Virus record (IMG/VR): IMGVR_UViG_3300032373_000001
From: a virus
Taxonomy: Duplodnaviria > Caudoviricetes
Direction: 5' to 3' (one strand)
Length of the DNA stretch: 64,000 nucleotides
Positions 1 to 64,000 of this stretch are shown here, in pieces (the stretch's first letter is position 1; each line of letters opens with the position of its first letter). The notes beneath the pieces were generated by a model. That model saw nothing but the letters and a program-made list of their open reading frames with translations. It made no database searches and was not told the DNA's origin. Made by a program: the position numbers and the translations under genes.

Positions 1-348
1 ATCTCGCATCGGAGAGTGCCGCACCATCTGGCCCCAAGGACTGCCGTGGAGGCTCTTGAAATCCTTGGAACACAGCGGACATCCAACAGCTTGGAGCTCG
101 GCTGCTCGCTTCAGTCGCCTGCCGTTGAAGCAAAGATCACTCACCCGGAGCTGTATGCCAACGATGCTGCACATCGCCTCCAGTGCAGCTCCTCGGTTCT
201 TGCCGGTGCGGACCATGAAGTTCATCCCCACCCAGTGGCTCACTCGGGACTCGGGATGACCCAAAGAGCGAAGCAGTTCCTTAGCTTGGGCCTCCCCATC
301 ACGGGTTGCCAGCAGCTCCAGGAGCGCTTCGGGGTCGATCTCGGTCAT
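1..348 (-). CDS. hypothetical protein, partial (runs off window start)
   Basis: Manual translation from ATG at 348 (MTEIDPEALLELLATRDG...GCPLCSK...) stays open to position 1; not in supplied track. Confidence 0.6.
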   Translation of the reverse strand, partial: MTEIDPEALLELLATRDGEAQAKELLRSLGHPESRVSHWVGMNFMVRTGKNRGAALEAMCSIVGIQLRVSDLCFNGRRLKRAAELQAVGCPLCSKDFKSLHGSPWGQMVRHSPMRD

Positions 349-480
349 GTAAGATTCCCTGTAGGATTTCTACGGCCGTAGCTACGCGGGCTTGGTGAAG
401 TTCCATACCCCGCGCAGGATAAGTCGGAGGAGCTGACGATAGCCTTGCGGTCTGAGCAGCTTCAAAGAGGACCACCCTCT

Positions 481-960
481 TTACTTCCCCTGCTGGGACC
501 TGATCTGCTCCGCCCGACGACGGGCTTCGCGGAGCTCGCGCTGGGAGGTTTTGACTTGACCTTCCCAGTAGCTCACCGCATCCAGGGCCTGCTGCAGCTC
601 ATAGCTTTTATGGAGGTCCTCGGGCTTCTCAGCGACGGAGACCAGAGCAGCCAGGGAAGTCAGAGCAACCGCCCGAGAGGATTCCGACGCCTCGACCTCC
701 AGGACCTTCCAGTCATCGTCCACCATCTCCGGGAAGATCTCACTGCCCCACCAGCTCCGCAGATCCTCCTCCCCTTCCTTGGAGTAGAGGTTGAAGCCGA
801 TCGTGTGGTGCCGACCACCGCCCGTCGAGTAGGGGATAGCGATCACTCCCCAGGCGTCGAAGACCCCATACAGTGCACGCCACCGCCTCTTGTCGCGGTT
901 GTCGGTCCACCCCTCCGTAGTCGGGTCTCGCCAGCTGTCCCACTCCTCACTATTCTGCAC
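481..960 (-). CDS. hypothetical protein with C-terminal coiled coil
   Basis: Track ORF 481-1203; GTG at 960 overlapping the upstream stop is the likelier start. Confidence 0.65.
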   Translation of the reverse strand: MQNSEEWDSWRDPTTEGWTDNRDKRRWRALYGVFDAWGVIAIPYSTGGGRHHTIGFNLYSKEGEEDLRSWWGSEIFPEMVDDDWKVLEVEASESSRAVALTSLAALVSVAEKPEDLHKSYELQQALDAVSYWEGQVKTSQRELREARRRAEQIRSQQGK

Positions 961-1372
961 CACTCGCCTCCGGCAGCTGGAACTCGTATATGTGGGATCG
1001 AGAACTCTTCTTTCCATCGAAGGAGATCCAGGGGAGGCCGTCCCCAAGAGCACGGAGAACGGCCGACCGGATCGTGCTGGGGCTGTTCCCACCGCCGGCC
1101 CAGCCCAGCCTCTCGAGGACCCGAGAGATTTCCTTGAGGGTGAACCCTCCCACCAGCTCGCCTTCCTGGAGGGCGAAGTACATCCAGTCGATGCAGGTCG
1201 CACGGCGGGGTGGTCGGGGGAACCGGGTGAGAGGCTTCGCTCGATCGGACTCCACCGGCACAGCAGCCAGGATCCGAACCTCTTGACACAGGGGCAAGAG
1301 AAGCGCGACGACTTCTTCGAGAGACCCCTGGGGCACGTCCAACTCTACGGTCACTACCATCACTTCACCCAC
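950..1372 (-). CDS. putative winged-helix DNA-binding protein
   Basis: FTLKEISRVLERLGW..NSPSTIRSAVLR followed by a beta-wing resembles wHTH (HARE-HTH-like); overlaps neighbours in operon. Confidence 0.45.
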   Translation of the reverse strand: MGEVMVVTVELDVPQGSLEEVVALLLPLCQEVRILAAVPVESDRAKPLTRFPRPPRRATCIDWMYFALQEGELVGGFTLKEISRVLERLGWAGGGNSPSTIRSAVLRALGDGLPWISFDGKKSSRSHIYEFQLPEASGAE

Positions 1373-1854
1373 TTGTTAGGGAAGCAGAGCGCGCACCCCT
1401 GCTGATGACCCCGAGAAGCGCGCACCCCTGTTGCGTCTGCCCTTACCTGGAGGGAGGTCCACCGCTGCTCGATCTCCCAGGATGGCTTCAAAGCCTGATC
1501 TGGGTCCCTATTCAAGAACCGTTCCGCTGCCCAGAGCCGACCCAAGGGGGAGGGGGAGGGGTCGGTGCTGCCAGCGATCCCTCCCAACCAGCCCAGCCAA
1601 CGAGACCCCCCCTTGTGCCCCAACATCCAATGCGGTGCCTGGATGAACCAAGGCCGGTTGAGCCAAGAGCCCTGCGAGGAGTGGACCAAGAAGGGCACTC
1701 GACCCACTCCCATCACCCAGCGCAACTCCTCTGCCTGATCGTAGACTCGTGGGTCGAACACTCCATCGACCCACGCTGATGCGTAGAGGTCTCTCAGCGA
1801 CTGAAGCTCAGAGGTCGCGCCATAGGGGTCGCGGTCCTCGCAGTGGGTCACCAC
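1360..1854 (-). CDS. hypothetical protein
   Basis: ORF tiles the minus-strand operon with short overlaps. Confidence 0.6.
   Translation of the reverse strand: MVTHCEDRDPYGATSELQSLRDLYASAWVDGVFDPRVYDQAEELRWVMGVGRVPFLVHSSQGSWLNRPWFIQAPHWMLGHKGGSRWLGWLGGIAGSTDPSPSPLGRLWAAERFLNRDPDQALKPSWEIEQRWTSLQVRADATGVRASRGHQQGCALCFPNKWVK
1388..1430. repeat. 14-bp direct repeat AGCGCGCACCCCTG x2
   Basis: Exact copies at 1388-1401 and 1417-1430, 29-nt period. Confidence 0.85.
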
Positions 1855-2258
1855 GTGGGGTCCGCCGCCAAGAACTTCTCCAGGTCGATCACGCCCATGA
1901 CCATCTCGGTCTCACACCCATGAAAGTTGAGGCTGAAGTCGGCCTCGGCCTCGGCTGCTTCCTCCGTGGGGTAGACCTTGGCCTTGGACGGGTCCGTGTT
2001 CTCGCACCCGTCCACATCGATGATGCCGGTGGTCTGGTCCAGGATGGTTGTTCGGACCCACCCCTGAGCAGTCAGCCCCTGCTCCTCAAGCTCTTCCGAG
2101 ACGAAGAGGAAATTGAGCGCGTTCTTGGGGCTCCTCCACCAACAGCAAAAATGACAGAGACCGCTGGGGTGCCGAGAACCTTCGGCATACCCCTCGTGCT
2201 CCCAGCCATCACTCTGAAGGTCGGTGCAGTCGTCATCCTGGCAATAGTGCTTTTTCAT
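1848..2258 (-). CDS. hypothetical Cys/His-containing protein
   Basis: 136-aa ORF tiling the operon; YCQDDDC and LCHFCC motifs. Confidence 0.7.
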   Translation of the reverse strand: MKKHYCQDDDCTDLQSDGWEHEGYAEGSRHPSGLCHFCCWWRSPKNALNFLFVSEELEEQGLTAQGWVRTTILDQTTGIIDVDGCENTDPSKAKVYPTEEAAEAEADFSLNFHGCETEMVMGVIDLEKFLAADPTW

Positions 2259-2267
2259 GCCCCAAAC

Positions 2268-2996
2268 TTACCGGGGGACCCCAAGGAAGGACCGCAGGAC
2301 CTTGGGTCGACCCAAGGTGAAGGCGCGGTCAGGGCCGGATACGCTGATCAGCACTTCACGGGGAGGCACAACATGAGGAAGGGTGTCCGGAGAGAAGACT
2401 GTACCAAGCTGGACATGCATGCCCCGACTTGGGTACATCTCCCGTGCAGGACCAGTCCTTCCCCTCAATGCCTGCCAGCAGCACCGAAGGTCCTCTTCGG
2501 TGTAGACCTCGTCATGAATGTTGTAGAGGCGGGCAAGAACCTGCCAATTGCCCGCCTCAAGCTGGATGCCCGAAGAGACCAAGAGCTCCCGGCCTTGGTC
2601 TCGATGTTGACGTTCTTTGTGCGTCAGGAGCCCCAGCACCGCACTTGGTGGGGCATCTTCCTCGACCCATCCCGGCATGACCGCTGGAAGGATAACTGCC
2701 GACCGAGCAAGCCGGATTCGGGGCAACTCCCCCATTCCCAAGAGACGCAGACACTGCCGACACTTCCCCTGCTCAGGCTTCGGGACGTAGGCATTTTGGG
2801 CGTACTGGGCAGAGGGGCACGCGAACCGAATACGATTCGAATCTGAGACGACCAGGTGCTTCTTGGTCCTACGCAGTCCTCCCTGAAGGCTCATCCACGC
2901 TGCTTGGACCAACCGCCTGTCCCGGAGGTGCTGGTGCCAATCCGCTTCCCTGCGGAAGGTCTGAAGGTCCGGCCCATTCACAAGACAGTCTGCCAT
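2268..2996 (-). CDS. hypothetical protein
   Basis: Track ORF 2268-3323; ATG at 2996 (MADCLVNG) just after upstream stop at 3002. Confidence 0.7.
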   Translation of the reverse strand: MADCLVNGPDLQTFRREADWHQHLRDRRLVQAAWMSLQGGLRRTKKHLVVSDSNRIRFACPSAQYAQNAYVPKPEQGKCRQCLRLLGMGELPRIRLARSAVILPAVMPGWVEEDAPPSAVLGLLTHKERQHRDQGRELLVSSGIQLEAGNWQVLARLYNIHDEVYTEEDLRCCWQALRGRTGPAREMYPSRGMHVQLGTVFSPDTLPHVVPPREVLISVSGPDRAFTLGRPKVLRSFLGVPR

Positions 2997-3001
2997 GAGG
3001 G

Positions 3002-3457
3002 TCAGTCCACGTTGTAATTGACGGCCACGTTGTAGTTGACTGCGTAACCCCAGTTCTCCAGGAACTCGTTGACCCGCTCGATGACTTCCTCCGCCGCCTC
3101 GTAGTCCTGACCGTAGCGCCGATAGAAGTCCTCGACGTGGAGCGATGCTGCCTGATCCACCGTGTAGGCTCCGAGCGCTTTCAGGACATCGTACAGGTCC
3201 TCGTCCAGACAGTACAGGCCCCGCGCTTCCACGTAGGGGGCCAAGGCCCCGCGCAACTCTTCCACCTCCAGGGCCACCCGGACCACCAGGGAGGACTCCC
3301 ATGCGTAACCACACTCGGGGCACGTCAGCCCCAGGTCAACGTAGGTCTCACCGCCCTGAAACGCGAACGTCTCAGGCCTGGTGATCTCGTACTCGGAGGA
3401 GCACTTGGGGCACTCACCCTCGTGGGTGAATTCAGAAATGGTGTGGGTCCCTTTCAC
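3002..3457 (-). CDS. Zn-ribbon plus NusA acidic-repeat-like helix-hairpin-helix protein
   Basis: CPKC and CPEC pairs; C-terminal LDEDLYDVLKALGAYTVDQAA..GQD..AEEVIERV fits NusA AR / alpha-CTD HhH pattern. Confidence 0.55.
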   Translation of the reverse strand: MKGTHTISEFTHEGECPKCSSEYEITRPETFAFQGGETYVDLGLTCPECGYAWESSLVVRVALEVEELRGALAPYVEARGLYCLDEDLYDVLKALGAYTVDQAASLHVEDFYRRYGQDYEAAEEVIERVNEFLENWGYAVNYNVAVNYNVD

Positions 3458-3987
3458 GACGTCCGATCCTTACGTTTGTGGGCGGGACACTTCGGACCGC
3501 CCTTGTTGTGGCGGCAGTCATTACCCCAACCCCCAAGGTAGAAGCCGGTCTTGGGGTCTACGCAGTAGCCGCCGAAGCCCATGTAGTTTGAGGCACTCTT
3601 AGCCTCAGTGCGCCAGAGGGCTTCAGGTACTGGTGTCCGGTACTTCTCCGACTGATGCGCCCAGTCGGGGTGAGGAAAGCCGGTCTTACAGTACCGACAG
3701 GTCTCCGCAGTGCAGAGCACTGTCTGGTGCGGAGACGCCACCGTAGGGTCCCGGAGAGCCCTCAGCTGCTTCTTGTTGCACTCCTCCTCGGTGAGGGGCA
3801 CATGCTGGTAGTTGGAGTGACCGCACTCCAAGACCTGCACCGGGTTCTCAGGGGTCGGCTTCTTTTTGGGGGTTGGAGGCTTCTTAGCAGGTGCGGCTTT
3901 CTTCTTCGGAGGGGGCTTCTTGTTCTTCTTGGGTGTAGGCTTCTGGTAGCCTGCCCAGTCCTCGATCATGTCGAAGATGTCAGCCAT
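3454..3987 (-). CDS. hypothetical Lys/Pro-rich, Cys/His-rich protein
   Basis: KKPPPKKK low-complexity N-terminus; CRYC and C..H..C..H motifs. Confidence 0.7.
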   Translation of the reverse strand: MADIFDMIEDWAGYQKPTPKKNKKPPPKKKAAPAKKPPTPKKKPTPENPVQVLECGHSNYQHVPLTEEECNKKQLRALRDPTVASPHQTVLCTAETCRYCKTGFPHPDWAHQSEKYRTPVPEALWRTEAKSASNYMGFGGYCVDPKTGFYLGGWGNDCRHNKGGPKCPAHKRKDRTS

Positions 3988-4080
3988 CCTGACTTCCCCC
4001 CAGAGCCTGCCCGGTCTCTGCCAGGACCTGATCCACCGTGGGGTGGCCGTCGTTGAGCTGGCCTCCGTTCTCCGCGTGCC

Positions 4081-4587
4081 TCATGCGTCCTCCAGCGCCT
4101 TCATGAGCGTACCCTGCAGACCCAAGAGGGTGTCTCCGAGGGCGACCATCCGAGGATTCGGGCGAGCCCGCTTCCGGACTCGATAAAGCTCCTCCACTGC
4201 ATCCTCGGGCGAGCGATGCAGGGCCAAGAGAATGAGCGCTGCCGTCGTAGAGCGCGACACCCCGGCAGCGCAGTGGATCAGGGTGCGTCCCTTGAGGGAC
4301 CCGCCGAAATTGATGAGGCTCAGAATGTCCCGGCGAGTGGGCGGGCGAAGGGCACTATGCCCTTCCTCTGAGAGGTCATCGAACTCCAGCCGCAGCTTCG
4401 GTATGCGCAGGGCATTCCAGTGCTGCCACCCACCCGGGGGGGTGCCTACCTCTGGCGGAGTGCCGACTATAGAGATGATGGCGTCGAACGGGCCTTCGAC
4501 CTCTTCGTCCTCGTAGTCGTCCCAGGCGCTACCATGGAGAAGCACCTCTTCGCAAGTTTCGTGATCGGTGATGACGAGGCTTTCCAT
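4081..4587 (-). CDS. protein tyrosine / dual-specificity phosphatase (CX5R family)
   Basis: LIHCAAGVSRSTTAA signature; upstream LEFDD general-acid loop; RPNPRM. Confidence 0.9.
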   Translation of the reverse strand: MESLVITDHETCEEVLLHGSAWDDYEDEEVEGPFDAIISIVGTPPEVGTPPGGWQHWNALRIPKLRLEFDDLSEEGHSALRPPTRRDILSLINFGGSLKGRTLIHCAAGVSRSTTAALILLALHRSPEDAVEELYRVRKRARPNPRMVALGDTLLGLQGTLMKALEDA

Positions 4588-4609
4588 GCACCCCTTTTAC
4601 CGGACCCTG

Positions 4610-4646
4610 AAAAACGCAAAAAGCCCCCGGCGGAGATGCCGGGGGC
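4610..4646 (-). terminator. Rho-independent terminator
   Basis: Minus strand GCCCCCGGC-ATCTCC-GCCGGGGGC then TTTTTGCGTTTTT, about 20 nt after the stop at 4667. Confidence 0.85.
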
Positions 4647-4666
4647 CGTGTGGGTGGGGGTCTAAG

Positions 4667-5212
4667 CTACTTCTTCCAACAGAGTTCCGCGCAGTACATG
4701 TTGCCGCCGACCACCTTCCCAGTGCGGCGATCCTTGCGCTGCTTGGACTTGGCCTTGGGAGCACCGCACTTCGGGCAACGGTGCTCCCGCTTCGGGATGT
4801 CCGCGTAGGCTTCACGTGCCCGCCGGACGGTGCGTTCGACGATGCTTTCCACGGAACTGCCCGCACGGTTGATGCGGCGTTCCTTGAACACGCCGCGCTC
4901 CTCGCCGTTGTTCTTGGTGTAGACGACAATCACTCGAACGGCATCGCTGCCGACGCCGCGCGCTTCGAGGCTGCTGCCTCCTCGGGTCCGGACCGCCGAA
5001 GTGTAGACCCGAACCTTCATGCGGGGGACGGTTCGATGGGGGAACTCGAAGACCAACTCGTTGGTTTTCGGGAGGCGGACCTCCCGAAAACCTTTCGCGT
5101 AGAGGGTTTGGGTCAGGCCCCAAGCCAACGTCTCCCGGTGACCACGGTTCCGGGGATCGTATTTGACGGTCATGGCATGCTCCAGGATATGAGGGTGATA
5201 TCTCACCCTCAT
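4667..5212 (-). CDS. hypothetical protein with C-terminal Zn ribbon
   Basis: CPKCGAP...YCAELC. Confidence 0.75.
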   Translation of the reverse strand: MRVRYHPHILEHAMTVKYDPRNRGHRETLAWGLTQTLYAKGFREVRLPKTNELVFEFPHRTVPRMKVRVYTSAVRTRGGSSLEARGVGSDAVRVIVVYTKNNGEERGVFKERRINRAGSSVESIVERTVRRAREAYADIPKREHRCPKCGAPKAKSKQRKDRRTGKVVGGNMYCAELCWKK

Positions 5213-5236
5213 TACGGCACCCCTGCCGCCCCGAAA

Positions 5237-6640
5237 TCAACCCTTGAGGAGATTCGGGAATTTCAGCTCAGCACCGGCACCCAGGACCCGGTCGATGGCT
5301 GAACCCAGGGACAGGGGGGGCGGGAACGCGGTCGACCGATCCTCGACCGCGTTGACGATGCGGCTCATCTCGCCCTGGTCGACGGCAGTGTTCTGGAGGC
5401 GCTCGACCGAACACCTCAGGTCCTCCAGGTCTCGGAGGAGGAAGGCCATCTGATCCGAAACCTTGCCGGCGTCTGCATAGGGGGCTGGAACCGTGACCTG
5501 TTCTTCGACCAAGAGCTTGAGTCGTTCGAATGCCGCCCACAGCTCCTTGGGGTCCCCCGACTGCGATGCGTCGATCATCCCCGAGAGGCGCTGCTCGACC
5601 ATCTTGATGTTGGAGTTGGTCACCAGGGCAGTCGCCCTCGCCTGCTTTCGGACGAACTGCTCCAGCTCATCCACCTTGGTTGTGACCGCACGTCGGAGGG
5701 CGACGTTTTGCTGACGGAGCTGCTCTTGGCTCTCCAGGGCCTGATCCATGAGGTTGTGTGCGCGGGCGATCTGATCCATGAGACTGGTGTTCATGGCCCG
5801 GAGAGAGTCCAGTTGCTCCCCGTGCTTCTGGGCGCGAGCATCAGCCTCCCCCAGAGCTGCCTCCAACTTCTGGAGACGGGAGTCCTGGAAGGACTGAGCG
5901 GCAGGGGACTTTTCCGTTGCGGGAGGGGGGGACTCTTCGCTTGCCGGGACCGCCTCGTCCGGTTCCGGGGCAGGCTCGGAGGTCAGCGCTGCCGCCTGCT
6001 CTTTCGCGTGAAGTACCGGGACCATCGACAACCGCATGGTCCCGTAGTTGGTCTTCTTGCCGTAGATCTCAAAGTAGAGGCGCTCTGCGGTTTGTGTCCG
6101 GGGGTTATGACCCCCTTGAAGCATGCACCAGACAGCACCGAAGATGACCGGCCTGCTCTTGTACTGGCTGAGGAGCTCCCCCGCGAAGCTGTTCCGGAGG
6201 TCTGAGAGATGCACCGCCTTCTGAGCATCCCGGATCGCCTGCTCCTTGAGCCTCCGAGGGATGAGGGCGAAGTCCCGCGCTGCGATTCGCACGTTCTCCA
6301 TGAGGTACGGGTAGCTCCCCTTCTTGCGGACCCCGGAAGAGAGGTTGCGGTACAGCTCCTCGGGGTAGTCCACGCTCAAGGGTGCGTCGGTGACTGCGGA
6401 CAGCCCCTCCACTGCCTCTCCCACCGACTTGTAGTAGATCAGGCAATGGGAGCGAGACTCACCGCCCCACGCTCGTGCTGTCCGGTCTGTGATAGGGACC
6501 TGGGTCTTCACGAAGAGGACCTTGGCCCAAGGGGGGACCCTGGACACCCGAGGCCCCAAGACCACTGGGGTGTACCCCCGGTCCCGCAACACGGATGCCA
6601 GCTTCTCTGCGATGGAATCCCCGACCACTGCTACACGCAT
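5237..6640 (-). CDS. hypothetical coiled-coil protein
   Basis: AAGGAGG RBS; 467 aa; long heptad-rich C-terminal half. Confidence 0.8.
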   Translation of the reverse strand: MRVAVVGDSIAEKLASVLRDRGYTPVVLGPRVSRVPPWAKVLFVKTQVPITDRTARAWGGESRSHCLIYYKSVGEAVEGLSAVTDAPLSVDYPEELYRNLSSGVRKKGSYPYLMENVRIAARDFALIPRRLKEQAIRDAQKAVHLSDLRNSFAGELLSQYKSRPVIFGAVWCMLQGGHNPRTQTAERLYFEIYGKKTNYGTMRLSMVPVLHAKEQAAALTSEPAPEPDEAVPASEESPPPATEKSPAAQSFQDSRLQKLEAALGEADARAQKHGEQLDSLRAMNTSLMDQIARAHNLMDQALESQEQLRQQNVALRRAVTTKVDELEQFVRKQARATALVTNSNIKMVEQRLSGMIDASQSGDPKELWAAFERLKLLVEEQVTVPAPYADAGKVSDQMAFLLRDLEDLRCSVERLQNTAVDQGEMSRIVNAVEDRSTAFPPPLSLGSAIDRVLGAGAELKFPNLLKG

Positions 6641-6678
6641 TAAGCACCTCCTTTGGTTGGAGGCACTTACCGGGCAAG

Positions 6679-7767
6679 CTAATCTCGGTGCTTGGACTCC
6701 AGGCCCACCCGGTCCGCAACCCGGTGAAACAGTTTGCCGTGGGGGTCACCGCCGGGGCTCTTGAGGGCCAAGTGCAAAGCCTCGTGCAAGAGGACCTGAC
6801 GGAAGTACTCCTTCGACTTCATCGCCGAAGGGTTGATGCTGATGACCGCATAGGGGCGGCGATCAGTGGGGGGCTCTACCAGACCCACAGTCCCCGGTTT
6901 CAGCCGAATGGTGCTGAAGGCAATGGAATAGCTCCCTGGGGGGAATGAGGGCAGGTTGCCTGTCTCTTCGGCGACAGCTGCGCAGACCTCTGCCAACACC
7001 TTCTTGAAGGCTGGACGCAATAGCTTCTTGGTGTTTTCCCAACGCACCTTCTGCTCTCGATAAGCCTCACGCCAGGGGGAGCGATCGCCCTCGCCCCTGG
7101 ACCAAACATAGACCCGTTCCCAGTGATCTTCGATGAGGGAACCCTCCGATTGGAGCCCCTCCCCCAAAGGGGCGCGCCAGTTGCCCGAAGCATCCTCGGG
7201 GAAAACCGCCGTGGTCAAGGTCCAATACTCACCGTGAACGAAGAACCTGCTCTCCACCCGAACCACCTGGGGGAGCATCGGCGTCGGGACCTGAGCCGAC
7301 CAGCCCCCAAAGGTCAAGGATCCCTTCGCGGGACGCCAAATTGCCTTCTTGGTCACCGACGCCAGGGCGAACATGAAGCTCTCCAGCCCGTCCAACCGTC
7401 CCTTGTAATAGGTGCGCGGGGTCAACCAGTGCTGCAAGGCGCTCTGGACGCTGAGTGAGGTAGCCGTGGGTATCTGGACATCTTCCAGCACGCACCGCCC
7501 CACGAACACATCCTTGGGGGTGGCGATGACGTTCTTGCCGTCCAGCTCTAAGTCATAGCCAACCACCTCCCCATAGCGGCGGATGACGCCGACGATCTTG
7601 GCGTCCTTGCCCCGCAGGGGCAACAGCTCGCCTCCTGCAACAGGACTCACCTCCACAACCTTGCCGACCTCGGCTCCCTCTCGGGAGACATCCAGGTCCA
7701 GGTTGGCTTCAAGCGGGGACTTGCGGTCCCCCACGCTCACGGAGGAAGAAGTCTTGGAGGGGCTCAT
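6679..7767 (-). CDS. protein with C-terminal SprT-like zinc metalloprotease domain
   Basis: VLLHEALHL..PHGKLF (HExxH...HG..F) preceded by ISIN. Confidence 0.75.
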   Translation of the reverse strand: MSPSKTSSSVSVGDRKSPLEANLDLDVSREGAEVGKVVEVSPVAGGELLPLRGKDAKIVGVIRRYGEVVGYDLELDGKNVIATPKDVFVGRCVLEDVQIPTATSLSVQSALQHWLTPRTYYKGRLDGLESFMFALASVTKKAIWRPAKGSLTFGGWSAQVPTPMLPQVVRVESRFFVHGEYWTLTTAVFPEDASGNWRAPLGEGLQSEGSLIEDHWERVYVWSRGEGDRSPWREAYREQKVRWENTKKLLRPAFKKVLAEVCAAVAEETGNLPSFPPGSYSIAFSTIRLKPGTVGLVEPPTDRRPYAVISINPSAMKSKEYFRQVLLHEALHLALKSPGGDPHGKLFHRVADRVGLESKHRD

Positions 7768-7937
7768 TTCTTGCTCAGCTCTCTCGCACGTGCGACGACC
7801 TCCTCGTCCAAGAGGGTGTCGATTGCCGCTTCGATGGCGCGGCTCGTCGTGGTGCCCTGATGGCGATCCCCCGTCAGGACCTCCAGACGGTCGAAGATCT
7901 CATCGCGAAGGATCGCACGGAAGGTGGTGTTGCTCAT
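7764..7937 (-). CDS. small ribbon-helix-helix-like protein (57 aa)
   Basis: Manual translation MSNTTFRAILRDEIFDRLEVLTGDRHQGTTTSRAIEAAIDTLLDEEVVARARELSKK; start/stop overlaps at both ends; below track cut-off. Confidence 0.55.
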   Translation of the reverse strand: MSNTTFRAILRDEIFDRLEVLTGDRHQGTTTSRAIEAAIDTLLDEEVVARARELSKK

Positions 7938-9307
7938 CAGACTCTCCTAAGTGCAGGGGGCTGGCTGGACCGGACCTTGACCCGGATGACCTCGGGCTCC
8001 TGGGGCTCCTGGGGCTCGTCGCCACCCCCCAAGTTGTCGAAGGGATCCCCTTCCAGCGAGCGGCCCTCGGGGGAGGGGGGATCGTAATCCGGAGCCGGGG
8101 ACATGTAGAGGACCAGGTTGACCTCTTGCTCGAACTTGCCGATGCCGTGAGTCATCAGACGCTCCACGACAGCCCGCAAGAAGGCCCCGCTCAAGCCCTC
8201 AGTCTGCCCCACTACTTGGCGGAACATCTCAGGGTCATCCTCGAAGCCGGTGAAGTTCATCGACTGGGCGTAGTGCTGGAGGATGAGAGCACGGTCCGAC
8301 TCGGCCGGCAAGTAGAGGGTGATGGTCTCTTCGATGCGCCCAGGGCGCATGCCCTCAAAGTGCCAGCTGCCCGGTTTTGGCTCCAGGTCGGCCATCTTCC
8401 CGCTGAGCATCATCGTGACGATGACGAGCGTGTCGGGGGAGCGGAGCAGCTCCAGGACACTGAGGAACAGGCCCGTGTACCGAGGGTTGCTCAGCTCCAG
8501 GTCGTCCAACAACAAGACCGTTGGGCGGAACCACTTCAGGACCCCCATCAGGTCTTCTTCGCTGAACTTGTGGAGGGCGTCGCCCGAGATCTTGAGGGTG
8601 CGCCCGTCGCCTCGCTTCAGGCCGCGAGAGATGTGCTGGGCCAAGGTACTCTTGCCGACTCCGGTCGGCCCCCGGAGCAAAAGCGTCCGGGGGCCTGGAG
8701 GGTACGCCTTGACTCGGTTGACCCAGTAGTCCACGTCTTGCTGGTGGCTGAGGTAGGGGCCAAGAGGCTCCATCGGGGCCAAGGTGATGCCTGTGCTGCC
8801 TGTGCGACGAATGCTGAGGCGGTCGCTTCGGTCCCAGAGGAATTCCAACGCATCCCGGAGGGCATCATCGCCGCGAGTGGGGTTCTTGAAGAAGCTGACG
8901 GAGCTCTCTTCCCTCAGGAAGCCAAAGCAGGGGTGGCCCTCCCCATCCCTCCAGATGTAAGCGTGAACTCCTTCTTCAAAGGGGATGCTCTCAGAACCTC
9001 CCCGTTTGTGCAACTCCTGGTACAAGAACAGCTCCAGAGGCACCTCTTCGTAGTAGAGGCCGATGCTGGTCATGAAGTGCCAGGGGTGAACCTTGGGGTA
9101 CAGGAAGTCCGTCACGCCCTTGATGGCCCCCACTCCCGCGAGGAACTGGCTGAGGTAGCCGCCTCCACGAGCGTGCCAGAGGATCTCCAGGATGCTGACT
9201 GCCCCGTTGAAGTACTCCTCATTGTTCCGGAGCCACAAGACCCAGGGTGGGATCTCGCTCGGGTCTGCAGTCGCCTTCTTCTTTGAGGGGGTCGGTCCTC
9301 TTGACAT
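7937..9307 (-). CDS. AAA+ ATPase
   Basis: Walker A GPTGVGKST, Walker B LLLDDLE, second region of homology MRPGRIE; start MSRGPTP at 9307. Confidence 0.9.
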   Translation of the reverse strand: MSRGPTPSKKKATADPSEIPPWVLWLRNNEEYFNGAVSILEILWHARGGGYLSQFLAGVGAIKGVTDFLYPKVHPWHFMTSIGLYYEEVPLELFLYQELHKRGGSESIPFEEGVHAYIWRDGEGHPCFGFLREESSVSFFKNPTRGDDALRDALEFLWDRSDRLSIRRTGSTGITLAPMEPLGPYLSHQQDVDYWVNRVKAYPPGPRTLLLRGPTGVGKSTLAQHISRGLKRGDGRTLKISGDALHKFSEEDLMGVLKWFRPTVLLLDDLELSNPRYTGLFLSVLELLRSPDTLVIVTMMLSGKMADLEPKPGSWHFEGMRPGRIEETITLYLPAESDRALILQHYAQSMNFTGFEDDPEMFRQVVGQTEGLSGAFLRAVVERLMTHGIGKFEQEVNLVLYMSPAPDYDPPSPEGRSLEGDPFDNLGGGDEPQEPQEPEVIRVKVRSSQPPALRRV

Positions 9308-9309
9308 CG

Positions 9310-9660
9310 CTACTTCTTCCTCCGTCGTTTGGAAGTGACTGGGGTGGCTCGGGTGGTGGGAGGGGCTGGCCCCTCCCCTCCGGCAGGAACCACCCGAGCC
9401 CCATTCAAGACTCGATAGGGGCAGGCCCCACACTTGGACTCTTTCATGAGGTAGAGGCCACAGGCCCCTTGCCACACGCGAATCTTCGCGTATGTCGCAG
9501 AGTCGACTTGCTCGCGGACCATCTGGACTGCTTGGTCCAGAGGCATGTCCCCGGCCGGAGGACCGTAGGCAACCATCTCGATGGGGGGCCACTGAACCCC
9601 CACCGCGCATGACAGCTCCCCCTCGGGCAACTCCAGCTTCCCCATCCGGTACTTCGGCAC
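9310..9660 (-). CDS. hypothetical protein
   Basis: 116 aa, ACGL..KCGACPY, fills gap between polymerase and ATPase. Confidence 0.65.
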   Translation of the reverse strand: MPKYRMGKLELPEGELSCAVGVQWPPIEMVAYGPPAGDMPLDQAVQMVREQVDSATYAKIRVWQGACGLYLMKESKCGACPYRVLNGARVVPAGGEGPAPPTTRATPVTSKRRRKK

Positions 9661-9668
9661 GGAACCTC

Positions 9669-12494
9669 CTACAGACCCTCGGCGATGGCAACAGCCTTGA
9701 ACTCTTGAACGGCGACCTTAAAGGTCTCGCCGACCAAATCGTACCCGTGCTCGTCCACCACACGCAGGTCATCCATCCCCTTGCCTCGACAACGGAGCAG
9801 GGCGCGGGCGACCCGCTCGGCGTTCTCGGGAGTCAGACGGTTGCTACTGAGGACAAAGCGGTGGATGCCATCGACGACGTCCATCGGAAGGCCCCCCTCT
9901 TCCGCTTCCTCTTCTTCCTTGGGGGGAGGGGGCTTCAGGAGGGAGGACGCGGAGTCCTCCGGGAGGGAATCTACATCCACCCCCTCAACCGGCTTGCCTC
10001 CGTGACTGAGGTAGTTGGCGTAGCCCTTCGGGAAGACCTTGACCAACTCCGATGTCCAGTCGCCACCGCCCTGATTGTAGCTCATCTCGGTGTAGTTGTA
10101 GGGGACGGTCCAGTCGTCGCCGAACTCGATGTCGACCTTCAGGGGAACCTGCCAGGGGAGGTTCTTGGTGGTATCGAAGCACATGATGCGTTCGATTAGC
10201 TCCAGGGCCTCCTCGGCGATAGAGTCGTGGATCTCGAAGACCAGCTCATCGTGGATGGTGATGACCATGTAGATGAGGTCCGCACCGCTCTTGCGGAGGA
10301 TCCACCCCTTCTTCTTGAACGCCCGATACAAGAGGCCCATAGCCAGCTTCATAATGTCGGCCGAACCGCCCTGGACGGGACCGTTCACAGCGTTGCGCTC
10401 CGCCTTGGATCGGAACTTCATGAACTCGTGGTCGATGTCCGGCACCGGGTACTTCCGCCCGAACGGAGTCATCACATACTTCCACTTCTTGGCCAGGGCG
10501 TGCTGCTGCGACCACCACCGCTGAAGGACCCTGTAGGTCTTGTCGAACTGATGCTTGATGCGCCAGCCTTCTTCCTTGCCGCAGTTGTCGACGCTGCGCA
10601 TAACGGCGGTGCCGGTCCCTCCATAACAGAGGAGAAAATTTACGATCTTGCCGTCCTGACGCTTCATCTTGAAATACTTCGGGTCATCCTCGGGCTTGAT
10701 ACCGTAGATGTTCATGGTGGTGAGCGTGTGAAGGTCCCCAATCTTATCGGAACCGCACTCAGGGCAGAACGGGGGCGGGCGCTTGTCCCGCTCGAAGAGA
10801 AAGTCGCACTTCGAGCAGTGGAAGAACTCGTGGAGCCACTTGGGCTCGCCGCTCAGGTTGGTGACGATCCGGAGCTCGACGCCAGAGTAGTCGACGGCAT
10901 AGGACCGGAACTTGCCCTCGAACCCTTCCAGGGCAATGCGCGTCGCCGGGCGCGCGGCGATGACCTCTCGCTGGCGGTAGACGCACTCCGGCGGGGGGTT
11001 CTTCTTGTCGTAGTAAGCAGCCTTGGTGCTCTGGACGTTCCAGTTGACCTGACCGTGAAACTCCTTCTTGTTTCGAGGAGTAGGAGTGCTGAACCGGCCC
11101 GTTTCCACCTTCAGCCCATTGAAGTTGGCCCACACGCAGCCGTCCGGGCTGCGCTCGGGGGTGGTGTCTCGGTAGAGGTTGAACAGGACGTTGCCCAGCG
11201 CCTTGGTCACCTCACGGAACCGGCTGATCTTCTTCATCCACGGATAGGCTTCCCCGGCTTCGGAGATGACGGCTTCCAGCACATCCTTCGATGTCTTGAC
11301 CTGCCCCGAAGCGGCGGTTGCGATGAGGTTGGGCACCCCCAACTCCCGGAACAGCTTGCCCAGCTCTGAGGGGATGGTCACGTCGTAGCAGCCGGGGAAG
11401 TTGACCGACTCAAGCTCTATCTTAGCCGAAAGTTCCTCCCCGTCTTTGCGGAGCTTGACGACCGACTTTTGGGTGGTCATCGCGGAGTCCTTCGGGACTC
11501 GCCGCATACACTGCGCCCGGAACTCCATGTAGTCGGGGCTGACGAGGTCGGGGTCGAAGGTGCGCTCCATCTCCCGGAACCAGTTGGGGCGAGCGTCCCG
11601 GTCCAGGACCTCTTCCACCGCATCGTACACCTCAACCAGACAGTCCCACCACTCCTTCTGGCCCTTTTGAAGCAGCTCCACCAGCCGCTCGCGGTCTACA
11701 TAGATGCGGCACTGCTCCATGTAGAGCGTTCCCAGGGCGCAGACCTTCTCGATGAGGTACACGGTCTTCTGGGAGTTGCCGAAGGAATCCTTCTCAACCA
11801 CCAACGGCAGGTTGATTTCGGTCAAGGCGAAGGTACACATCGCGTCGGACGCTGCGTACCAGAGCGTCGGGGTCCAGCGAGGATCCAGCTTACTGAAGTT
11901 GTACTCTTTCTTCTTGCCCTTGTCGATGATGAACAGCTCTTTCAGCTCAATCATCTCACGATCCAACAGCCGCTTCGACTGCGCCTTGAGTCCCTTGGTC
12001 TTGTCGCGGGAGTCCTTGAGGTAGGTGAGGATGAGGTTGTCTTCCCAGGTGTTGGGATCGTCCCAATCCCCGGTAGATCCTGCGGGCTCGTACTTCAAGA
12101 ACTTGATGTCGAACTTGGCGTTGTGGAAGTAGAACTTGACGCCCTTCTCGCGAAGGCGCTTGACCATGGCCACCACCAAACGCGGAGGCACGTTCGCGTC
12201 GGCACCCTGCTCCCGGTGCCGCATTGGGACGTACCAGCCCCGGTCAGGGGTGGTCGCGAAGCACATGCCGACAATCTTGTCGCGGGTGACATACTTGCCG
12301 TCATCCGCGTCGAAGGCGCGCTGGTCGAGCCCGGTCGTCTCCAGGTCCAGGGCAGCCTTCCCTGCCGCAAGAATCTCCGCCTCCAGCTCCGCGAGGCTAT
12401 CCTGCGAGGCAAGGAGAAACGTGCACTTCTCCATCCAAGGCTTGGGGTGTACGGTAGGCTTATTCAGCTCCTCAAACTGGGCGAACAGGTCCAT
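9669..12494 (-). CDS. polA: family A DNA polymerase with 3'-5' exonuclease
   Basis: Exo I DLETTGLD, Exo II HNAKFD, Exo III YAASDA; TGRFS; motif A DYSGVELR; motif B RQDGKIVNFLLCYG; motif C TIHDELVFE. Confidence 0.96.
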   Translation of the reverse strand: MDLFAQFEELNKPTVHPKPWMEKCTFLLASQDSLAELEAEILAAGKAALDLETTGLDQRAFDADDGKYVTRDKIVGMCFATTPDRGWYVPMRHREQGADANVPPRLVVAMVKRLREKGVKFYFHNAKFDIKFLKYEPAGSTGDWDDPNTWEDNLILTYLKDSRDKTKGLKAQSKRLLDREMIELKELFIIDKGKKKEYNFSKLDPRWTPTLWYAASDAMCTFALTEINLPLVVEKDSFGNSQKTVYLIEKVCALGTLYMEQCRIYVDRERLVELLQKGQKEWWDCLVEVYDAVEEVLDRDARPNWFREMERTFDPDLVSPDYMEFRAQCMRRVPKDSAMTTQKSVVKLRKDGEELSAKIELESVNFPGCYDVTIPSELGKLFRELGVPNLIATAASGQVKTSKDVLEAVISEAGEAYPWMKKISRFREVTKALGNVLFNLYRDTTPERSPDGCVWANFNGLKVETGRFSTPTPRNKKEFHGQVNWNVQSTKAAYYDKKNPPPECVYRQREVIAARPATRIALEGFEGKFRSYAVDYSGVELRIVTNLSGEPKWLHEFFHCSKCDFLFERDKRPPPFCPECGSDKIGDLHTLTTMNIYGIKPEDDPKYFKMKRQDGKIVNFLLCYGGTGTAVMRSVDNCGKEEGWRIKHQFDKTYRVLQRWWSQQHALAKKWKYVMTPFGRKYPVPDIDHEFMKFRSKAERNAVNGPVQGGSADIMKLAMGLLYRAFKKKGWILRKSGADLIYMVITIHDELVFEIHDSIAEEALELIERIMCFDTTKNLPWQVPLKVDIEFGDDWTVPYNYTEMSYNQGGGDWTSELVKVFPKGYANYLSHGGKPVEGVDVDSLPEDSASSLLKPPPPKEEEEAEEGGLPMDVVDGIHRFVLSSNRLTPENAERVARALLRCRGKGMDDLRVVDEHGYDLVGETFKVAVQEFKAVAIAEGL

Positions 12495-13083
12495 CAGGGC
12501 TCCGGGTCTTGCGCAAGGCTTCTTTGGTCGTGTGGATGATCTTGTGCATTATTACCCGCACCGGGGCCTGCTGCCCTCCGGCCTCGTATGAAAGCCGGGT
12601 TTTATCGTAGGCTTCCCACAACTTTGCGCAGGAAGTTGGCGGCAAGCTGCGCTCCTGGGTGGTGAGTGAGAGCAGCCGTTCTGTTCGCACAATCATCTGT
12701 TCGGCAGTGATGGACGCATCAAGGGCCTCAGCAACCACCGACCGGGCAGTCTGCTCTTCCTCTTCAGGCTCCCACGGCAGAGGTTGGAGCCCGTAGGACT
12801 TCTCAAGCCTCTTGACGGCTTGCCAGAAGCTCAGGCCCTCTTTCTCCCGGACCAGGGCAATGGCATCCCGGCTCTGGCCGCAAGCAAAGCAGAAGAACTG
12901 CTCGGACTCTGGATAGTATCGGGCGGAGGGCGTGTTGTCCGAACCATCCCCATGAAGGTCGCAGCTAAACTGCTGCCCCCGCTCCCCGTACTCCGGATAG
13001 ATGGAGTAGCCGTAGTCGTGGAGGACCTGGGCCAGGGAGACATCTTCTCGGATCCGATCCGCCGCTCTTCGGAGCCTGCTCAC
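12472..13083 (-). CDS. DNA primase CHC2 zinc-binding domain protein (no TOPRIM domain)
   Basis: CDLHGD..DNTPS...FFCFACG..DAIALVREKEGLSFWQAV matches DnaG zf-CHC2; only 203 aa. Confidence 0.85.
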   Translation of the reverse strand: MSRLRRAADRIREDVSLAQVLHDYGYSIYPEYGERGQQFSCDLHGDGSDNTPSARYYPESEQFFCFACGQSRDAIALVREKEGLSFWQAVKRLEKSYGLQPLPWEPEEEEQTARSVVAEALDASITAEQMIVRTERLLSLTTQERSLPPTSCAKLWEAYDKTRLSYEAGGQQAPVRVIMHKIIHTTKEALRKTRSPDGPVRPV

Positions 13084-13640
13084 TTGAGGGAAGCCTTACA
13101 CTGCCGCTCTTGCTCCTCATACTGCGCCTGTACCTCTGAGGGGCCGAGTCGCGAGGTCCGGACTCCGAGCGTCTCTGCTGCCCGGCTGCCATATTTCCGG
13201 AGCACATAAGGCGGGTCGGCGTACCGCAGGGCGAACTGATCCGCAGAGTACTCTGCCCAGACCGAAAACCCAAGAAAGAGCAAGACGTACAGGGCGACCT
13301 GACCCACTATGGCAGCCAAGGACCCCCGCCATGAGACGACATTCCAGGTCTTCCAGACGACCAGGACCACCAACAGGCTCAGCAATCCGATCAGCCCACC
13401 TTGCTGACGGGGCAGCAGGACCCAGTGGCCGAGCTCGTGGGCGATGACGAACTCCTCCAGTGCAGGGGGAGCATCATACAGGGCACGGTTGAGGCAAATC
13501 CCAGTGCCGGACCAAGTGACCGCCCCCGCAATGGGGCCGTCTACCGAGCCGAAGAAGGCATGCGGAGGGCATTGCTCAAGGCCGATCTCTTCGGCCTTGG
13601 TGCAGAAGTGGTCGCTGAGTTCAGCGTCGACGGGATCCAT
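13080..13640 (-). CDS. membrane zinc metallopeptidase (M48/M56-like)
   Basis: FVIAHELGH, two hydrophobic helices, EYSADQFA third-ligand motif. Confidence 0.8.
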   Translation of the reverse strand: MDPVDAELSDHFCTKAEEIGLEQCPPHAFFGSVDGPIAGAVTWSGTGICLNRALYDAPPALEEFVIAHELGHWVLLPRQQGGLIGLLSLLVVLVVWKTWNVVSWRGSLAAIVGQVALYVLLFLGFSVWAEYSADQFALRYADPPYVLRKYGSRAAETLGVRTSRLGPSEVQAQYEEQERQCKASLK

Positions 13641-14280
13641 AAATCTCCCCGAGGGTTCGGATGCCGTCGAAACTTACCTGAGAGGGCGGTTGAGGTCCGC
13701 ACCACTGAAGCATCTGGTAGAAGTCCCAAGCATCGGGGCCCCCATAGGACCCATGAGATTCCCCATAGGCGAAGACCCTCCCCAGGACCATGCCCCTGTC
13801 AAAGGTGTCACAGGCACGCAAGAGATACTCTGGGCCGTAGTCGCCGCTCCCGCGCTTGACGTTCCACACCAACGCATTCGCACCGCCCAGGAGGGCGCTG
13901 CAGTGGGACAGCCCTCGGGGCCCCATCTCAACGGGCCCCGAGACAAGCGACGGGATCAAATCGATGTCCCCTAAGACAGAGGCTCGGAGGTCGGGGGCGA
14001 CGCAAGAAGCTACCAGCTGGGCATGCCTCCGCAAGAAGCGGAGGCACCAATGGGCGGTGAGCATCCTCATCTCTTCCAGGCCCCAGAACTGATAGGCAAT
14101 GGCCCAGGCGTATCGAATCTTGCCCTGATAGCCAAGCTCACACACAGCATCCCCCGGATGGTGCCAGATAGACTGGACCAGCTCCAGCGACTGCCGCACT
14201 TCAGGCTTGTGGAGGTCGCCGGGCTCCTTGAGCTGGGTGAAGAGTTCCCTCAATCCGTCTGTTCGACCGCTTCGGGGCAC
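13621..14280 (-). CDS. hypothetical protein
   Basis: ORF tiling the minus operon. Confidence 0.65.
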   Translation of the reverse strand: MPRSGRTDGLRELFTQLKEPGDLHKPEVRQSLELVQSIWHHPGDAVCELGYQGKIRYAWAIAYQFWGLEEMRMLTAHWCLRFLRRHAQLVASCVAPDLRASVLGDIDLIPSLVSGPVEMGPRGLSHCSALLGGANALVWNVKRGSGDYGPEYLLRACDTFDRGMVLGRVFAYGESHGSYGGPDAWDFYQMLQWCGPQPPSQVSFDGIRTLGEIYGSRRR

Positions 14281-15074
14281 TGATCCTCCAAGAGGCGGAC
14301 CTCCTTGGCCCAGCCCCGCTTGAGCAGTTTACGGTAGCCGGGGCTCATGGTGCGGAAGGCATCCCTCAACGGCCGAGACTGAGCCAAGACGAGAAACAGG
14401 TTCTGCGCCAGGGCCTCCGGAGGCCCTCCCGCCCAAGCCACCCCCAAGCAGTGCTCAGCGATTACCGAGAGGATCTGCTCATGCTGCTCGTCTTTGAGCT
14501 TCCCCCAAAAAATGCTCGCATGCGGGTGGTTCAAGAGCTCTCCGGCGATGGCGTAGAACACCTTGGCCAGGTCTCCTTGCTCGTCGGTGTAGTTCTCCTG
14601 GGAGTCAAGGTACAGCTCCTTGATTTCCTCGCCCGTGTAGACTCGAACCTCCTCCTCCTTCGGGGCCATGAGGCCAGCCACCACGGGACTCATGCTGGCG
14701 ATGCGGCTCATGAGGGCCAACCGCTGAACCCTCCCCAGAGGGTGATCCGCGATCAGGTCCTGGTGGCGACTGAGGCAACCGCCGCAATCCGTTGTCTCCT
14801 GGCGGGCGAACCGGGGACAATCCTGGGGGGCAGGGCAAGACTTCTTGCCCCAGCTCAGGACCCTCCGACAGCAAGACAAGCAATCGAAGACCTCACTGAG
14901 CGCCGGGGAGCGGTCTTCTTCGGAAAGATTCAGGACCTCCGGAAGGTCAAGGTACATCTCGCGGGGGAGGTTCCAGCGCGTAGCTGGACACTGCTCTTTC
15001 GCGGGGCAGCTTTCGCAGGGGGACCAATCGACTTTGCGGTAGGGCTTGATCGGCAAGCTGTGCCTCCTACGCAC
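14250..15074 (-). CDS. hypothetical Cys-rich protein
   Basis: CESC..C, CLSCC, CP..C, CGGC motifs. Confidence 0.7.
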   Translation of the reverse strand: MRRRHSLPIKPYRKVDWSPCESCPAKEQCPATRWNLPREMYLDLPEVLNLSEEDRSPALSEVFDCLSCCRRVLSWGKKSCPAPQDCPRFARQETTDCGGCLSRHQDLIADHPLGRVQRLALMSRIASMSPVVAGLMAPKEEEVRVYTGEEIKELYLDSQENYTDEQGDLAKVFYAIAGELLNHPHASIFWGKLKDEQHEQILSVIAEHCLGVAWAGGPPEALAQNLFLVLAQSRPLRDAFRTMSPGYRKLLKRGWAKEVRLLEDQCPEAVEQTD

Positions 15075-15771
15075 GCTCTACCCCCAGCATCTCCAGCCTC
15101 GCCAGCACCAAGAAGGCATCCAGCAACCCCGAGTGGTCGCCCAACTGACGGCGGGCCTCGCAGATTCGGGTCACTGCCTCTTGAGCGTCCCGGAGGGTCA
15201 GAGGTTCTTCTCGGTCCAGGTAGCGAAGCGCCCCCTTGAGGTGGCTGGCGGCTTGCTTGGGTCCCTGCCTCCTACGATAGCCGGTCAGCAGGTGTTGCCA
15301 GGCGAAAAACTCCACCTCATCCTTGAGCGGTCGGCGCGGAGGAAGGACCACCCCATGACCCCTCAAGCGCTTGACGATGGAGCCTTCCCCCGTAGCGTAC
15401 ACTGCAGGGGCGCTGACCCGGAAGAATTCAAGGAGCCAACTCTGGGCAAGCAGCACCCCTTCCTCCGGGGTGAACCACGAGGGCAACGTCTTCCAGTAGC
15501 GGTGGAACCGCTCCGAATCAGAGCTCAAGAACGAGTGGAAGACCCTCGACTCGGAGGCCCCCAGAGAGATTCGAAGCTCCTCCGCCTGGTCGAACAGGTC
15601 TTGGTTGACGATGCGGTCTCCCATAGACCCGAACGACTCCGCGTACAGGGCGAAGAGCCCCTCTCGGAGCTCTCCGGGAAGGTCGGTCCAAGCTACGGGG
15701 TCGGTCTCCGCACGCCCTTCACCCCGAACCACCGGGTCACGTCCACTTCCGCTCGGTCGCCCGCACTCCAT
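15067..15771 (-). CDS. hypothetical protein
   Basis: ORF tiling the operon; start uncertain. Confidence 0.65.
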   Translation of the reverse strand: MECGRPSGSGRDPVVRGEGRAETDPVAWTDLPGELREGLFALYAESFGSMGDRIVNQDLFDQAEELRISLGASESRVFHSFLSSDSERFHRYWKTLPSWFTPEEGVLLAQSWLLEFFRVSAPAVYATGEGSIVKRLRGHGVVLPPRRPLKDEVEFFAWQHLLTGYRRRQGPKQAASHLKGALRYLDREEPLTLRDAQEAVTRICEARRQLGDHSGLLDAFLVLARLEMLGVERA

Positions 15772-16928
15772 GTCTGGAACTCCCCTTGACTTGTGAGGTG
15801 CGCGTACGACTTACCGGAACCGTAGGCCATGCTCACCCGGTAGGAGCTGGACCGGGAGGACCGCTCCAGGGCACGGAGAGTGAAGTCGGGCCAGTAGACG
15901 TTGTGGTCGTTGCCCGAAGCGCGGACGGTACGGCCGCTGGCCCAGCGCTGGGTGCGATACTCGCACTTGTCTTCCACCACCGGCTCCTCGCAGTACTTGG
16001 GGACGTCTTTGCAATCCTCGCCGACCTTCTCCTTCTTCGGGACGTCCACGCAGACCTCCTCAGCGAACCCGTTGCCGAGGTCGTTGACCTTACACTCTTC
16101 CTCGGTGTAGCGGCGGTAGATGGGCTCGCACTCCTCCTCCGTCCCGCACTGAACGCGGGTGGTCTTGCGGGAGTCTTCCCAGCAACGGACCATGTCCATC
16201 CCTGCCCGTTCCCCGCTACCGTTGACTGGGCGAATCTCCCGTCGCTCGCTGGCGTCGCTGCGCCACTCAGCCACGGTCGTGTCGGTCCACACCTCAGTGG
16301 TGATGGTGCGGCTCCAAGAGAGGCTGCTCACCTTGGCAGGCTGCCACTCCGACTGGGACCCGTACCAGAGGAACCAGACGAGGAAGCAGACCGCCACTGC
16401 CCCCAGGAGGATGTACAGGGCAGTCAGGCCCCCACCGCCCGCAAAGACGGCAGCCATCCCTCCCCGAGTTCCGCCGTTGCCCGCAGAAGACGTCGACGAT
16501 CGCTGCGGGGTTCGAGGCGACGGGGTTGCGGCAGGGGTTTGGGGGGTGAAGCGAGGCCGCGGTGCGGCTTGCCGCAAGGTCGGAGTGGGTGCCGGTTGGG
16601 GGCGGGGCTCTGGGCGACCGCTGAACTTGGGCAGACCTCCGGTCGCCTTGTTGTGCCCCCCTCGGGGGAGGCCGCACTGCTTGCAAGCGTCCGCGTCACC
16701 CCGGTTGCCAGCACTGCATCCCTCGCAGTGCCAGTCTGCACCCGCACGGGCCTTTTCGAGCAACTTCGGGTCGGTCACAGTGTTGTCCCGGTCGATGCGA
16801 GCACCCTTCAGCTCAGCACCCTCACGGGGATTCCCGCAGTTCGGGCAGATCTTGTGCCGACCCTTAATTGACTTGGAGCCGCAAGAGTCGCAGCCCCAAG
16901 ACATCTCAATAATCCGACGACGAGCCAT
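15693..16928 (-). CDS. RanBP2-type double zinc-finger membrane protein
   Basis: WGCDSC..CPNCG and WHCEGC..N..CKQCG fingers, Pro-rich linker, one TM helix, C-terminal soluble domain; AGGAGG RBS. Confidence 0.8.
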   Translation of the reverse strand: MARRRIIEMSWGCDSCGSKSIKGRHKICPNCGNPREGAELKGARIDRDNTVTDPKLLEKARAGADWHCEGCSAGNRGDADACKQCGLPRGGHNKATGGLPKFSGRPEPRPQPAPTPTLRQAAPRPRFTPQTPAATPSPRTPQRSSTSSAGNGGTRGGMAAVFAGGGGLTALYILLGAVAVCFLVWFLWYGSQSEWQPAKVSSLSWSRTITTEVWTDTTVAEWRSDASERREIRPVNGSGERAGMDMVRCWEDSRKTTRVQCGTEEECEPIYRRYTEEECKVNDLGNGFAEEVCVDVPKKEKVGEDCKDVPKYCEEPVVEDKCEYRTQRWASGRTVRASGNDHNVYWPDFTLRALERSSRSSSYRVSMAYGSGKSYAHLTSQGEFQTWSAGDRAEVDVTRWFGVKGVRRPTP

Positions 16929-16992
16929 TTTGTAGCCTCCTGCCCGCGACGGGCAGTCCGGCTTACGGCACGGTCAAGCGTGCGCTATTTCG

Positions 16993-17046
16993 GACCCGCT
17001 GGGAGGGTCCTCCGCCCCTTCTCGTAGGGCGGAGGACCTCCGGGTC
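16993..17046. other. GC-rich intergenic stem-loop
   Basis: 12-bp stem GGTCCTCCGCCC/GGGCGGAGGACC (17006-17017/17027-17038), outer GACCCG/CGGGTC; no U-tract. Confidence 0.7.
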
Positions 17047-17073
17047 GTGGGGGAAGCTGAGGCCCACAAGCCG

Positions 17074-18558
17074 TCAACCGTCCAGGCTGAGGTCGATCTC
17101 CGCACCGATCGCCCGTGCCTTAGCGACCTCCAAGTCCTTCTGGGTGAAGATCCTTCGACAGGGCCACAAGACCCCCGCCACGAACTCCTTAAAAGGGGCC
17201 GAGTCGCGGGTCTTCAGGCACATATACTTGACGAGGTTGCTCTCGCGCAGCTCCGTGTCGACGAAGGATGCCGTGACAACGTCGGAGGAACGCTCGGCCT
17301 CGTTGGCGTAGCTGAGGTGGGTCAAGTTGTAGGTCCCCCCGTTCTTCTCCGCTGCCTTGAACCCCTCGCGACTGATCTGAAACAAGGCGACAACAGCGAT
17401 GCCCATGCCCCTGTTGAAGTTCATCGCCAGCCGCTTCAGGTCCCGGAGGACCTCGTTGAGCCGCTCGGTGGTGGAGTTGTGCCGGTTGCGGCTCTGCATC
17501 AGACCGGCGTGGTCCACCGTGATCATGCGGACGGCGGGATCCTTTTGGTAGAGCAGCTCGGCCTTGGAGCGGAGGTCGTTGACGTTGAAGTCCGACTTGT
17601 CGGGGTCGGAAACTTCGATGTGGAGCTTGCCGTACTTGTTGGCAGGGTCGTTGAAGTCCGGGATGACATAGTCAAAGTAGAACTTCTTCTCCAACTCCCC
17701 CAGCTCGCCATCCCGGATCTTCTCGTAGTCCAAAGACTTGCCGAGCTTGAGCTTCTTCCGAACCTTCCGAAACTTGTGGTGGCTGGAATGGATCGCATAC
17801 AGAATCCGACGCACCTGCTCGTAAGGCATCTCCAAACTGAACAAGATGCTGGAGTGCCTGTAGAACACCGACTGGTTGTAGTGCCAGTTGATCGACAGGG
17901 TGGACTTCAGTCCACCCGTGAAAGCAGCATGCGTCCAGAGCTCTTTGCGCTTGGCCCCCTTGAGAGCAAGGTCCATCTGCTCGATGCCCGTCAGCTGTCC
18001 GATGCCTGCGAGCGGGTCAGACTCCACTCGCTCGTACTCTCGCTTGACGTCCTCACCGTCCGAGTTGGCAGTGCCGCTGAGACGACTCACCCCAGTCGGG
18101 GTGATGATTTCCCCGGCTTGATCCACGACGTAACGGATCGCATCGATGGGTCCTCGAAGGTGAATCTCCTTCCGACCCTCCTTCAAGGTGATGCCTGAAG
18201 TGGCGATCGTCGCAGCGTCCCGGAGGATCTCACTCGTCCGGTACTGGCGGCGGTTCTCCTGTTGCGTCTCGAGAAGTTTGAGGAAGTCGCCCTGGATGCG
18301 AGGCTTCTCTGCCTCGATGACATCAAGGCGGTCCACCACCTCCAGCTGCTGGACTTGGGTGAAGTGCTCTCGGAGGGTCTGGGCACTGGGAACGTGGTGG
18401 TACTGGCTGAAGAAGTCTTGGACCCAGGTCCAGATCACCGAATCCTCGCCGACCTCAAACTCGACGTTGCTTTCCCGCAGGGCCACAGCGTTTCGGAGGA
18501 ACAGCTCTGGATCATCCCCCGCGTCGGCGCGGAAGGTAGAACGCAAAAGCGCTTTCAT
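17074..18558 (-). CDS. dnaB: replicative DNA helicase, DnaB-like
   Basis: AFTGGLKST (Walker A variant), FSLEM, ITVDHAGLM, ALFQISRE, ANEAERSSDVV, KTRD. Confidence 0.9.
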   Translation of the reverse strand: MKALLRSTFRADAGDDPELFLRNAVALRESNVEFEVGEDSVIWTWVQDFFSQYHHVPSAQTLREHFTQVQQLEVVDRLDVIEAEKPRIQGDFLKLLETQQENRRQYRTSEILRDAATIATSGITLKEGRKEIHLRGPIDAIRYVVDQAGEIITPTGVSRLSGTANSDGEDVKREYERVESDPLAGIGQLTGIEQMDLALKGAKRKELWTHAAFTGGLKSTLSINWHYNQSVFYRHSSILFSLEMPYEQVRRILYAIHSSHHKFRKVRKKLKLGKSLDYEKIRDGELGELEKKFYFDYVIPDFNDPANKYGKLHIEVSDPDKSDFNVNDLRSKAELLYQKDPAVRMITVDHAGLMQSRNRHNSTTERLNEVLRDLKRLAMNFNRGMGIAVVALFQISREGFKAAEKNGGTYNLTHLSYANEAERSSDVVTASFVDTELRESNLVKYMCLKTRDSAPFKEFVAGVLWPCRRIFTQKDLEVAKARAIGAEIDLSLDG

Positions 18559-18561
18559 TGC

Positions 18562-19278
18562 TCAGCCTCGCAAGCTCTTTCGGATGGGTTTGTTGGGGCG
18601 TTGCGGAGCAGACTTCCCCGAGCGGGCAGTCGTCCGCCCGCCGCCCAGCTCCTTCATGCCCATGCGCTTCCAGTGCCGAAGGGTGACTCCGACCTGATCG
18701 CTCCAGAACAAGTGACCGGAGTTCAACGGGTGGGTCGGTTGGTCCCAGACCCAAGTCGGCTTGCCCTCATGCTCTCTCAGACGCAAAGCCTCCGCCAACG
18801 TCTCCGGTGCCGCTTGGTTTCGGGTGACCTTGACCCCCATGCGGATGATCAGGAGGTCAGGCGGGAGCGCAAGATCGACCAGCGTCAGATAGCGGGTCGA
18901 AGCCTTCCGCGCGTCCGCATCGAAGATCTCTTGGCCTTGGATGGCAATGGAAGCCAGCCAAGAGGTGGTCAGGTCGGCATCCGTGACCACCTTACACCGC
19001 CACGTGGTCGGCATCCGGATCACAACATGGCGCAAGTGGGACAGGAAGGTAGGGTCGGCAGTGACCCAGAGGGAGTTGCCCTCCATGTCTAAGAAGGGGC
19101 TGGCCTTGACGGGGGGCTCCAACCACAGCCCCCTCAAGGCGCGCTCACAGTTCTGGCGAACATCGCCGTGTAGCGCGCACCGGCACCGCTCAAAGCGGGG
19201 AGGGTGAGGGTCCTTCAGCTCCACCTCTACCATGCCAGTGCCGACGCAGAGTTTACAGTTGGGGTCAGGGGCACTCAT
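18562..19278 (-). CDS. DnaC/IstB-like helicase loader homologue, degenerate
   Basis: N-terminal CKLC..G..RCRC; DLLIIRMG and LAEALRLREHEGKPTWV match DnaC blocks; adjacent to DnaB; no intact Walker motifs. Confidence 0.55.
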   Translation of the reverse strand: MSAPDPNCKLCVGTGMVEVELKDPHPPRFERCRCALHGDVRQNCERALRGLWLEPPVKASPFLDMEGNSLWVTADPTFLSHLRHVVIRMPTTWRCKVVTDADLTTSWLASIAIQGQEIFDADARKASTRYLTLVDLALPPDLLIIRMGVKVTRNQAAPETLAEALRLREHEGKPTWVWDQPTHPLNSGHLFWSDQVGVTLRHWKRMGMKELGGGRTTARSGKSAPQRPNKPIRKSLRG

Positions 19279-19288
19279 CTCTTACACC

Positions 19289-20368
19289 TCAAGAACCCTT
19301 ACCCGAGGCTGCACCTTCTTGGCGGACTCCAGGAGGCTGAACGGTCCACCCCTTCTTGAGCAAGTAGTCCCGGTACATCTCTTCTTCGGGGCTCGGCTTG
19401 TAGGGCACAGCCTCGGGGAACGGGTCCACGCTCACTACCCATTTGCCTTCGCGCATCGCGAAATAGGCGGGGAAGGGATGGCTATCCCCCTCAAAGTAGA
19501 GCTCCACCAGCCCGTAGTACTGGTCCCCCTTGAGGAAGACGTGCGGCGGATGCCGGAGCAAATTGTAGGCCACGTAGTCAGCGACCTGCGCCTTGGTCTT
19601 GCCTCCCAGGCGGAGGGGGCCATAATTTTGGAGGGCTCGACAGAAGTCTTTGGTCAGATTCACCTGATCCGGGCGGAGGTCTTGGCCCGTGCTGTCTTGA
19701 ATGCTCCCCTGCGTCCTCCAAGTCAAGAGGCCACCTTCCCCAGGGAAGTAGCGATCGTCGGAGTAGAACGGATCCAGCTTCTTGGGCTCTGCGCACTGGT
19801 CGCGGGGGATGAGGTACACCTCATCCGCCCCCCGGAACACCAGGAATTCTTCACCGCGCCGGGCACGGAAGGCCATGTGGGGGCGCAGCGTCACAGGCAG
19901 CACCCGATTGTAGGTCTCACCCTCGGGCTTGACCTGACGCGCCGGGTCTTCGGCCCACTGGCGCAGCTCCTCGGGGGAGTACCCCAGGTTGTCCAGGATC
20001 CGGACCTGACGTCGGCCCCTCGGGAACGAACTCCTCTTCTGAGGAGCCTTGCCGAGGAAGTTGTGGAAAGCCGCAATGCGCTTCTTCTCTTGGTGAATCC
20101 GAAGGAAGGTTACCAAAACTCGGCGCGTCTCCTCCCGCTTGTCTACCGCCGAGACGAACACTCCCGTGCAGTCTGAGTGGAGGTGGAAGGTGGCGGTGGG
20201 GTTCTTAGCCTGTCCTACGTCAGGACCGAGGAGGAAGCGAGCCTGATCTTGGGAGATTTCCGTGGAGCCCGCATAGTTCGCAAAGATGTCAGCTTCGTCG
20301 CCTCCTGGGTATTCCCGATTGTAGTTGCGGGCGCAGCTTCGGCTTACTTTCACGATGTCATCATGCAC
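19289..20368 (-). CDS. hypothetical protein
   Basis: 359-aa ORF. Confidence 0.75.
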   Translation of the reverse strand: MHDDIVKVSRSCARNYNREYPGGDEADIFANYAGSTEISQDQARFLLGPDVGQAKNPTATFHLHSDCTGVFVSAVDKREETRRVLVTFLRIHQEKKRIAAFHNFLGKAPQKRSSFPRGRRQVRILDNLGYSPEELRQWAEDPARQVKPEGETYNRVLPVTLRPHMAFRARRGEEFLVFRGADEVYLIPRDQCAEPKKLDPFYSDDRYFPGEGGLLTWRTQGSIQDSTGQDLRPDQVNLTKDFCRALQNYGPLRLGGKTKAQVADYVAYNLLRHPPHVFLKGDQYYGLVELYFEGDSHPFPAYFAMREGKWVVSVDPFPEAVPYKPSPEEEMYRDYLLKKGWTVQPPGVRQEGAASGKGS

Positions 20369-20675
20369 GCTCTTCTCTCTTTGGGGGAGGGAGGCGTCCG
20401 GATTCCCGCAGACCAGCCCAGAGCCAACCCAGCTTGTAGGGGTCCTTCGTCACATCCTCCCAGAACTTCCCCTGGTCGAAACTGACTTGAAGCCGTACTT
20501 CTCCGGTGGAGTACTCCAGCAAGGCGAACACCGGGCTCATCGGGTCGGAGAACCGGACTGCGTAAGCCTTCGCCCCAGGCTCGACCGCCCTGGCTGAGTG
20601 CCAGTTCTGGTGCATCAGCGCCCAGAGCACCAGAAGCTGGGTTTGTTCCCGCTGGGAACCAAGAGTCGCCATCAC
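20361..20675 (-). CDS. hypothetical protein
   Basis: 104-aa ORF overlapping next gene. Confidence 0.6.
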   Translation of the reverse strand: MMATLGSQREQTQLLVLWALMHQNWHSARAVEPGAKAYAVRFSDPMSPVFALLEYSTGEVRLQVSFDQGKFWEDVTKDPYKLGWLWAGLRESGRLPPPKREERA

Positions 20676-20716
20676 TCCCCTCTTCGGGGGAAGATTCAGC
20701 TCCTCCCCGCTTAAAT

Positions 20717-21559
20717 TTACCCGAGGCGGAGAGCGATCGCAGCCAGCAGGTCTTTTGCTGCTTGGGGGTTGAAGGCCGTGACGTAGCCCGCAGACTTCCC
20801 CGGGACCCAGTAGTCCGAAGCCCGAGCGGGTGCATACTTGTCGATGCCCTCAGTGTAGCCGTGGGTGACCTGGAAGAAGAAGCGGGTGTCGCTGTCGAAG
20901 GAGTAGGGGCTCTCCAGGTTCTGGGGGGTCTCGCCGTCCCTGCTGGCGATCCAGTGGGTAGAGCCCCAGTCCCGGTGGGTCCACTCGGTGGACCGGTGGC
21001 GGGCGATCCACCGGTCCTTGGCAGCTCCGGTCACCTCGGACCAGGTCCCGTTTGAACGCTGGACCCGGAGGATGCGGGGATCAGCCATCTCCTCGTCGGT
21101 CCACTCCTTGTAGCGATACCCACGCTTCTTGCCCTCGACCGCGAGGTACTCTTCCGCTGGGGCCACCGGGGACTGGGCCAGGAGTGCTGCCTGGACGGCA
21201 TCGGGCAGCGGAGTCTGCTTGCCGTAGGTCTCATCGTTTTCGTTGGCGAAGGCCACCGCGATGTCGTGCAGGTTGTTCCGCATGTACACTGCCCACCCCC
21301 CGTCGAGGGCGATGCGAATGACCGGCATGGGCGTGCTCTTGGATGTGTGGAAGCCGATGACCCCGACTGCCAGGCCGGGGCATACAGAGGTCGCCATGTC
21401 CTGGAAGGCTGCGGGCTGACCCTCCCCCGCCTTGTAAGCGTAGAGAGTGTCCGGAACGCAGGAATGGAAGAGGGCCTCCCAGCCTGCAACAGTGAACGCC
21501 TCCCCCTCCCCCAGGTTCTCAAACGCCTTCTGGAACGTCTCGATGTAGTCTCGCGCCAT
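20717..21559 (-). CDS. hypothetical phage protein
   Basis: 280 aa; GGAG RBS; VIGFHTSKS.PMPV...MRNNLHD block. Confidence 0.8.
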   Translation of the reverse strand: MARDYIETFQKAFENLGEGEAFTVAGWEALFHSCVPDTLYAYKAGEGQPAAFQDMATSVCPGLAVGVIGFHTSKSTPMPVIRIALDGGWAVYMRNNLHDIAVAFANENDETYGKQTPLPDAVQAALLAQSPVAPAEEYLAVEGKKRGYRYKEWTDEEMADPRILRVQRSNGTWSEVTGAAKDRWIARHRSTEWTHRDWGSTHWIASRDGETPQNLESPYSFDSDTRFFFQVTHGYTEGIDKYAPARASDYWVPGKSAGYVTAFNPQAAKDLLAAIALRLG

Positions 21560-21601
21560 AGGACCGCACTCCGTGATTGAGGTCAGTCAGGACTACCGGA
21601 A

Positions 21602-22219
21602 CTACAACTCGGGCAAGGCCAAGACCTCCAGCACCTTGGCCCGGAGGTCCTCCAGGGTGCCGTCGTTGACGATCAGGTGATCGGGTTCTATCAAGTCCAC
21701 CGAAGTCTCGCTGGTGTGGGTGTCGTCCAGGCCCTCCAGGAGGGAGGGGCGGACCACCTTCCACACCGTGCCCCCCCACCTACGGATCGCCTCCGCCTCG
21801 TTGGGGTAGCGCACGTCTGTGAGGACCCACCGACTCGGGTCCCGCGCCACCAAGGATGTAGGCAAGAACGCCTTGGCCTGATGAGAGTGAATCAGCGGAT
21901 TCTGCCCGGCGAGCGCGCGATCGATGGTGGTCTTGGCGTAATCTACCCACGTCGGCTCGTAGAGCCTGCGGAACATCTCGGTGCCGATCTGCTGCATGGC
22001 GTGCCGAGGGCTGAACCCGTAACGAGGGTCCACGGTCTCTTTGTCCGCAGTAGTACCGAAACACTGCGCGTAGCTGAACCCGTATAGGTCCATGGCAATC
22101 CGCTTGATCGGGTCTGCGAAGGCGAGTTGGGTGAAGTTGGCCTCGTCTCGGAGGAAGCCGCCGACCGTGTCTTTGCCGTGGCGCTTTCGTCCGCAGACGC
22201 CAATGATCCTTACTCCCAT
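21602..22219 (-). CDS. deoxynucleoside monophosphate kinase (T4 gp1-like)
   Basis: IIGVCGRKRHGKDTV, AFADPIK, RHAMQQIGTE, TDVRYPNEA..GG. Confidence 0.92.
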   Translation of the reverse strand: MGVRIIGVCGRKRHGKDTVGGFLRDEANFTQLAFADPIKRIAMDLYGFSYAQCFGTTADKETVDPRYGFSPRHAMQQIGTEMFRRLYEPTWVDYAKTTIDRALAGQNPLIHSHQAKAFLPTSLVARDPSRWVLTDVRYPNEAEAIRRWGGTVWKVVRPSLLEGLDDTHTSETSVDLIEPDHLIVNDGTLEDLRAKVLEVLALPEL

Positions 22220-22440
22220 CAGGGATTCTCCTTCAGTTCTTCGAGCTGGGCAGCCAAAGCATCGCGCTCCGCCAACAGCTCAGCAGTGAGATCGGGGAGG
22301 CGCAGTAGCAGGTCCCCGCACTCTTTGGTGATGTCGTTGAGGATGAACACTCCCAGGCCATCCCCAGGAGGGTCAGCAGCTACTGAGTCTCCGGCATTCT
22401 TCAAGAGAAGGCGGAGGAGCTGCAGTCGTTCAGGTTTCAT
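22219..22440 (-). CDS. small hypothetical protein
   Basis: MKPERLQLL... with GGAGG upstream; stop abuts the kinase ATG. Confidence 0.6.
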   Translation of the reverse strand: MKPERLQLLRLLLKNAGDSVAADPPGDGLGVFILNDITKECGDLLLRLPDLTAELLAERDALAAQLEELKENP

Positions 22441-22489
22441 GCCTAACCGTACCCTCCTGGGGGGTAATCTTCCGTACACGGAGGATAGG

Positions 22490-23296
22490 ATGCCCCTGGT
22501 CGCTTACCGTAGAAGCGTCGTCACCCCCGACACTGCCGAAGCCATGCGCAAACTCGAACAAGCCTTACATCAGGTGGGCGGGGTGCGACTGGTATACAAG
22601 GGGGTCCGCAGGGAAGAGTCCTCCTGGGCGCACACCGAGGACTGGCCGGGGCCAACAGACCAAGCCCCCGACCGGAGCATGCGACCCACCGGAAGAGAAG
22701 TCTACCTCCAAGTGGTGTCGGAACACCTCAACAAGCAAGAGGCCCTGAACCTGCTGTGGGCCAAGGCGGTGCCCTTGGGCTTCATGCCCTGGAACCGCTA
22801 CCCCACGACAGGGCCTGGTGCGACCTGCTTCCACTACTTTGGGAAATGGAAGCAGATTTTGGAGTTCCTCCACGGCAACGGGGAAGGCGAACATGCTTGG
22901 TCCAGTGCCTGCTGCGCCGCCCAACTGGAGGTAGGAACCTGGGAAGGCGACCGGCCAGTGGAGCGAGAAGTCCAAGCGCTCTTGACGCTGGTGGGGTTCC
23001 CCTGCGGTCCGATAGATGGAGTCATCGGACCCCGCACGGCCACCTCCTTGAAGGCGATGGGCCTCCTCGGCAAGACCATGGTCGAATGCCTTCCCGCGCT
23101 ACGCTCTTTGCAAGGAGCCCTCGCCCGCTCTAAAGAAAACCGCCCCGCCAAGAAACGGCAATTCTTCCTGAGCGTTCCTCCGGGCGCACTGGTCCAAGCG
23201 TACACGAGCGGAGGAGTGGTGGCGACACAGACTCCCGCTGGATACGCAATCACCCACACTGAGTCAGGGAAGTTGATTCTGCTATTCGGAGACTGA
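22490..23296 (+). CDS. peptidoglycan-binding protein with degenerate M15-like peptidase domain
   Basis: EVQALLTLVGFPCGPIDGVIGPRTATSLKAM is a PG_binding_1 motif; N-terminal VanY-like blocks lack Zn ligands; GGAGG RBS, ATG 22490. Confidence 0.7.
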   Translation: MPLVAYRRSVVTPDTAEAMRKLEQALHQVGGVRLVYKGVRREESSWAHTEDWPGPTDQAPDRSMRPTGREVYLQVVSEHLNKQEALNLLWAKAVPLGFMPWNRYPTTGPGATCFHYFGKWKQILEFLHGNGEGEHAWSSACCAAQLEVGTWEGDRPVEREVQALLTLVGFPCGPIDGVIGPRTATSLKAMGLLGKTMVECLPALRSLQGALARSKENRPAKKRQFFLSVPPGALVQAYTSGGVVATQTPAGYAITHTESGKLILLFGD

Positions 23297-23297
23297 C

Positions 23298-23900
23298 ATG
23301 GACCATTCCGAGCACGCATTGGCCTGTGCGATCTACGGGGACTGTATCTTCGAGGAGGTCCAGGAAGGTGTGAAGCTATTGGAGGCTGCCTGGAAGAAGG
23401 ACCTCCAGAAGTATCCGCAGGTCATCGTGCAGAGCACCAAGGGGCGGGGGTGGTTCTTCCCTCGCCAGGTGGTCACCTCCGACTGGCTCCGCTTCATGCT
23501 CTTCCAGCCGGGGAGGCTATGGCCGGTGAGGCTCAAGGGGAAGCAGCGAGAGATGCTCCAGCTCATGAAGGCGGCGTCAGGACTGGCCCCCCGCGTGCAT
23601 TCCACCCCCAATGGGGAGCTCTACAGTGAAGAGCAGACCCTACAGGCGATGGAGCAGCTGGCGGATACCTTCCAGAAGCAAGTGGCCGCGCCCATGTGGC
23701 AGAGCTATGAGCGGGTGAGTCGCACCATGGGCCAGAAGCTCCTGCCCCTGTGCGAAGACCGCTATGGGTCCTGCACCCGCGAGGAAGCCGTGGGGATCTT
23801 CCAGGGGGACCTGGAGCGAGGGCTCCGGATGAACACCTTGGAAGTCAGCCCTCAAATGCTTCAGGTGCTTCCTAAGTTCTTGGAGTGGATTTCGGCTTGA
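23298..23900 (+). CDS. hypothetical protein
   Basis: 200-aa ORF coupled to upstream gene. Confidence 0.7.
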   Translation: MDHSEHALACAIYGDCIFEEVQEGVKLLEAAWKKDLQKYPQVIVQSTKGRGWFFPRQVVTSDWLRFMLFQPGRLWPVRLKGKQREMLQLMKAASGLAPRVHSTPNGELYSEEQTLQAMEQLADTFQKQVAAPMWQSYERVSRTMGQKLLPLCEDRYGSCTREEAVGIFQGDLERGLRMNTLEVSPQMLQVLPKFLEWISA

Positions 23901-23943
23901 TCAGCGCGCGACGGTAATTAGTCTACACAACACCGGAGCCCGC

Positions 23944-25551
23944 ATGGACCTGTTGGCGAAGCTGCGCCTCGTCAGGGAAAAGGAAGACATCCAGCTTCCT
24001 GAGACCCCTTACTTCCGCAAGACCTACACCCACCGCAGCGGGGAAGAGCGACCCCTTAGCTTACGCAGCTACCAAGCCCAGATGGTCGTCAACCTCCTGG
24101 CCATGAAGCGGTTCGTGGTGGGTGACGACACCGGATTGGGCAAGACTATCGAGACGATTGGGGCCTTGTGTCAGGTCTGGGCAAAGCAGCCCACCAAGAA
24201 AGCCATCGTCGTCACCAAGAAATCTTCGATGACTCCGGGGTGGGAAATCGAGGGGTTCGGAGCCTTCACGCAGGGCGTGAAGGTCTTGATGGCATTGGGT
24301 TCCCCCAAGAAGCGTCAAAAGGCGCGCCAAGAGTGGCTGGACCACGACGGGCCGGTGGTCATCATCTACAGCTATGGGGCTTGGGCCAACGACTTCAGCG
24401 AGACGATGGGATGGGAAGACTACATCATCATCTTCGATGAAGCCACCGTGTTCAAGAACCCCAAGACCCGCATCCACAAGGTCTGCAAGCACTCCTCAGC
24501 CCAAGCAGATCGGTGCTGGTCACTGACTGCTACGCTCATCAAGAACAACCTCATGGAGGGCTACGGCATCTACCGGGTGACGGTGCCGGGGCTGTTCAAC
24601 ATGAACGAAGCCACCTTCATGCAGAGCTACTCGCTCATCGAGATGAAGCGGGTGGGCAGGAACCGGCGAGTGCCGACCATCGTCGGCTACCACAAACGTC
24701 ACATCGAGATGTTCCGCCAACAGATCGAGATGTACTACCTCGGACGCCCCAAGCACGCCGTGGCGGACGACCTCCCGATGCTGACCTCCAGGGACGTGAA
24801 GATCGGCCTCACCTCCTGGCAGAAAGAGAAGTACCAAGAAGCCCTGACGGGGCTCATGGAGCACGGGGACGGAGAGCTCCGCGACTTCACCGAAACCACC
24901 CAGCTCACCTCCCTGATCTACTGCCAGGAGATCGTCAACCATCCGGGGCTAATCGAGTATCCGGACTACAGGTCCACCAAGCTCGATGCCCTGACCGAGA
25001 TGCTGACCGACGGAGAGTTCGAAGGCGAGAAGGTGATCATCTTCACCCGGTTCAGCAAGATGGTCGGCATCGCCAAAGCCCACCTGGAGAAGAAGGGACT
25101 CACTTGCGTGGCTGTTACGGGCGGGGAGTCTTCGAAGCAACGCAAGAACGCGATGCTCAGCTTCCAGAACCCCAAAGACCCCACCAACGTCATCTTCATC
25201 ACCATGGCAGGCGGGGATGCGATCAACCTCCAGGCAGCGAAGGCGCTGATCTTCTTCGACACTCCCTGGTCGGCTGGCGACTACATCCAGATCCTGGGGC
25301 GGATGATCCGGATCGGGTCCGAGCACGACCGGGTGTATGCGATCCACCTGGTCTGCCTGGATACCATCGACGAACATGTCCAGGCAGTGGTCAAGAAGAA
25401 GATGGCCCTGATCCAGGCCGTGCTGGGCGAACGCGTCAAGGGTGAGAAGGGTGAAACCAAGGTCTTCCAGAACTCCTCGGATACGCAAGACCTCTTCGAT
25501 GCCCTCCAAGAAGATGCGCGCCGAACGAAGGGCGCTCCCCAGCCCGCTTGA
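23944..25551 (+). CDS. SNF2-family (SF2) helicase/translocase
   Basis: DDTGLGKT, IIFDEAT, SLTATLIKN, KVIIFTRF, AGGDAINLQAA, QILGRMIRIG. Confidence 0.92.
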   Translation: MDLLAKLRLVREKEDIQLPETPYFRKTYTHRSGEERPLSLRSYQAQMVVNLLAMKRFVVGDDTGLGKTIETIGALCQVWAKQPTKKAIVVTKKSSMTPGWEIEGFGAFTQGVKVLMALGSPKKRQKARQEWLDHDGPVVIIYSYGAWANDFSETMGWEDYIIIFDEATVFKNPKTRIHKVCKHSSAQADRCWSLTATLIKNNLMEGYGIYRVTVPGLFNMNEATFMQSYSLIEMKRVGRNRRVPTIVGYHKRHIEMFRQQIEMYYLGRPKHAVADDLPMLTSRDVKIGLTSWQKEKYQEALTGLMEHGDGELRDFTETTQLTSLIYCQEIVNHPGLIEYPDYRSTKLDALTEMLTDGEFEGEKVIIFTRFSKMVGIAKAHLEKKGLTCVAVTGGESSKQRKNAMLSFQNPKDPTNVIFITMAGGDAINLQAAKALIFFDTPWSAGDYIQILGRMIRIGSEHDRVYAIHLVCLDTIDEHVQAVVKKKMALIQAVLGERVKGEKGETKVFQNSSDTQDLFDALQEDARRTKGAPQPA

Positions 25552-25603
25552 GAGTGCACTTCGGTGGTGGAATGGTCGGCCGCTGACGGCTTGGGCTACG
25601 CCG

Positions 25604-25638
25604 TATTAGGGGCTACGCCAAGAAGGGAGCCCCTAATA
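25604..25638 (+). promoter_or_regulatory. hairpin enclosing RBS and abutting start codon
   Basis: TATTAGGGGCT (25604-25614) / AGCCCCTAATA (25628-25638) with GAAGGGAG in loop and 3' arm; ATG at 25638. Confidence 0.55.
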
Positions 25639-25805
25639 TGCAACGACCCACAACCAGCTGGACCTTCAACACCGGACCCGCACCCGAGGACCCGGCACAG
25701 CAGCGGATCGACGCCGTCTGCGCTCTGGTTCAGTCGGACCTGAAGAATGCTGGGATCGAAGATCCGGACGTCATCGCCGGGGTCCTGAGCGGGCTGAAAT
25801 TTTAA
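25638..25805 (+). CDS. small hypothetical protein (55 aa)
   Basis: Manual translation MQRPTTSWTFNTGP...GLKF; TAATG overlap with next gene. Confidence 0.55.
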   Translation: MQRPTTSWTFNTGPAPEDPAQQRIDAVCALVQSDLKNAGIEDPDVIAGVLSGLKF

Positions 25806-26173
25806 TGCTGTACGGAAGCAGCTTCACAGGCCAGCTTGGAGGCTTGCCCGAGCGGACCTCCGAAGAGGTCTCGAGCGGGCAGCGAGTGGACGCGGTTCTC
25901 GATGCGTTCCACGACTCCGAGGCAGGGTCGTCCCTCTACAACTTCGGCAACTTCTTCCGGGCCTTCCTGCAAGAAGAGACCGCGAAGAACGGCCCTGTCG
26001 TCGACGGAGAAGGGCTGGCCGAGGTGCTCGGCATCACCCGCGCCTTCAACACGGCATGCAACTCGGTCGAGGGTCTGACCCAGACCGAGCGGCTTATGGC
26101 AATCAGCGCCCTGCTGAGAACGAACGTCCGGCAGTGTCACCGGGCCGTCGTCAAGGAAGGGTCCCAGGGCTGA
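25805..26173 (+). CDS. hypothetical protein
   Basis: 122-aa ORF; stop abuts convergent gene. Confidence 0.7.
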   Translation: MLYGSSFTGQLGGLPERTSEEVSSGQRVDAVLDAFHDSEAGSSLYNFGNFFRAFLQEETAKNGPVVDGEGLAEVLGITRAFNTACNSVEGLTQTERLMAISALLRTNVRQCHRAVVKEGSQG

Positions 26174-29100
26174 TCAGGCGCACGGATCCGGGTCGGACTC
26201 ATCGGCCGTCGGATCATACGGGGCCAGGGTCACATCCGGGCTTGACCCCTCCCGACTGCGCTGCGGGAAGAGGGGCTTGCCCTCCAGCCTGTAGCGATCC
26301 GAAGCCGCGAAGCCCTCCCCGTGTCCAGTCGGGGAGATCTGCCCGTCCAGGGCACACCCCTCGCCGCACTGCGGGCCGTGACCCACAACACCTTGAGTGA
26401 TGATGACCATCTGAACCTCGTCCCCGTAGGTGCGCTGCACGTTGCCGGAATAGGCCGTCTCGGGGAAGTTCCGCACCAGGAAGGCTCGTCCGGCCAACAC
26501 GGCCCCCTTCAGGACCGGCTCCGACCCCTCGTCAAACCCTCCAGCAGTCCAATCCAGCGGGCCCCCTGACGGAGTAGGCAGCAGGTCGTAGGCGCTACCT
26601 CCGCCCCGGTAGAGGCGGAAGCTCCTCACGCCGCTGGGGGTCGAGAGCGTGTAGGGGGTGTACTGGAGGATAGAACCATCGGCCATGCCGATCTCAGTCG
26701 AAGCCTGAATGCGCCCATACTCCAGAGTGCCGCTCAACGGGGAGACTTCCCGACCAGAGCCGCTGCCTCCAGAGTTCCAGACCTGGAGGAGGCTGGCCCC
26801 GTTGCGGAGGGCATCCTCGCCGATGAAGTCGGAGTCCTGGAGCAAGATGCCCAGCGGGAGCCTCTCGGTGAGGCCCGTGAGGCGCAAGGCCGTCTGAGCA
26901 TCCGAGTTGAGACTGCCGTTCATCTTCGGGACCGGGGCTTCCGTGACCAGAGCCGCATCCGTGATGGCATTCAGGAGGCTCTGGCCAGCGCGGGGAGTGA
27001 TGCTGAACCCGGCGACTGCCCGACTGCCCGCAGCGGGAGTGAGCCGAACCTTCGTGAGAGCCCCTTCCCCCCCGGGCAGGAGCGAGTACACTCGGACCGA
27101 GTTGTCTCCTGGCCACACCGCCCGCACTCGGCCCTGGTTGACGGCGATCACGGAGGCGTTGATCGCCGCTGCCAGCGAAGAGGCAACAGCAGAAGCGGAA
27201 CCTCCCGAGAAATCGGTGTTGCTGACGAGGGTTGCCGTCGCGGTCCCACGTTCGACCAGCACCGACTCCCCTGCGGAAGTCACCGAATCTTGGAGGACTC
27301 GAATCTCAGCCCAACCCTGAGATACAGAGTCCGGCAGCGGCTGGGTGAAGGTGCGGCCTTCCGTTTGCCAGACAGGGTCCGTGGTGGCCGCTGGAACACG
27401 GCTGGGAGCTGATCCCGCATTTGTGATGTGCCCGATGTCTGTCAGGGTGCCCGGGAACACCTTTCCGCCGATCTTGCCGGTGCCCAGAGTAGTGTAGAAG
27501 TCCATGCTGGCAAGGACCTCCAGGGTACGGGCATTGGGGATCTCAGGGACCTGCGCATAGTTGCTGGTGGAGTCGAACTGCTGGATGGGGGTTGCCAGTT
27601 GAGCTGACCCGCTGGAGGGGATCTGACCCAGGCGCGTCTCGTAGTCGCTGGTGGTCTTGGTAGTGCCGTCTCGCGTCATGTAGGGGTCACCCTGGTACAC
27701 GACCCGGTCGTAGGTCACATACAGCTGCTCGTTGAACGGCAGGGGGAGGGGGAGGATGCAAGAGACCTGCGTAGCCAGAGCAGTCACGCCCGTGCCGCTG
27801 CCACCATCAGGCAGGTCATTGCGGGCCAGGACGAAGTTGTTCTTGTTGATGAACCCGCGAGCGAATCCGAACACCACGCACTCAACGACAAACTCCACGT
27901 CGTCGAAGGTCTCCCCGGCGACGTACTGACCCGACCTGCGGACATCGATGATGTCTTGAGGGATCACATAGGTGTGATCGTCCTCATTGCCGGTGACATC
28001 ACTGGCCCCACCCTTGACGATGAACAGGCTCTGGAGATCGACATCTTCTCGGAGCAGGTTGGCAGGACGGCCCAAGGCAGTGCTCTTGGTCACCCGGTCA
28101 GAATCCCAAGCACCCAAGCCTGCGAACTCTCGCAGATCGTAGACTCCGTACAGACGGGCGATGCCCAAGAACGGGGGCAGCTGGACCCCCTTCAAGCCCT
28201 TCTGGGTGATGTCGCTGGAGTAGACCGTCACGTCCTCGTAGATGCGGCCCTGGTAGCCTGCCGAGCTGCCTCCCATGGAGTAGTATTCGCCGTAGTCCCG
28301 GCCCGAGGTTGCCCCCGTCTGGACGAAGAGGCTGACGACCCCCGACCCCGAGTCCACGCCACCGACCACCCGGAACACATCGTCCGAGTCCGTCTGGCTG
28401 TCGCCGAACATGTGGTTGATGCCCGGATAGACCGTCTGGGCAGTACCATCTGTCTGGTGGTAGGGGATGTCTTGACGCCCGAACTTGGGCATGTACTCCC
28501 ACGGGAAGGCGTAGGCATAGTCGGCCGTTGCCGGGAACAGGTTGCCGCCATCCACATCCCCAAGGAAAGGGCCGACCGAGTAGGTCGAGGGGAAGAAGCG
28601 GTTGGAGGCTCCTGCGGTGGCCTGGTACCGATTCAGGGTGAGGTCCACCCGCCGGTAGGGGCGGACCACCAAGGTCTTAGAGCCGGCATCAGTGAGGATA
28701 GGGGCTTCTCGGAGGACCTCCCCTCCCGGCCCGACACCATCGCCATAGGCGGGAGCCCGTGGAGCTCCCAGGCCCAAGGAGGGCAGGAGGTTCCAGTGCT
28801 GAACAGGTTGCAGGGGGAAGTAGGTCTCCCCATCAGGCACCCCAGCCTCAGAGTCAAAGTCAGGATCCAGGGCAGTGACCGCTTCCCGGACCAACTCCGC
28901 CGAATCCACGCCGACCATGGCGACCCGGTTGATCTGGCGACCGACGCGGGCAGTGCCGCCCCGACTGGGGCCGTATTGGATCAAGGTGCTGAGCACGGCC
29001 TGGGAAGTGGAAGGAGTGCTGATCAGACCATCCCACGGAGAAGATGCACCACCGGCAACGCTCTCGAGGTCCGTGAGAACCATGACTGCACTGGCCCCGA

Positions 29101-31540
29101 CCCCGGCCGAGTTGCCATCCTGGGTGTGGGTGTACTGGGAGCGGACCTCCGCAGTCAAGCCTGTGGTCGCGACCAACGCCGCGACTCCTTCTCCGACGCG
29201 CTCGACAACCAGGGCATCAGCCGTTGCCGCACTCTCGGTGGTGTAGCCTGCGGTGCCGGCACCGACCACCCGAAACACGCCAGCATTGGCAGCGTTGGTC
29301 CCATCCCCCGTCAGGACCAGGTAGAGCTCCGAGCTGGCTCCCGAACGGTCCTGCCCGCCTCTGGTGAGCATGTCGAACAGGTTCCGCGAACCGTACAAGA
29401 GCAAGTTGGTGATGCCGTCTGTGCTCAAGGAGTCCACGTCTCCGGAAGGGAACCAGTCCCCAGCCGCGTCGAAGTCCACCCCCGTGAACCGGACCTGACT
29501 CAGCCCCGAAGGGGCCGACCCAGCCGCAACCGTTGTGGCTGCCGTGGTTCGAAGATCCGCGTGGACCGTTCCGCCCAAGACGAGGAACGGGCGCTCGAAG
29601 TTGTACTCCGGGAGCGGGAACAGGGGTCCAGGGTGGGCAGTAGCGGACTCGTCCGCACCCACGGGGTCACCCCAGCCTTCTTGGATGAAGCGGAGCTGGA
29701 AGGAGGTCTGCGCACCCGAGACCCCGATCCCCGAGGTGGAGGCGATCTCGTCCCGCGTGAGCCAGTACTCCCTCGGAGTCAGGTAGCGGCACCACCTGTT
29801 GGAGGAGGTGTCTCGAACGGTAGCGCGCGCACCGCCATCAAGAGTGCTGCCGCCGATGTTGAGTTCGATGACGGTGCCGTTGGACCAGCCCCCACCGTCA
29901 CTTTGGAACCCGCTCGGGTCGAAATCAGCGGCTGGCCCCCAGCTCCCTGCGCCGGCAGTGAAGTCCGCCACAGCGGTGGGGGTCCCCCCGGAACCCGTCT
30001 CCGGGCTCAAGATCAGGGTCGCCAGCTCAACCGTAGCGGCATCGCTGAACACCGTTCGAATACCATCCGGACCATCCAGGGCCTCGGTCTGGTTGGGGAC
30101 GCTGAACGCCCCGTTGGCGTACAGGGTGTCAACCTCAAGGACGGTCGTCCCTTCGGTGTCAGTCCCTGCCCCTTGCTTGTAGGAGGAACGGAGCGTGTTG
30201 TTGAACAGCTTGCCGAGGTTGTGCGCCAGGAGAGCTTGGTAGTCCCAAGCCGGGGAGACGGCATGGCGAAGGTCCAGGACATCGTCGGCGTACACCTCAT
30301 CGGCGTACCGACCGTCTGGGCGGAAGTTGTAGAACTCCAGGCCAGTGCCGGCATCGTGCGGGGAAGCCTGGGTGCCTCCCCGGCCCCGGCCACCGCTGGC
30401 GCGGATGGTGATGGTGCCCGGAGTCACTGAAGTGTCAACGCTCTCGATGCGGATGATCTCGTCATCCAGCTTCAGGAAGACCGAGTCCCAGTTGAGGTCG
30501 GTGTTGTCGAAGCCGCTGCCCGAGAGGCCGTCGACCTGGATAGCGCCAGTCGCGGTCTCGTCGATCGCCGAGGTCAGTGTGAGGGTGCCGAAGGTACGGG
30601 TCGCCTCCACCGGATCGGTGATCGTGGCGCTGTTGGGGTTGCGGTCCAGCCCCCCCATCTGGTTGGCGTTGCCCGCTGAGGTCCGAGCGACGAAGCCTGC
30701 CGTGTTCCTGCGCCGAATCGCACAGACCGGGATGGCATAGACGTAGCCGTCGACCGTTCCGAGAGCGTTGGTGTAGTCCCCGTCGCCCGCACGCCAGAGC
30801 CCCGAGTCTCCCAACACCGAGCGCATGTTGGTGAAGGCGAACCCTGCCTGGGGAGAAGTAGCAGTCCCCTGAGCCAGGACGTTCGGGTCCCCCATGCCCT
30901 CAGTGTAGGTGCTGAAGTCGATCGAGGTCCCCAGACCGGAACCTGCACCCACGACCCTCAAACGGTACTGGACCTGAACCCGCTGGGTGGTCTGGAAGCC
31001 GATGGTGGGGTCGGTGATCTGATCGACGAGGTTGGTGCCCCCGAAGAGGACGTTGCCGTACTTGTAGAGAGTGCTCGCCGAGGGCTTGTTGACTGTCGAG
31101 GGGTTCGGAGCGACCTGCCCTCGCCACACTTCCAGGAACACGAAGTCCCAGCGGGTGTCGCTGGAGGGCGGTTGGAAGAGGTTGATGCGATTGGAGGTGT
31201 CGCCGTCTGCGACTTGGCTGCCCGTGACCGGGATCATCCACCCGTTGACCTGAGCCCACATCACAGGGGCCTCATCCGAAGAAGCCGGACGTCCCAACTT
31301 GAAGAAGTTGCTCCAAGCCGGGTCGAACTGGAAGTCCCGGTCCGAGTTGAAGGGGTCGATGACCCAGCCGGAGGGCATCTGACTCTTCAGCACCCCATCC
31401 TGCTTCTCTTGCCGGATCTGACCGCCCAGGTTGAGTTCGCTGTCCAGGGGCGGCTTGTCCTTCTGCCAGACCACCAGCTCGTACTGGTAGCCGTCGGCAG
31501 TGAGGGTGCGGCTTACACCGGTGCCAAAGTTCTCAGACAT
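26174..31540 (-). CDS. large virion tail/baseplate-associated protein (1788 aa)
   Basis: G/S/T/D-rich; N-terminal WQKDKPPLDSELN motif; paralogous to 37730-41023. Confidence 0.8.
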   Translation of the reverse strand: MSENFGTGVSRTLTADGYQYELVVWQKDKPPLDSELNLGGQIRQEKQDGVLKSQMPSGWVIDPFNSDRDFQFDPAWSNFFKLGRPASSDEAPVMWAQVNGWMIPVTGSQVADGDTSNRINLFQPPSSDTRWDFVFLEVWRGQVAPNPSTVNKPSASTLYKYGNVLFGGTNLVDQITDPTIGFQTTQRVQVQYRLRVVGAGSGLGTSIDFSTYTEGMGDPNVLAQGTATSPQAGFAFTNMRSVLGDSGLWRAGDGDYTNALGTVDGYVYAIPVCAIRRRNTAGFVARTSAGNANQMGGLDRNPNSATITDPVEATRTFGTLTLTSAIDETATGAIQVDGLSGSGFDNTDLNWDSVFLKLDDEIIRIESVDTSVTPGTITIRASGGRGRGGTQASPHDAGTGLEFYNFRPDGRYADEVYADDVLDLRHAVSPAWDYQALLAHNLGKLFNNTLRSSYKQGAGTDTEGTTVLEVDTLYANGAFSVPNQTEALDGPDGIRTVFSDAATVELATLILSPETGSGGTPTAVADFTAGAGSWGPAADFDPSGFQSDGGGWSNGTVIELNIGGSTLDGGARATVRDTSSNRWCRYLTPREYWLTRDEIASTSGIGVSGAQTSFQLRFIQEGWGDPVGADESATAHPGPLFPLPEYNFERPFLVLGGTVHADLRTTAATTVAAGSAPSGLSQVRFTGVDFDAAGDWFPSGDVDSLSTDGITNLLLYGSRNLFDMLTRGGQDRSGASSELYLVLTGDGTNAANAGVFRVVGAGTAGYTTESAATADALVVERVGEGVAALVATTGLTAEVRSQYTHTQDGNSAGVGASAVMVLTDLESVAGGASSPWDGLISTPSTSQAVLSTLIQYGPSRGGTARVGRQINRVAMVGVDSAELVREAVTALDPDFDSEAGVPDGETYFPLQPVQHWNLLPSLGLGAPRAPAYGDGVGPGGEVLREAPILTDAGSKTLVVRPYRRVDLTLNRYQATAGASNRFFPSTYSVGPFLGDVDGGNLFPATADYAYAFPWEYMPKFGRQDIPYHQTDGTAQTVYPGINHMFGDSQTDSDDVFRVVGGVDSGSGVVSLFVQTGATSGRDYGEYYSMGGSSAGYQGRIYEDVTVYSSDITQKGLKGVQLPPFLGIARLYGVYDLREFAGLGAWDSDRVTKSTALGRPANLLREDVDLQSLFIVKGGASDVTGNEDDHTYVIPQDIIDVRRSGQYVAGETFDDVEFVVECVVFGFARGFINKNNFVLARNDLPDGGSGTGVTALATQVSCILPLPLPFNEQLYVTYDRVVYQGDPYMTRDGTTKTTSDYETRLGQIPSSGSAQLATPIQQFDSTSNYAQVPEIPNARTLEVLASMDFYTTLGTGKIGGKVFPGTLTDIGHITNAGSAPSRVPAATTDPVWQTEGRTFTQPLPDSVSQGWAEIRVLQDSVTSAGESVLVERGTATATLVSNTDFSGGSASAVASSLAAAINASVIAVNQGRVRAVWPGDNSVRVYSLLPGGEGALTKVRLTPAAGSRAVAGFSITPRAGQSLLNAITDAALVTEAPVPKMNGSLNSDAQTALRLTGLTERLPLGILLQDSDFIGEDALRNGASLLQVWNSGGSGSGREVSPLSGTLEYGRIQASTEIGMADGSILQYTPYTLSTPSGVRSFRLYRGGGSAYDLLPTPSGGPLDWTAGGFDEGSEPVLKGAVLAGRAFLVRNFPETAYSGNVQRTYGDEVQMVIITQGVVGHGPQCGEGCALDGQISPTGHGEGFAASDRYRLEGKPLFPQRSREGSSPDVTLAPYDPTADESDPDPCA

Positions 31541-31559
31541 CTATCTCTCCGAAGAGGGC

Positions 31560-32384
31560 TCAGGGCAGGTTCTGGATGAGGGCGGCGAATCCGAGCAGGT
31601 AGATCTTGGTGGGCCCCGCGTTGACGAAGGCCACGCGGAGATCGGTGCCTGGGGCGACCAAGTCCACCGGAGTGAGGTAGTCGGCCAGATACCAACTCGC
31701 CCCGTCATCCACACTCACATAAACAAACAAGTCGGCCATCTCGGGGTCGGTCTTGGCGACACGCCGAAAAGATGGGGTCTCTTGCCCTGATGTGGTGTTG
31801 TAGCCCGTGACGATGTCTTCGTTGGTGGAGATGGTTGCCACCTCCCACCAGAGCATCACATCCCGCGTTCCAGGATTCGAAGGGTTCAGGGATGTGATGT
31901 CCTCGGTCTCACTCATGATGAGACCGTAGGTAGCGGTGAAAGCGTTGTCGTTCCGGGGGAGGATCGCCACCGAGCTGGGGGCGTTGCCTGCTGGGGAGCT
32001 GCCTGCCCGGCCCACCTGACACCGGGGTCCGTTGTTCCCCGGACCATACGCCGACCAACTGGGCGGGGTCGGGCTCACTGTGGCTGTAGTCGGCTCCGGT
32101 CCCCCCGAGGTCACGTCAATCTTGAGAAGATCATTGACGTCCAACAGGAAGTTCGAAGAGATGTGATCGAACTGGGGATACCGGGCCAGCAGACCGGCAG
32201 AGATCAAGCCGGTGACGGACCCTGAGTCCTGCGGCTGGATGTAGCTGGAAGAGTCCAACTCGATAGACACCCCGTCCGGGACCGGGATGAGGTACTGGCC
32301 GTTGACAACAGTGGTTCCCCCGACCGCAGGGGAGCTCTCCGACTTGACGACGTCGTCTGAAGAGAGGTTTCCGATGATCTGCAA
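31560..32384 (-). CDS. putative tail-associated structural protein
   Basis: Beta-rich S/T/G composition inside the tail operon. Confidence 0.65.
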   Translation of the reverse strand: MQIIGNLSSDDVVKSESSPAVGGTTVVNGQYLIPVPDGVSIELDSSSYIQPQDSGSVTGLISAGLLARYPQFDHISSNFLLDVNDLLKIDVTSGGPEPTTATVSPTPPSWSAYGPGNNGPRCQVGRAGSSPAGNAPSSVAILPRNDNAFTATYGLIMSETEDITSLNPSNPGTRDVMLWWEVATISTNEDIVTGYNTTSGQETPSFRRVAKTDPEMADLFVYVSVDDGASWYLADYLTPVDLVAPGTDLRVAFVNAGPTKIYLLGFAALIQNLP

Positions 32385-32419
32385 GACCGTTTCTCCGTGT
32401 TCTTAGGGCTGTACCCCAA

Positions 32420-35400
32420 TCAGGTGGTGGAGTTGTTCGCGGAAGTCCACCCGACCGCTGCAATGTCCGGCCAGGTGTTATTGCCGCCCCCAGAAGTGGA
32501 CTGGCTGATGTTGCCCAGGAGCGCGCCGTCCGAGGTACTGTAGTTGGTCCCAGACTGACCGGCATCTGTCATGCTGGGCGTCAAGGAGGACCCATTGCCG
32601 CGAGCCAGGTTGTTGGAGATGATGATCGCGTCCAAGTTCCCCTGGTTGGAGTCGAACGTCCCTGTCAGCACGGAGGTCTCCGCATCGCCGTCCCCGAGGT
32701 CAACGAAGAATCCGTAGGCGGTGCCGTTGTTCAGCTGGTTGCTGGTCAACACCACGTTGTCCGACTCACCCGTGAGTCGGAGGCTCATGTTGTGGAGCCC
32801 CCCGTTGAAAGAGGTAGACGCCGCCGACCCCGCCGAGCCGTTCTGAGTCGAGGCGTTGCCGCTCAAGACCACGTGTCGCAGAAAGGAGTTACCAACCGCT
32901 CCGGAGTCCCCCACGTCATGAGCCAGCCGCAAGCCGTGGCCGCCGCAGTCCCGCACGATGTTGTTGCTCATGCTCACGTTGTACAGGTTGAAGGAAGTGC
33001 CGTTGCCCCCCGCGTCCGTAGGGGGATTGAACCCGGTGATGACGATCCCATTCGAGCCAGCCTCCACCACCGTGTTGCCATCGGTCTTGATGGAGTAGGA
33101 GCTGATAGTGTCGTTGGTGGGGTACTCGACCTGAATTCCGAGAGCTGCCGTGCCCTGAATGGAGTTGTTACAGGCGCGGATGTCCTCGTAGGTAGAGGAA
33201 CTTGCAGAGAGTGTTCCCGCATTGATAAGGATGCCGTTGGACCAAGAGCCACCGCGGATCTGGTTCCCCGAGGCCGAGACCTGAAGGATGTCGTCCACGC
33301 CGTCCAGGTCGATGCTGATGGCCGTACCCGTAGAGGCGGTTGCGGTGTCCCAGTTGAGGATGTTACCGTCCACTCGGAGGTCCGAGATGTCCTGAGCGTA
33401 GGTGGCCGTCAGGTCCGTGAAGTAGATCCGGATGCCTCCGCCGGGGCCAGAGTTGAGGATGTTGTTGCAGACCGAGACGTTGTTGTAGCTGCTGCCATCC
33501 CCGTAGAGGCCGATGCTGAGGATGGCGTCCTGATAACCTTCCGCAGCGCAGCGATCGAAGGTGTTGCCCTCAACCCGGAAGTTGGACGCCGAAGCATCGT
33601 TGAGGACGATGAAAATGTCCTCGTCCGCACTGACAGTGAACGCCGAGAAGTCGCTGGTAGTCAGCTCCCAGTAGTCCCCCATGAGCCAGACCACCGCGCC
33701 ATCGTTCCAGAAGTTGTACTGGTTGCCCGGCAGGGCCGTGTTCAGGGCACCCACGATGTTCGCGGCAGTGTCTGAGGCCGTACCTCCGACGGCAAACTCG
33801 GTCCCGGCAGTGATCACCGTACCATTGATGGTAAGCGTGTCACCGCCCGTGACGTTGCCGTTGTTGATGACCTCGATGCGTCCTGGGCCCACATTGTAGA
33901 AGGAGTTGTTCCGGACGCTGACGTTGCGGAGGCTCCCGTTCAGAGGGGAGGTGGCGTTGGAGTTGTCGAGACGGAAGCCCGTGGTCATCAGGTCGGTGAC
34001 CTGGTTGTCCCGAACGTCGAAGTTGGCCAGCCCTGGGACCGGAAGTGTAGTGGCCCCCATATCCAGGAAGATGGCTGCGCCGCCTTGCTGGTATCCCGGA
34101 CTGCCACTGCCGAACAGTCCCCGCTGACTCAGCGCGTTCTCGGAGATGTTGCCGCCGAAGACCTGACCCGAGATGAAGAGGCGGATGCCCTGGTTCGTCC
34201 AGTTCTCGATGGTGTTGTTGGCGATGACCAGGTTCGTAGAGATGTCCGTGTTGGTGGTAGCCAGCACGTAGAAGCCGGTGGTCAAGGCGCTGCCTGAACC
34301 GTAGACCGAGTTGCCCGTGATGGTGACATCGCTGAACAGGTCCGCATCGATCTGGGCGGCTCCCCCCCGGACATCACTGAAGGTGTTGTCTTGGATCGCC
34401 AGCCCCAGCACTTGCTCCAGGTCTACATCGACGGAGCGCTGGTACACCCCGTCGAAGGAGTTGCCCGAGATGGAGCAGCCTTCCAAGGGGTTGCTGGAAC
34501 CTCCGTCCTGAGTGAGCCGGAGGGCGGTGAGGCTCAAGGCATTGCCCTGGAACTGGTTGCCTTGAATCTGGATGTTCTGGTAGAAGCCCGCGCCGCCATC
34601 GACCAAGAGCAGGGTCGTAGCAGGACCCACGTCCGGCTGAAGGAGCTGATTGCCCGAGATGAGGACGTTGACCAGGGCTGTCGTCAAACCCGAGTCGCAG
34701 AGGACTTCGAGGTGTGCGTTGGAAGTTGTGAGGACCGCCTCGACCGTGTTGCCTTGAACCCGGAGGCCGTTGACGGTGGAGTTGTCGCCCACAGTGGCCG
34801 AGATACCGGCATCCCCGCAAGAGCGGAGGTGGTTCTCCGAGATGGCAGCATCCCGAACAGTGATGTCAGTGCTACCGACCCCACCATCGTCGGCGCGGAG
34901 GTGGATGCCGTAGGTGGCTGCTGCGGTCACAGAGTTGGCCGTAGCGCTCAACCCTGCGAAGTCACTGGTCGCACCCGTGGAACGGTTGGCGAAGAAGATG
35001 CCATAGCCCCCTCCGGCCCCAGTGCCTGCCAGCGCGTCCAGGACATTGCCCGAGACCACCAGCCTCTCACAGTTGCGCGCGTAGAGCCCTTGAGAGTCCA
35101 CGTTGGCCCCGCCAGCAGTAGGGGGGTTCTGGGTCCCGGTGGAGTCAATGATCTCCCCGATCTCGGAGATGTTGTTGCCGTTGACCGTGCAGCTCACTGC
35201 CCAGTTGAGTCCGATGCCCTTGCAGCCCGATGCGAAGGTATCGGTCAGGCTGCCTTGAGCGTAGGCGCAGTGGTGAATGGTGTTGCCCGTCACCTGGCAG
35301 TCTTCCATCGGGAAGGTAGAGGAACCCTCCAAGAGGATGCCGTTCTGGAACCTCTGGATCGTGTTGCCCCGGATGGTGATGTACCGGGCCTCCGCAGCAG

Positions 35401-37723
35401 AGTTCTGAACGTAGATGCCATCCGCCGTGGGGTCGAACGGATTCGACCCCAGATAGCCGTCGAGGTTGTTGTTCTCGATCAGCACGTTCCAACAGTAGTC
35501 GGTGACCCTGATGGCGTCCGCAGTCACTGCGTAGACAGTGTTGTTGGAGATCTCCAGGTCCTGGGTCCGGTTGTTCGCCGAATCGGCCCCCGTCACCGCG
35601 ATGCCCGTACCAGTGACCTCCGCCCCGTTGATGTAGTTGCCGGTCACCTTGCTGACCTGGGTGCCGTTACCCAAGACCACTGCTGTGGTGAGGGAGCTGA
35701 AGCGGTTGTTCTGGATCTGGACACCAGCAGTGTTGCTGCTGACCTCCACCCCATAGCGGTTCAAGCTCAGGGTGGTGTCTTGGACCAGGTAGTCTTCAGT
35801 GCCTTGGATGTAGATGCCTCGACCCAAGACCCCCACCGAGTTGTAGAACCCCGAGACCTCACAGCCCCGAACACTGGCGCGCACTCCTTGGAGATCGATG
35901 CCCATCGGCACCTCAGCCGTGTAGCTGGCTGCGGACCGGCCATTCTCGATGCGGGTGGCATCCATGCTGAACCCCTCACCAGTGACCTGAACCCCCAGGA
36001 GTCCTCGGGTGGTGTCGGTCAGGAGCTGGCACCCAGTCATGCGGGAATCTGCCCCCGCGATGGCGGCAGCGACCTCTACTTCCCGAACCGTAGTACTGGA
36101 GACCAGCGCGTCCGAGGAGTTGAACTCAAGGCCCTCCTTGGCCCCCCGAATCAAGCACCCGACCACCTGAGTCCCAGGGCTGGTTCCCGTCTGGGAGATA
36201 CCATTGCCCAGATCATCCGAGTCGTTGTAGAAGCCTTGGATCTCGGTGTTGGAGATCAAGGCGTCCGCCACGTCGGCCAACAAGATGCCTTGCGGGTCGT
36301 CCCCCCCTCCCCAGGTGGTGCGCGGGTTCTCCAGAGAGCAGGACGTGATCTCCACTCCGGAGAGGGTGTTGAGCAGGAAGCCGTCCACTGCCGTAGTGGC
36401 ATCCAAGACCACGGTCGTGTCTACGATCTTGGCGTGGTCCGGGACCGAGTCTGAGCTACCAGCAGCATAGTTCAGACCCGTGGTGGCATTGAGCAAGCGG
36501 CTGCCCAGTACGTGATGACCATAGCCCCGAAGGTACACGTTCAGGGCATAGCCATCCACCGAGACGTTCCGGAGGGTGCAGCGGCCCTGCCTCGCTGAAG
36601 GTGCGGTGTTGTCCCAGAAGGAAATGCCAGCCGTGCCGGAGCCAGCCGTGCCTTGCACCCTACAGTCGGCAATCAGGCACTCCTCTGCTTGGTCGATACG
36701 GACCCCATAGTCACTGGCCTGGAAGAAGTTGCGGTGAAATTGGCCCTGGCTGGAAGCAGTCAAGTCAATGCACCGCTCCCAGGTGTTGGTTCCGTCGATG
36801 AAGTAGCAGTCTTCCACCCGCAGGTTGTCGGCAGTGCCTCCAATGACCCTTGAGGTGGCATGGTTACACACAAAGGCCAGATTGCGGAAAGTGACCTGAC
36901 TGGCTGCCAAGTTGAACATGGGGACTGGAGCAAGCACTGCCCCGCTCTGAAGGATGGCGTCCCCGTCCCCCTCGAAGATGACCCCTTCCAGGTTAACGGT
37001 GATCCCAGAACTGATCGTGTGGGTGCCCCTAATGAGAATACGGTGAGTGTCGATCTCAGACGTGGCTCCCGCCGTGGCATACAGCTCCAAGTAGAGGAGT
37101 GCCGCCTCCAGGCTGAGGAAGTTTGCCTCGGAGCGCTGGTTGGCTGAGGTGCCATCACTACGCACAGTGAAAGGGACCTTGCGGTCCAGGTTGTAAACGA
37201 ACCACCGAGCATCTTCGGAACTAACGATGCTGCCGCCCAAGGCCAGGACCCGAGCAAGGAGGATGTCCTCGCTCTCCATGGTAGGGAGGCTCGTCGAGGA
37301 GGTCAGAGTCCCCGTGCTGGCGTCGATGTAGAGGTAGTTGGTGGCGGAATCCGTCAGCGTAGTCGAGTCCCCACCGAAGCTAATCGCCCCGCCCCCCACA
37401 AGGGCCGTGGTGGGGGAATCCAAGGTGACAACCAGACCCACTGCAGTGTAGGTGCCGCCTTCGATCAAGCCGTTGTAGCGGGTCGAGCCAGTGCCCCCGC
37501 CGATCTCTTGCAGTGCCCCCTCTACATCATCCGAGACATACAAGCCGCCCGCATCTTCGATCTCAATGGCTTCCGCCAGGTGAGCGCGGGAGTCATCCCG
37601 GACGTGACTCTTCAGGGGGATGGAGTCCCTACTGGGCTCCGTGAGGGCAGAGCTGGTCACCGAGCCTTGGGGAGTGTTCCCCGTTCCGATGTTGAGGTCG
37701 CCAGGGTTATTCGAGCGAGGCAT
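32420..37723 (-). CDS. tailspike / fibre with right-handed parallel beta-helix repeats
   Basis: Dozens of (I/V)xxN(xx)I repeats; N-terminal AHLAEAI..DVEGALQEI fibre motif. Confidence 0.85.
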   Translation of the reverse strand: MPRSNNPGDLNIGTGNTPQGSVTSSALTEPSRDSIPLKSHVRDDSRAHLAEAIEIEDAGGLYVSDDVEGALQEIGGGTGSTRYNGLIEGGTYTAVGLVVTLDSPTTALVGGGAISFGGDSTTLTDSATNYLYIDASTGTLTSSTSLPTMESEDILLARVLALGGSIVSSEDARWFVYNLDRKVPFTVRSDGTSANQRSEANFLSLEAALLYLELYATAGATSEIDTHRILIRGTHTISSGITVNLEGVIFEGDGDAILQSGAVLAPVPMFNLAASQVTFRNLAFVCNHATSRVIGGTADNLRVEDCYFIDGTNTWERCIDLTASSQGQFHRNFFQASDYGVRIDQAEECLIADCRVQGTAGSGTAGISFWDNTAPSARQGRCTLRNVSVDGYALNVYLRGYGHHVLGSRLLNATTGLNYAAGSSDSVPDHAKIVDTTVVLDATTAVDGFLLNTLSGVEITSCSLENPRTTWGGGDDPQGILLADVADALISNTEIQGFYNDSDDLGNGISQTGTSPGTQVVGCLIRGAKEGLEFNSSDALVSSTTVREVEVAAAIAGADSRMTGCQLLTDTTRGLLGVQVTGEGFSMDATRIENGRSAASYTAEVPMGIDLQGVRASVRGCEVSGFYNSVGVLGRGIYIQGTEDYLVQDTTLSLNRYGVEVSSNTAGVQIQNNRFSSLTTAVVLGNGTQVSKVTGNYINGAEVTGTGIAVTGADSANNRTQDLEISNNTVYAVTADAIRVTDYCWNVLIENNNLDGYLGSNPFDPTADGIYVQNSAAEARYITIRGNTIQRFQNGILLEGSSTFPMEDCQVTGNTIHHCAYAQGSLTDTFASGCKGIGLNWAVSCTVNGNNISEIGEIIDSTGTQNPPTAGGANVDSQGLYARNCERLVVSGNVLDALAGTGAGGGYGIFFANRSTGATSDFAGLSATANSVTAAATYGIHLRADDGGVGSTDITVRDAAISENHLRSCGDAGISATVGDNSTVNGLRVQGNTVEAVLTTSNAHLEVLCDSGLTTALVNVLISGNQLLQPDVGPATTLLLVDGGAGFYQNIQIQGNQFQGNALSLTALRLTQDGGSSNPLEGCSISGNSFDGVYQRSVDVDLEQVLGLAIQDNTFSDVRGGAAQIDADLFSDVTITGNSVYGSGSALTTGFYVLATTNTDISTNLVIANNTIENWTNQGIRLFISGQVFGGNISENALSQRGLFGSGSPGYQQGGAAIFLDMGATTLPVPGLANFDVRDNQVTDLMTTGFRLDNSNATSPLNGSLRNVSVRNNSFYNVGPGRIEVINNGNVTGGDTLTINGTVITAGTEFAVGGTASDTAANIVGALNTALPGNQYNFWNDGAVVWLMGDYWELTTSDFSAFTVSADEDIFIVLNDASASNFRVEGNTFDRCAAEGYQDAILSIGLYGDGSSYNNVSVCNNILNSGPGGGIRIYFTDLTATYAQDISDLRVDGNILNWDTATASTGTAISIDLDGVDDILQVSASGNQIRGGSWSNGILINAGTLSASSSTYEDIRACNNSIQGTAALGIQVEYPTNDTISSYSIKTDGNTVVEAGSNGIVITGFNPPTDAGGNGTSFNLYNVSMSNNIVRDCGGHGLRLAHDVGDSGAVGNSFLRHVVLSGNASTQNGSAGSAASTSFNGGLHNMSLRLTGESDNVVLTSNQLNNGTAYGFFVDLGDGDAETSVLTGTFDSNQGNLDAIIISNNLARGNGSSLTPSMTDAGQSGTNYSTSDGALLGNISQSTSGGGNNTWPDIAAVGWTSANNSTT

Positions 37724-37729
37724 TCGATG

Positions 37730-40700
37730 TCACTCCGCCAAGATGAAGAGGCCACGGGTCTTGTAGACTGCCGCGCAGGTTTCGTTGTTCGAGTCGGTGA
37801 ACCGGACAGTGTTGTCGTCGTCCAGGATGCCGAAGCGGCTCACCACGATCAAGAGGACTTCTCCTGCCCGGAACAGCTCGTTGTCGCTCTCCGCGCGAGC
37901 CAAGAACGGGAAGAAGCACTTGTGGGCCATGACGCCACCCAGTTTCTGGGCAGCAGCTGTGGGCCTGTATGCCGTCGGGTCTGCAGTCTTGTAGGCTGCC
38001 CGGAACTCAACATCGGCATCGATGTCCGTGAATGTGAAGGTGCCGTTAGCGTCGGCCCGAAGGAGCTGGTGGAGGCTCAACAGGCCCGCATTGGCGTCGA
38101 ATCCACTGACCTCAATCTTAGAGGTGGCCTGGAGGACCCACTCACCCTGGAAGGTGGCAGGGCTCAAGTCCCCATTCACCGCGACCTGATCCAGGGGGTT
38201 CGAGTAGGGGAAGCCGAGTTCCGAAGACCCGGCCGAGTTGCTGCCGGCCCACAGGCCGGTGCTCATGGCCAGGGGTCGGACTACCAACGAAGAAGGCAGC
38301 GGGTAGGTGGACGGAGCGCCTGCTTGGACTCCGACCGTCTGAGGAGCGTTGCTGCGGAAGTAAACTGCCAGCTGGTAGCCCGCAGCCCCGTAGTTGGGCA
38401 ACGGGTCCTGGGCGAAGTACTCCACAGAGCAGAGGGTCTGGCCGGCACCGCTCAAGGGACTGCCTCCTTGAATCGCCAGCAGCCGGGAGGAGGACCCATA
38501 CTCCGTCGCTGAGGTGTCGACCGGGCGCGCCACCAAGTCGTTCTGGTCGGTGACGGTGACGGTGGTCACCCCCGAACCGTAGATGCGGCGGGGCAGGATC
38601 ATGCTCACGGTGTTCAGGCTCACGACGGAGTCGGTGATGGGAGTGCCGCTGCCTGCTCCAGAGTTGTCGTTGGCGATGTACTCCAGGGCAATCTCCCGGC
38701 GACCCTCAGTGAACACCGGATCAAGGAGACCTTCCCAGTCGTTCGGGCGCTGGGTGACGTCGTTTTCCAGGACCGGACCGTCTGGGTACACTCCGGAGTC
38801 CGGGACCACCTCCAGGTCTGGGGTGTCGGTGGTCCCGGAGCCGATCGGGTAGCTGATTTCCAGCTCAACGAAGATGCGTCGGGGGGAGCCGTTGTCCCCA
38901 GCCCCGCTATCTACCACCATGTCGTAGGTGGCGACGCTCAACCCCCCGCTGGCCTGGAGCCCGTTGTCAGCGAGGTAGACCTGGATGACCGAGGTGCCGA
39001 TACCTCGGATCTGATCGATCTGAACAGTCTGATCGATGGCAGTGTTGAAGTTGCCGTCATCATGGACCACCCGAAGGACATCCGTGACCACAGTCCCGCT
39101 GGGCCAGAGGTTCTCCACATCCCCACCGCCCGTAGGAGATCCCGAGGAGGCGTTAGACCAGTCACCAGGACCCGTTGCGTCCAAGGAGGTCAGGTCGATC
39201 GTGATGATGTCGCCTTCCTGCCAAGTGGTGTAACCGCCCGTGTTCTTGGTCACGTACAGGCCAGGGTTGGTGCCGATAGCAGCATCAGGCTCGACCGGGA
39301 AGATGCGGCGTTCCACGACAGAGTAGTCGGCAAAGCGTCGGCGGACATGGTCGAAGTCCCCGATCTGATCGCCCCGCGTTGTAGAGCCCGAGGCGGGTGA
39401 GACGCCGCCCTTGCTGGCAGAGCGACCGATCTCGTTGCACACCAAGAACTGGGTGCTTTGGTCTCCGGAGCCTGCACCAAGAGTGTTCTTGTCTGCAGCG
39501 TCGATCGCCCAGGTGAAGAGGTTGCCATCCAGCAACAACTGCATCTGACGCCGAAGCTCTCCGCTCTGGTCCAAGCCGCCAGGAACGACCTGCCTGCGGA
39601 GGTCAATGACATCCCCCCCTTGAGGCAGGATCTCGTCGTGGAATCGCCCGTCGGGACGATCCGAAGTGTTAGCAGGGATCGTCCCAATCACCGGGTTGAC
39701 GTAGCCGGGATGTGTTTGCGGGGGGGCACCGTTGGTGTTGGTCAGGGGAGCAAAGCCTGCCCCCGCGCCTCCGTTGTAGGCATCGTTCCTGCGAAGGACG
39801 AAACACAGAGGGATGGCATACACATAGCCATCCACCGTACCCAACGCGGTAGCTGCAGTGGAGCTACCGTCCCCAGCGACCCACAGCCCCGGATCCACCG
39901 TCTCGTAAGCCGTGGCGTCGGAGTTGCTCGAAACGGTAGAATTGTCCGCTGGGATGAACGGGTAGGTGGCAACCGGAGAAGCCTGAGCACCTTGAGCCAG
40001 GATGTTGGAGTTGCTGAACCCGCTGTACTCGGTCTTGAAGTTGACCGCCTCACTCTGACCGGTGACCCTCAAACGGTACTGGATCTGAACCCTCTTGGTG
40101 CTCTCGGTCCCTACGATGGGGTCTTCGATGTTGTCCGTCAGGTTCACTCCCGCCGGAGCATCGACGTTGCCGTGGCGGTAGAGGGTCGCTTGAGTCGGCT
40201 TGTTGGCCGTGTCGCTACCCCCGCTGAAGGTGGTCGGGCCAGCCCCCCCGTTGACCTGAATAGCGCCCGCAGTTCCGAGGGTGATCGTCAGGGTGAGGGC
40301 GTTACCCGCAGCCCCCGCGAAAGGGTCGGCTGCGCGAAGGTTGACCAGGTCCGTGTTCGAAGGGTCGATGGTCGCCGTGCAGATCCCGGTGAAGGAGTTC
40401 CCCGAGTCATTGATGGCATTGGAAATGTTCTGGGCAGTGGCGGCTTCGTTGGCCCCGACCTGAAACTCATCGACAGCGGGGGCTCCGGCAACCGCAGTGA
40501 GGTTGGTGCCGTTGAGGGAGAGGATGTCCCCCGGAGTCACATCTGCGTTCGTGATGACCTCGATGGTGGCCGTGGCCCGAGGGCTGGTGGATACTACACA
40601 GCGCCACACCTCAAGGAAAACGAAGTCAGTCCGCTTCACGTCAGGCGGGGCACCGCCGAACACGGGAGCCGCATCGAGCTGGATGGTGTTGGAGGCCTGA

Positions 40701-41023
40701 GTGGTTGTGTTGGTGTACTCAACCACCACCGGCATGTCAGCGACCAGAGCCACGCGGCGGACCATGCCGAGCTGATCGGCTGCTGCGCCGGTAGAGAAGT
40801 CCGCCAGGGGGTCCGCAGTGGTCGGCCCACGGAGCCACCCCGAGGTGGTGGTCTGTCGCTGGAGGAGCCTGTTCAGCTCCAGCGACCACTCCTGACTCAG
40901 GTTGAGGTCTGAGTCCAAGATGGGCTTGCCCGACTGAACCAGCACGTCTGCCCAAGAGTGGTCGCCGGGTGACAGGTATCGGGAAACAGAGGTTCCGGGG
41001 AAATACTTCTCGCGGACGGGCAT
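37730..41023 (-). CDS. large virion tail/baseplate-associated protein (1097 aa)
   Basis: QSGKPILDSDLN, DFVFLEVWR, RVQIQYRLRV, ALGTVDGYVYAIP shared with 26174-31540. Confidence 0.8.
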   Translation of the reverse strand: MPVREKYFPGTSVSRYLSPGDHSWADVLVQSGKPILDSDLNLSQEWSLELNRLLQRQTTTSGWLRGPTTADPLADFSTGAAADQLGMVRRVALVADMPVVVEYTNTTTQASNTIQLDAAPVFGGAPPDVKRTDFVFLEVWRCVVSTSPRATATIEVITNADVTPGDILSLNGTNLTAVAGAPAVDEFQVGANEAATAQNISNAINDSGNSFTGICTATIDPSNTDLVNLRAADPFAGAAGNALTLTITLGTAGAIQVNGGAGPTTFSGGSDTANKPTQATLYRHGNVDAPAGVNLTDNIEDPIVGTESTKRVQIQYRLRVTGQSEAVNFKTEYSGFSNSNILAQGAQASPVATYPFIPADNSTVSSNSDATAYETVDPGLWVAGDGSSTAATALGTVDGYVYAIPLCFVLRRNDAYNGGAGAGFAPLTNTNGAPPQTHPGYVNPVIGTIPANTSDRPDGRFHDEILPQGGDVIDLRRQVVPGGLDQSGELRRQMQLLLDGNLFTWAIDAADKNTLGAGSGDQSTQFLVCNEIGRSASKGGVSPASGSTTRGDQIGDFDHVRRRFADYSVVERRIFPVEPDAAIGTNPGLYVTKNTGGYTTWQEGDIITIDLTSLDATGPGDWSNASSGSPTGGGDVENLWPSGTVVTDVLRVVHDDGNFNTAIDQTVQIDQIRGIGTSVIQVYLADNGLQASGGLSVATYDMVVDSGAGDNGSPRRIFVELEISYPIGSGTTDTPDLEVVPDSGVYPDGPVLENDVTQRPNDWEGLLDPVFTEGRREIALEYIANDNSGAGSGTPITDSVVSLNTVSMILPRRIYGSGVTTVTVTDQNDLVARPVDTSATEYGSSSRLLAIQGGSPLSGAGQTLCSVEYFAQDPLPNYGAAGYQLAVYFRSNAPQTVGVQAGAPSTYPLPSSLVVRPLAMSTGLWAGSNSAGSSELGFPYSNPLDQVAVNGDLSPATFQGEWVLQATSKIEVSGFDANAGLLSLHQLLRADANGTFTFTDIDADVEFRAAYKTADPTAYRPTAAAQKLGGVMAHKCFFPFLARAESDNELFRAGEVLLIVVSRFGILDDDNTVRFTDSNNETCAAVYKTRGLFILAE

Positions 41024-41037
41024 TTAGATCTCCTGGA

Positions 41038-41169
41038 TCATCTCCGAATTCTTCGGCCCCTCGGCGAAGGCTTCGGGGTATTCGGGGTCCCCTTCTTGGG
41101 AGGCTTCTTCGTGGATGAGGGCCTCAGTTTCGGCTTGACAGCTTTCTTCTTGCGGCAGTTACAACCCAC
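41038..41169 (-). CDS. small basic protein (43 aa)
   Basis: GTG start, MGCNCRKKKAVKPKLRP...; lies between the conserved upstream box and the tail operon. Confidence 0.5.
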   Translation of the reverse strand: MGCNCRKKKAVKPKLRPSSTKKPPKKGTPNTPKPSPRGRRIRR

Positions 41170-41198
41170 GAGGAACCCCCCTCTAAGGCGACTCCTGT

Positions 41199-41214
41199 AT
41201 AGGGGGTGTACCGC
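41199..41214 (-). promoter_or_regulatory. putative late promoter box GCGGTACACCCCCTAT
   Basis: 16-bp exact match to 46366-46381; both upstream of minus-strand structural genes. Confidence 0.7.
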
Positions 41215-41316
41215 AGGGCGGGCATGTTGACACCCCCCGTGAATTTTTTTCGGCGTGTTGATTTCGGGGCAGATTTGTGGCCGTAATGGGGGTGAGAATA
41301 CGAACGGAGGTCGATA

Positions 41317-42387
41317 ATGCCCATCAAATGGTACACCCTCGTCGACAAGACTGGGGCCAACCGTCGGGAGCGCGTCGAGGGGAAAGAGGTCACGGACGCG
41401 CAGGGGGAGAAGCAGCGAGTTTACGAGACCCACGCCGGATTGGTTGCCTCTACCGCCTTCCTGCGCGCGGAACGAGTGATGTCGGATGCCTGGGCAGACG
41501 TGAGCTACTGCCGCGTCTACAACCCCCAGAAGGGCCAGCTGGAAGAAGTGTGCCTGGGGCACCACTTTGAGCTGGGCACCGTGTTCGGAGAGGCCACGGT
41601 GGACCTGGACCCCAAGATCACCGCAAGACTGGCCGATCGCCAGCAGAAAGCCGACGCTGCAGCGAAGGCGGAGACCGAGCGCCTCCGCCAGGTCGAGGCT
41701 GAGGAAGAGGCCCTGCGGTCGCTGCTGGCCCCACGCAAGGAGTACATCGGGTTCCCCTTCCGAGCCATCAAGGGGCGGAAAGTGCCCAAGGGGGCCACGG
41801 GTCGGCTGATCGGGGTCAGCCGCGACAACACCCGCTCCAAGGTCCGCTTCGCGGACAAGGGAGGCGGGACCTCCGAAGAGTGGACCGACTCCCGCAACCT
41901 GGAGGTCTACCCACCAGGCTTCGACCCCCAGAACCCCCCGGAGGCGAGCGAGAACAGCAACTGGGTCTTGGCCAGCTACATCATGCTGACCAAGACCCAG
42001 GAGTGGGGGAAGAAGTGGGGGAAGGGGAGCCCCCACCGCATCCGCCCGGCAGGGGACCTCAAGTTCAACGCCGGGCGGATGCGGGGTCGCGTCTTCTGGG
42101 AGGGGGGAGGGCGCATCGGCGTCAAGAACTCGAAAGGGGGGGAACCCGCTTGGGGGATCCCAAGCGGGTTCGAGTACGAAATCGACGGGGAGTGGGTCCG
42201 AGGCGAGGACTACTTCCTGACGGTCCCGCAACCGGTGGTCTCGATGCGGGAGATGGGGGAACCGTTCGACTCCATCGCAGCGCTCATCCTTCAGCGCGAC
42301 GGGACCTGGGATGCAGTCACCGCAGACGGCGGGACGGTGGCCTTGTTCCCCGCGGACGCCCTGGGGAGCACCTTCGCGCGCCGCTAA
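41317..42387 (+). CDS. hypothetical protein
   Basis: 356 aa, GGAGG RBS. Confidence 0.8.
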   Translation: MPIKWYTLVDKTGANRRERVEGKEVTDAQGEKQRVYETHAGLVASTAFLRAERVMSDAWADVSYCRVYNPQKGQLEEVCLGHHFELGTVFGEATVDLDPKITARLADRQQKADAAAKAETERLRQVEAEEEALRSLLAPRKEYIGFPFRAIKGRKVPKGATGRLIGVSRDNTRSKVRFADKGGGTSEEWTDSRNLEVYPPGFDPQNPPEASENSNWVLASYIMLTKTQEWGKKWGKGSPHRIRPAGDLKFNAGRMRGRVFWEGGGRIGVKNSKGGEPAWGIPSGFEYEIDGEWVRGEDYFLTVPQPVVSMREMGEPFDSIAALILQRDGTWDAVTADGGTVALFPADALGSTFARR

Positions 42388-42404
42388 CCTGGAGCCGGTA
42401 AAGT

Positions 42405-42434
42405 AAAATCGCCCCTACATGTAGGGGCGATTTT
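42405..42434. repeat. perfect 30-bp palindrome (possible bidirectional terminator / REP-like)
   Basis: AAAATCGCCCCTACATGTAGGGGCGATTTT is its own reverse complement. Confidence 0.85.
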
Positions 42435-42453
42435 CGCAATTCGGGGGAGCCCC

Positions 42454-43653
42454 ATGACCAGCAACGAGAAACAACAACGCATTCGCCAGTACATCATCCC
42501 GGATAACCTCGTCGAGGGGTCAGTCAGGGAGGTCTCCTCCCCAGACGGCCAGTTCCGTCTGGTCACCGCCAGATACAAAACGGGGGAGCGTACCTGGGAC
42601 TACACCGAAGGCCGGGTGTACCGCGTGGGGGAATCGGAGCCCCTGGCTATCGTGTGCCGCAACTACTCCACCTTCTGGCACAGCTGGGTGATGGACCACC
42701 CCAGCGGGACCCCCTACCTGTTGTGCGGGGAAGACTACCAGAACCAGACGTGGGTCGACCTGAGCACCGGGGAGGTGAGGTCCACAGAGGGCGAGGAGTT
42801 CTGCTGGTACGGGGTGGAGAAGCACCTGGGGGGAGGTATGCTCTGGGTAAAGGGGTGCTACTGGGGCGGCCCCGCAGAGTTCGCCCTGTACGACTTCAGG
42901 GACCCCAACGCGGGACCTGTTGAGATCTGCTGGTACGACGAGGCCCCCATGCCCCAAGAGGGGCTTCAGTTTGAAGTCACCCTCAAAGAGGGCGTGCTCC
43001 GCATCGTCCGCCAGGACCTCTACCACAAGGTCTTCGGCAAGCGCTACGAGGAGTTGGAGCAGGAAGGCTACGGCATGCTCGACCTCAAGAGCAAAGCCGG
43101 GGACGCCGGGGACCCTACAGCAGCTGCCGAGTGGGACAGGAAAGCCGAGGAGCACTGGGACTCCTACCAAGACCCCTCAGAAGACCCCACGGACTGGGAG
43201 CCCCGCACGGAAGAGGAGCGCACCTACGAAATCGTCCAAGAGGCGGACGAGGATGGGGACTTGATGCTCCGATTGGCTTCGATGAAGGTCAGTGATCGGC
43301 TCAAGGAGGAGCGCGAAAAGAGGGCAGAAGCCCTCAAGCAGTGGCGGGCCAAGCGGGAGAGCACCAAGTGCTCCCCTGCCTACATATTCGCCGCAAACTT
43401 GACCGGGCTGAGGCAAAGCGGGTGGACCTATGGGGCCAAGAAAGCCCTCGCTGCCCTGTTCCCCCGGAGAGGGGCTGACAGAGAACTGACCTTGGAAGCG
43501 CAAGTAATCGGGGACGAGAAGTACACCATCAAGCGGTGGCAGCGTGGGGAGGGGAGCAACAACACCGAGACCGTAGACAGGGGAGAGTGCCAAGCCTTGT
43601 GGGCGGAAGGGCTCAAGTGGATGGAGGAACAAGATGGCAGCGCCGCAGAATAG
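42454..43653 (+). CDS. hypothetical protein
   Basis: 399 aa; SPDG, RNYSTF, CGEDYQ, FCW, GCYWGGP blocks. Confidence 0.8.
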   Translation: MTSNEKQQRIRQYIIPDNLVEGSVREVSSPDGQFRLVTARYKTGERTWDYTEGRVYRVGESEPLAIVCRNYSTFWHSWVMDHPSGTPYLLCGEDYQNQTWVDLSTGEVRSTEGEEFCWYGVEKHLGGGMLWVKGCYWGGPAEFALYDFRDPNAGPVEICWYDEAPMPQEGLQFEVTLKEGVLRIVRQDLYHKVFGKRYEELEQEGYGMLDLKSKAGDAGDPTAAAEWDRKAEEHWDSYQDPSEDPTDWEPRTEEERTYEIVQEADEDGDLMLRLASMKVSDRLKEEREKRAEALKQWRAKRESTKCSPAYIFAANLTGLRQSGWTYGAKKALAALFPRRGADRELTLEAQVIGDEKYTIKRWQRGEGSNNTETVDRGECQALWAEGLKWMEEQDGSAAE

Positions 43654-43870
43654 GGTCTGGGTCACAGGATACAAGCCTTCCTGGTGCGAACGGTCGACCC
43701 GCTACATCTTGCCGACCGGGGGACGCTCCTGCCGCATCTGGCGGAAGCGGGAGCTCCCGGAGAACACGGAGTTCTTCCGCCTCTACAGGATGCCAGGGGA
43801 TGAGCGGTCCTGGTTCAGTCCCGATGGCACAATTGGAAATACGACCCGCTGCCCCTCTTCCCGCGCATGA
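43634..43870 (+). CDS. small hypothetical protein
   Basis: 78 aa, overlaps neighbours. Confidence 0.55.
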   Translation: MAAPQNRVWVTGYKPSWCERSTRYILPTGGRSCRIWRKRELPENTEFFRLYRMPGDERSWFSPDGTIGNTTRCPSSRA

Positions 43871-44052
43871 CCTACGAGGTAGCCCACCGCTACTTCAGCG
43901 GGTTGGTCCTCGCCCCCTACTGGGAACGGGTCTGCATCAAAGGCGAGCACTTCTACCAGGTCCAGATGTGGCCTGCTGCGACCTCCGACCCCTACAGGAC
44001 CTGGAGACTGGAGGAAGAGTGGGAGCAGATGGAGGCAGCTGCCAGGGTATAG
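43867..44052 (+). CDS. small hypothetical protein
   Basis: 61 aa, ATGA overlap. Confidence 0.6.
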   Translation: MTYEVAHRYFSGLVLAPYWERVCIKGEHFYQVQMWPAATSDPYRTWRLEEEWEQMEAAARV

Positions 44053-44072
44053 GGGGCGCGGAGGACGACCTG

Positions 44073-44837
44073 ATGACCGCCTGTAGTTGGAAAGTTTACC
44101 GAGAGCCTCAGTGCCTCTACGCCGTATCCCGTCCTGTGGAGCGCGTAGCCCAGCCCTCCTCCGGCCTCGAAGGGGGAAGCTTCAATTGTGCAGCCCTGGC
44201 CATTCTACAGCAGTTCCTCCCAGAAGCGCCGACGTTGGATGTGCTGTGGGAGGATGTGTGGGAGGGGTTGGTGCTCGGTCCTCAGAGCAAGGGACCCTCC
44301 GGATTAAAAGACCACGCCGATTTCTGGTCGGCCGTCAACGACTGGGGTGATGTTCGACTCCAAGCAGTGGTCGACCCTCCCCTGAGCCTTCCGGATACCT
44401 GGGGGGATCGCGCCCATGGGCCGACCATGTTCCAGGAAGACACCTTCAGCAAGCGCTGCCGGGCGTACTTGGAGGCAGGATACGTCGGTTACTGCGCAGT
44501 GCAGTTCGAGCGCCGGTCCGACGTCATCCGGTACAAGAACCAAGACCCCGCAGAAGGGTCAGACCACGTCGTGGTCCTGGACGGATTCCGGGAGATGTAC
44601 CGCAGCACCGGCAAGTGTTCCGGCGACGGCCCTCAGTACTCGGGACACCACTACAACGAAATTCATGTGGTGTGCTCTACGGTGCGGGAAGACTACTGGG
44701 TCGACTCCCAAGAGTTTATCCGAGAGCACGGAGGATACCAGGTCATATGGGTCCGCCAGGACCCCCGAAAAGAGCCCCGGCACCTGCCCAAGGTTCAAGC
44801 GCCTCGGTGCGGCAACGGCCACCCGAAGAAGGGCTGA
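44073..44837 (+). CDS. putative C39-like (papain-fold) cysteine peptidase
   Basis: SFNCAALAIL (candidate Cys) and SDHVVVLDG (candidate His); ATG 44073 after GGAGG. Confidence 0.4.
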   Translation: MTACSWKVYREPQCLYAVSRPVERVAQPSSGLEGGSFNCAALAILQQFLPEAPTLDVLWEDVWEGLVLGPQSKGPSGLKDHADFWSAVNDWGDVRLQAVVDPPLSLPDTWGDRAHGPTMFQEDTFSKRCRAYLEAGYVGYCAVQFERRSDVIRYKNQDPAEGSDHVVVLDGFREMYRSTGKCSGDGPQYSGHHYNEIHVVCSTVREDYWVDSQEFIREHGGYQVIWVRQDPRKEPRHLPKVQAPRCGNGHPKKG

Positions 44838-44838
44838 G

Positions 44839-45021
44839 TCAGCAGTCGGGTGCTTGCCCCGACTGCTGGGCCGTCAGCATGTCGTTGACAACAGCGGCGG
44901 TCGCGACGCTCGCGAGCTCCTCGTCGCCGTACAGCTCCAGGAACTCTGCGTAGACGGACGCAATCAGCTCGCCCAGGGTCGTGTCGGCGGGCTGGGGCTT
45001 GGGGGCTTCCTGAACTTCCAT
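44839..45021 (-). CDS. small acidic protein
   Basis: MEVQEAPKP..TTLGELIASVYAEFLELYGDEELASVATAAVVNDML; GGAGG RBS. Confidence 0.7.
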   Translation of the reverse strand: MEVQEAPKPQPADTTLGELIASVYAEFLELYGDEELASVATAAVVNDMLTAQQSGQAPDC

Positions 45022-45031
45022 AACAACCTCC

Positions 45032-46348
45032 TCAGAGATAGAACTGCTCGCTGGCATCCTCGGCAGTCACAGTCTTTGGTACCCGGACCCCAAGCCTGTC
45101 CACAGTCAGCTCGTAGCTCTGGCCCGACAGTGCTACCGACATCCGGCGGTTCAGCCGCAGTACTGTCGGGGCCAGCCGTGCCTGGGAGCCGCTGATGCCC
45201 GATTGCCCCAGGGGCCCTCCGCTCAACCCCAGCACCGACTTGAGGCGGTAGGTGCCTGCGTTGACCCCGGAAGCAATCGTCAGTTGCTCGCCGTCCCCGA
45301 AGGTGCCCCAGTCCTGGCTGGAGTCCTCAACATCCTGGGCACTGATCGCAGTGAGGGTTCCACTGCCGCCGCCTGGAGAGGTCGTGTAGGTTGCAGAAGT
45401 AGTGCTCGCGCCGCCGAGGAGGCTCAGCACCTCAACCACCCGGTAGTGGCCTTGGTTGTCTCCGCTGAGGATCTTGAGGACTGCCCCAGGCTGAATGTTC
45501 TCAAAGCTGACAGTAGGGTCGCTGAAGTAGAATCGGTTGCTGAGGGTGGACCCGGTACTGAGGATGGCCTGAGCACCCTCGCACCATTTGCGCAGGTCGT
45601 CATAACGGTAGTCGTCCAGCTCCCAGGCCAATCCGTCTGCGTCGGTCGCGATCTGATCAAAGGAATCCCGGAACAGATAGCCCAACCCGCAGAGGACGTG
45701 GGCAGGCTTCAGCGCGCGTTGGACCAGCGCAGCGTTCTGCTGATAAACGAACGGGTCCTCTGGAAAGCCGCCGCCTGCCCCTTCGACGTAGATGTCCATG
45801 AAGAACTGGTCATCAATGGTGTAGCCTCCGTCTGGGTCCCGTGGGGGCGTCTCCAAGTACCGCTCCAGGATCGTCACCGTGACGGCAGGGTCGATGGCTT
45901 CCAACCCCTGCCTCAAGGAGGCAACCGTCGCCCCCTGAAGTAAAGAGTCCACCATCTTGTGGAGGAAGTCCCGATACGCCAAGTCCCCGTCAATCTGGGG
46001 CACCCCGCCACGGGAGTCTGCCATCGGGAAGATGTACTGCCCCAGAACCTCCCACAGGAACTCAGGTCGGGTGAAGTCCCAATAGGAGTCCTTCAGGACC
46101 TCCCCCTCGCTCAACTGGATGTCTGCCAGCTGCTCTGCCATGGCTTGAAACTGCAAGGAGTACCAAGGCCCATTGGTGGCGGAGACGTAGTTGCTCGGCA
46201 ACACCGCCCGGAAGGCTGCCATGATCTCTTCGACCAGCAAACGCTTCTGGTCTTGGAGGGCCTGCCCCTCTACAGGATAGGGGGCAGGGTTCTGTTCGAG
46301 GCCGCGCAGCGGGGCTTCGAGTTCGTTTTCAGGCGGGTCGTGGCTCAT
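45032..46348 (-). CDS. baseplate wedge / tail protein (P2 gpI / Mu gp48-like N-terminus)
   Basis: YRDFLHKMVDSLLQGAT..ALKPAHV pattern; C-terminal G/S/T-rich beta repeats. Confidence 0.65.
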   Translation of the reverse strand: MSHDPPENELEAPLRGLEQNPAPYPVEGQALQDQKRLLVEEIMAAFRAVLPSNYVSATNGPWYSLQFQAMAEQLADIQLSEGEVLKDSYWDFTRPEFLWEVLGQYIFPMADSRGGVPQIDGDLAYRDFLHKMVDSLLQGATVASLRQGLEAIDPAVTVTILERYLETPPRDPDGGYTIDDQFFMDIYVEGAGGGFPEDPFVYQQNAALVQRALKPAHVLCGLGYLFRDSFDQIATDADGLAWELDDYRYDDLRKWCEGAQAILSTGSTLSNRFYFSDPTVSFENIQPGAVLKILSGDNQGHYRVVEVLSLLGGASTTSATYTTSPGGGSGTLTAISAQDVEDSSQDWGTFGDGEQLTIASGVNAGTYRLKSVLGLSGGPLGQSGISGSQARLAPTVLRLNRRMSVALSGQSYELTVDRLGVRVPKTVTAEDASEQFYL

Positions 46349-46365
46349 GGTAACACCCCTTCCTC

Positions 46366-46381
46366 ATAGGGGGTGTACCGC
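46366..46381 (-). promoter_or_regulatory. putative late promoter box (second copy)
   Basis: Identical to 41199-41214, immediately before the RBS of the baseplate gene. Confidence 0.7.
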
Positions 46382-46504
46382 TCCTCCGCGAGGCTTGCTT
46401 CTCGTCTACACCTTGGGTCAGCCGCTCGAACTGGCACTCAACCCAGCCCTGATCTTCCCTCTTGGGGCGGTGCCTGTAAGCCGAGGGAACCGAAGTCGGT
46501 TCCC

Positions 46505-46951
46505 TCAGAGATTCGCCTCAGCCTCGCAAGCCTCGAGAAACTTCCGCCACTGACGACTGAGGCGAATCGCGTCCGCAGCCCTCAGCCTCAAACCTTCCCC
46601 AGAGATCGGGTGAGCTTCTTGGGCGAGTCGCTCATAGGCCCCGGGGGCCTGGGTGAGACGGTCCAAGACCCAGCGGGTCTCCGCCAAGGAAAGCCCCTCT
46701 TCCGCCTGAACGTCTCGGAGGCCCTTGTTGTACTCTTTCTCCGGCAACACATCCCGGAGGACTGCCAGCCGAGTCTCCCCGAACCAGCCGCTGCGCAAAC
46801 CATACTCCGCCTCGCACGCTGCCACCGCCTGCCGGAAAGCCTTCGGGAACAGGATCGGCACCAGCCGATCGTCCTCGAAGAGCCGGACAGCCTCCACCTT
46901 GAGTGCATGAAGCTCTTCGCACCAGTAGCGGCGGGAGACCTTGACGTTCAC
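46505..46951 (-). CDS. hypothetical protein
   Basis: GTG at 46951 overlapping upstream stop (GTGA). Confidence 0.6.
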   Translation of the reverse strand: MNVKVSRRYWCEELHALKVEAVRLFEDDRLVPILFPKAFRQAVAACEAEYGLRSGWFGETRLAVLRDVLPEKEYNKGLRDVQAEEGLSLAETRWVLDRLTQAPGAYERLAQEAHPISGEGLRLRAADAIRLSRQWRKFLEACEAEANL

Positions 46952-47976
46952 GCCCACTCCACAGTGGTGTTGTTCGCAGCCTTGTCCAAGAACCGCTGCC
47001 AACGGTCCCGGCGACTGATCGCCACATCCACAGGAGAGCCTGACGCTGACATCCCTCGGAAGCCTCGCAGGGAGGCGCGTCCAGTGAGGAACCGCAGCTG
47101 GTGCGCCGCCTCGGTGAGAGCTGCCACCACCTTCCGCAGGTCCGACGCGCTGTAGCCGTACTTCTGGAGCTCTGAGAACTCGAGACTGTTGACGGTCGGA
47201 GCCAGGTTCTTCAGGATGTAGTCGACCTCCGGAACATTGTCGCCCACCGAGCGCAGGATCGCCCGAACTTCTTCCGTCTGGACGGAGAGCTGGCTGGGGA
47301 GGTAGCGTGCGGGCTTGATGTCCAAATCGAGGGCTGCGGGCTGGGCCTCAAAGGCTTCGAAGCCCAGCCCTCTCCCTTCGATCGAGTCCTCGTGAAGCAG
47401 CTCCTCTGCCTTCGGGCCGAAGTCATTCGCCAACACCGAGTAGAAGCCTGCGCAGACGCTGAGGGTGCCGTTGCCGAAGAGCCGCCAGTCCCCCATGACA
47501 GCCTCACTCTTCAGCGAAGAGGAGATGTTGCTCCAAGAACTGCGGCTGATGGCCAAGCCTCGCCGCAGGAGGTGGTGGTTGGTGGGGCCTCGGTGGTAGA
47601 GGAGGATCGGCAGCAGGAACCGGACGAACTCCTGCGACAAGGTGAAGCAGGTCTTGTTGGCTGGCAGCCGCTCACCCCGCGCCACTGCTCCCGGAGGGCT
47701 CCAGAGGGGGAGGGTCTTCGTCTCCCCCTCTGCGAAGGGACCGTGCTGGCGGAAAAACCTCTTGACTCTGGCCCGCAGAGAAGGGTCCCCGACCTCTGCC
47801 AGGATGTCTTCCAGCACGAAGTACTGGTGCATGGGGACGGATCCGCCGACCCGCTTGGCGTACAGACCGACCAGCAGCCGGAAGAAGATGCGCCCATTGG
47901 CACTCTTCCGGAACATGGTCTTGTACTGCTCCAGAGTCTTTGCCCCACGGGCGTGGAGGAACTCTCGGGTTGTCAT
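46948..47976 (-). CDS. hypothetical protein
   Basis: 342 aa, GGGAG RBS. Confidence 0.75.
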   Translation of the reverse strand: MTTREFLHARGAKTLEQYKTMFRKSANGRIFFRLLVGLYAKRVGGSVPMHQYFVLEDILAEVGDPSLRARVKRFFRQHGPFAEGETKTLPLWSPPGAVARGERLPANKTCFTLSQEFVRFLLPILLYHRGPTNHHLLRRGLAISRSSWSNISSSLKSEAVMGDWRLFGNGTLSVCAGFYSVLANDFGPKAEELLHEDSIEGRGLGFEAFEAQPAALDLDIKPARYLPSQLSVQTEEVRAILRSVGDNVPEVDYILKNLAPTVNSLEFSELQKYGYSASDLRKVVAALTEAAHQLRFLTGRASLRGFRGMSASGSPVDVAISRRDRWQRFLDKAANNTTVEWA

Positions 47977-48104
47977 GCGTTGCTCCCTTCAGGGGTGTAG
48001 GTGTGGCTCAGGCGCGTGAACTCTCACAGTACTGCTTGCCCTACGCCGGGGTCCAAGCCGACCCGCCCGAATAGGTCTCGTCCTCGTCGAGGGCCCAGCG
48101 GGCG

Positions 48105-48584
48105 CTACCCATAGAGGACCTCCGACGCACTCAAGACAAGGTCCACCTCATCGGGCGTCAGGTCGAGCAGCGGAGGCATCCAGTAGGGGCGGTGCTCTCG
48201 GCCCCGAGCCTTGTAGTCAAGGAGGCTCTCCCGGAAGTATTCTGGGGTCTTCCTCCAGGAGTCCTTCTGGAAGGCGTCCCAGACCTGCCGAGCGGCATAC
48301 TGGATCAAAATCTCCCGCCACTGCTCATTGGCCTCACCGAGGTCGAGCTTGATCCAGAGACCGAAGAAGCGCTTGGCGGTGCTGGAGTTGTAGATGTCGG
48401 TGCCCATGCCGATCCGGCTGCCGCCTGACTGGGTGCGGAAACGGATCAGCTCTGGGCGAGGGTCCTTGTAGGCCCTGTGGAGCTGGAGGTGGTCCCGCTT
48501 CTGGCCGATGAACAGATAGGTGCCGTCCTCGGCCGGGAACTTCCCGTCAAGGTAGGTTCCGCGCTCCAGGTTCCGCTCGATCAT
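48105..48584 (-). CDS. hypothetical protein
   Basis: 159-aa ORF. Confidence 0.7.
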   Translation of the reverse strand: MIERNLERGTYLDGKFPAEDGTYLFIGQKRDHLQLHRAYKDPRPELIRFRTQSGGSRIGMGTDIYNSSTAKRFFGLWIKLDLGEANEQWREILIQYAARQVWDAFQKDSWRKTPEYFRESLLDYKARGREHRPYWMPPLLDLTPDEVDLVLSASEVLYG

Positions 48585-48957
48585 CTTGTGCTCCGAGTAT
48601 TCGCCTTGCCACTTCCTCCGCGGCCTTTGCGATTACCTGGGCGTGGCAGCGATACGGCTCCTGGGAGGAGTCGAGGCCGTCGTTGTTCTTGGCGCACCAG
48701 CACAACAGAGTCACTTGTTCCCCCTCTGCCAGCAGCTGACTGATGCGGAGGACCTCTTGCCGCTGGGGGGTGTCAGACTTGAGATTCTCGCGCAGCCAGT
48801 CCCGATACTGTTCGAGGGGCGGACCTTTGTCGCGGGTCATCCACTCCGGCTTCCCCAGGGGGCTGGCAGCGTACCCCCTACAGGCCCTGCCAGTATAGAT
48901 GCGCACCTCACCTTCCCGGCGATGGTGCCTCCAAACCGAAGCGACGTGAGCCTTCAC
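48547..48957 (-). CDS. DUF4326-like protein
   Basis: IYTGR..ASPLGKP..EQYRDWL..LLCWCA..CHAQVI. Confidence 0.75.
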   Translation of the reverse strand: MKAHVASVWRHHRREGEVRIYTGRACRGYAASPLGKPEWMTRDKGPPLEQYRDWLRENLKSDTPQRQEVLRISQLLAEGEQVTLLCWCAKNNDGLDSSQEPYRCHAQVIAKAAEEVARRILGAQDDRAEPGARNLP

Positions 48958-49562
48958 AGGCGTTCCAAGACCCACTCATTGAGGACGGCGTTGAACTCCT
49001 CGACGCTCGCCTGGAGAACGCCAGGGTCGATGGGGTAAGGACCTTCGGAGTGCTGGAGGCTCCAAATCACCGCCACTCGCTGAACGAACCCCTCCCACGG
49101 GAGGTCCTGTTTCGAGGAGCGGTTCGCCCACCAAGCAGCCCGCTTCGCCCAGTGAAGCGGGCTCGGCCGCTCGTTGGAGAAGTTTGTCTCTGCTTTCCGG
49201 TTCAGCTCCACCTGCTCGGCGACGGAGAGGCTTCGATACTCTTCGAACTCGGCGAGGGCCGCCGGGTCGCCTCGGAAAAGCGGAGCCAAGCAGCGGTCGA
49301 GGACGAGAGTGCGGAGATCACCCTCTCCCCCCTCTGGGTCCCCCAAGAACACGAGCGGGTTGGAGAAGTAGGGGACGACCTGGAACTGGAAGTCGGTGAT
49401 GCCGACCCTCCAGCCCAGGCAATAGATCGGCAGCCCAGACCCCCGACTCAGCTCCAGCGCCTGCTCGAACACAGCACGATCCCGCAGCCTCTTGACGACC
49501 TGACCGGCTGTCCACTCAAACGCGCTCCTGTAGAGCTCTTTCAGGGCCTCTTCCTGGCTCAT
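48954..49562 (-). CDS. hypothetical protein
   Basis: Start MSQEEALK with ATGA overlap. Confidence 0.7.
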   Translation of the reverse strand: MSQEEALKELYRSAFEWTAGQVVKRLRDRAVFEQALELSRGSGLPIYCLGWRVGITDFQFQVVPYFSNPLVFLGDPEGGEGDLRTLVLDRCLAPLFRGDPAALAEFEEYRSLSVAEQVELNRKAETNFSNERPSPLHWAKRAAWWANRSSKQDLPWEGFVQRVAVIWSLQHSEGPYPIDPGVLQASVEEFNAVLNEWVLERL

Positions 49563-50008
49563 ACTTCCTCCGAAGGCTTCTTCGCTTCTTGGTAGTGGGA
49601 GATGTTCCACACGTCCCTCAAGGGCTTGTGCCCCTTGTACAGACTGGGGATGCTTACCGTGAGGTGGTGTTCTGGTTCTGGGGGTCGCGGGCCCCCAGAA
49701 CCTTCCCCCAACCACTTGAGGTAATCCTGGAGCTGAGCAGCCGCAGCTTCGGGGTCAGACTGCATCATCCGAAGGTGAGCCATCACCACAAACGGGTGGC
49801 CTCCCTGGTCCCACATCCTCAACCAGACCGCACGGTCTTGGTGGGTGTCCTCGTCGAAGGGCGGAGGGCCTGAGATCCATGCGGAGTGCTGCTCCTCTTC
49901 CTCGGCGTTGCAGACGGGACAGTCGGGGTTGTCTGAGATCCAAGGACCCCCCACAACCCCGCAGCCGTAGCCGCACATGGAATGTTGCCGCGCTTCTTCT
50001 TCCGTCAT
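49559..50008 (-). CDS. hypothetical protein with Cys cluster
   Basis: CGYGC...CPVC. Confidence 0.7.
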   Translation of the reverse strand: MTEEEARQHSMCGYGCGVVGGPWISDNPDCPVCNAEEEEQHSAWISGPPPFDEDTHQDRAVWLRMWDQGGHPFVVMAHLRMMQSDPEAAAAQLQDYLKWLGEGSGGPRPPEPEHHLTVSIPSLYKGHKPLRDVWNISHYQEAKKPSEEV

Positions 50009-50011
50009 GAC

Positions 50012-50545
50012 TCACCTCACTGGGGGCGGGTCTTCCGCTACCCGCAACTGGTCCAGGGCCTCCAATACCTCCGGCTCAGTCCGAACAGCCAGATTGAGCA
50101 CGGGAATCCCATGCACCTGCGCCAAGACGATTGCAGTCCGAGTCCCCCCCACAGATTTCCCGCCCGGAGTCCAACAGACCAAGGCAGTGGAAGGCATGTT
50201 GAGCTTGCTGCCCAAGACCTGCCAAGTGTTCCTGCCGTGCAGCTTTCGGGCACCAGGCATGAGCCTGCCTGCGTTGGGGTGGATCCGGTCCACCAGGGCT
50301 TCGCTCTCCGGAGACGCCCTGTAGACTACGCGACGTGCGTTGGAGAGGTAGTCCTCACGAAAGCTCTTCCAGGGCAAGTAGGCGATGCAGAACTCCTGCG
50401 CCCCCAACTCAAAGGCCCAGTCCGCCCCATCCGCATGCCCGGATCGGAGCGGAACCCGGTTCCGACGACACCAGTCTCCGATGCGGGTCATCGAGTCCAA
50501 GATTTTTTTGGGGGTTTTGCGGGAACCGACGCCCGTTATGACCAT
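50012..50545 (-). CDS. SLOG-superfamily (DprA/Smf-like Rossmann) protein
   Basis: ITGVGSRKTP, LRSGHADGADWAFE, CWTPGG..GGTRTAI..A..HGIPV. Confidence 0.8.
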   Translation of the reverse strand: MVITGVGSRKTPKKILDSMTRIGDWCRRNRVPLRSGHADGADWAFELGAQEFCIAYLPWKSFREDYLSNARRVVYRASPESEALVDRIHPNAGRLMPGARKLHGRNTWQVLGSKLNMPSTALVCWTPGGKSVGGTRTAIVLAQVHGIPVLNLAVRTEPEVLEALDQLRVAEDPPPVR

Positions 50546-50633
50546 GAGGTTGCCTTCCTTAGACTCCTAATTACCGCAAAGCTATCTCGAGAGGCCCCGC
50601 CCCCCTTTGAGGTAACAAGGGCTTGGAGGCGAG

Positions 50634-51224
50634 ATGGCAAGACGACCGCTGAAGAGCATCCTGAGACGAGAGAGCTGGTGGAGGCACTACTGGGGTCTGA
50701 TCAAGACCTTCTGGAAGGTTGTTCGAGGTCCGCTCTTGTGGGGAGTCCTCACAGGGTTCTTGCTCGGAGGATTCTTCGCGGGGTCATCTAAGGCCCCGAG
50801 CACTGCCTTGTGGCAGTGCTCCCTGATGTTCGGGGTCATCTTCAGCGCCTACGGGATGGCCCTGTCGCAGGAGTTCAACACCGACCGCGTCCGCCTCATC
50901 CCTCCGTACAAATTGCCCGAGGGGGAAGTCTGGGTCTTCTACCGGGAGGGTGATCGCAAAGGGGAGGGGGAGAGCCGCCGGCAAGACCTCTCCCGCTTGC
51001 GGGATCTGGGCTACGGCAAGACCGTCTGGGTGGGAGGGTTGCTCATACCTCTGAGCGAAGCCTTTCTGGCAGGACCTCAAGACTTGAGGGCGCTCCAAGA
51101 GGAAACGGAGGAGCGCGGAGGCCCTGCGAAGCCTATCGTGACTGACCTGTATGAGCGATCTCCTCAAGACCCCGGTGACCCCCGGCGTCCAGACCTTCGT
51201 CCGACGCGACCCCGATACACCTAA
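50634..51224 (+). CDS. membrane protein
   Basis: Two hydrophobic helices (LLWGVLTGFLLGGFFA; LMFGVIFSAYGMAL). Confidence 0.7.
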   Translation: MARRPLKSILRRESWWRHYWGLIKTFWKVVRGPLLWGVLTGFLLGGFFAGSSKAPSTALWQCSLMFGVIFSAYGMALSQEFNTDRVRLIPPYKLPEGEVWVFYREGDRKGEGESRRQDLSRLRDLGYGKTVWVGGLLIPLSEAFLAGPQDLRALQEETEERGGPAKPIVTDLYERSPQDPGDPRRPDLRPTRPRYT

Positions 51225-51702
51225 GCCCACCGCCCCCGACCGGACGAAGGAGGTGGTGCTGCCGCCGGGGAGTGCCACCCCAGGAGGGGCGGGTCGGGAC
51301 ATCCCCAAGTTCGAGAACAACACCCCGGACTCTGACTCGAACATCCAGCCCCGGACTCTGGGGGTGCCGGGGGAAGAATACGGGGTTCCGGTCAAGAAGG
51401 ACTACAACAACGTCACCCGGCGCACCATGACCAGTCGCCTGTCACCGCTGAGGGTGGTCGTGCTGGCGGAGTACAAGCCCCCCTCAGAGCGGGGAGGCAA
51501 GGACGGAGACCGCCAACGAGAACAGAGCCGGGACCAACAACGGAAAGACAACATCTACTATCGGAAGAACCGCTCCAAGATCAAGCGGGATAACCGGAGG
51601 CGATACAAGCAGGACTGCGTGCGGAACAACAACTGCAACCGCCGCAGGGACAGGGCGCGAAAAGACCCCGAGTTCTACAGGCGAGGTCCTCACCGCGACT
51701 GA
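51151..51702 (+). CDS. Pro-rich protein with very basic C-terminus
   Basis: 183 aa; R/K/Q/N-rich tail; GCCTATCG 14 nt upstream. Confidence 0.65.
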   Translation: MSDLLKTPVTPGVQTFVRRDPDTPKPTAPDRTKEVVLPPGSATPGGAGRDIPKFENNTPDSDSNIQPRTLGVPGEEYGVPVKKDYNNVTRRTMTSRLSPLRVVVLAEYKPPSERGGKDGDRQREQSRDQQRKDNIYYRKNRSKIKRDNRRRYKQDCVRNNNCNRRRDRARKDPEFYRRGPHRD

Positions 51703-51717
51703 GGGTAGAGCGGAGAC

Positions 51718-52356
51718 ATGAAATTCCGTGAAGTCTTCCTGAGCCAGTGCCGTCTCTCCCCCCAGGGTAAAGTCCGGAGCTTCCCCGGCGACGAATGGCT
51801 CGAACAGATGCGAGAGCTGGCCGTCGTGATGGGAGAGGAAGACCCACTCCTCTGGGTCACGGAAGACGGTAAATCTATCTGGGGCATCAACAATCTTCGC
51901 TCCTGGATCCCCGAGAACCTCCTGGAAGAAGGCGATGCTCAGTACGCCAAAGACGCCGTCCGAGACGGAGTGCGGTCCTGTAGCCTGGAGGAGTGGGAAC
52001 AGGACCTCGTAATCCAAGACCTACTTGACGTGTTGGACGGCGCAGCGGACCGCAACAGTCTCGACTACGCGCGAGCCCTATTGATGAGATGCCCAGAAAG
52101 CGTTGGGAGGACCAGGGTCGGCGACACGGGAGTGGCGAGCAGCCTCCGGCTGGATGGATCGCCCCTGTGGGAAGCGATCCTCCGGTTCTCCAGCAACGCG
52201 CACGAGAACGGGGCAGGCAAACTGTGGCATTTTGGCCCCCTGGAATGGCTCACCCGCGCGTACTTGGGGGAGCACCGCTACACTTCCTTGTACCTCTTGC
52301 CTCTACTGAGGCAACACCTTCAGTCCAAGACCTCTACGGGCAACGAGGCCAACTGA
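51718..52356 (+). CDS. hypothetical protein
   Basis: 212 aa, GGAG RBS. Confidence 0.7.
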   Translation: MKFREVFLSQCRLSPQGKVRSFPGDEWLEQMRELAVVMGEEDPLLWVTEDGKSIWGINNLRSWIPENLLEEGDAQYAKDAVRDGVRSCSLEEWEQDLVIQDLLDVLDGAADRNSLDYARALLMRCPESVGRTRVGDTGVASSLRLDGSPLWEAILRFSSNAHENGAGKLWHFGPLEWLTRAYLGEHRYTSLYLLPLLRQHLQSKTSTGNEAN

Positions 52357-52511
52357 CCTCGGACGGACTCGGGCAGCGGGCCTTGCACCGAGATGTGTAC
52401 GAGCACGACCAGCCGAGGGTTGAGCCCCTCTTGCCTCAAGAGGCGCATGACTTGAGCCCGGACTTCAGACTCACTGGGTCCGGGCTCAGGCTGAATTACA
52501 GCACAGGTCAC
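52320..52511 (-). CDS. small hypothetical protein
   Basis: GTG overlapping upstream stop; overlaps convergent gene by 37 nt. Confidence 0.35.
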   Translation of the reverse strand: MTCAVIQPEPGPSESEVRAQVMRLLRQEGLNPRLVVLVHISVQGPLPESVRGQLASLPVEVLD

Positions 52512-53167
52512 CGGAGCGTCAGCTTCTTCCCCGACTCCAGCCACTGATCGATCTTCTTGAGGACGGACTTGGCCGGACCGAAGGTCTTCTCGTAGCCGTT
52601 CAGGACCAACCGTTGGAGCTCCCGGAGGTCCTCGGGCTCCGAGGAGTCGGACTTGGACCCCATGCGGGCACGGATGCTCTCCACCGGACGCAGGAGGTTC
52701 CCCAGCCGATAGATGTTGGGGTTCCTCCGGCTGACCTTTCGGTCGTAGGCCGTGATCTTGTGGACCAGAACGGCAATGAAGTTGTTGACAGTGGGTTCCA
52801 TGGCACCTTCTCGGAGGGTGGATGCGTGCCGCAGGATCTGCTGACGATCCTCGTCACCCTTCGGGAGGAAGGATGCCAGGCGGACCAACGAACGGAAGCG
52901 GTTACGGCGACCGGGGCGCCGCAACTCCCTACGGCTCTTGGCAGAGTACTTCTGAATATCTGCCAAGAGCTCCAGGTAACGGTCTACCTGATTCCTGCCT
53001 ACGATCTCCGCGGCGGCTTCCCATGCCTGTTCTGCCTCAAAAGGGAGACCCGACTTCCTGGCTCCCTCGCCCCCTTCGATGAGGCTCACAGCATCACGGC
53101 CTAAAGACCGGCCCAAGGATCGCAGGAGGCGTTCGGCCTCTACACGTTTCTGTTCGAAATCGCTCAT
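52508..53167 (-). CDS. protein with internal LVRLASxLPKGDE leader module
   Basis: SLVRLASFLPKGDEDRQQIL matches the N-terminus of 63484-63864. Confidence 0.75.
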   Translation of the reverse strand: MSDFEQKRVEAERLLRSLGRSLGRDAVSLIEGGEGARKSGLPFEAEQAWEAAAEIVGRNQVDRYLELLADIQKYSAKSRRELRRPGRRNRFRSLVRLASFLPKGDEDRQQILRHASTLREGAMEPTVNNFIAVLVHKITAYDRKVSRRNPNIYRLGNLLRPVESIRARMGSKSDSSEPEDLRELQRLVLNGYEKTFGPAKSVLKKIDQWLESGKKLTLR

Positions 53168-53385
53168 TTGAGTGGGTCCTCCTTACCGGGGGACCCCTAT
53201 AGCAAGGCAAGCGGCTCAATCTGCCTTCTGCGCAGCCACCGCCTTCAGCTCCTCGTCCCCGATGAAATTTCGGTGGCTCAGGCTACCATCCTGACCCTCA
53301 GCACCCTCTGCGGCGGGTTAGCTGTCCTGATCTCCGCAGCTGGGGTCGCCTTCGACCAACTGCGGGAGGAACTGAAACCGGAGGA

Positions 53386-53544
53386 ATGATGGCTGAGAAA
53401 TGGGAAGTCGGATTCTACGCTGGGCACCGGAGCGAATGGGTCCAGATCGCAGAAGGAACCCACGACTACTGCCGAGGGTTCCTAGAAGGGCTGGGGTACG
53501 GGGATGGTCCCAAGGACCACTACAAGATCCGCAAGAAGCCTTGA
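53386..53544 (+). CDS. small hypothetical protein (52 aa)
   Basis: Manual translation MMAEKWEVGFYAGHRSEW...KIRKKP; GGAGG RBS; stop abuts convergent gene. Confidence 0.5.
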   Translation: MMAEKWEVGFYAGHRSEWVQIAEGTHDYCRGFLEGLGYGDGPKDHYKIRKKP

Positions 53545-53997
53545 TCAGGCGGCGTTGAGGGTCTTGCTCAGAGAGATGGTGCCCGCAGGCAGGTCACTGT
53601 CGGCACCGACTGTGAGCGTGAGCGTGAGAGACTTCGCGACGTCCTCATCGGCAGCGATCGCGGTGATGACGAAGGTGGTGTCGAAGTTCTCGAAGAGCGG
53701 GATGAAGAACGAGTCCGTATCGTCGAGGGCGTCGTCGCCTCCCGTAGCGAAAGCGCGGCCCATGACGCTCTTGATCAGGAAGGCTCCGCTGTCCCCCGAA
53801 GCCTCCAAGTAGAGGCTGGAGTTGCGGTCAGAGGTGATGGTGAAGGTAACGTCGGTGGCTGCCGTGATGTCACCGAAGGCTCCATCACCGGTGATGATGA
53901 GGGAGGGGAAATCCTCGGCCTTATTGACGACGGCTCGGAGCGCGGCCTTGGTGTTGGCCTTCTGGGCGTAGAAGGGGGGAAGGCGTCCTGAGGGCAT
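53545..53997 (-). CDS. putative virion structural protein
   Basis: 150 aa, A/T/D/S-rich beta-strand composition. Confidence 0.6.
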   Translation of the reverse strand: MPSGRLPPFYAQKANTKAALRAVVNKAEDFPSLIITGDGAFGDITAATDVTFTITSDRNSSLYLEASGDSGAFLIKSVMGRAFATGGDDALDDTDSFFIPLFENFDTTFVITAIAADEDVAKSLTLTLTVGADSDLPAGTISLSKTLNAA

Positions 53998-54088
53998 GGG
54001 GGGTCTCCAGTTGGGGTCTCACGACCCCTCAAGCAAGAGCCAGTCTAATGAAACCCCTATACAGAAGCCCTTGCTGTGGAGGACCCCT

Positions 54089-54478
54089 ATGAATAAGCTC
54101 GCGAAGATCCTGGACCAAGAAGGCGTGCGGAAGGTTGCCGGAATGAAGCAGCTCCAGCAGGCCATCTACCGGGATGCCATTCAGCACATCGTGCGGGACA
54201 AGGAGGCCGAGGCCGCAGCCCTGGAACTGGCCAGGACTTCCGACGCCTTCTACGTCGGCACCTTCCAGGACCTCTACGACGTGTTGCGCTCCGACGAGGG
54301 TGAGGAGGAGGTGCTGGACGCGATCCACGCGATCCTGATTGATGTGGGGGATCGCGTCAAGAACTACTTGAGCAACAAGTGGAACTTCGAACCCGGATAC
54401 CAGGTTCCCAGCATGAACCTGAGCTGGTCACCCGACGAGCGGGACAGCTACCTCCGAGAGTTCTCCCGGCTGCTCTGA
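54089..54478 (+). CDS. protein with MNKLAxILxxEG leader
   Basis: GGAGGACCCCT-ATG; N-terminus like 59058-59753. Confidence 0.8.
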   Translation: MNKLAKILDQEGVRKVAGMKQLQQAIYRDAIQHIVRDKEAEAAALELARTSDAFYVGTFQDLYDVLRSDEGEEEVLDAIHAILIDVGDRVKNYLSNKWNFEPGYQVPSMNLSWSPDERDSYLREFSRLL

Positions 54479-54479
54479 G

Positions 54480-55037
54480 TCAGTACTGGATCGCATCCGA
54501 GACCTGAACTGCGTAGATGTGGGGACGTGCTGGGTCCAGCTTACTGAGCTGGACCTTACTCCGTCGGAACGGACGCCCGGACAAGAGGCGCAAAGCCCCA
54601 CTCTTCCAGTCCTTGTTGGAGCGCGGTGATCTCAGCGGTCCCGCGCTCCAACACAAGCCCATCTCAGCTGGCCGCTGGCCGGCAGGCTTTGCGCCTTCTC
54701 GGATGACCGGAGTGTCGTAGAGGATCCCATCCTGGTCCTCCTCCGTCTCCCACCGAAGAATGTCCCCCTCGGCGTAGTAGTCCTTGCTGGGAGCCAAAGC
54801 CACGAGGGCGCAAGGGTCCACACGCACAGAGATCTCGATCCAATCTGCCGAGGGGTTCTGGCGTTCGATTTCTTGGCAGTACTCATCGAGGCGGTCGAGC
54901 ATCGCATCGACCCCTTTCTGCTGGGCGGTGTCCCACTGGTCCAGACGTCGGAGTTGGACCATGATGCGGGAGGCTACCTCCACTTCCTCTCCGGGGGCCA
55001 TCTCTCCGGCACCCAGGTTCCGGATCGTGTACTTCAT
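54480..55037 (-). CDS. hypothetical protein
   Basis: GAGGAGG RBS, MKYTIRNL start. Confidence 0.7.
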   Translation of the reverse strand: MKYTIRNLGAGEMAPGEEVEVASRIMVQLRRLDQWDTAQQKGVDAMLDRLDEYCQEIERQNPSADWIEISVRVDPCALVALAPSKDYYAEGDILRWETEEDQDGILYDTPVIREGAKPAGQRPAEMGLCWSAGPLRSPRSNKDWKSGALRLLSGRPFRRSKVQLSKLDPARPHIYAVQVSDAIQY

Positions 55038-55047
55038 CGAATCCTCC

Positions 55048-55518
55048 TCAGATACGGACAATCTCAGCACCCGGCCACCCGCTCATCCGGGACCCGCGAC
55101 GGTCCTGAACGGTCACTACCAGGTGCAAGCCTCTCACAGCAGCGCGCTTCGCCAAGTCCTCGGCTTCCTCCGAGTAGGGCAAGCAGCTATCTTCCAGGCG
55201 CTGAAGCCCGTCCACAAGGATCGCCGAACCCTTCGGGAATTCATGGATGGCCCGCCACAGGTAGCCCATCGAGCAGTCTGAGTCGTTCCGGATGACCTTC
55301 TCGTGGGTGGTGTCCTCGGGCTCTGGGCACAACTCCTCAGAGTTGTGCGTTTCCGGGGTCATCAAGACGATCTCGGGGATGTCTTCCCGAGCGCAGTAGG
55401 CTTGGAAGATGCGCCTCAAGTAGGTGCTCTTGCCTGTTCCTGCCTGACCTCGGATCATCCAGGTCTGGCCAGCCTTGGCCGACCCGACCTCTTCCAGCTT
55501 CTCTTCGATTGGTGACAT
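55048..55518 (-). CDS. small RecA/KaiC-fold P-loop ATPase
   Basis: IRGQAGTGKST Walker A, AILVDGLQ Walker B, LVVTVQ strand. Confidence 0.7.
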   Translation of the reverse strand: MSPIEEKLEEVGSAKAGQTWMIRGQAGTGKSTYLRRIFQAYCAREDIPEIVLMTPETHNSEELCPEPEDTTHEKVIRNDSDCSMGYLWRAIHEFPKGSAILVDGLQRLEDSCLPYSEEAEDLAKRAAVRGLHLVVTVQDRRGSRMSGWPGAEIVRI

Positions 55519-55548
55519 GTAGTCCTCCCTGGGGGTTTACCGGGTCCG

Positions 55549-55914
55549 TTAATCGACCCGGATGCTCCAGCGCCACCCAGGATAGTCCTCCAAGAGGCGG
55601 AACCCCTCCTCCACGTAGGGAGCATCATCCCAGTCCACGCTCGCGGGGCCAACGTAGCCGTACTTCTTCTCGAAGGCTTCTTCCGACAGCTTCTGGTCCT
55701 GGGCGACGCAGTGTTCAAAGTAGGACACTCGTATCCACCACTCCTCTGCCCAGGAACGGTCAGTGACGGGGTGGGTCGCTCGGATGCGGCGGAGACTGCT
55801 GAGGAGGTCGTATCCGAAGTAGCTCATCGTGCCCAGGTGACCCACTCGGTACGCATCCTCTTCGCCGGTCTCTGGGTTCACGAAGTCAATGTAGACGTCA
55901 CTACTCATTGCCAT
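55549..55914 (-). CDS. hypothetical protein
   Basis: 121-aa ORF in small-gene operon. Confidence 0.7.
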   Translation of the reverse strand: MAMSSDVYIDFVNPETGEEDAYRVGHLGTMSYFGYDLLSSLRRIRATHPVTDRSWAEEWWIRVSYFEHCVAQDQKLSEEAFEKKYGYVGPASVDWDDAPYVEEGFRLLEDYPGWRWSIRVD

Positions 55915-56083
55915 CCCCCCGAAGGTGTCGGGAAGCGATCTCGCGCTCCTCTTCCGTCATGTCATACCAGGGCTGGTCCATGCGGTCGAGGATCTCATTC
56001 TCTTCGGGGGAGTCCTCGCCGTGCTCCCGGCGGATACGCAGTAGCTCTCCGACGAGGTGCAGGTAGGTCTGGAGGGCGCTCAC
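55901..56083 (-). CDS. small hypothetical protein
   Basis: 60 aa, overlaps neighbours. Confidence 0.65.
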   Translation of the reverse strand: MSALQTYLHLVGELLRIRREHGEDSPEENEILDRMDQPWYDMTEEEREIASRHLRGDGNE

Positions 56084-56436
56084 TTGAGCAAGACTCCAAA
56101 GAAGCTGCCTTCCGGGGTGTGCCCGACCACCCAGCCGTGTCGGTACAGGGTCAGGGTCTCATCTCCTCCGGAGTCGTCTTCCGCCAGCGGATCCTTGAGG
56201 ATCGCCATAGGGCTGGGAATCTTGCGCTCCACCCCGACCCATTCGTTCTCGGTGTACTTGAAGTGATCCGCGCAGTCGTACATGCTGCCGGCGATGCGAA
56301 CCACGACATCCGAGATGTGCTCCGCGGAGGGGTCGGAGCGCAAGCACTCGTCCTCCCGCCACAGGACCAGGACCTTGTTCGGCCAGTCCTCGGGCACCTT
56401 ATCCTTGCTCCAGACCCGGTCCACTTCCATGCGCAT
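56080..56436 (-). CDS. hypothetical protein
   Basis: AAGGAGG RBS. Confidence 0.7.
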   Translation of the reverse strand: MRMEVDRVWSKDKVPEDWPNKVLVLWREDECLRSDPSAEHISDVVVRIAGSMYDCADHFKYTENEWVGVERKIPSPMAILKDPLAEDDSGGDETLTLYRHGWVVGHTPEGSFFGVLLK

Positions 56437-56512
56437 GAGGTTGCCTCCTTGGGGGGCTTACCGGAGGCCGATGAAAGGCTTATACGGAACCCACAACAAC
56501 AGGGAGTGAACC

Positions 56513-57550
56513 ATGCGAAGTGTGCTGGCAAGAATCCTCGTCGAAGAGAACATCCGAGTAGCTGCCATCAATGACGCACAGGGGTGGCAACTGGTGCGGG
56601 AAATGTACGACGGAGCCACCACCCAGGGGAAACGGAACAAGGGCGAGAGCGCCTTCATGAACAACTGGGGCACTGACAACGGGTGGGACTGGATCGGCTT
56701 CAAGGAGTTCGCCCGCGACTTCTCCAACTGGGTCTCAATGAAGGCCATCCAGCTCCAGGGAGCTATGGACACCTGGCAAAACCAGAACGGAGAGACCATC
56801 ACCCCATCCGACGACGAGAGGGTGGACTGGAGCCACAACGCAGTCCTCATGGGTCGGCAGTTCTTCGACTCGGTCATGCGAAACCCTGGCATGCTCCCCC
56901 GCCGGGGAGGGCCGCTGCACCACTACAAGATCATCAACAAGGGTCAGGACCCGGCCTTCCTTGCAATCGCCCGGAAGTCCATGGGACGCCCCTTCACCAA
57001 TCTCCCGGGCAGTCCCCCCAACAAGCGGTGGGTGGAAGATGTCGCCATGGGACGCGGATGGGCGGACATGACCGATGACCTTCGCGCCAAGTACCTCACC
57101 GAAAACCGCATCGGACCTCCGCGCAACATCCCTGCCCGCGTCAGCCGCTCCAAGTTCTGGGAGTTCTACTGGTATCCCAGCTGGTCTCCGAATAGCCACG
57201 GCAAGGGCAACTACCAGCGATTCACACCTTCCGGCGCTGACGTCGGGCTGACCCTCGCAGTGAGCTGGGTCCCGACCAGCACCTCCCGGAAGAAGTCAGT
57301 GCTGGAAGAAGCCCTGCGGGACGCGGAGCAAACCTTCCGGGCATTCCGGATGCGTCTGGACACGGTGGTGGACCCCCGCTACAAGTTCACCCTCGAAGAT
57401 GTCGTCGCCGGCAAGCTCCGCCGGAAAAACTACAAGGGGGACTTGCAGCTGCCCCACACCACCAAGGTGGTCAGCATCCCCCTGATCGGAGATGCTGCGG
57501 TCGACAAGGCTACGATGCAGTCGATGGCCTCATCGCCCATCGCTCCCTGA
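56513..57550 (+). CDS. protein with LARILxEExIRVAA leader
   Basis: 345 aa; N-terminus related to the MNKLAxIL family; ATGAAAGGCTTATAC upstream. Confidence 0.8.
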   Translation: MRSVLARILVEENIRVAAINDAQGWQLVREMYDGATTQGKRNKGESAFMNNWGTDNGWDWIGFKEFARDFSNWVSMKAIQLQGAMDTWQNQNGETITPSDDERVDWSHNAVLMGRQFFDSVMRNPGMLPRRGGPLHHYKIINKGQDPAFLAIARKSMGRPFTNLPGSPPNKRWVEDVAMGRGWADMTDDLRAKYLTENRIGPPRNIPARVSRSKFWEFYWYPSWSPNSHGKGNYQRFTPSGADVGLTLAVSWVPTSTSRKKSVLEEALRDAEQTFRAFRMRLDTVVDPRYKFTLEDVVAGKLRRKNYKGDLQLPHTTKVVSIPLIGDAAVDKATMQSMASSPIAP

Positions 57551-57604
57551 CCGCATTCGGGTAAGTGCTTAATAGTCCGCCCCGGTCACCTAAGTGGCTC
57601 ACCC

Positions 57605-57982
57605 ATGGGTGAGCCACTTACAATTCAGGTAATCCCACGTATGGCGAATACCTGTAACCACGACCGAACCCTACAACTCACAGGCAAGGCGGTCGACTCC
57701 AAGTGGTGTAAATGGCCCAACGAAGCCGAATCCGGTCATGATCGGGGACTTCCCATGCCTGACATTCCAGGACTGGTCAACGGGGACTACATCGACCTTG
57801 AGGTCTGCATCGACTGCGGGAAGGTCTTGGGACTGCCCGATGCGGAAGACATCCTACAGAAACAACCTGTCAAGACCCCCCGCGCAACATCCAGGAGGAA
57901 GACCCTCCGAGAGATGCAAGAAAGCCTTCCGGAGTGTCAGGTCTGCGGGGATGTTCCCGGAGCGGGCTGCCCTGCCTGCTAA
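57605..57982 (+). CDS. hypothetical Zn-binding protein
   Basis: GDYIDLEVCIDCG and CQVC..CPAC. Confidence 0.7.
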   Translation: MGEPLTIQVIPRMANTCNHDRTLQLTGKAVDSKWCKWPNEAESGHDRGLPMPDIPGLVNGDYIDLEVCIDCGKVLGLPDAEDILQKQPVKTPRATSRRKTLREMQESLPECQVCGDVPGAGCPAC

Positions 57983-58479
57983 GGGGTGATGCCCAAGAAG
58001 GTCTTCAGCGCGGTTCGGTAGTGGTCCAGGGCTTCCCGCTGGACCACTACCGAGGGGGTGTTGTTGAGCATGATGATGGCGGGGTTCACCTCCAACATCT
58101 TCCGGAAGACCCCATGCTTAAACAACATCTTCCGGAAGACCTCATCCTTAAACTGGAAGGGGTAACCCAACGCTTCCAAGTTGAACTGCCGCACTCGGTC
58201 GTATCCGAAGACCACAACCAGCTGCGAGTAAGTCCACAGAGGAATGTCGTAGCAGTTGTCCGGGGGACGCGACCCGCAGTAGGTATCTTCGAACAAGTAG
58301 GCGAAGCCGAACAGGCCTCGACGGAAGCCCAAGACTGTAGCCTCGGGCATCACTGGCGGAGGGGCCTCCAGGCCCAACGACTTCCTCAGCTCCTGCGCCT
58401 GCACCAGAAGGTCAGGGCCAGCGGAGATCTGCAGGGCCTCTTCGTACAGGTTGAGGAGGGCCTCTGGATAACCACTCAT
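57979..58479 (-). CDS. hypothetical protein, paralogue of 58476-59039
   Basis: PEALLNLYEE..QAQELRKSLGL. Confidence 0.75.
   Translation of the reverse strand: MSGYPEALLNLYEEALQISAGPDLLVQAQELRKSLGLEAPPPVMPEATVLGFRRGLFGFAYLFEDTYCGSRPPDNCYDIPLWTYSQLVVVFGYDRVRQFNLEALGYPFQFKDEVFRKMLFKHGVFRKMLEVNPAIIMLNNTPSVVVQREALDHYRTALKTFLGITP
58093..58152. repeat. 30-bp tandem duplication (28/30 identical)
   Basis: Units 58093-58122 and 58123-58152, each with palindrome TCTTCCGGAAGA. Confidence 0.9.
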
Positions 58480-59039
58480 AGGTCGAGGGCCTCTGCCAGT
58501 GCGTCCTTGTATCGGGCTATCCGCCCCCTCCCCTCATCTAAGGGAGAGTGCCGCAAGACCTGCCAAGTCAGAGGCGAGTACGGGGCCTGGAGACGGAGGC
58601 CGAGCTGCTTCAGCAAAGACCAGACGGCAGCCTCTCCGATGACAGGAGCCAAAGTCCCTGCAGTCCAAGCCGGGGCGGTGAGGTAGCTGCAGCCCTCTTG
58701 CGGGTAAGCGCTGTCCCCAGGCTCGGTGAACGTGCGGCACGCTGGCATGTACGGGGGATTTTGGGCGGGGGTCACACCCCTCGAATCAGGGTCGAATACC
58801 TCAAAAATTCGGGGCGACGGGTTGAACTCGACGCAGAGGTTGTTGAGGACGATGGGGTGCGGGGCCAATCCCATCGACTTTCGAAGCTCTTCTGCCTGAC
58901 GGAACAGAGCCTCCTGACCGACCATGTGGCGCCGGAAACACTCCACGTAGAGAAGGTGGAGCGACTCCGGAAAGGAGGCCAGCACAGCCTGCTCAACTTT
59001 CGGGAGGTTGCAATAGGTGGGAGGAGTTGTAAGCATCAA
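58476..59039 (-). CDS. hypothetical protein, paralogue of 57979-58479
   Basis: PESLHLLYVE..QAEELRKSMGL. Confidence 0.75.
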   Translation of the reverse strand: MMLTTPPTYCNLPKVEQAVLASFPESLHLLYVECFRRHMVGQEALFRQAEELRKSMGLAPHPIVLNNLCVEFNPSPRIFEVFDPDSRGVTPAQNPPYMPACRTFTEPGDSAYPQEGCSYLTAPAWTAGTLAPVIGEAAVWSLLKQLGLRLQAPYSPLTWQVLRHSPLDEGRGRIARYKDALAEALDL

Positions 59040-59057
59040 GAGTGCTTACGGGGTGGG

Positions 59058-59753
59058 TCAGTACGCCCACCCATCGTAGTCAGTCCAGGGCTTCTTCTTC
59101 CCCTGCCCCATCCCTCGGGTGACCATCTTCCCGCCGAGCTTGCCCAGGGCCTCGAAGACCTTCTTGAGCGTCGTCCCGTGCTTCCGGGCACCAGCCTCCG
59201 TGACCATGGCCCGGAAACCGCCCAGCTGAGAGTCGATGTCCTCCAGATACGCGGAGGTGAACACCCCACCCTTCTTGCGGGGCTGCCACTGGAGCACGCG
59301 AACCTCACCAGGGGTGAAGAAGTCACGGTTGCCCCGCGCAGCATCACCCAAGGTCAGGAGTTCCTTCTTGTAGGGGCTGGAAGACCACTCACGCTTGCGG
59401 GCCTTGTCGACCTCGGCCCCCAAGAGCGCCGTCGCATCCCGGAGGAACTTCCCGTAGGGTCCCTGGCGGACCTTGGAGGCAGGATAGGCGAGGCCCTCGA
59501 TGTAGGACTCCGCCAAGGTCAGGGGCTGGTGTCGGAGGACCGCTTGAGCGAGATCACGAGCAGAGCCCGTGGAAAGAGCACTCAAGATATCCTGGGGGAT
59601 GGGGCTGCCCATCCCATCGACGGGATCCTCGGGGTCCCAGTCGTCCTCTTCGTAATCATCCCCCCACTCGTCTTCCTCTTCCTCCCAAGTGTAATCCTGA
59701 CTGGAAGTCTTGCGGAGTCCCTCTTCTCGAAGGATTTGAGCGAGCTTGTTCAT
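59058..59753 (-). CDS. protein with MNKLAxILxxEG leader and acidic linker
   Basis: MNKLAQILREEGLRKTSS then EEEEDEW acidic tract; AAGGAGAACCC-ATG. Confidence 0.8.
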   Translation of the reverse strand: MNKLAQILREEGLRKTSSQDYTWEEEEDEWGDDYEEDDWDPEDPVDGMGSPIPQDILSALSTGSARDLAQAVLRHQPLTLAESYIEGLAYPASKVRQGPYGKFLRDATALLGAEVDKARKREWSSSPYKKELLTLGDAARGNRDFFTPGEVRVLQWQPRKKGGVFTSAYLEDIDSQLGGFRAMVTEAGARKHGTTLKKVFEALGKLGGKMVTRGMGQGKKKPWTDYDGWAY

Positions 59754-59851
59754 GGGTTCTCCTTACGGGGAAGGGGGTTCGATAGGCAGGTCAGGTAAGG
59801 GTGGGGGGACTCTGCCCCATAGTTCTTCGGGGTGGGGCGGGAGGCGAAGAA

Positions 59852-60265
59852 ATGGACCCTGACCTGAAGATGTCCTTAGAGCTCGCAGTGCTGAAGATTC
59901 TCCCCAAGCACCTTAGCGCCTCCCTTCGGGAGGGCTGCGAGCGGGCAAAGGCCCAGGATGACGAGAGAAGAGTACAAGCGAACCTTGCTGCGGCTCGGCT
60001 GTTCAGCCTCGCTCATGGAGAGGGTCTTCTGGAGCTGTTCGGGGAACCGGCTCGGAGTGCAGCGGACCTTCCTGTCTGGTTCACCTCGGAAGGGCTGGTC
60101 ACCTTCACGGGGAAGGGCGTCGAGTTCTGGAGTAGGACCCCTCTGGGGGAAGTCCTACAGAAGCTCGAAGGGGTCCTTGGGAAGGACTACCTTCTTGAGT
60201 ACGGGGACAGGTACGTCTGGGATCTTCGGACGGCCCTCGAGAAGAGGTTGGCGGAGGAGTGGTAG
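59852..60265 (+). CDS. hypothetical protein
   Basis: GGGAGG RBS, MDPDLKMS start. Confidence 0.65.
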   Translation: MDPDLKMSLELAVLKILPKHLSASLREGCERAKAQDDERRVQANLAAARLFSLAHGEGLLELFGEPARSAADLPVWFTSEGLVTFTGKGVEFWSRTPLGEVLQKLEGVLGKDYLLEYGDRYVWDLRTALEKRLAEEW

Positions 60266-61065
60266 AGATGACTGAAGAAGAGAAGTACTGGGAAAAGACG
60301 TTGGGGCACATGTGCATGTCCCTCGGCCAAGCGTGGGAGTTGGAGCGCAAAATCTTCCTTGAAGAGGACGCCGCAGGGCTTGACCTGGAGACCCTACTAC
60401 TCAACACCAAACAATCCGTCCTTACGGCCCTCAGAAAAGCGACGGATAGAAAGTCTGGAGGCAAGGGCTACCCCACGGAATACAACCTGTGGAGAAAGGT
60501 AACTTCTGCCCAAGTCCTCGGAATAGGGGGAGATCACCTGGAGGAACACTTCGGGGAAGAAGACCCCTACGGAAAATGGGAGCAGGGTCTCGCGGATCTC
60601 AGAACCCTCGGAGACAAAGTGGTAGCCCACTCAAACCCAGAGGGCCTTCTCCAGAAAAACGAGGACGGGGAAAACATAGAAGAAAAACAGACAGGGCGGG
60701 CGATCTCAAGCGAGGCATCCTTCGGGAAGACCAGCATGCACACCATGGTCGGGGTTTGCAAGGGAGCCCTAAACGCCGCCGAAGAAACCTTCCCGAATTT
60801 GAAAGGTCGGCTCCACCGCCACTGCCTCCCGAAGTTCAAAAGCGAAGAGGAAGTCGGCCCGATTGCGGAAGCCCTCAAGAAAAGGTTCAAGAAAAACCTC
60901 CGGGTCTTCTTCCTTCGTGGGGAGACGTTCAAATACAAATTCCTCGGGGAGGAAGAAGCTCCGCAAGAGTGGCGGGAACTTTTCGGGAAAAGGGACGGAA
61001 GAGGGTTCATCTTCTATGACGACCCTGGGGTCCGAAAGCTACTCGCCGAACAGGTCGAAGACTGA
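60259..61065 (+). CDS. hypothetical protein (A-rich coding sequence)
   Basis: 268-aa ORF. Confidence 0.75.
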   Translation: MVEMTEEEKYWEKTLGHMCMSLGQAWELERKIFLEEDAAGLDLETLLLNTKQSVLTALRKATDRKSGGKGYPTEYNLWRKVTSAQVLGIGGDHLEEHFGEEDPYGKWEQGLADLRTLGDKVVAHSNPEGLLQKNEDGENIEEKQTGRAISSEASFGKTSMHTMVGVCKGALNAAEETFPNLKGRLHRHCLPKFKSEEEVGPIAEALKKRFKKNLRVFFLRGETFKYKFLGEEEAPQEWRELFGKRDGRGFIFYDDPGVRKLLAEQVED

Positions 61066-62379
61066 CGGTCCCTCCTCTTGAGAGTCCTCCTGGACTACTC
61101 CGAGGAAGTCCAGGAGCCTCTTGAGGCAGCCGTCGGGGTCCTGTAGGAGTTCCGACTCCCAGAGGAACAGGGAAGCGACCCGGACCCCAGCATACTCAGC
61201 CTCCCGTGCCAGGACGTACTGGTCGGGGGGCATTCCTGTAGCCTCCTCCCGGTGCCAGTAGTTGCCCAGGACCTCGACCACCTTCGAGGAGCGGACCTCG
61301 TTGGGCGGCATCCCCTGTTCGATGAGGGCTCGCTGCTCGACGGAGTAGGCCACGAAGTCAGGGTTGCGGCGCTTCCAGGTGCCGTCAGGCTCCCTCACGG
61401 TGAGCCAATAGGCATGATCACCCGTGTAGGTGAGAAGAAGGCCAGCGAGCCGTTCGAGGATCTTCTCCGGGCCGGTCTTGGGGGGCGGCGGGAGGATCCC
61501 AGCCTCCCATAGATTCTCCGCGCCGTAGCGAGCGAGCCATGCCTCCTTGCGCAGCCTCAAGGACTTCTTACGGATCGTAGGAGCTCCGGGATACACCTTC
61601 TGGTACTGGGCTGAAGCGATGCCGTGCTGAGACGTGAGGTGCCAGCTCAAGCTCTTGAGCCTCTTTCCGCAGATCCGGCAGACGACGAAGTCTTTGCCCT
61701 GGGAGGCACCCTCCCCGTAGAGCTCCGGATCCCGCCGCATGTACTCGGACCACGCCTTCCAGTCCTTGTCCTCGTAGGGGCCAGGGCAGGCGTTCTTGTG
61801 TAGCCCGATCCGAGTCCCCGAGAGCTTCTGGCCGCAGGAAGGGCAGGGGACCTGGTGCGCCTCTTCCCACCTCTCTCGGTTGAGCTTCTGCCAAGGCTCG
61901 CAGACAATGAGATGTGCTCGGCGGGCGTTGTTCGTCAAGAAGCCTCGGTTGCAGCCTTTGCACTTGTAGGGGAGGCTCTTGTTGTAGACCCACCAGTGGG
62001 CGCAGTTGATCCTGTGGGAAGGCCCGTGCCCTACATGACCGCAGGCGCAGCCGTCCTTGGGGGCCTCTGCGTCCAGGTCTACTTCGGGGAGAGTCTCTGG
62101 CCCAGGGCACTCTGAGAAGTGTTCACGCTGGGAGGTGACTCTGGCTCCGCAGATCCCACAGGGCTTCACCTTCCCCTCCAAGAAGCCTGGGCACACCCGC
62201 TCATGGTTGGCCCTGGACCGAGGGGCGCTGAACCCCATCCCGCACCCCTTCCGGCACTTGTGCGGGAGGTTCTTCGACCACTCAATGTACTGAGGGCATT
62301 CACGTCTATGGGGGTTGAGGTATGCGGGGTGGAAGTTGTTCCCGCACCCTTCACAGGTTGCCTTCTTCGCTCGGGCCAT
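61039..62379 (-). CDS. multi-zinc-finger Vsr/DUF559-like endonuclease (putative free-standing homing endonuclease)
   Basis: Six CxxC..HxxxC-type units and one CRIC..H..QH finger, then NPDF..VVEVLGNYWH..LFLWESEL nuclease motifs. Confidence 0.8.
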   Translation of the reverse strand: MARAKKATCEGCGNNFHPAYLNPHRRECPQYIEWSKNLPHKCRKGCGMGFSAPRSRANHERVCPGFLEGKVKPCGICGARVTSQREHFSECPGPETLPEVDLDAEAPKDGCACGHVGHGPSHRINCAHWWVYNKSLPYKCKGCNRGFLTNNARRAHLIVCEPWQKLNRERWEEAHQVPCPSCGQKLSGTRIGLHKNACPGPYEDKDWKAWSEYMRRDPELYGEGASQGKDFVVCRICGKRLKSLSWHLTSQHGIASAQYQKVYPGAPTIRKKSLRLRKEAWLARYGAENLWEAGILPPPPKTGPEKILERLAGLLLTYTGDHAYWLTVREPDGTWKRRNPDFVAYSVEQRALIEQGMPPNEVRSSKVVEVLGNYWHREEATGMPPDQYVLAREAEYAGVRVASLFLWESELLQDPDGCLKRLLDFLGVVQEDSQEEGPSVFDLFGE

Positions 62380-62525
62380 CGGCTATCCTTTCTTAGGTTA
62401 GATAACCTTACCCGAATGGGGCGCAGAATCAAAAACTTACCCGAAGCAGACGCGCCTTCGTGCCTACTCCACGCCCAAACTAAGGTTGTTTAGGGTTTAG
62501 CGAAAACGTAGGTTAAACGCCGATT

Positions 62526-63425
62526 TTAGGTGAAGTTGCGGGGGCTAAGTACGCCTCGACCGACGTGGCTCCCAAAGGCCGACCGGACCCCCCGCCCGAA
62601 GCGAGGTTGTTGTAGTCCCCGCAAATATTTCTCAGTTTGCTGCTTGGCAGTAGTCAACTTATCCCACTGTTCCTCAGCGTTCCTCTTGAGGTCCATGTAG
62701 GAGGAGGTCTTGTCCACGTCGAGAGAGATCCCCCCGATCGAGTAGTTGAAGCTGTCAGCCGTCCATCTATACGCCAGCATCTGAGCAGCGGTGACCAGCC
62801 CGCCCCAGAGCAGCGCCGACTTGTAAGCGGGACGCTTCTGGCACATGGCATCCACCGTGGGATAGAGGCGGTCGGTGTTGGGTGGGTGGAGGTTCCACTT
62901 CCAGACGGCGATCTCCAAGAACTCAGCGAACTCCTCATCCGTCCAGATGTAGCCGAAGACCTGGTTGTTGCAACCGATAGAGCCTTCCCCTTGCGGGGGA
63001 CGGAAGCGATAGACTCGGTCGGGGGAATTGTCCCCGGTCATAACCCTGAGCTTTCCTATCAAATCCTGAACACAGGCCGAGTAGGGGGAGTCGGGGATCT
63101 GGTTGTCTCCGACCACGCCAAACTCCATCACCACCTCTTCCTGCGGAGAGGTGGACTCCTTGCGGAACTTCCATCGGATCCGGTAGCAGCCGATGGCGGC
63201 GCTGGTCGGAATCAGCAGTGCCGCGTAGTATTCGCCCACCTGGGGGTTGACCGGCGTGCGCTGGTCGGTGCCGATCAAGACCTCTTGCCCCGTCTGGGGG
63301 TCCACGTAGTAGACGGCATAGGAAATCGAGAAGGCGTTGGTGGGGTTGCCGGTGTCGTCAACCATCTCAATCCAGAGGTCTCCGCGACCCAGCGTCTGCC
63401 CCTGTTCGAAGGTGGTAGTGCTCAT
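62526..63425 (-). CDS. putative head-tail adaptor / neck protein with N-terminal Ig-like domain
   Basis: KLRVMTGD...IWTDEEFAEFL, SFNYSIGGISL resemble adaptor motifs; CCTATAA upstream. Confidence 0.55.
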   Translation of the reverse strand: MSTTTFEQGQTLGRGDLWIEMVDDTGNPTNAFSISYAVYYVDPQTGQEVLIGTDQRTPVNPQVGEYYAALLIPTSAAIGCYRIRWKFRKESTSPQEEVVMEFGVVGDNQIPDSPYSACVQDLIGKLRVMTGDNSPDRVYRFRPPQGEGSIGCNNQVFGYIWTDEEFAEFLEIAVWKWNLHPPNTDRLYPTVDAMCQKRPAYKSALLWGGLVTAAQMLAYRWTADSFNYSIGGISLDVDKTSSYMDLKRNAEEQWDKLTTAKQQTEKYLRGLQQPRFGRGVRSAFGSHVGRGVLSPRNFT

Positions 63426-63483
63426 AGATGAAGCCTCCCGTTAAGGAGGCCCACCTTATAGGCTGGGGAGGGCGCAAGGAACC

Positions 63484-63864
63484 TTAACGCCAGCCGAGCT
63501 CCGTCGCGGCTTCGTCCTCATCCATGCCCTTGTAGGTCCAGCCATTCCGGTTGGACCAGGAGAGGTCATAGTTGTCGCCGCCGCGCTTCAGGTCCTTCTC
63601 GAGGATCTCGTAGATAGCGCCGGGGACGTCCTCACCCGCCACCATGTCCCCGAGCTCGTCCCGGAGATCCAGGAGGTCGACCGAATCCAGGGTACGGTCA
63701 TTCACTGCGATCGTCACCATGTTCCGATCCACCCGGAGGGTGACGTTCTTGTAGCTGGCCTTCTTGAGTCCCGCCAGGATGGCGCGTCGGTTCTCGTCTC
63801 CCTTCGGGAGAGAAGAGGCGAGACGGATGAGGGCAATACGGTCTTGCTTGCTGATCTTGTTCAT
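63484..63864 (-). CDS. protein with N-terminal LIRLASSLPKGDE leader
   Basis: MNKISKQDRIALIRLASSLPKGDENRRAILAGLKKAS; AGGAGAACCC RBS; CCTTATAG upstream. Confidence 0.8.
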   Translation of the reverse strand: MNKISKQDRIALIRLASSLPKGDENRRAILAGLKKASYKNVTLRVDRNMVTIAVNDRTLDSVDLLDLRDELGDMVAGEDVPGAIYEILEKDLKRGGDNYDLSWSNRNGWTYKGMDEDEAATELGWR

Positions 63865-64000
63865 GAGAGGGTTCTCCTGGTACATGTAGCCCTATAAGGC
63901 TAAAAAAAACCTGCCGTAGCGCTTGGTGCCGATGAGGAACCCGTTCTTGGCCCGCTGGGTGGACCTGTGGTTGCCCTCATAGCTCTGGACGAAGTTGTAG

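Follow-up and report, generated by a model that had tools for sequence, protein, structure and literature searches.

A small acidic jumbo-phage protein with a zinc-ribbon signature and a predicted (HhH)2-like domain related to NusA AR1 at the superfamily level

Does a jumbo phage encode a detached acidic repeat of the host transcription factor NusA? The question is raised by a gene at 3002-3457, on the minus strand of a 64,000-nucleotide stretch of viral DNA that we refer to as the window. The initial annotation described its product as a 151-aa protein with two CxxC pairs, a zinc ribbon, and a C-terminal domain that aligns to acidic repeat 1 (AR1) of E. coli NusA, and it proposed a decoy or adaptor that reprograms host termination or antitermination. 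Lambda N is bound by NusA AR1. The window comes from an uncultured jumbo phage with very large virion genes and a family A DNA polymerase (9669-12494). The polymerase and the very large virion genes have their best relative, at 44% and 40% identity, in LR745208.1, a phage of 485 kb that is likewise uncultured; LR745208.1 yielded no match to the 151-aa protein and no NusG match.

The open reading frame and both CxxC pairs are as the initial annotation claimed. The gene has a GTG start, overlaps the stop of the upstream gene in a GTGA, and encodes a product with a pI of about 4.3 and a net charge of -19 (-12 for the helical domain). We found a syntenic orthologue, P0002, 72% identical, in a related jumbo phage contig of 87.8 kb (L001), where the gene is likewise joined to its upstream neighbour by a GTGA and the downstream gene starts in the same way. 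The orthologue cluster consists of four sequences that are 71-74% identical to the window protein. Between the window gene and the orthologue dS was 0.97 and dN 0.16, giving a dN/dS of 0.16 over the whole gene, 0.14 over the ribbon and 0.21 over the helical part. Because of the synteny and the dN/dS of 0.16 we judge the gene to be real, and it is under purifying selection.

A search of 5.8 billion proteins and a HMMER search of 1.84 billion representatives returned no further relatives beyond the P0002 cluster. Scans of metagenome and viral contigs, of INPHARED, and with neighbour genes as bait likewise recovered that cluster alone. The family thus consists of two related uncultured phages. 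Two kinds of candidate were set aside: TPR repeats and a treble-clef repeat protein among the HMMER matches were rejected as summed repeat scores, and matches to apolipoprotein and adaptin in the PDB were helical-composition noise. The whole protein had no Pfam or NCBIfam match above cut-off, and phrog_16569, a PHROG labelled virion structural protein, matched weakly (E 0.001-0.004).

The N-terminal part (residues 3-61, 3275-3451 on the minus strand) carries two CxxC pairs, C16-C19 and C46-C49, which are separated by a 26-residue spacer and invariant in 5/5 sequences. AlphaFold2 (AF2) predicts four beta strands (residues 3-15, 22-33, 37-45 and 52-60), and zinc-ribbon models of many Pfam and NCBIfam families match residues 3-61, all below cut-off. 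In the model a C4 zinc-ribbon signature is present, two conserved CxxC knuckles on beta hairpins, and the ribbon presumably binds zinc. At the other end, a short C-terminal tail of low model confidence (3005-3043, minus strand) contains the six-residue unit AVNYNV twice; its 13 codons, the last of the gene, hold two copies of an 18-bp unit. Since the tail is shorter in the orthologue, the 18-bp repeat appears to be a small recent duplication.

Residues 83-135 (3053-3211, minus strand) align without gaps to residues 364-416 of E. coli NusA, translated from NC_000913.3, with 14 of 53 positions identical. The AR1 sequence and the identity count in the initial annotation were exact. By BLASTP the best stretch of NusA was AR1 (E 0.008) and the second best AR2 (E 0.052), both in this register, and an alphaproteobacterial-type AR1 shared 20 identities. 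On an AR1+AR2 profile of about 60 proteobacterial repeats the window domain scored 15.9 bits, a score reached by none of 2000 composition-preserving shuffles (maximum 11.8), and it ranked first of the 1575 reading frames of the window and the loci. The hhalign probability was 76% for AR1+AR2 (P 2e-5), 33% for AR1 alone and 7% for the RNAP alpha-CTD. The mean gapless BLOSUM score over four panels was 43 for AR1, 11 for AR2, -3 for alpha-CTD and 1 for the helix-hairpin-helix (HhH) domains of RuvA, UvrC and LigA.

We also searched 201 proteobacterial genomes blind. The best 30 matches included 17 AR1 and 1 AR2 repeats, the top six were all NusA repeats, and neither alpha-CTD nor RuvA/UvrC/LigA HhH domains were among these 30. 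The best match was 38% identical over 52 residues with an E of 0.002, a value that counts per genome and so is not significant across the 201 genomes. Taken with the shuffles and the profile-profile comparison, the blind search indicates that the likeness to AR1 exceeds chance and that AR1 is, by sequence, the nearest bacterial match of the window allele.

The orthologue shows which of these residues count. It retains 7 of the 14 AR1 identities (7 of 53 positions) and scores 6-8 bits on the AR1+AR2 profile, and orthologues are still in the top 0.1% of shuffles. When the orthologue was the query against the same 201 proteobacterial genomes NusA was not found, and with a joint profile of the two orthologues NusA fell to ranks 8 and 10 of 13, among chance matches. 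The two orthologues differ at 17 positions; at these the window allele agrees with the AR1 consensus eight times and the orthologue once. Among the 23 AR1 columns conserved to at least 80% in 31 proteobacterial AR1 sequences, the window allele matches ten, and five (L92, G96, A104, R128 and L133) are matched in both orthologues. The residues that are invariant in the phage family form an aromatic and polar set absent from AR1. Either the window allele retains ancestral AR1 states or it was picked after drifting towards AR1; under both alternatives selection is not holding an AR1 surface.

The partner-binding residues of NusA lead to the same place. The W490/F491 pair at the end of helix 5 of AR2 recruits alpha-CTD, NusG-NTD, SuhB and lambda Q (PMC7171158). 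In the phage protein these positions map to E134/N135, and the invariant W136 and Y138 come 2-4 residues later, out of register. The NTD-S1-KH1-KH2 core of NusA is lacking ahead of the domain, where the zinc ribbon stands instead. TIGR01954, PF03118 and PF14520 had no match at E<=10, and on the AR profiles built here the protein scored 10-16 bits, compared with a curated TIGR01954 cut-off of 48.15 bits. On the same AR profile, Rad51/RadA N-domains scored 27-34 bits, Hel308 26, DNA ligase 23-25, alpha-CTD 16-19 and the window protein 14; since it scores below the Rad51/RadA N-domains, the window protein would be a distant superfamily member. The link to NusA holds at the superfamily level only. 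As a lesson in method, a match of 14 identities can be exact and above chance, yet mark just the superfamily.

The helical domain itself (residues 64-138, 3044-3268, minus strand) is predicted to be a five-helix SAM/(HhH)2-like bundle, and it contains 18 Asp/Glu versus 6 Lys/Arg (16 versus 5 in AR1). Folded alone by AF2, from an alignment of effectively two sequences, it gave five helices (65-77, 88-94, 100-104, 108-115 and 119-135) with a pTM of 0.66 and a pLDDT of 73. The last helix has the length of that in AR1 and not that in alpha-CTD. The leading Foldseek rows were all NusA AR, RadA/Rad51/Dmc1 N-domains, alpha-CTD and SAM domains, with AR1 and AR2 in rows 1 and 2, followed by RadA and Dmc1. 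No structural match was significant: every Foldseek E value was above 1 (the best 1.2), and the best Z values, 5-7, are those that common helical arrangements reach, with differences of about 1 being ties. When the Foldseek matches were realigned, a phage DNA ligase HhH was best (Z 5.7, rmsd 2.6, 61 residues), followed by Dmc1/Rad51 N-domains (Z 5.0-5.5, rmsd 2.7-3.0, 60-63 residues) and NusA (Z 3.8-4.3). A wide structural search placed integrase core-binding (Z up to 6.8) and SAM domains on top. A search with the whole-protein fold, in which the HhH rows were the sole informative ones, found B. subtilis alpha-CTD (Z 4.4, rmsd 2.2, 53 residues, 28% identity), and nothing in the viral structure library came under E 0.9. 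Atlas features led to clusters of free alpha-CTD-like, DUF4332 and HHH_5 proteins, with alpha-CTD-like proteins in rows 1 and 4 (0.80-0.81, lead level). Atlas shape led to NusA tails, and the highest Atlas TM (0.58) belonged to an archaeal topoisomerase I with zinc ribbons.

In these models the structural ranks are ties within one fold class, in which Rad51/Dmc1, SAM and alpha-CTD domains tie with or beat NusA. The model has the dual-HhH five-helix fold of the NusA repeats, but this fold is common to the rival families and so does not discriminate between them. The predicted structure places the domain in the SAM/(HhH)2 class, the superfamily of NusA AR1/AR2, the Rad51/RadA N-domain and the RNAP alpha-CTD.

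In the shared register alpha-CTD R265, N268, G296 and K298 become D87, D90, D118 and E120. The G296/K298 hairpin is a DNA-contact site of alpha-CTD. R265 and N268 are DNA contacts (PMC11434276). Five residues are near-invariant in alpha-CTD (R265, N268, N294, G296 and S299), and not one of them is retained in both orthologues; the score on an alpha-CTD profile was -0.7 bits, within the shuffle range. Neither hairpin has a GhG motif and both are acidic, and a RuvA/UvrC/LigA HhH profile of 28 sequences gave -1.9 bits. Because the DNA-contact residues are now acids, GhG is missing and the RuvA/UvrC/LigA score is negative, DNA binding by the helical domain seems improbable. The best sequence match of residues 77-139 in the PDB was a Firmicute RpoA (7l7b, E 0.047; 8 bits for the CTD stretch), Rad51/RadA did not appear at E<=10 by phmmer against the PDB, and the 151-aa protein lacks a RecA-type ATPase core. 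A complex prediction for the helical domain with a proteobacterial alpha-CTD alignment returned a score of 0.00, which speaks neither for nor against binding.

These results divide the remaining claims of the initial annotation. Its NusA AR-like domain on a Zn ribbon stands as a detached acidic (HhH)2 domain with AR1 as nearest bacterial match; that it is a NusA AR specifically is not supported. A protein-binding role as decoy or adaptor is plausible, the DNA-binding residues being lost, but the specific mimicry of NusA is not supported either: Rad51/RadA score twice as high on the AR profile, the structural ranks are ties or lean to Rad51/Dmc1/SAM, the orthologue has not kept the AR1-like surface residues, and W490/F491 is out of register. 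The Foldseek comparison that it suggested with NusA AR, alpha-CTD and Rad51-N did return AR1 and AR2 first, but with E above 1 and with higher Z for realigned Rad51/Dmc1. It had named a generic DNA-binding HhH as the structural match that would speak against it; the best match is a generic HhH/SAM fold, but not a DNA-binding one.

The surroundings of the gene are those of an accessory region. The cluster consists of unrelated accessory genes (phosphatase, SprT-like, unknowns), no transcription gene adjoins 3002-3457, and PolA and primase-like genes lie 6-10 kb away. The translationally coupled upstream gene (3454-3987, minus strand) encodes 177 aa with a Lys/Pro-rich N-terminus and a Cys/His-rich remainder and belongs to no family; it is 67% identical and likewise coupled in L001, and by adjacency only its product is a candidate partner. 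The downstream gene (2268-2996, minus strand; 242 aa) begins with an ATG 5 nt past the stop, in frame within an ORF at 2268-3323, and is conserved in L001. A promoter-like motif, TGATTTC-N15-CCGTAA (5212-5240, minus strand), heads the small-gene cluster that holds 3002-3457 and recurs with identical spacing at L001 725-753; its function is presumed. No sigma-70 consensus promoter was found in window 1-8000. Between the motif and the gene lies a terminator-like hairpin (4622-4647, minus strand; 10 pairs, 9 of them G-C, and a T run), of a kind as common in shuffles as here (5 sites found, 5.4 expected). A CCGGTAA element at 4590-4610 (minus strand), after the hairpin and before the phosphatase start, resembles the -10 half of the promoter motif and lacks the -35 half; it may restart transcription for genes including 3002-3457.

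Other features of the window were noted in passing. The gene at 4081-4587 (minus strand), three genes upstream of 3002-3457, is dual-specificity phosphatase-like with an intact HCxxGxxRS (DSPc E 2e-5, below cut-off) and is 81% identical in L001. At 3987-4078 (minus strand) a 34-codon frame matches only residues 84-109 (81%) of a 115-aa L001 gene (1880-2227); as the match is confined to the last quarter of that gene, the gene is 5'-deleted in the window's phage. The 140-aa gene at 950-1372 (minus strand) matches both halves of a 227-aa gene at L001 4866-5549, which points to either an internal duplication in one phage or a repeat loss in the other. A 362-aa protein (6679-7767, minus strand) has a C-terminal SprT-like metalloprotease domain (HExxH) above the Pfam cut-off, and the DNA polymerase at 9669-12494 (minus strand) carries a CxxC...CxxC zinc-ribbon-like insertion at about residues 570-590 of its polymerase domain.

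The reading that we tentatively prefer, at somewhat less than an even chance, is that the protein joins a zinc ribbon to an acidic HhH module that binds a protein target of its own, and serves the jumbo phage as an accessory protein. The helical domain would dock on a basic, nucleic-acid-binding protein surface, as the NusA acidic repeats do, through a conserved aromatic and acidic face (Y98, D101, H107, F111, Y112, Y115, Y119, E120, W136 and Y138). The zinc ribbon would give a second contact, so that the protein could act during infection as an adaptor or decoy that bridges or blocks the basic surface. The most likely target is a component of the transcription apparatus, encoded by host or phage, and it may be something other than a known NusA partner. 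Two points make transcription the likeliest setting: both of the families nearest in sequence are transcription domains, and free alpha-CTD genes occur in phages. As for origin, no other route is as likely as descent from a captured NusA AR1, which has a chance only just short of even.

True NusA mimicry is unlikely. A captured acidic repeat would here compete with or replace AR1/AR2 at alpha-CTD, NusG, SuhB or an N-like antiterminator and would shift termination or antitermination. That NusA repeats supply 18 of the 30 best matches in the 201 proteobacterial genomes fits this, as do the AR1-length last helix, the first two Foldseek rows and the AR1/AR2-like acidity. However, the orthologue leads to no NusA, the joint profile leaves NusA at ranks 8 and 10 of 13, just 5 of 23 AR1 columns are kept in both orthologues, E134/N135 stand in place of W490/F491, and Rad51/RadA N-domains outscore the window protein on AR profiles. 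It is distinctly unlikely that the domain is a NusA acidic repeat taken up by the phage and deployed, together with the zinc ribbon, as a free-standing decoy or adaptor for host NusA partners. If this were true, no earlier case of a NusA AR domain encoded by a phage would be known, and phages would have gained a further means of retuning termination. Binding to NusA partners would mean mimicry from the other side, and would offer a small reagent that separates AR-dependent from AR-independent NusA functions; a domain that does not bind them would be one more orphan zinc-ribbon/HhH accessory protein.

We consider it quite improbable that the likeness is incidental, with an acidic helical bundle unrelated to HhH in which one allele drifted towards AR1, in an ordinary accessory or structural protein. 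The AR1 signal does lie mostly in one allele, no family is above cut-off, integrase core-binding domains top the wide search and phrog_16569 matches weakly; but the sequence profile, the language-model features and two predicted structures independently reach the same superfamily, and the orthologues remain in the top 0.1% of shuffles on the AR1+AR2 profile. A diverged free alpha-CTD, which would have lost DNA binding, kept its activator-facing surface and titrate host activators or Spx-like regulators, is very doubtful given the -0.7 bits, the hhalign probability of 7% versus 76% for AR and the loss of near-invariant residues. On its side are the Firmicute RpoA as best PDB match, the Z of 4.4 for B. 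subtilis alpha-CTD, Atlas feature rows 1 and 4, and the fact that phages do carry free alpha-CTD genes. Very improbable is a nucleic-acid or repair accessory of the Rad51-N, ligase or topoisomerase kind, a zinc finger with HhH that would work with the phage replication machinery. Ligase HhH (5.7) and Dmc1/Rad51-N (5.0-5.5) have higher Z than NusA (3.8-4.3), topoisomerase I with zinc ribbons has the top Atlas TM, and PolA and primase-like genes lie within 10 kb, but such Z differences of about 1 are ties, and the domain and overall charges of -12 and -19, the missing GhG, the negative HhH profile score and the lack of a catalytic domain argue against it.

The phage antiterminators lambda N and Q bind NusA, and we know of no phage antiterminator that copies a piece of NusA. 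The literature that we searched contained no report of a phage NusA-AR mimic. Neither the 50,697 phage records of INPHARED nor IMG/VR yielded a free AR-like gene; the matches were host nusA genes. The only NusA-AR1 match in IMG/VR, at 3001-3120 of L192, sits at the extreme end of a viral contig of 37 kb and is probably part of a flanking host nusA. We take TIGR01954 and the PDB entries 1U9L, 1WCL, 1WCN and 6IB8 to represent AR1/AR2. The NusA AR domains are acidic dual-HhH protein-recruitment modules (PMC6614801, PMC7171158). The phage domain is like them in its predicted dual-HhH five-helix class, its 53-residue gapless register, its acidity and the loss of DNA-binding hairpins; unlike them it is present in a single copy on a zinc ribbon, and the AR1 hallmarks EGF, AY and RA are partly missing. 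With the Rad51/RadA/Dmc1 N-domain it shares fold and register, and this is the best superposition among the named families (Z 5.0-5.5), but it has neither a RecA-type ATPase nor a GhG hairpin, is strongly acidic and shows 10-20% sequence identity.

Small C4 zinc ribbons such as the CPXCG family (PF14255) and the TFIIB-type (PF08271) have two CxxC pairs on beta hairpins, as predicted here, whereas the phage ribbon has a long 26-residue spacer and every match is below cut-off. T7 Ocr and SPO1 Gp44 are acidic phage decoys of nucleic-acid-binding surfaces (PMC13401047). Like them the window protein is small and strongly acidic and could occupy a basic RNAP surface; unlike them it has a different fold, and the likeness is one of logic only, without evidence for a DNA-shaped charge array. 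Alpha-CTD (PF03118) and the free phage alpha-CTD-like proteins belong to the same predicted fold class as the phage domain, in which the last helix is one turn longer than in alpha-CTD and acids replace the DNA contacts. We observed alpha-CTD-like domains in the cultured phages Ruegeria V16, Bacillus Goe8 and Microbacterium Mazun (L144 1132-1998, L145 751-1383 and L146 970-1395); Goe8 has two such places, and two of the cultured-phage proteins are annotated just as HTH or DNA-binding. The proteins concerned, Bacillus phage Goe8 c00050, Ruegeria phage V16 gp23 and Microbacterium phage Mazun gp26, reach 87-92 bits on an alpha-CTD profile of which they are themselves a part, compared with -0.7 for the window protein, and they are a precedent for a detached host transcription domain carried by a phage. 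The architecture of a zinc ribbon with an acidic HhH domain belongs to no family, and detached transcription-type HhH domains in phages are already known.

Follow-up and report, generated by a model that had tools for sequence, protein, structure and literature searches.

The window, i.e. the whole stretch of 64,000 nucleotides analysed here, comes from a 411-kb uncultured phage; in this phage and its relatives we saw two short interchangeable peptide tags, types A and B, on dozens of otherwise unrelated small proteins. Table 1 lists the five genes for which the original prediction proposed shared leaders (A1 to A3, B1 and B2), their upstream elements and a further tagged gene, B3; all five peptide strings were found at the coordinates claimed. 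By exact-protein look-ups the record was extended by 38 kb beyond the window, and counts for the phage's own genome cover 102 kb with 113 predicted genes. The relatives were five IMG/VR contigs with capsid proteins 78–91% identical to that of the phage itself; the genome LR745208.1, with 85% identity in the capsid protein, was considered as well.

Table 1. Tagged genes and their upstream elements (window coordinates; the arrow marks the candidate cleavage point)
Feature	Position	Strand	Description
A1	54089..54478	+	129 aa; type-A tag at residues 1-13, MNKLAKILDQEGV, then RKVA↓G
A1 upstream cassette	54056..54088	+	CCTATA box at -33; extended RBS GGAGGACCCC
A2	59058..59753	-	231 aa; type-A tag at residues 1-13, then RKTS↓S, acidic stretch, C-terminal domain
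A2 upstream cassette	59754..59786	-	CCTATC box at -33; GTAAGGAGAACCC directly before ATG
A3	56513..57550	+	345 aa; doubtful type-A member; RVAA at residues 15-18; CTTATA box at -34
B1	63484..63864	-	126 aa; type-B tag at residues 1-33 (window 63766-63864), then KKA↓S
B1 upstream cassette	63865..63899	-	T-run; CCTTATAGG box at -34; GGAGAACCC
B2	52508..53167	-	219 aa; type-B tag at residues 89-112 (window 52820-52903 takes in the following RHA↓S)
B2 upstream cassette	53168..53203	-	GCTATAGG box at -36; GTAAGGAGGACCC
B3	own head operon, beyond window		two genes after the capsid gene; third solid type-B protein

Two families of tags

The type-A core, L-[AR]-x-I-L-x-x-E-G-L, is a short amphipathic helix. 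Five type-A copies were counted in the 102 kb; four proteins are statistically solid members, A1, A2 and the products of two further genes located 0.1–1.2 kb beyond the window end (L001:4579 and L001:5267). With leave-one-out HMMs each of these four was the top non-training match among 1454 six-frame pieces (E 0.0002–0.05), the best non-member having an E of at least 0.23. A check of the kind suggested with the original prediction, here with a type-A leader HMM on the phage's own pieces and on a related contig, recovered A1 and A2; in the 115-kb contig the four-member HMM found seven N-terminal copies, five clear and two borderline. Type A is also present in G001, G004 and G006.

Of the three type-A members claimed, A1 and A2 were thus upheld by the HMMs and A3 was not. 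The leader of A3 came at rank 24 with an E of 13, i.e. at noise level, and the protein fell outside the family in de novo N-terminal clustering. It has in common with type A only the upstream box, its position, a loose LARIL..E pattern and the RVAA motif; an Atlas search gave a sub-threshold DUF4240 lead only.

The type-B core, D-R-x-x-L-I-R-L-A-S-x-L-P-x-G-x-E-x-R-x-A-I-L-x-G-L, belongs to a helix-loop-helix of ∼30 residues, for which AF2 with an 8-row alignment predicted helices at residues 6–17 and 24–32 (pLDDT 91.8); the model of B1 made without an alignment (pLDDT 52.6) was too poor for use. The three copies in the 102 kb (B1, B2 and B3) are all statistically solid, and the leader claimed to be common to B1 and B2 was borne out by phmmer (E 2e-5). 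The five IMG/VR contigs contain 3–13 type-B copies per record, and a divergent B-like tag is present on 8 proteins of LR745208.1.

Type-B tags are usually N-terminal, at times internal or C-terminal; there are three on one 878-aa protein and two on a 201-aa protein. The tag of B2 had been called internal, which is right for its position and not for its original state: a relative 89% identical to B2 lacks residues 5–91 and has the tag at the N-terminus, so that, from comparison of the two, the B2 tag was N-terminal until an insertion of ∼87 residues moved it inward. Since C-termini and protein interiors bear tags too, the term 'leader' suits the N-terminal copies only, and the tags are better described as putative docking modules.

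Two assignments were considered and discarded. The tag could not be taken for a part of an XRE-type helix-turn-helix, a domain whose second half is missing here. A Sec/Tat-type signal peptide was rejected as well; in the alignments both tags are amphipathic and charged throughout, with no hydrophobic core of 10 or more residues.

Searches of general collections returned little. No tagged protein had a match in Pfam or PHROGs; megablast against the phage collection was negative, as was a locus search in IMG/VR that started from PolA. Neither tag was found in Phage G or Tunturi_5 at the sensitivity used, and the tags were seen in no cultured member. A word-indexed homologue search with A1 residues 1–40 returned the query only, because the index requires more shared words than a 13-residue tag supplies; similarly, a profile of ten type-A N-termini searched against 1.84 billion representatives gave, at E≤0.001, training members with one exception, the tag being too short for a database of this size. 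The exception was an unrelated flavodoxin-repeat protein, whose score was the sum of six chance repeats. The type-B DNA pattern searched in bacterial genomes matched an unrelated HD-type protein of Nitrospirota and yielded no convincing tag.

Shared tags, unrelated cargo

BLASTP similarity between tagged proteins was limited to 12–25 residues (type A) or 20 residues (type B), in agreement with the original statement that the sequences diverge completely after a shared leader. From the phage and related genomes, six in all, 47 cargo pieces were collected; they fell into 42 BLASTP clusters, the sole multi-member cluster being made of pieces of two multi-tag proteins. Whole-protein similarity, named beforehand as the outcome contrary to the prediction, was therefore not seen. 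A resemblance due to ordinary divergent paralogy or to chance could account for A3 alone, with its leader at noise level; given the recovery of tags by leave-one-out and cross-genome HMMs, the 42 unrelated cargo clusters, as well as the conservation, in eight B tags taken from at least five contigs, of columns not required by the search pattern, we consider such an origin hardly credible. By these comparisons the tags are portable modules on unrelated cargo, with ordinary paralogy excluded.

The C-terminal domain of A2 is 51% identical to a domain of P0009, a type-B-tagged protein from a 222-kb relative; alignment of this pair indicates that the two tags are exchangeable on homologous cargo, the domain bearing A in the phage and B in the relative. 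Such a swap points to a shared destination rather than to a fold-specific partner. At the codon level, any two tags are separated by 2–7 synonymous changes within 14 codons, among them AGC versus TCC for serine, a pattern showing that selection has acted on the peptide and not on the DNA.

Upstream of the genes we saw further common elements. The RBS context GGAG[AG]ACCC, claimed for four of the five genes, occurs 12 times in the 102 kb; among the 113 predicted genes it precedes the start codon only at A1, A2, B1 and B2, hence the claim holds and the context is specific. The CYTAT(A/C) box had been placed 20–30 nt upstream of all five genes. It is present at A1, A2, A3 and B1, B2 having GCTATA instead, and the distance from the ATG is 33–37 nt. 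In a loose form the box is found before 15 of the 113 genes (2.9 expected), non-tag genes among them; genes of the head operon have no individual copy. The A- and B-tagged genes thus have in common the box and the GTAAGGAG[AG]ACCC context, the latter preceding no other gene in the 102 kb, and one could read this combination as a sign of co-regulation. A sigma-70 promoter scan gave 0 hits, and terminators were at chance level. The genes had also been described as single-gene units among small early-type genes; only A1 and A3 are alone on their strand, and the 'early-type' character of the neighbours found no support. Most tagged genes have replication or small genes as neighbours and are located outside head modules.

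One may ask if the shared 5′-ends are just an expression cassette (promoter, RBS and first codons) with the peptide itself having no role. The specificity of the box with its RBS context for tag genes in this genome would fit, and the start region of A1 is less folded than its shuffles (z +2.0). On the other hand, RNA folding of the other three start regions was unremarkable and no conserved structure was seen in the four; what is conserved is the amino acid sequence, synonymous changes being numerous and the serine codons non-adjacent; tags occur also inside proteins and at C-termini; and the RBS context is missing from many tagged genes in the relatives. We regard the cassette as very unlikely to be the explanation.

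The flanking motif and the phage head

The original prediction noted a 'basic-X-small' motif after the tags. Of 35 N-terminal tags, 17 were followed by [KR]xA[SAG] at a distance of up to 14 residues; among 856 control proteins the share was 2.9% (binomial p 2e-17). The copies are not independent observations, since the motif has to some extent been passed on along with the tag. At internal and C-terminal tags the motif is situated just before the tag, as KRAA, RRAS or RLAA. Only about half of the tags are followed by the strict form, and several lack any recognizable site (e.g. ...EGLSLPN and ...EGLTRDEV).

The same motif is enriched in the scaffold (8 observed versus 1.04 expected, p<0.002), in a 132-aa head-module protein (3 versus 0.31) and in an 887-aa multi-enzyme protein (9 versus 2.75). 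Also, it is conserved in all relatives at residue 24 of the capsid protein, as K/R-L-A-A↓S, and at the protease N-terminus, and in five of five scaffolds as P-x-P-K-K-A-S. The motif noted in the original prediction is therefore shared with head proteins, and we infer that [KR]-x-A↓[S/A/G] is a cleavage site of the head protease. Moreover, three genomes have genes with B or B-like tags inside the head operon. In the phage itself this gene is B3; in G005 the capsid gene is directly followed by one for a charged protein of 201 aa that has a B tag at either end, and in LR745208.1 a tagged gene is found with the scaffold gene on one side and the decoration gene on the other. The genes for capsid protein, scaffold and protease are at L022:14188-15060, 15933-17114 and 17127-18581.

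With these observations in mind, we think it fairly probable that types A and B are two interchangeable, removable capsid-targeting tags, a variant of the T4 capsid targeting sequence (CTS). During assembly the tag would dock its protein onto a prohead component, either the scaffold core or the inner capsid surface, and a changing set of unrelated small proteins would become enclosed in the head. The maturation protease would then cut at [KR]-x-A↓[S/A/G] between tag and cargo, after N-terminal and before C-terminal tags, freeing the cargo inside the head. Delivery of the cargo into the host is presumed, as are docking, cleavage and late timing.

Alternatively, the tags could dock onto another common hub, with the nearby [KR]xA[SAG] being incidental or serving another protease; candidates are a phage or host machine (e.g. 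the neighbouring MoxR-vWA pair), a chaperone, an export route or a replication factory. The location of most tagged genes among replication and small genes, the position of B3 next to the MoxR-vWA genes and the N-terminal, internal and C-terminal placement, which suits a generic docking module, would all agree with it. Nevertheless, another hub would not account for the concentration of precisely this flanking motif in the scaffold, at the capsid-protein N-terminus and in the protease, for its constant placement between tag and cargo, or for the recurrence of tagged genes in the head operons of three genomes; we consider it unlikely.

Self-association or stability modules (oligomerization helices, degrons or chaperone handles) with no role in transport are another option; they would control how much of a small accessory protein is present in the infected cell, or how it is assembled. 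Both tags are indeed short amphipathic helices, and the proteins with three and two B tags could cross-link. A degron or an oligomerizer, however, needs no flanking site oriented for excision, and the exchange of A for B on one cargo is not what a fold-specific partner would lead to; the option appears quite improbable.

Complex prediction for the scaffold, the capsid protein and the B tag gave a score of 0.01 against a mark of 0.32, which speaks neither for nor against docking. The type-A core shows a weak likeness to a scaffold repeat, AMLEEMLAEEGM (1–2.3 bits, shuffle p 0.003–0.013), that is absent from the phage's own scaffold; homology of this repeat to tag A may be considered a weak lead. 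One could speculate further that the huge phages related to Phage G have a general code for capsid cargo, written in a few interchangeable tags (A, B and the LR745208-type variant) that each come with a protease site alongside. All the proteins that are packaged, and presumably injected, would then be readable from sequence, namely dozens of proteins with fast turnover as well as multi-enzyme polyproteins; type A may derive from the scaffold AMLEEMLAEEGM repeat, with cargo entering by mimicry of scaffold self-assembly. We put this joint reading forward tentatively, as a possibility rather than an expectation.

If the tags are capsid addresses, the proteins carried into the cell by 300–500-kb phages could be listed from sequence, genome by genome; these proteins would likely be early weapons against host defences, multi-enzyme effectors included, and the tags would be natural loading signals for very large capsids. 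As the huge phages of this lineage are uncultured, a sequence rule of this kind would be a rare means of approaching their infection biology.

Comparison with known loading systems

The scaffolding protein of P22 has a C-terminal helix-turn-helix coat-binding domain that is also used for loading foreign cargo into P22 capsids. The type-B module is likewise small, a helical hairpin that has basic residues and might dock onto HK97-fold shells, and the charged, scaffold-like protein of G005 has it at both ends beside the capsid gene. Unlike the P22 domain, the B module is absent from the five aligned scaffolds, the phage's own main scaffold included, and is present on dozens of non-scaffold proteins, from which it is apparently removable. 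No sequence or fold match to the P22 domain was detected; Foldseek of the 33-residue B-tag model against PDB gave no match at E≤0.001, such short queries rarely scoring.

Cargo-loading peptides of encapsulins, which direct cargo into an HK97-fold shell, are also short, terminal and found on diverse cargo, with shell entry in our case being presumed. They differ from the tags in sequence, they serve a cellular compartment and not a virion, and they are not removed.

In phiKZ-like giant phages such as SPN3US the prohead protease processes many head-internal proteins, propeptide-bearing ejection and inner-body proteins, at a short motif, the propeptides being long and the motif ending in Glu (PMC5694885, PMC10052503). 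The giant capsid and the processing of head-internal proteins at a short motif, predicted here from sequence, are similar; the long propeptides with no shared portable tag, the Glu-ending motif and the unrelated lineage are not.

The closest parallel is found in T4, where the CTS, a 10-residue peptide borne by the internal proteins IPI-III, suffices for packaging and is cut off by gp21 (PMC9026906, citing Mullaney and Black 1996), with gp21-type cleavage after Glu; T4 Alt is trimmed at both ends (PMC9026906). As in T4, a short N-terminal peptide is common to otherwise unrelated, fast-changing proteins; the motif after about half of the tags, if it is indeed a site of the head protease, would be a further likeness. 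Candidate sites flank N- as well as C-terminal tags, reminiscent of Alt, and T4-related phages, too, have varying sets of CTS-bearing proteins. With no sequence homology to the CTS and no Glu at P1 of the candidate site, the tags are analogous to the T4 family and not members of it; T4 belongs to another lineage, the present phage being G-like and known from sequence alone. In place of one 10-mer there are two different tags, of which type B is a ∼30-residue helix-loop-helix, and tags are also internal, C-terminal or several per protein. Two features exceed what has been described for T4: unrelated tags that are exchanged on one cargo, and tags that would function at either end of a protein.

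Tag families in the phage genome

The stretch corresponds to ena:ERZ27251221:k141_3662258 (410,989 bp) read on the reverse strand. Its GC content is 62%, and its genes include those for PolA, a DnaB-like helicase and an SNF2 helicase; extended by exact-protein look-ups, the analysed sequence covers 102 kb (record positions 155,436-257,285; 113 genes). The capsid protein, located by walking along the record beyond the window, shares 85% identity with its counterpart in uncultured phage LR745208.1, 50% with the Tunturiibacter phage Tunturi_5 protein and 39% with the Bacillus phage G protein, which places this huge phage in the phage G lineage.

The five leader strings on which the original prediction rested are all where it had placed them. 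In leave-one-out HMM searches A1, A2, A4 and A5, proteins carrying the ∼13-residue type-A tag, were each the best non-training match (E 0.0002-0.05). The proposed member A3 ranked 24th (E 13) and is doubtful; when all N-termini in the 102 kb were clustered de novo, it partnered one unrelated protein only. In the same clustering five type-A members grouped together and two type-B members paired, with no further real family emerging. B1 and B2 do share the ∼30-residue type-B leader (E 2e-5, B1 versus B2).

As had been proposed, members diverge after the leader: BLASTP alignments between them stop past the tag. The cargo (the rest of the protein) of 47 tag occurrences fell into 42 BLASTP clusters, the sole multi-member cluster consisting of pieces of two multi-tag proteins; the cargo is unrelated and whole-protein paralogy does not describe it. 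Paralogy or chance, really applicable only to A3, is an extremely improbable explanation.

Over 14 codons, gene pairs differ by 2-7 synonymous changes in the tag, and one copy encodes Ser by AGC where another uses TCC; RNA folding of tag-gene starts found no conserved structure. These observations exclude a recent copying of DNA as well as a signal at the RNA level as sources of the similarity; the tags are conserved as peptides.

The context GGAG[AG]ACCC, noted for four of the five genes, precedes the start codon only at A1, A2, B1 and B2 among the 113 genes. The C[CT]TAT box, which B2 has as GCTATA, lies 33-37 nt upstream rather than 20-30 nt; it is enriched ∼5-8-fold upstream of genes and also precedes non-tag genes. 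No sigma-70-like promoter was found in 13 kb (window 51000-64000). That the shared 5′-ends mark an expression cassette is very unlikely. In many regions upstream of relatives' tag genes, and once in the phage's own record, CGGTAG is followed 4-8 nt downstream by the CTAT box, pointing to a promoter that is longer and specific to these phages, GGTAG-N-CTAT[ACG].

Coordinates of the features (G, related IMG/VR contigs; L, stretches of the phage's own record or of relatives)
Feature	Location	Remark
A1	window 54089 (+)	type A
A2	window 59753 (-)	type A
A3	window 56513 (+)	
B1	window 63864 (-)	type B
B2	window 53167 (-)	type B
A4/A5 pair	L001:4579-4968; L001:5267-5659	type A, just beyond window end
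Sixth type-A gene	record 180986	weaker; N-terminus begins MRKKLAYSLEQEGVAKVAR
Tag-only type-A ORF	G001:C1:73977-74033 (-)	stop after 19 residues
Tag-only type-A ORF	G004:C1:248857-248895 (+)	stop after 13 residues
CGGTAG and CTAT box	L029; L060; L062; L117:5945-5965; record 190530-190560	
AcrVA2-like gene	L117:6709-7800	222-kb relative
Long head protease genes	G006:C1:101733-104435; G003:C1:74888-78949 (L070, L071)	900 aa; 1353 aa
MoxR-type AAA+ and vWA/DUF2201 genes	L022:10470-12860; record 162972-165347	
Three-tag protein	G006:C1:36262-38898 (L072)	878 aa
Two-tag protein	G005:C1:32870-33475 (L073)	201 aa
P-loop protein	window 55048-55518 (-)	156 aa
Zinc-finger protein	window 61039-62379 (-)	446 aa

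Spread and exchange of tags in relatives

One IMG/VR and JGI contig, G001 (115 kb), matched a degenerate type-A DNA pattern; there, in the leader count that had been suggested, an HMM of the four own members found five N-terminal copies that were clear and two that were borderline, one of the copies being a tag-only ORF of 19 residues. Such ORFs resemble tag cassettes that are either remnants or empty slots. For type B, a DNA pattern matched five IMG/VR contigs (100-288 kb) whose capsid proteins are 78-91% identical to the phage's own, and a profile built from eight tags then counted 3-13 copies per record. Most are N-terminal, e.g. MPKSLTASDRSALIKLAS..., the remainder internal or C-terminal, with three in one 878-aa protein. 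In G004 and G006 type A reads xLRxILAEEGL, one copy being C-terminal.

Residues 124-231 of A2, its C-terminal domain, share 51% identity with P0009, a protein of a 222-kb relative with a type-B tag at its N-terminus; the two tags thus replace each other on one cargo. The gene after this homologue has a Pfam AcrVA2-like match in precomputed annotation. The leader described as internal does lie inside B2; however, a relative's protein, P0011, matches B2 residues 88-219 at 89% identity and carries its tag directly after MSDF, so the internal position reflects an insertion of ∼87 residues.

Neither profile matched LR745208.1, in which de novo N-terminal clustering found eight proteins beginning M(T)TLRSKLIRLAHENPALRPQLLPLLKEA[A/G], a divergent B-like hairpin. 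The profiles found neither tag in phage G or Tunturi_5, and no convincing copy was found in bacterial genomes.

Head module and proposed capsid targeting

The head module lies 32 kb past the window, in the order protease (484 aa, phrog_18299), acidic scaffold (393 aa), decoration-like protein (223 aa), major head protein (290 aa, phrog_2522, E 9e-51), a 204-aa gene and B3, a third type-B protein. The gene directly after the G005 capsid gene encodes a 201-aa protein, rich in Lys, Glu and Asp, that carries a B tag at each end, and LR745208.1 has a tagged gene between the scaffold and decoration genes. MoxR-type AAA+ and vWA/DUF2201 genes adjoin the head operon and B3.

The motif [KR]-x-A-[S/A/G], a candidate head-protease site, follows 17 of 35 N-terminal tags within 14 residues versus 2.9% of 856 control proteins, the tag copies being related and not 35 independent events; it stands just before internal or C-terminal tags. 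Against composition-preserving shuffles it occurs 8 times in the scaffold (1.04 expected), 3 times in a 132-aa head protein (0.31) and 9 times in an 887-aa multi-enzyme protein (2.75), but only 83 times across the 113-gene set (69 expected). It is conserved in the capsid protein at residue 24 (K/R-L-A-A-S) and close to the N-terminus of the protease, and 5/5 scaffolds have it as P-x-P-K-K-A-S. The motif resembles the A|S sites of herpesvirus assemblin.

AF2 modelled the B tag as a helix-loop-helix (pLDDT 91.8, eight-row alignment) with no PDB match; B1 alone folded poorly. Judged from its sequence, type A would form a helix with two and a half turns that ends at Gly and has L4, I7 and L8 on one face. 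That such elements form a self-association or stability module is improbable. The type-A core weakly resembles the scaffold repeat AMLEEMLAEEGM, a likeness we take as a lead only. Scaffolds of the phage and G003-G006 carry one to three (E)AML(E/Q)xMLAEEGM repeats, weakly like the core ILAEEGL; the phage's own has only a degenerate copy.

In T4, various proteins share a short capsid targeting sequence that suffices to have them packaged and that the head protease then cuts off; T4 Alt is trimmed at both ends (PMC9026906). The tags, likewise short peptides shared by diverse proteins, probably follow the same logic: we infer that tagged proteins would be made late, dock at the prohead, lose the tag by cleavage and be ejected as cargo. 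Unlike in T4, there are two exchangeable tags, one hairpin-sized, located at either end of proteins or inside them, with a different candidate cleavage motif. Docking onto a hub other than the prohead is unlikely, with some tagged genes standing in head operons in three genomes.

Other genes

The relatives' long head protease genes have their homologous parts split into two or three blocks and therefore look like carriers of intein-type insertions. The 878-aa and 201-aa multi-tag proteins share LKKHQF[DT]SE[ND]NPNPKGNDKDGDG, a calcium-loop-like DxDxDG stretch; the 878-aa gene holds the position of the phage's own 887-aa multi-enzyme effector, just 5′ of a conserved zinc-ribbon gene. The P-loop protein (GQAGTGKS), encoded among the small genes that separate A1 from A3, has weak nSTAND/AAA_22/NACHT matches in precomputed annotation. 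The zinc-finger protein contains several Cys/His units and matches a Ros/MucR-type finger (Pfam E 4.5e-6); its C-terminal part is a domain without known family.
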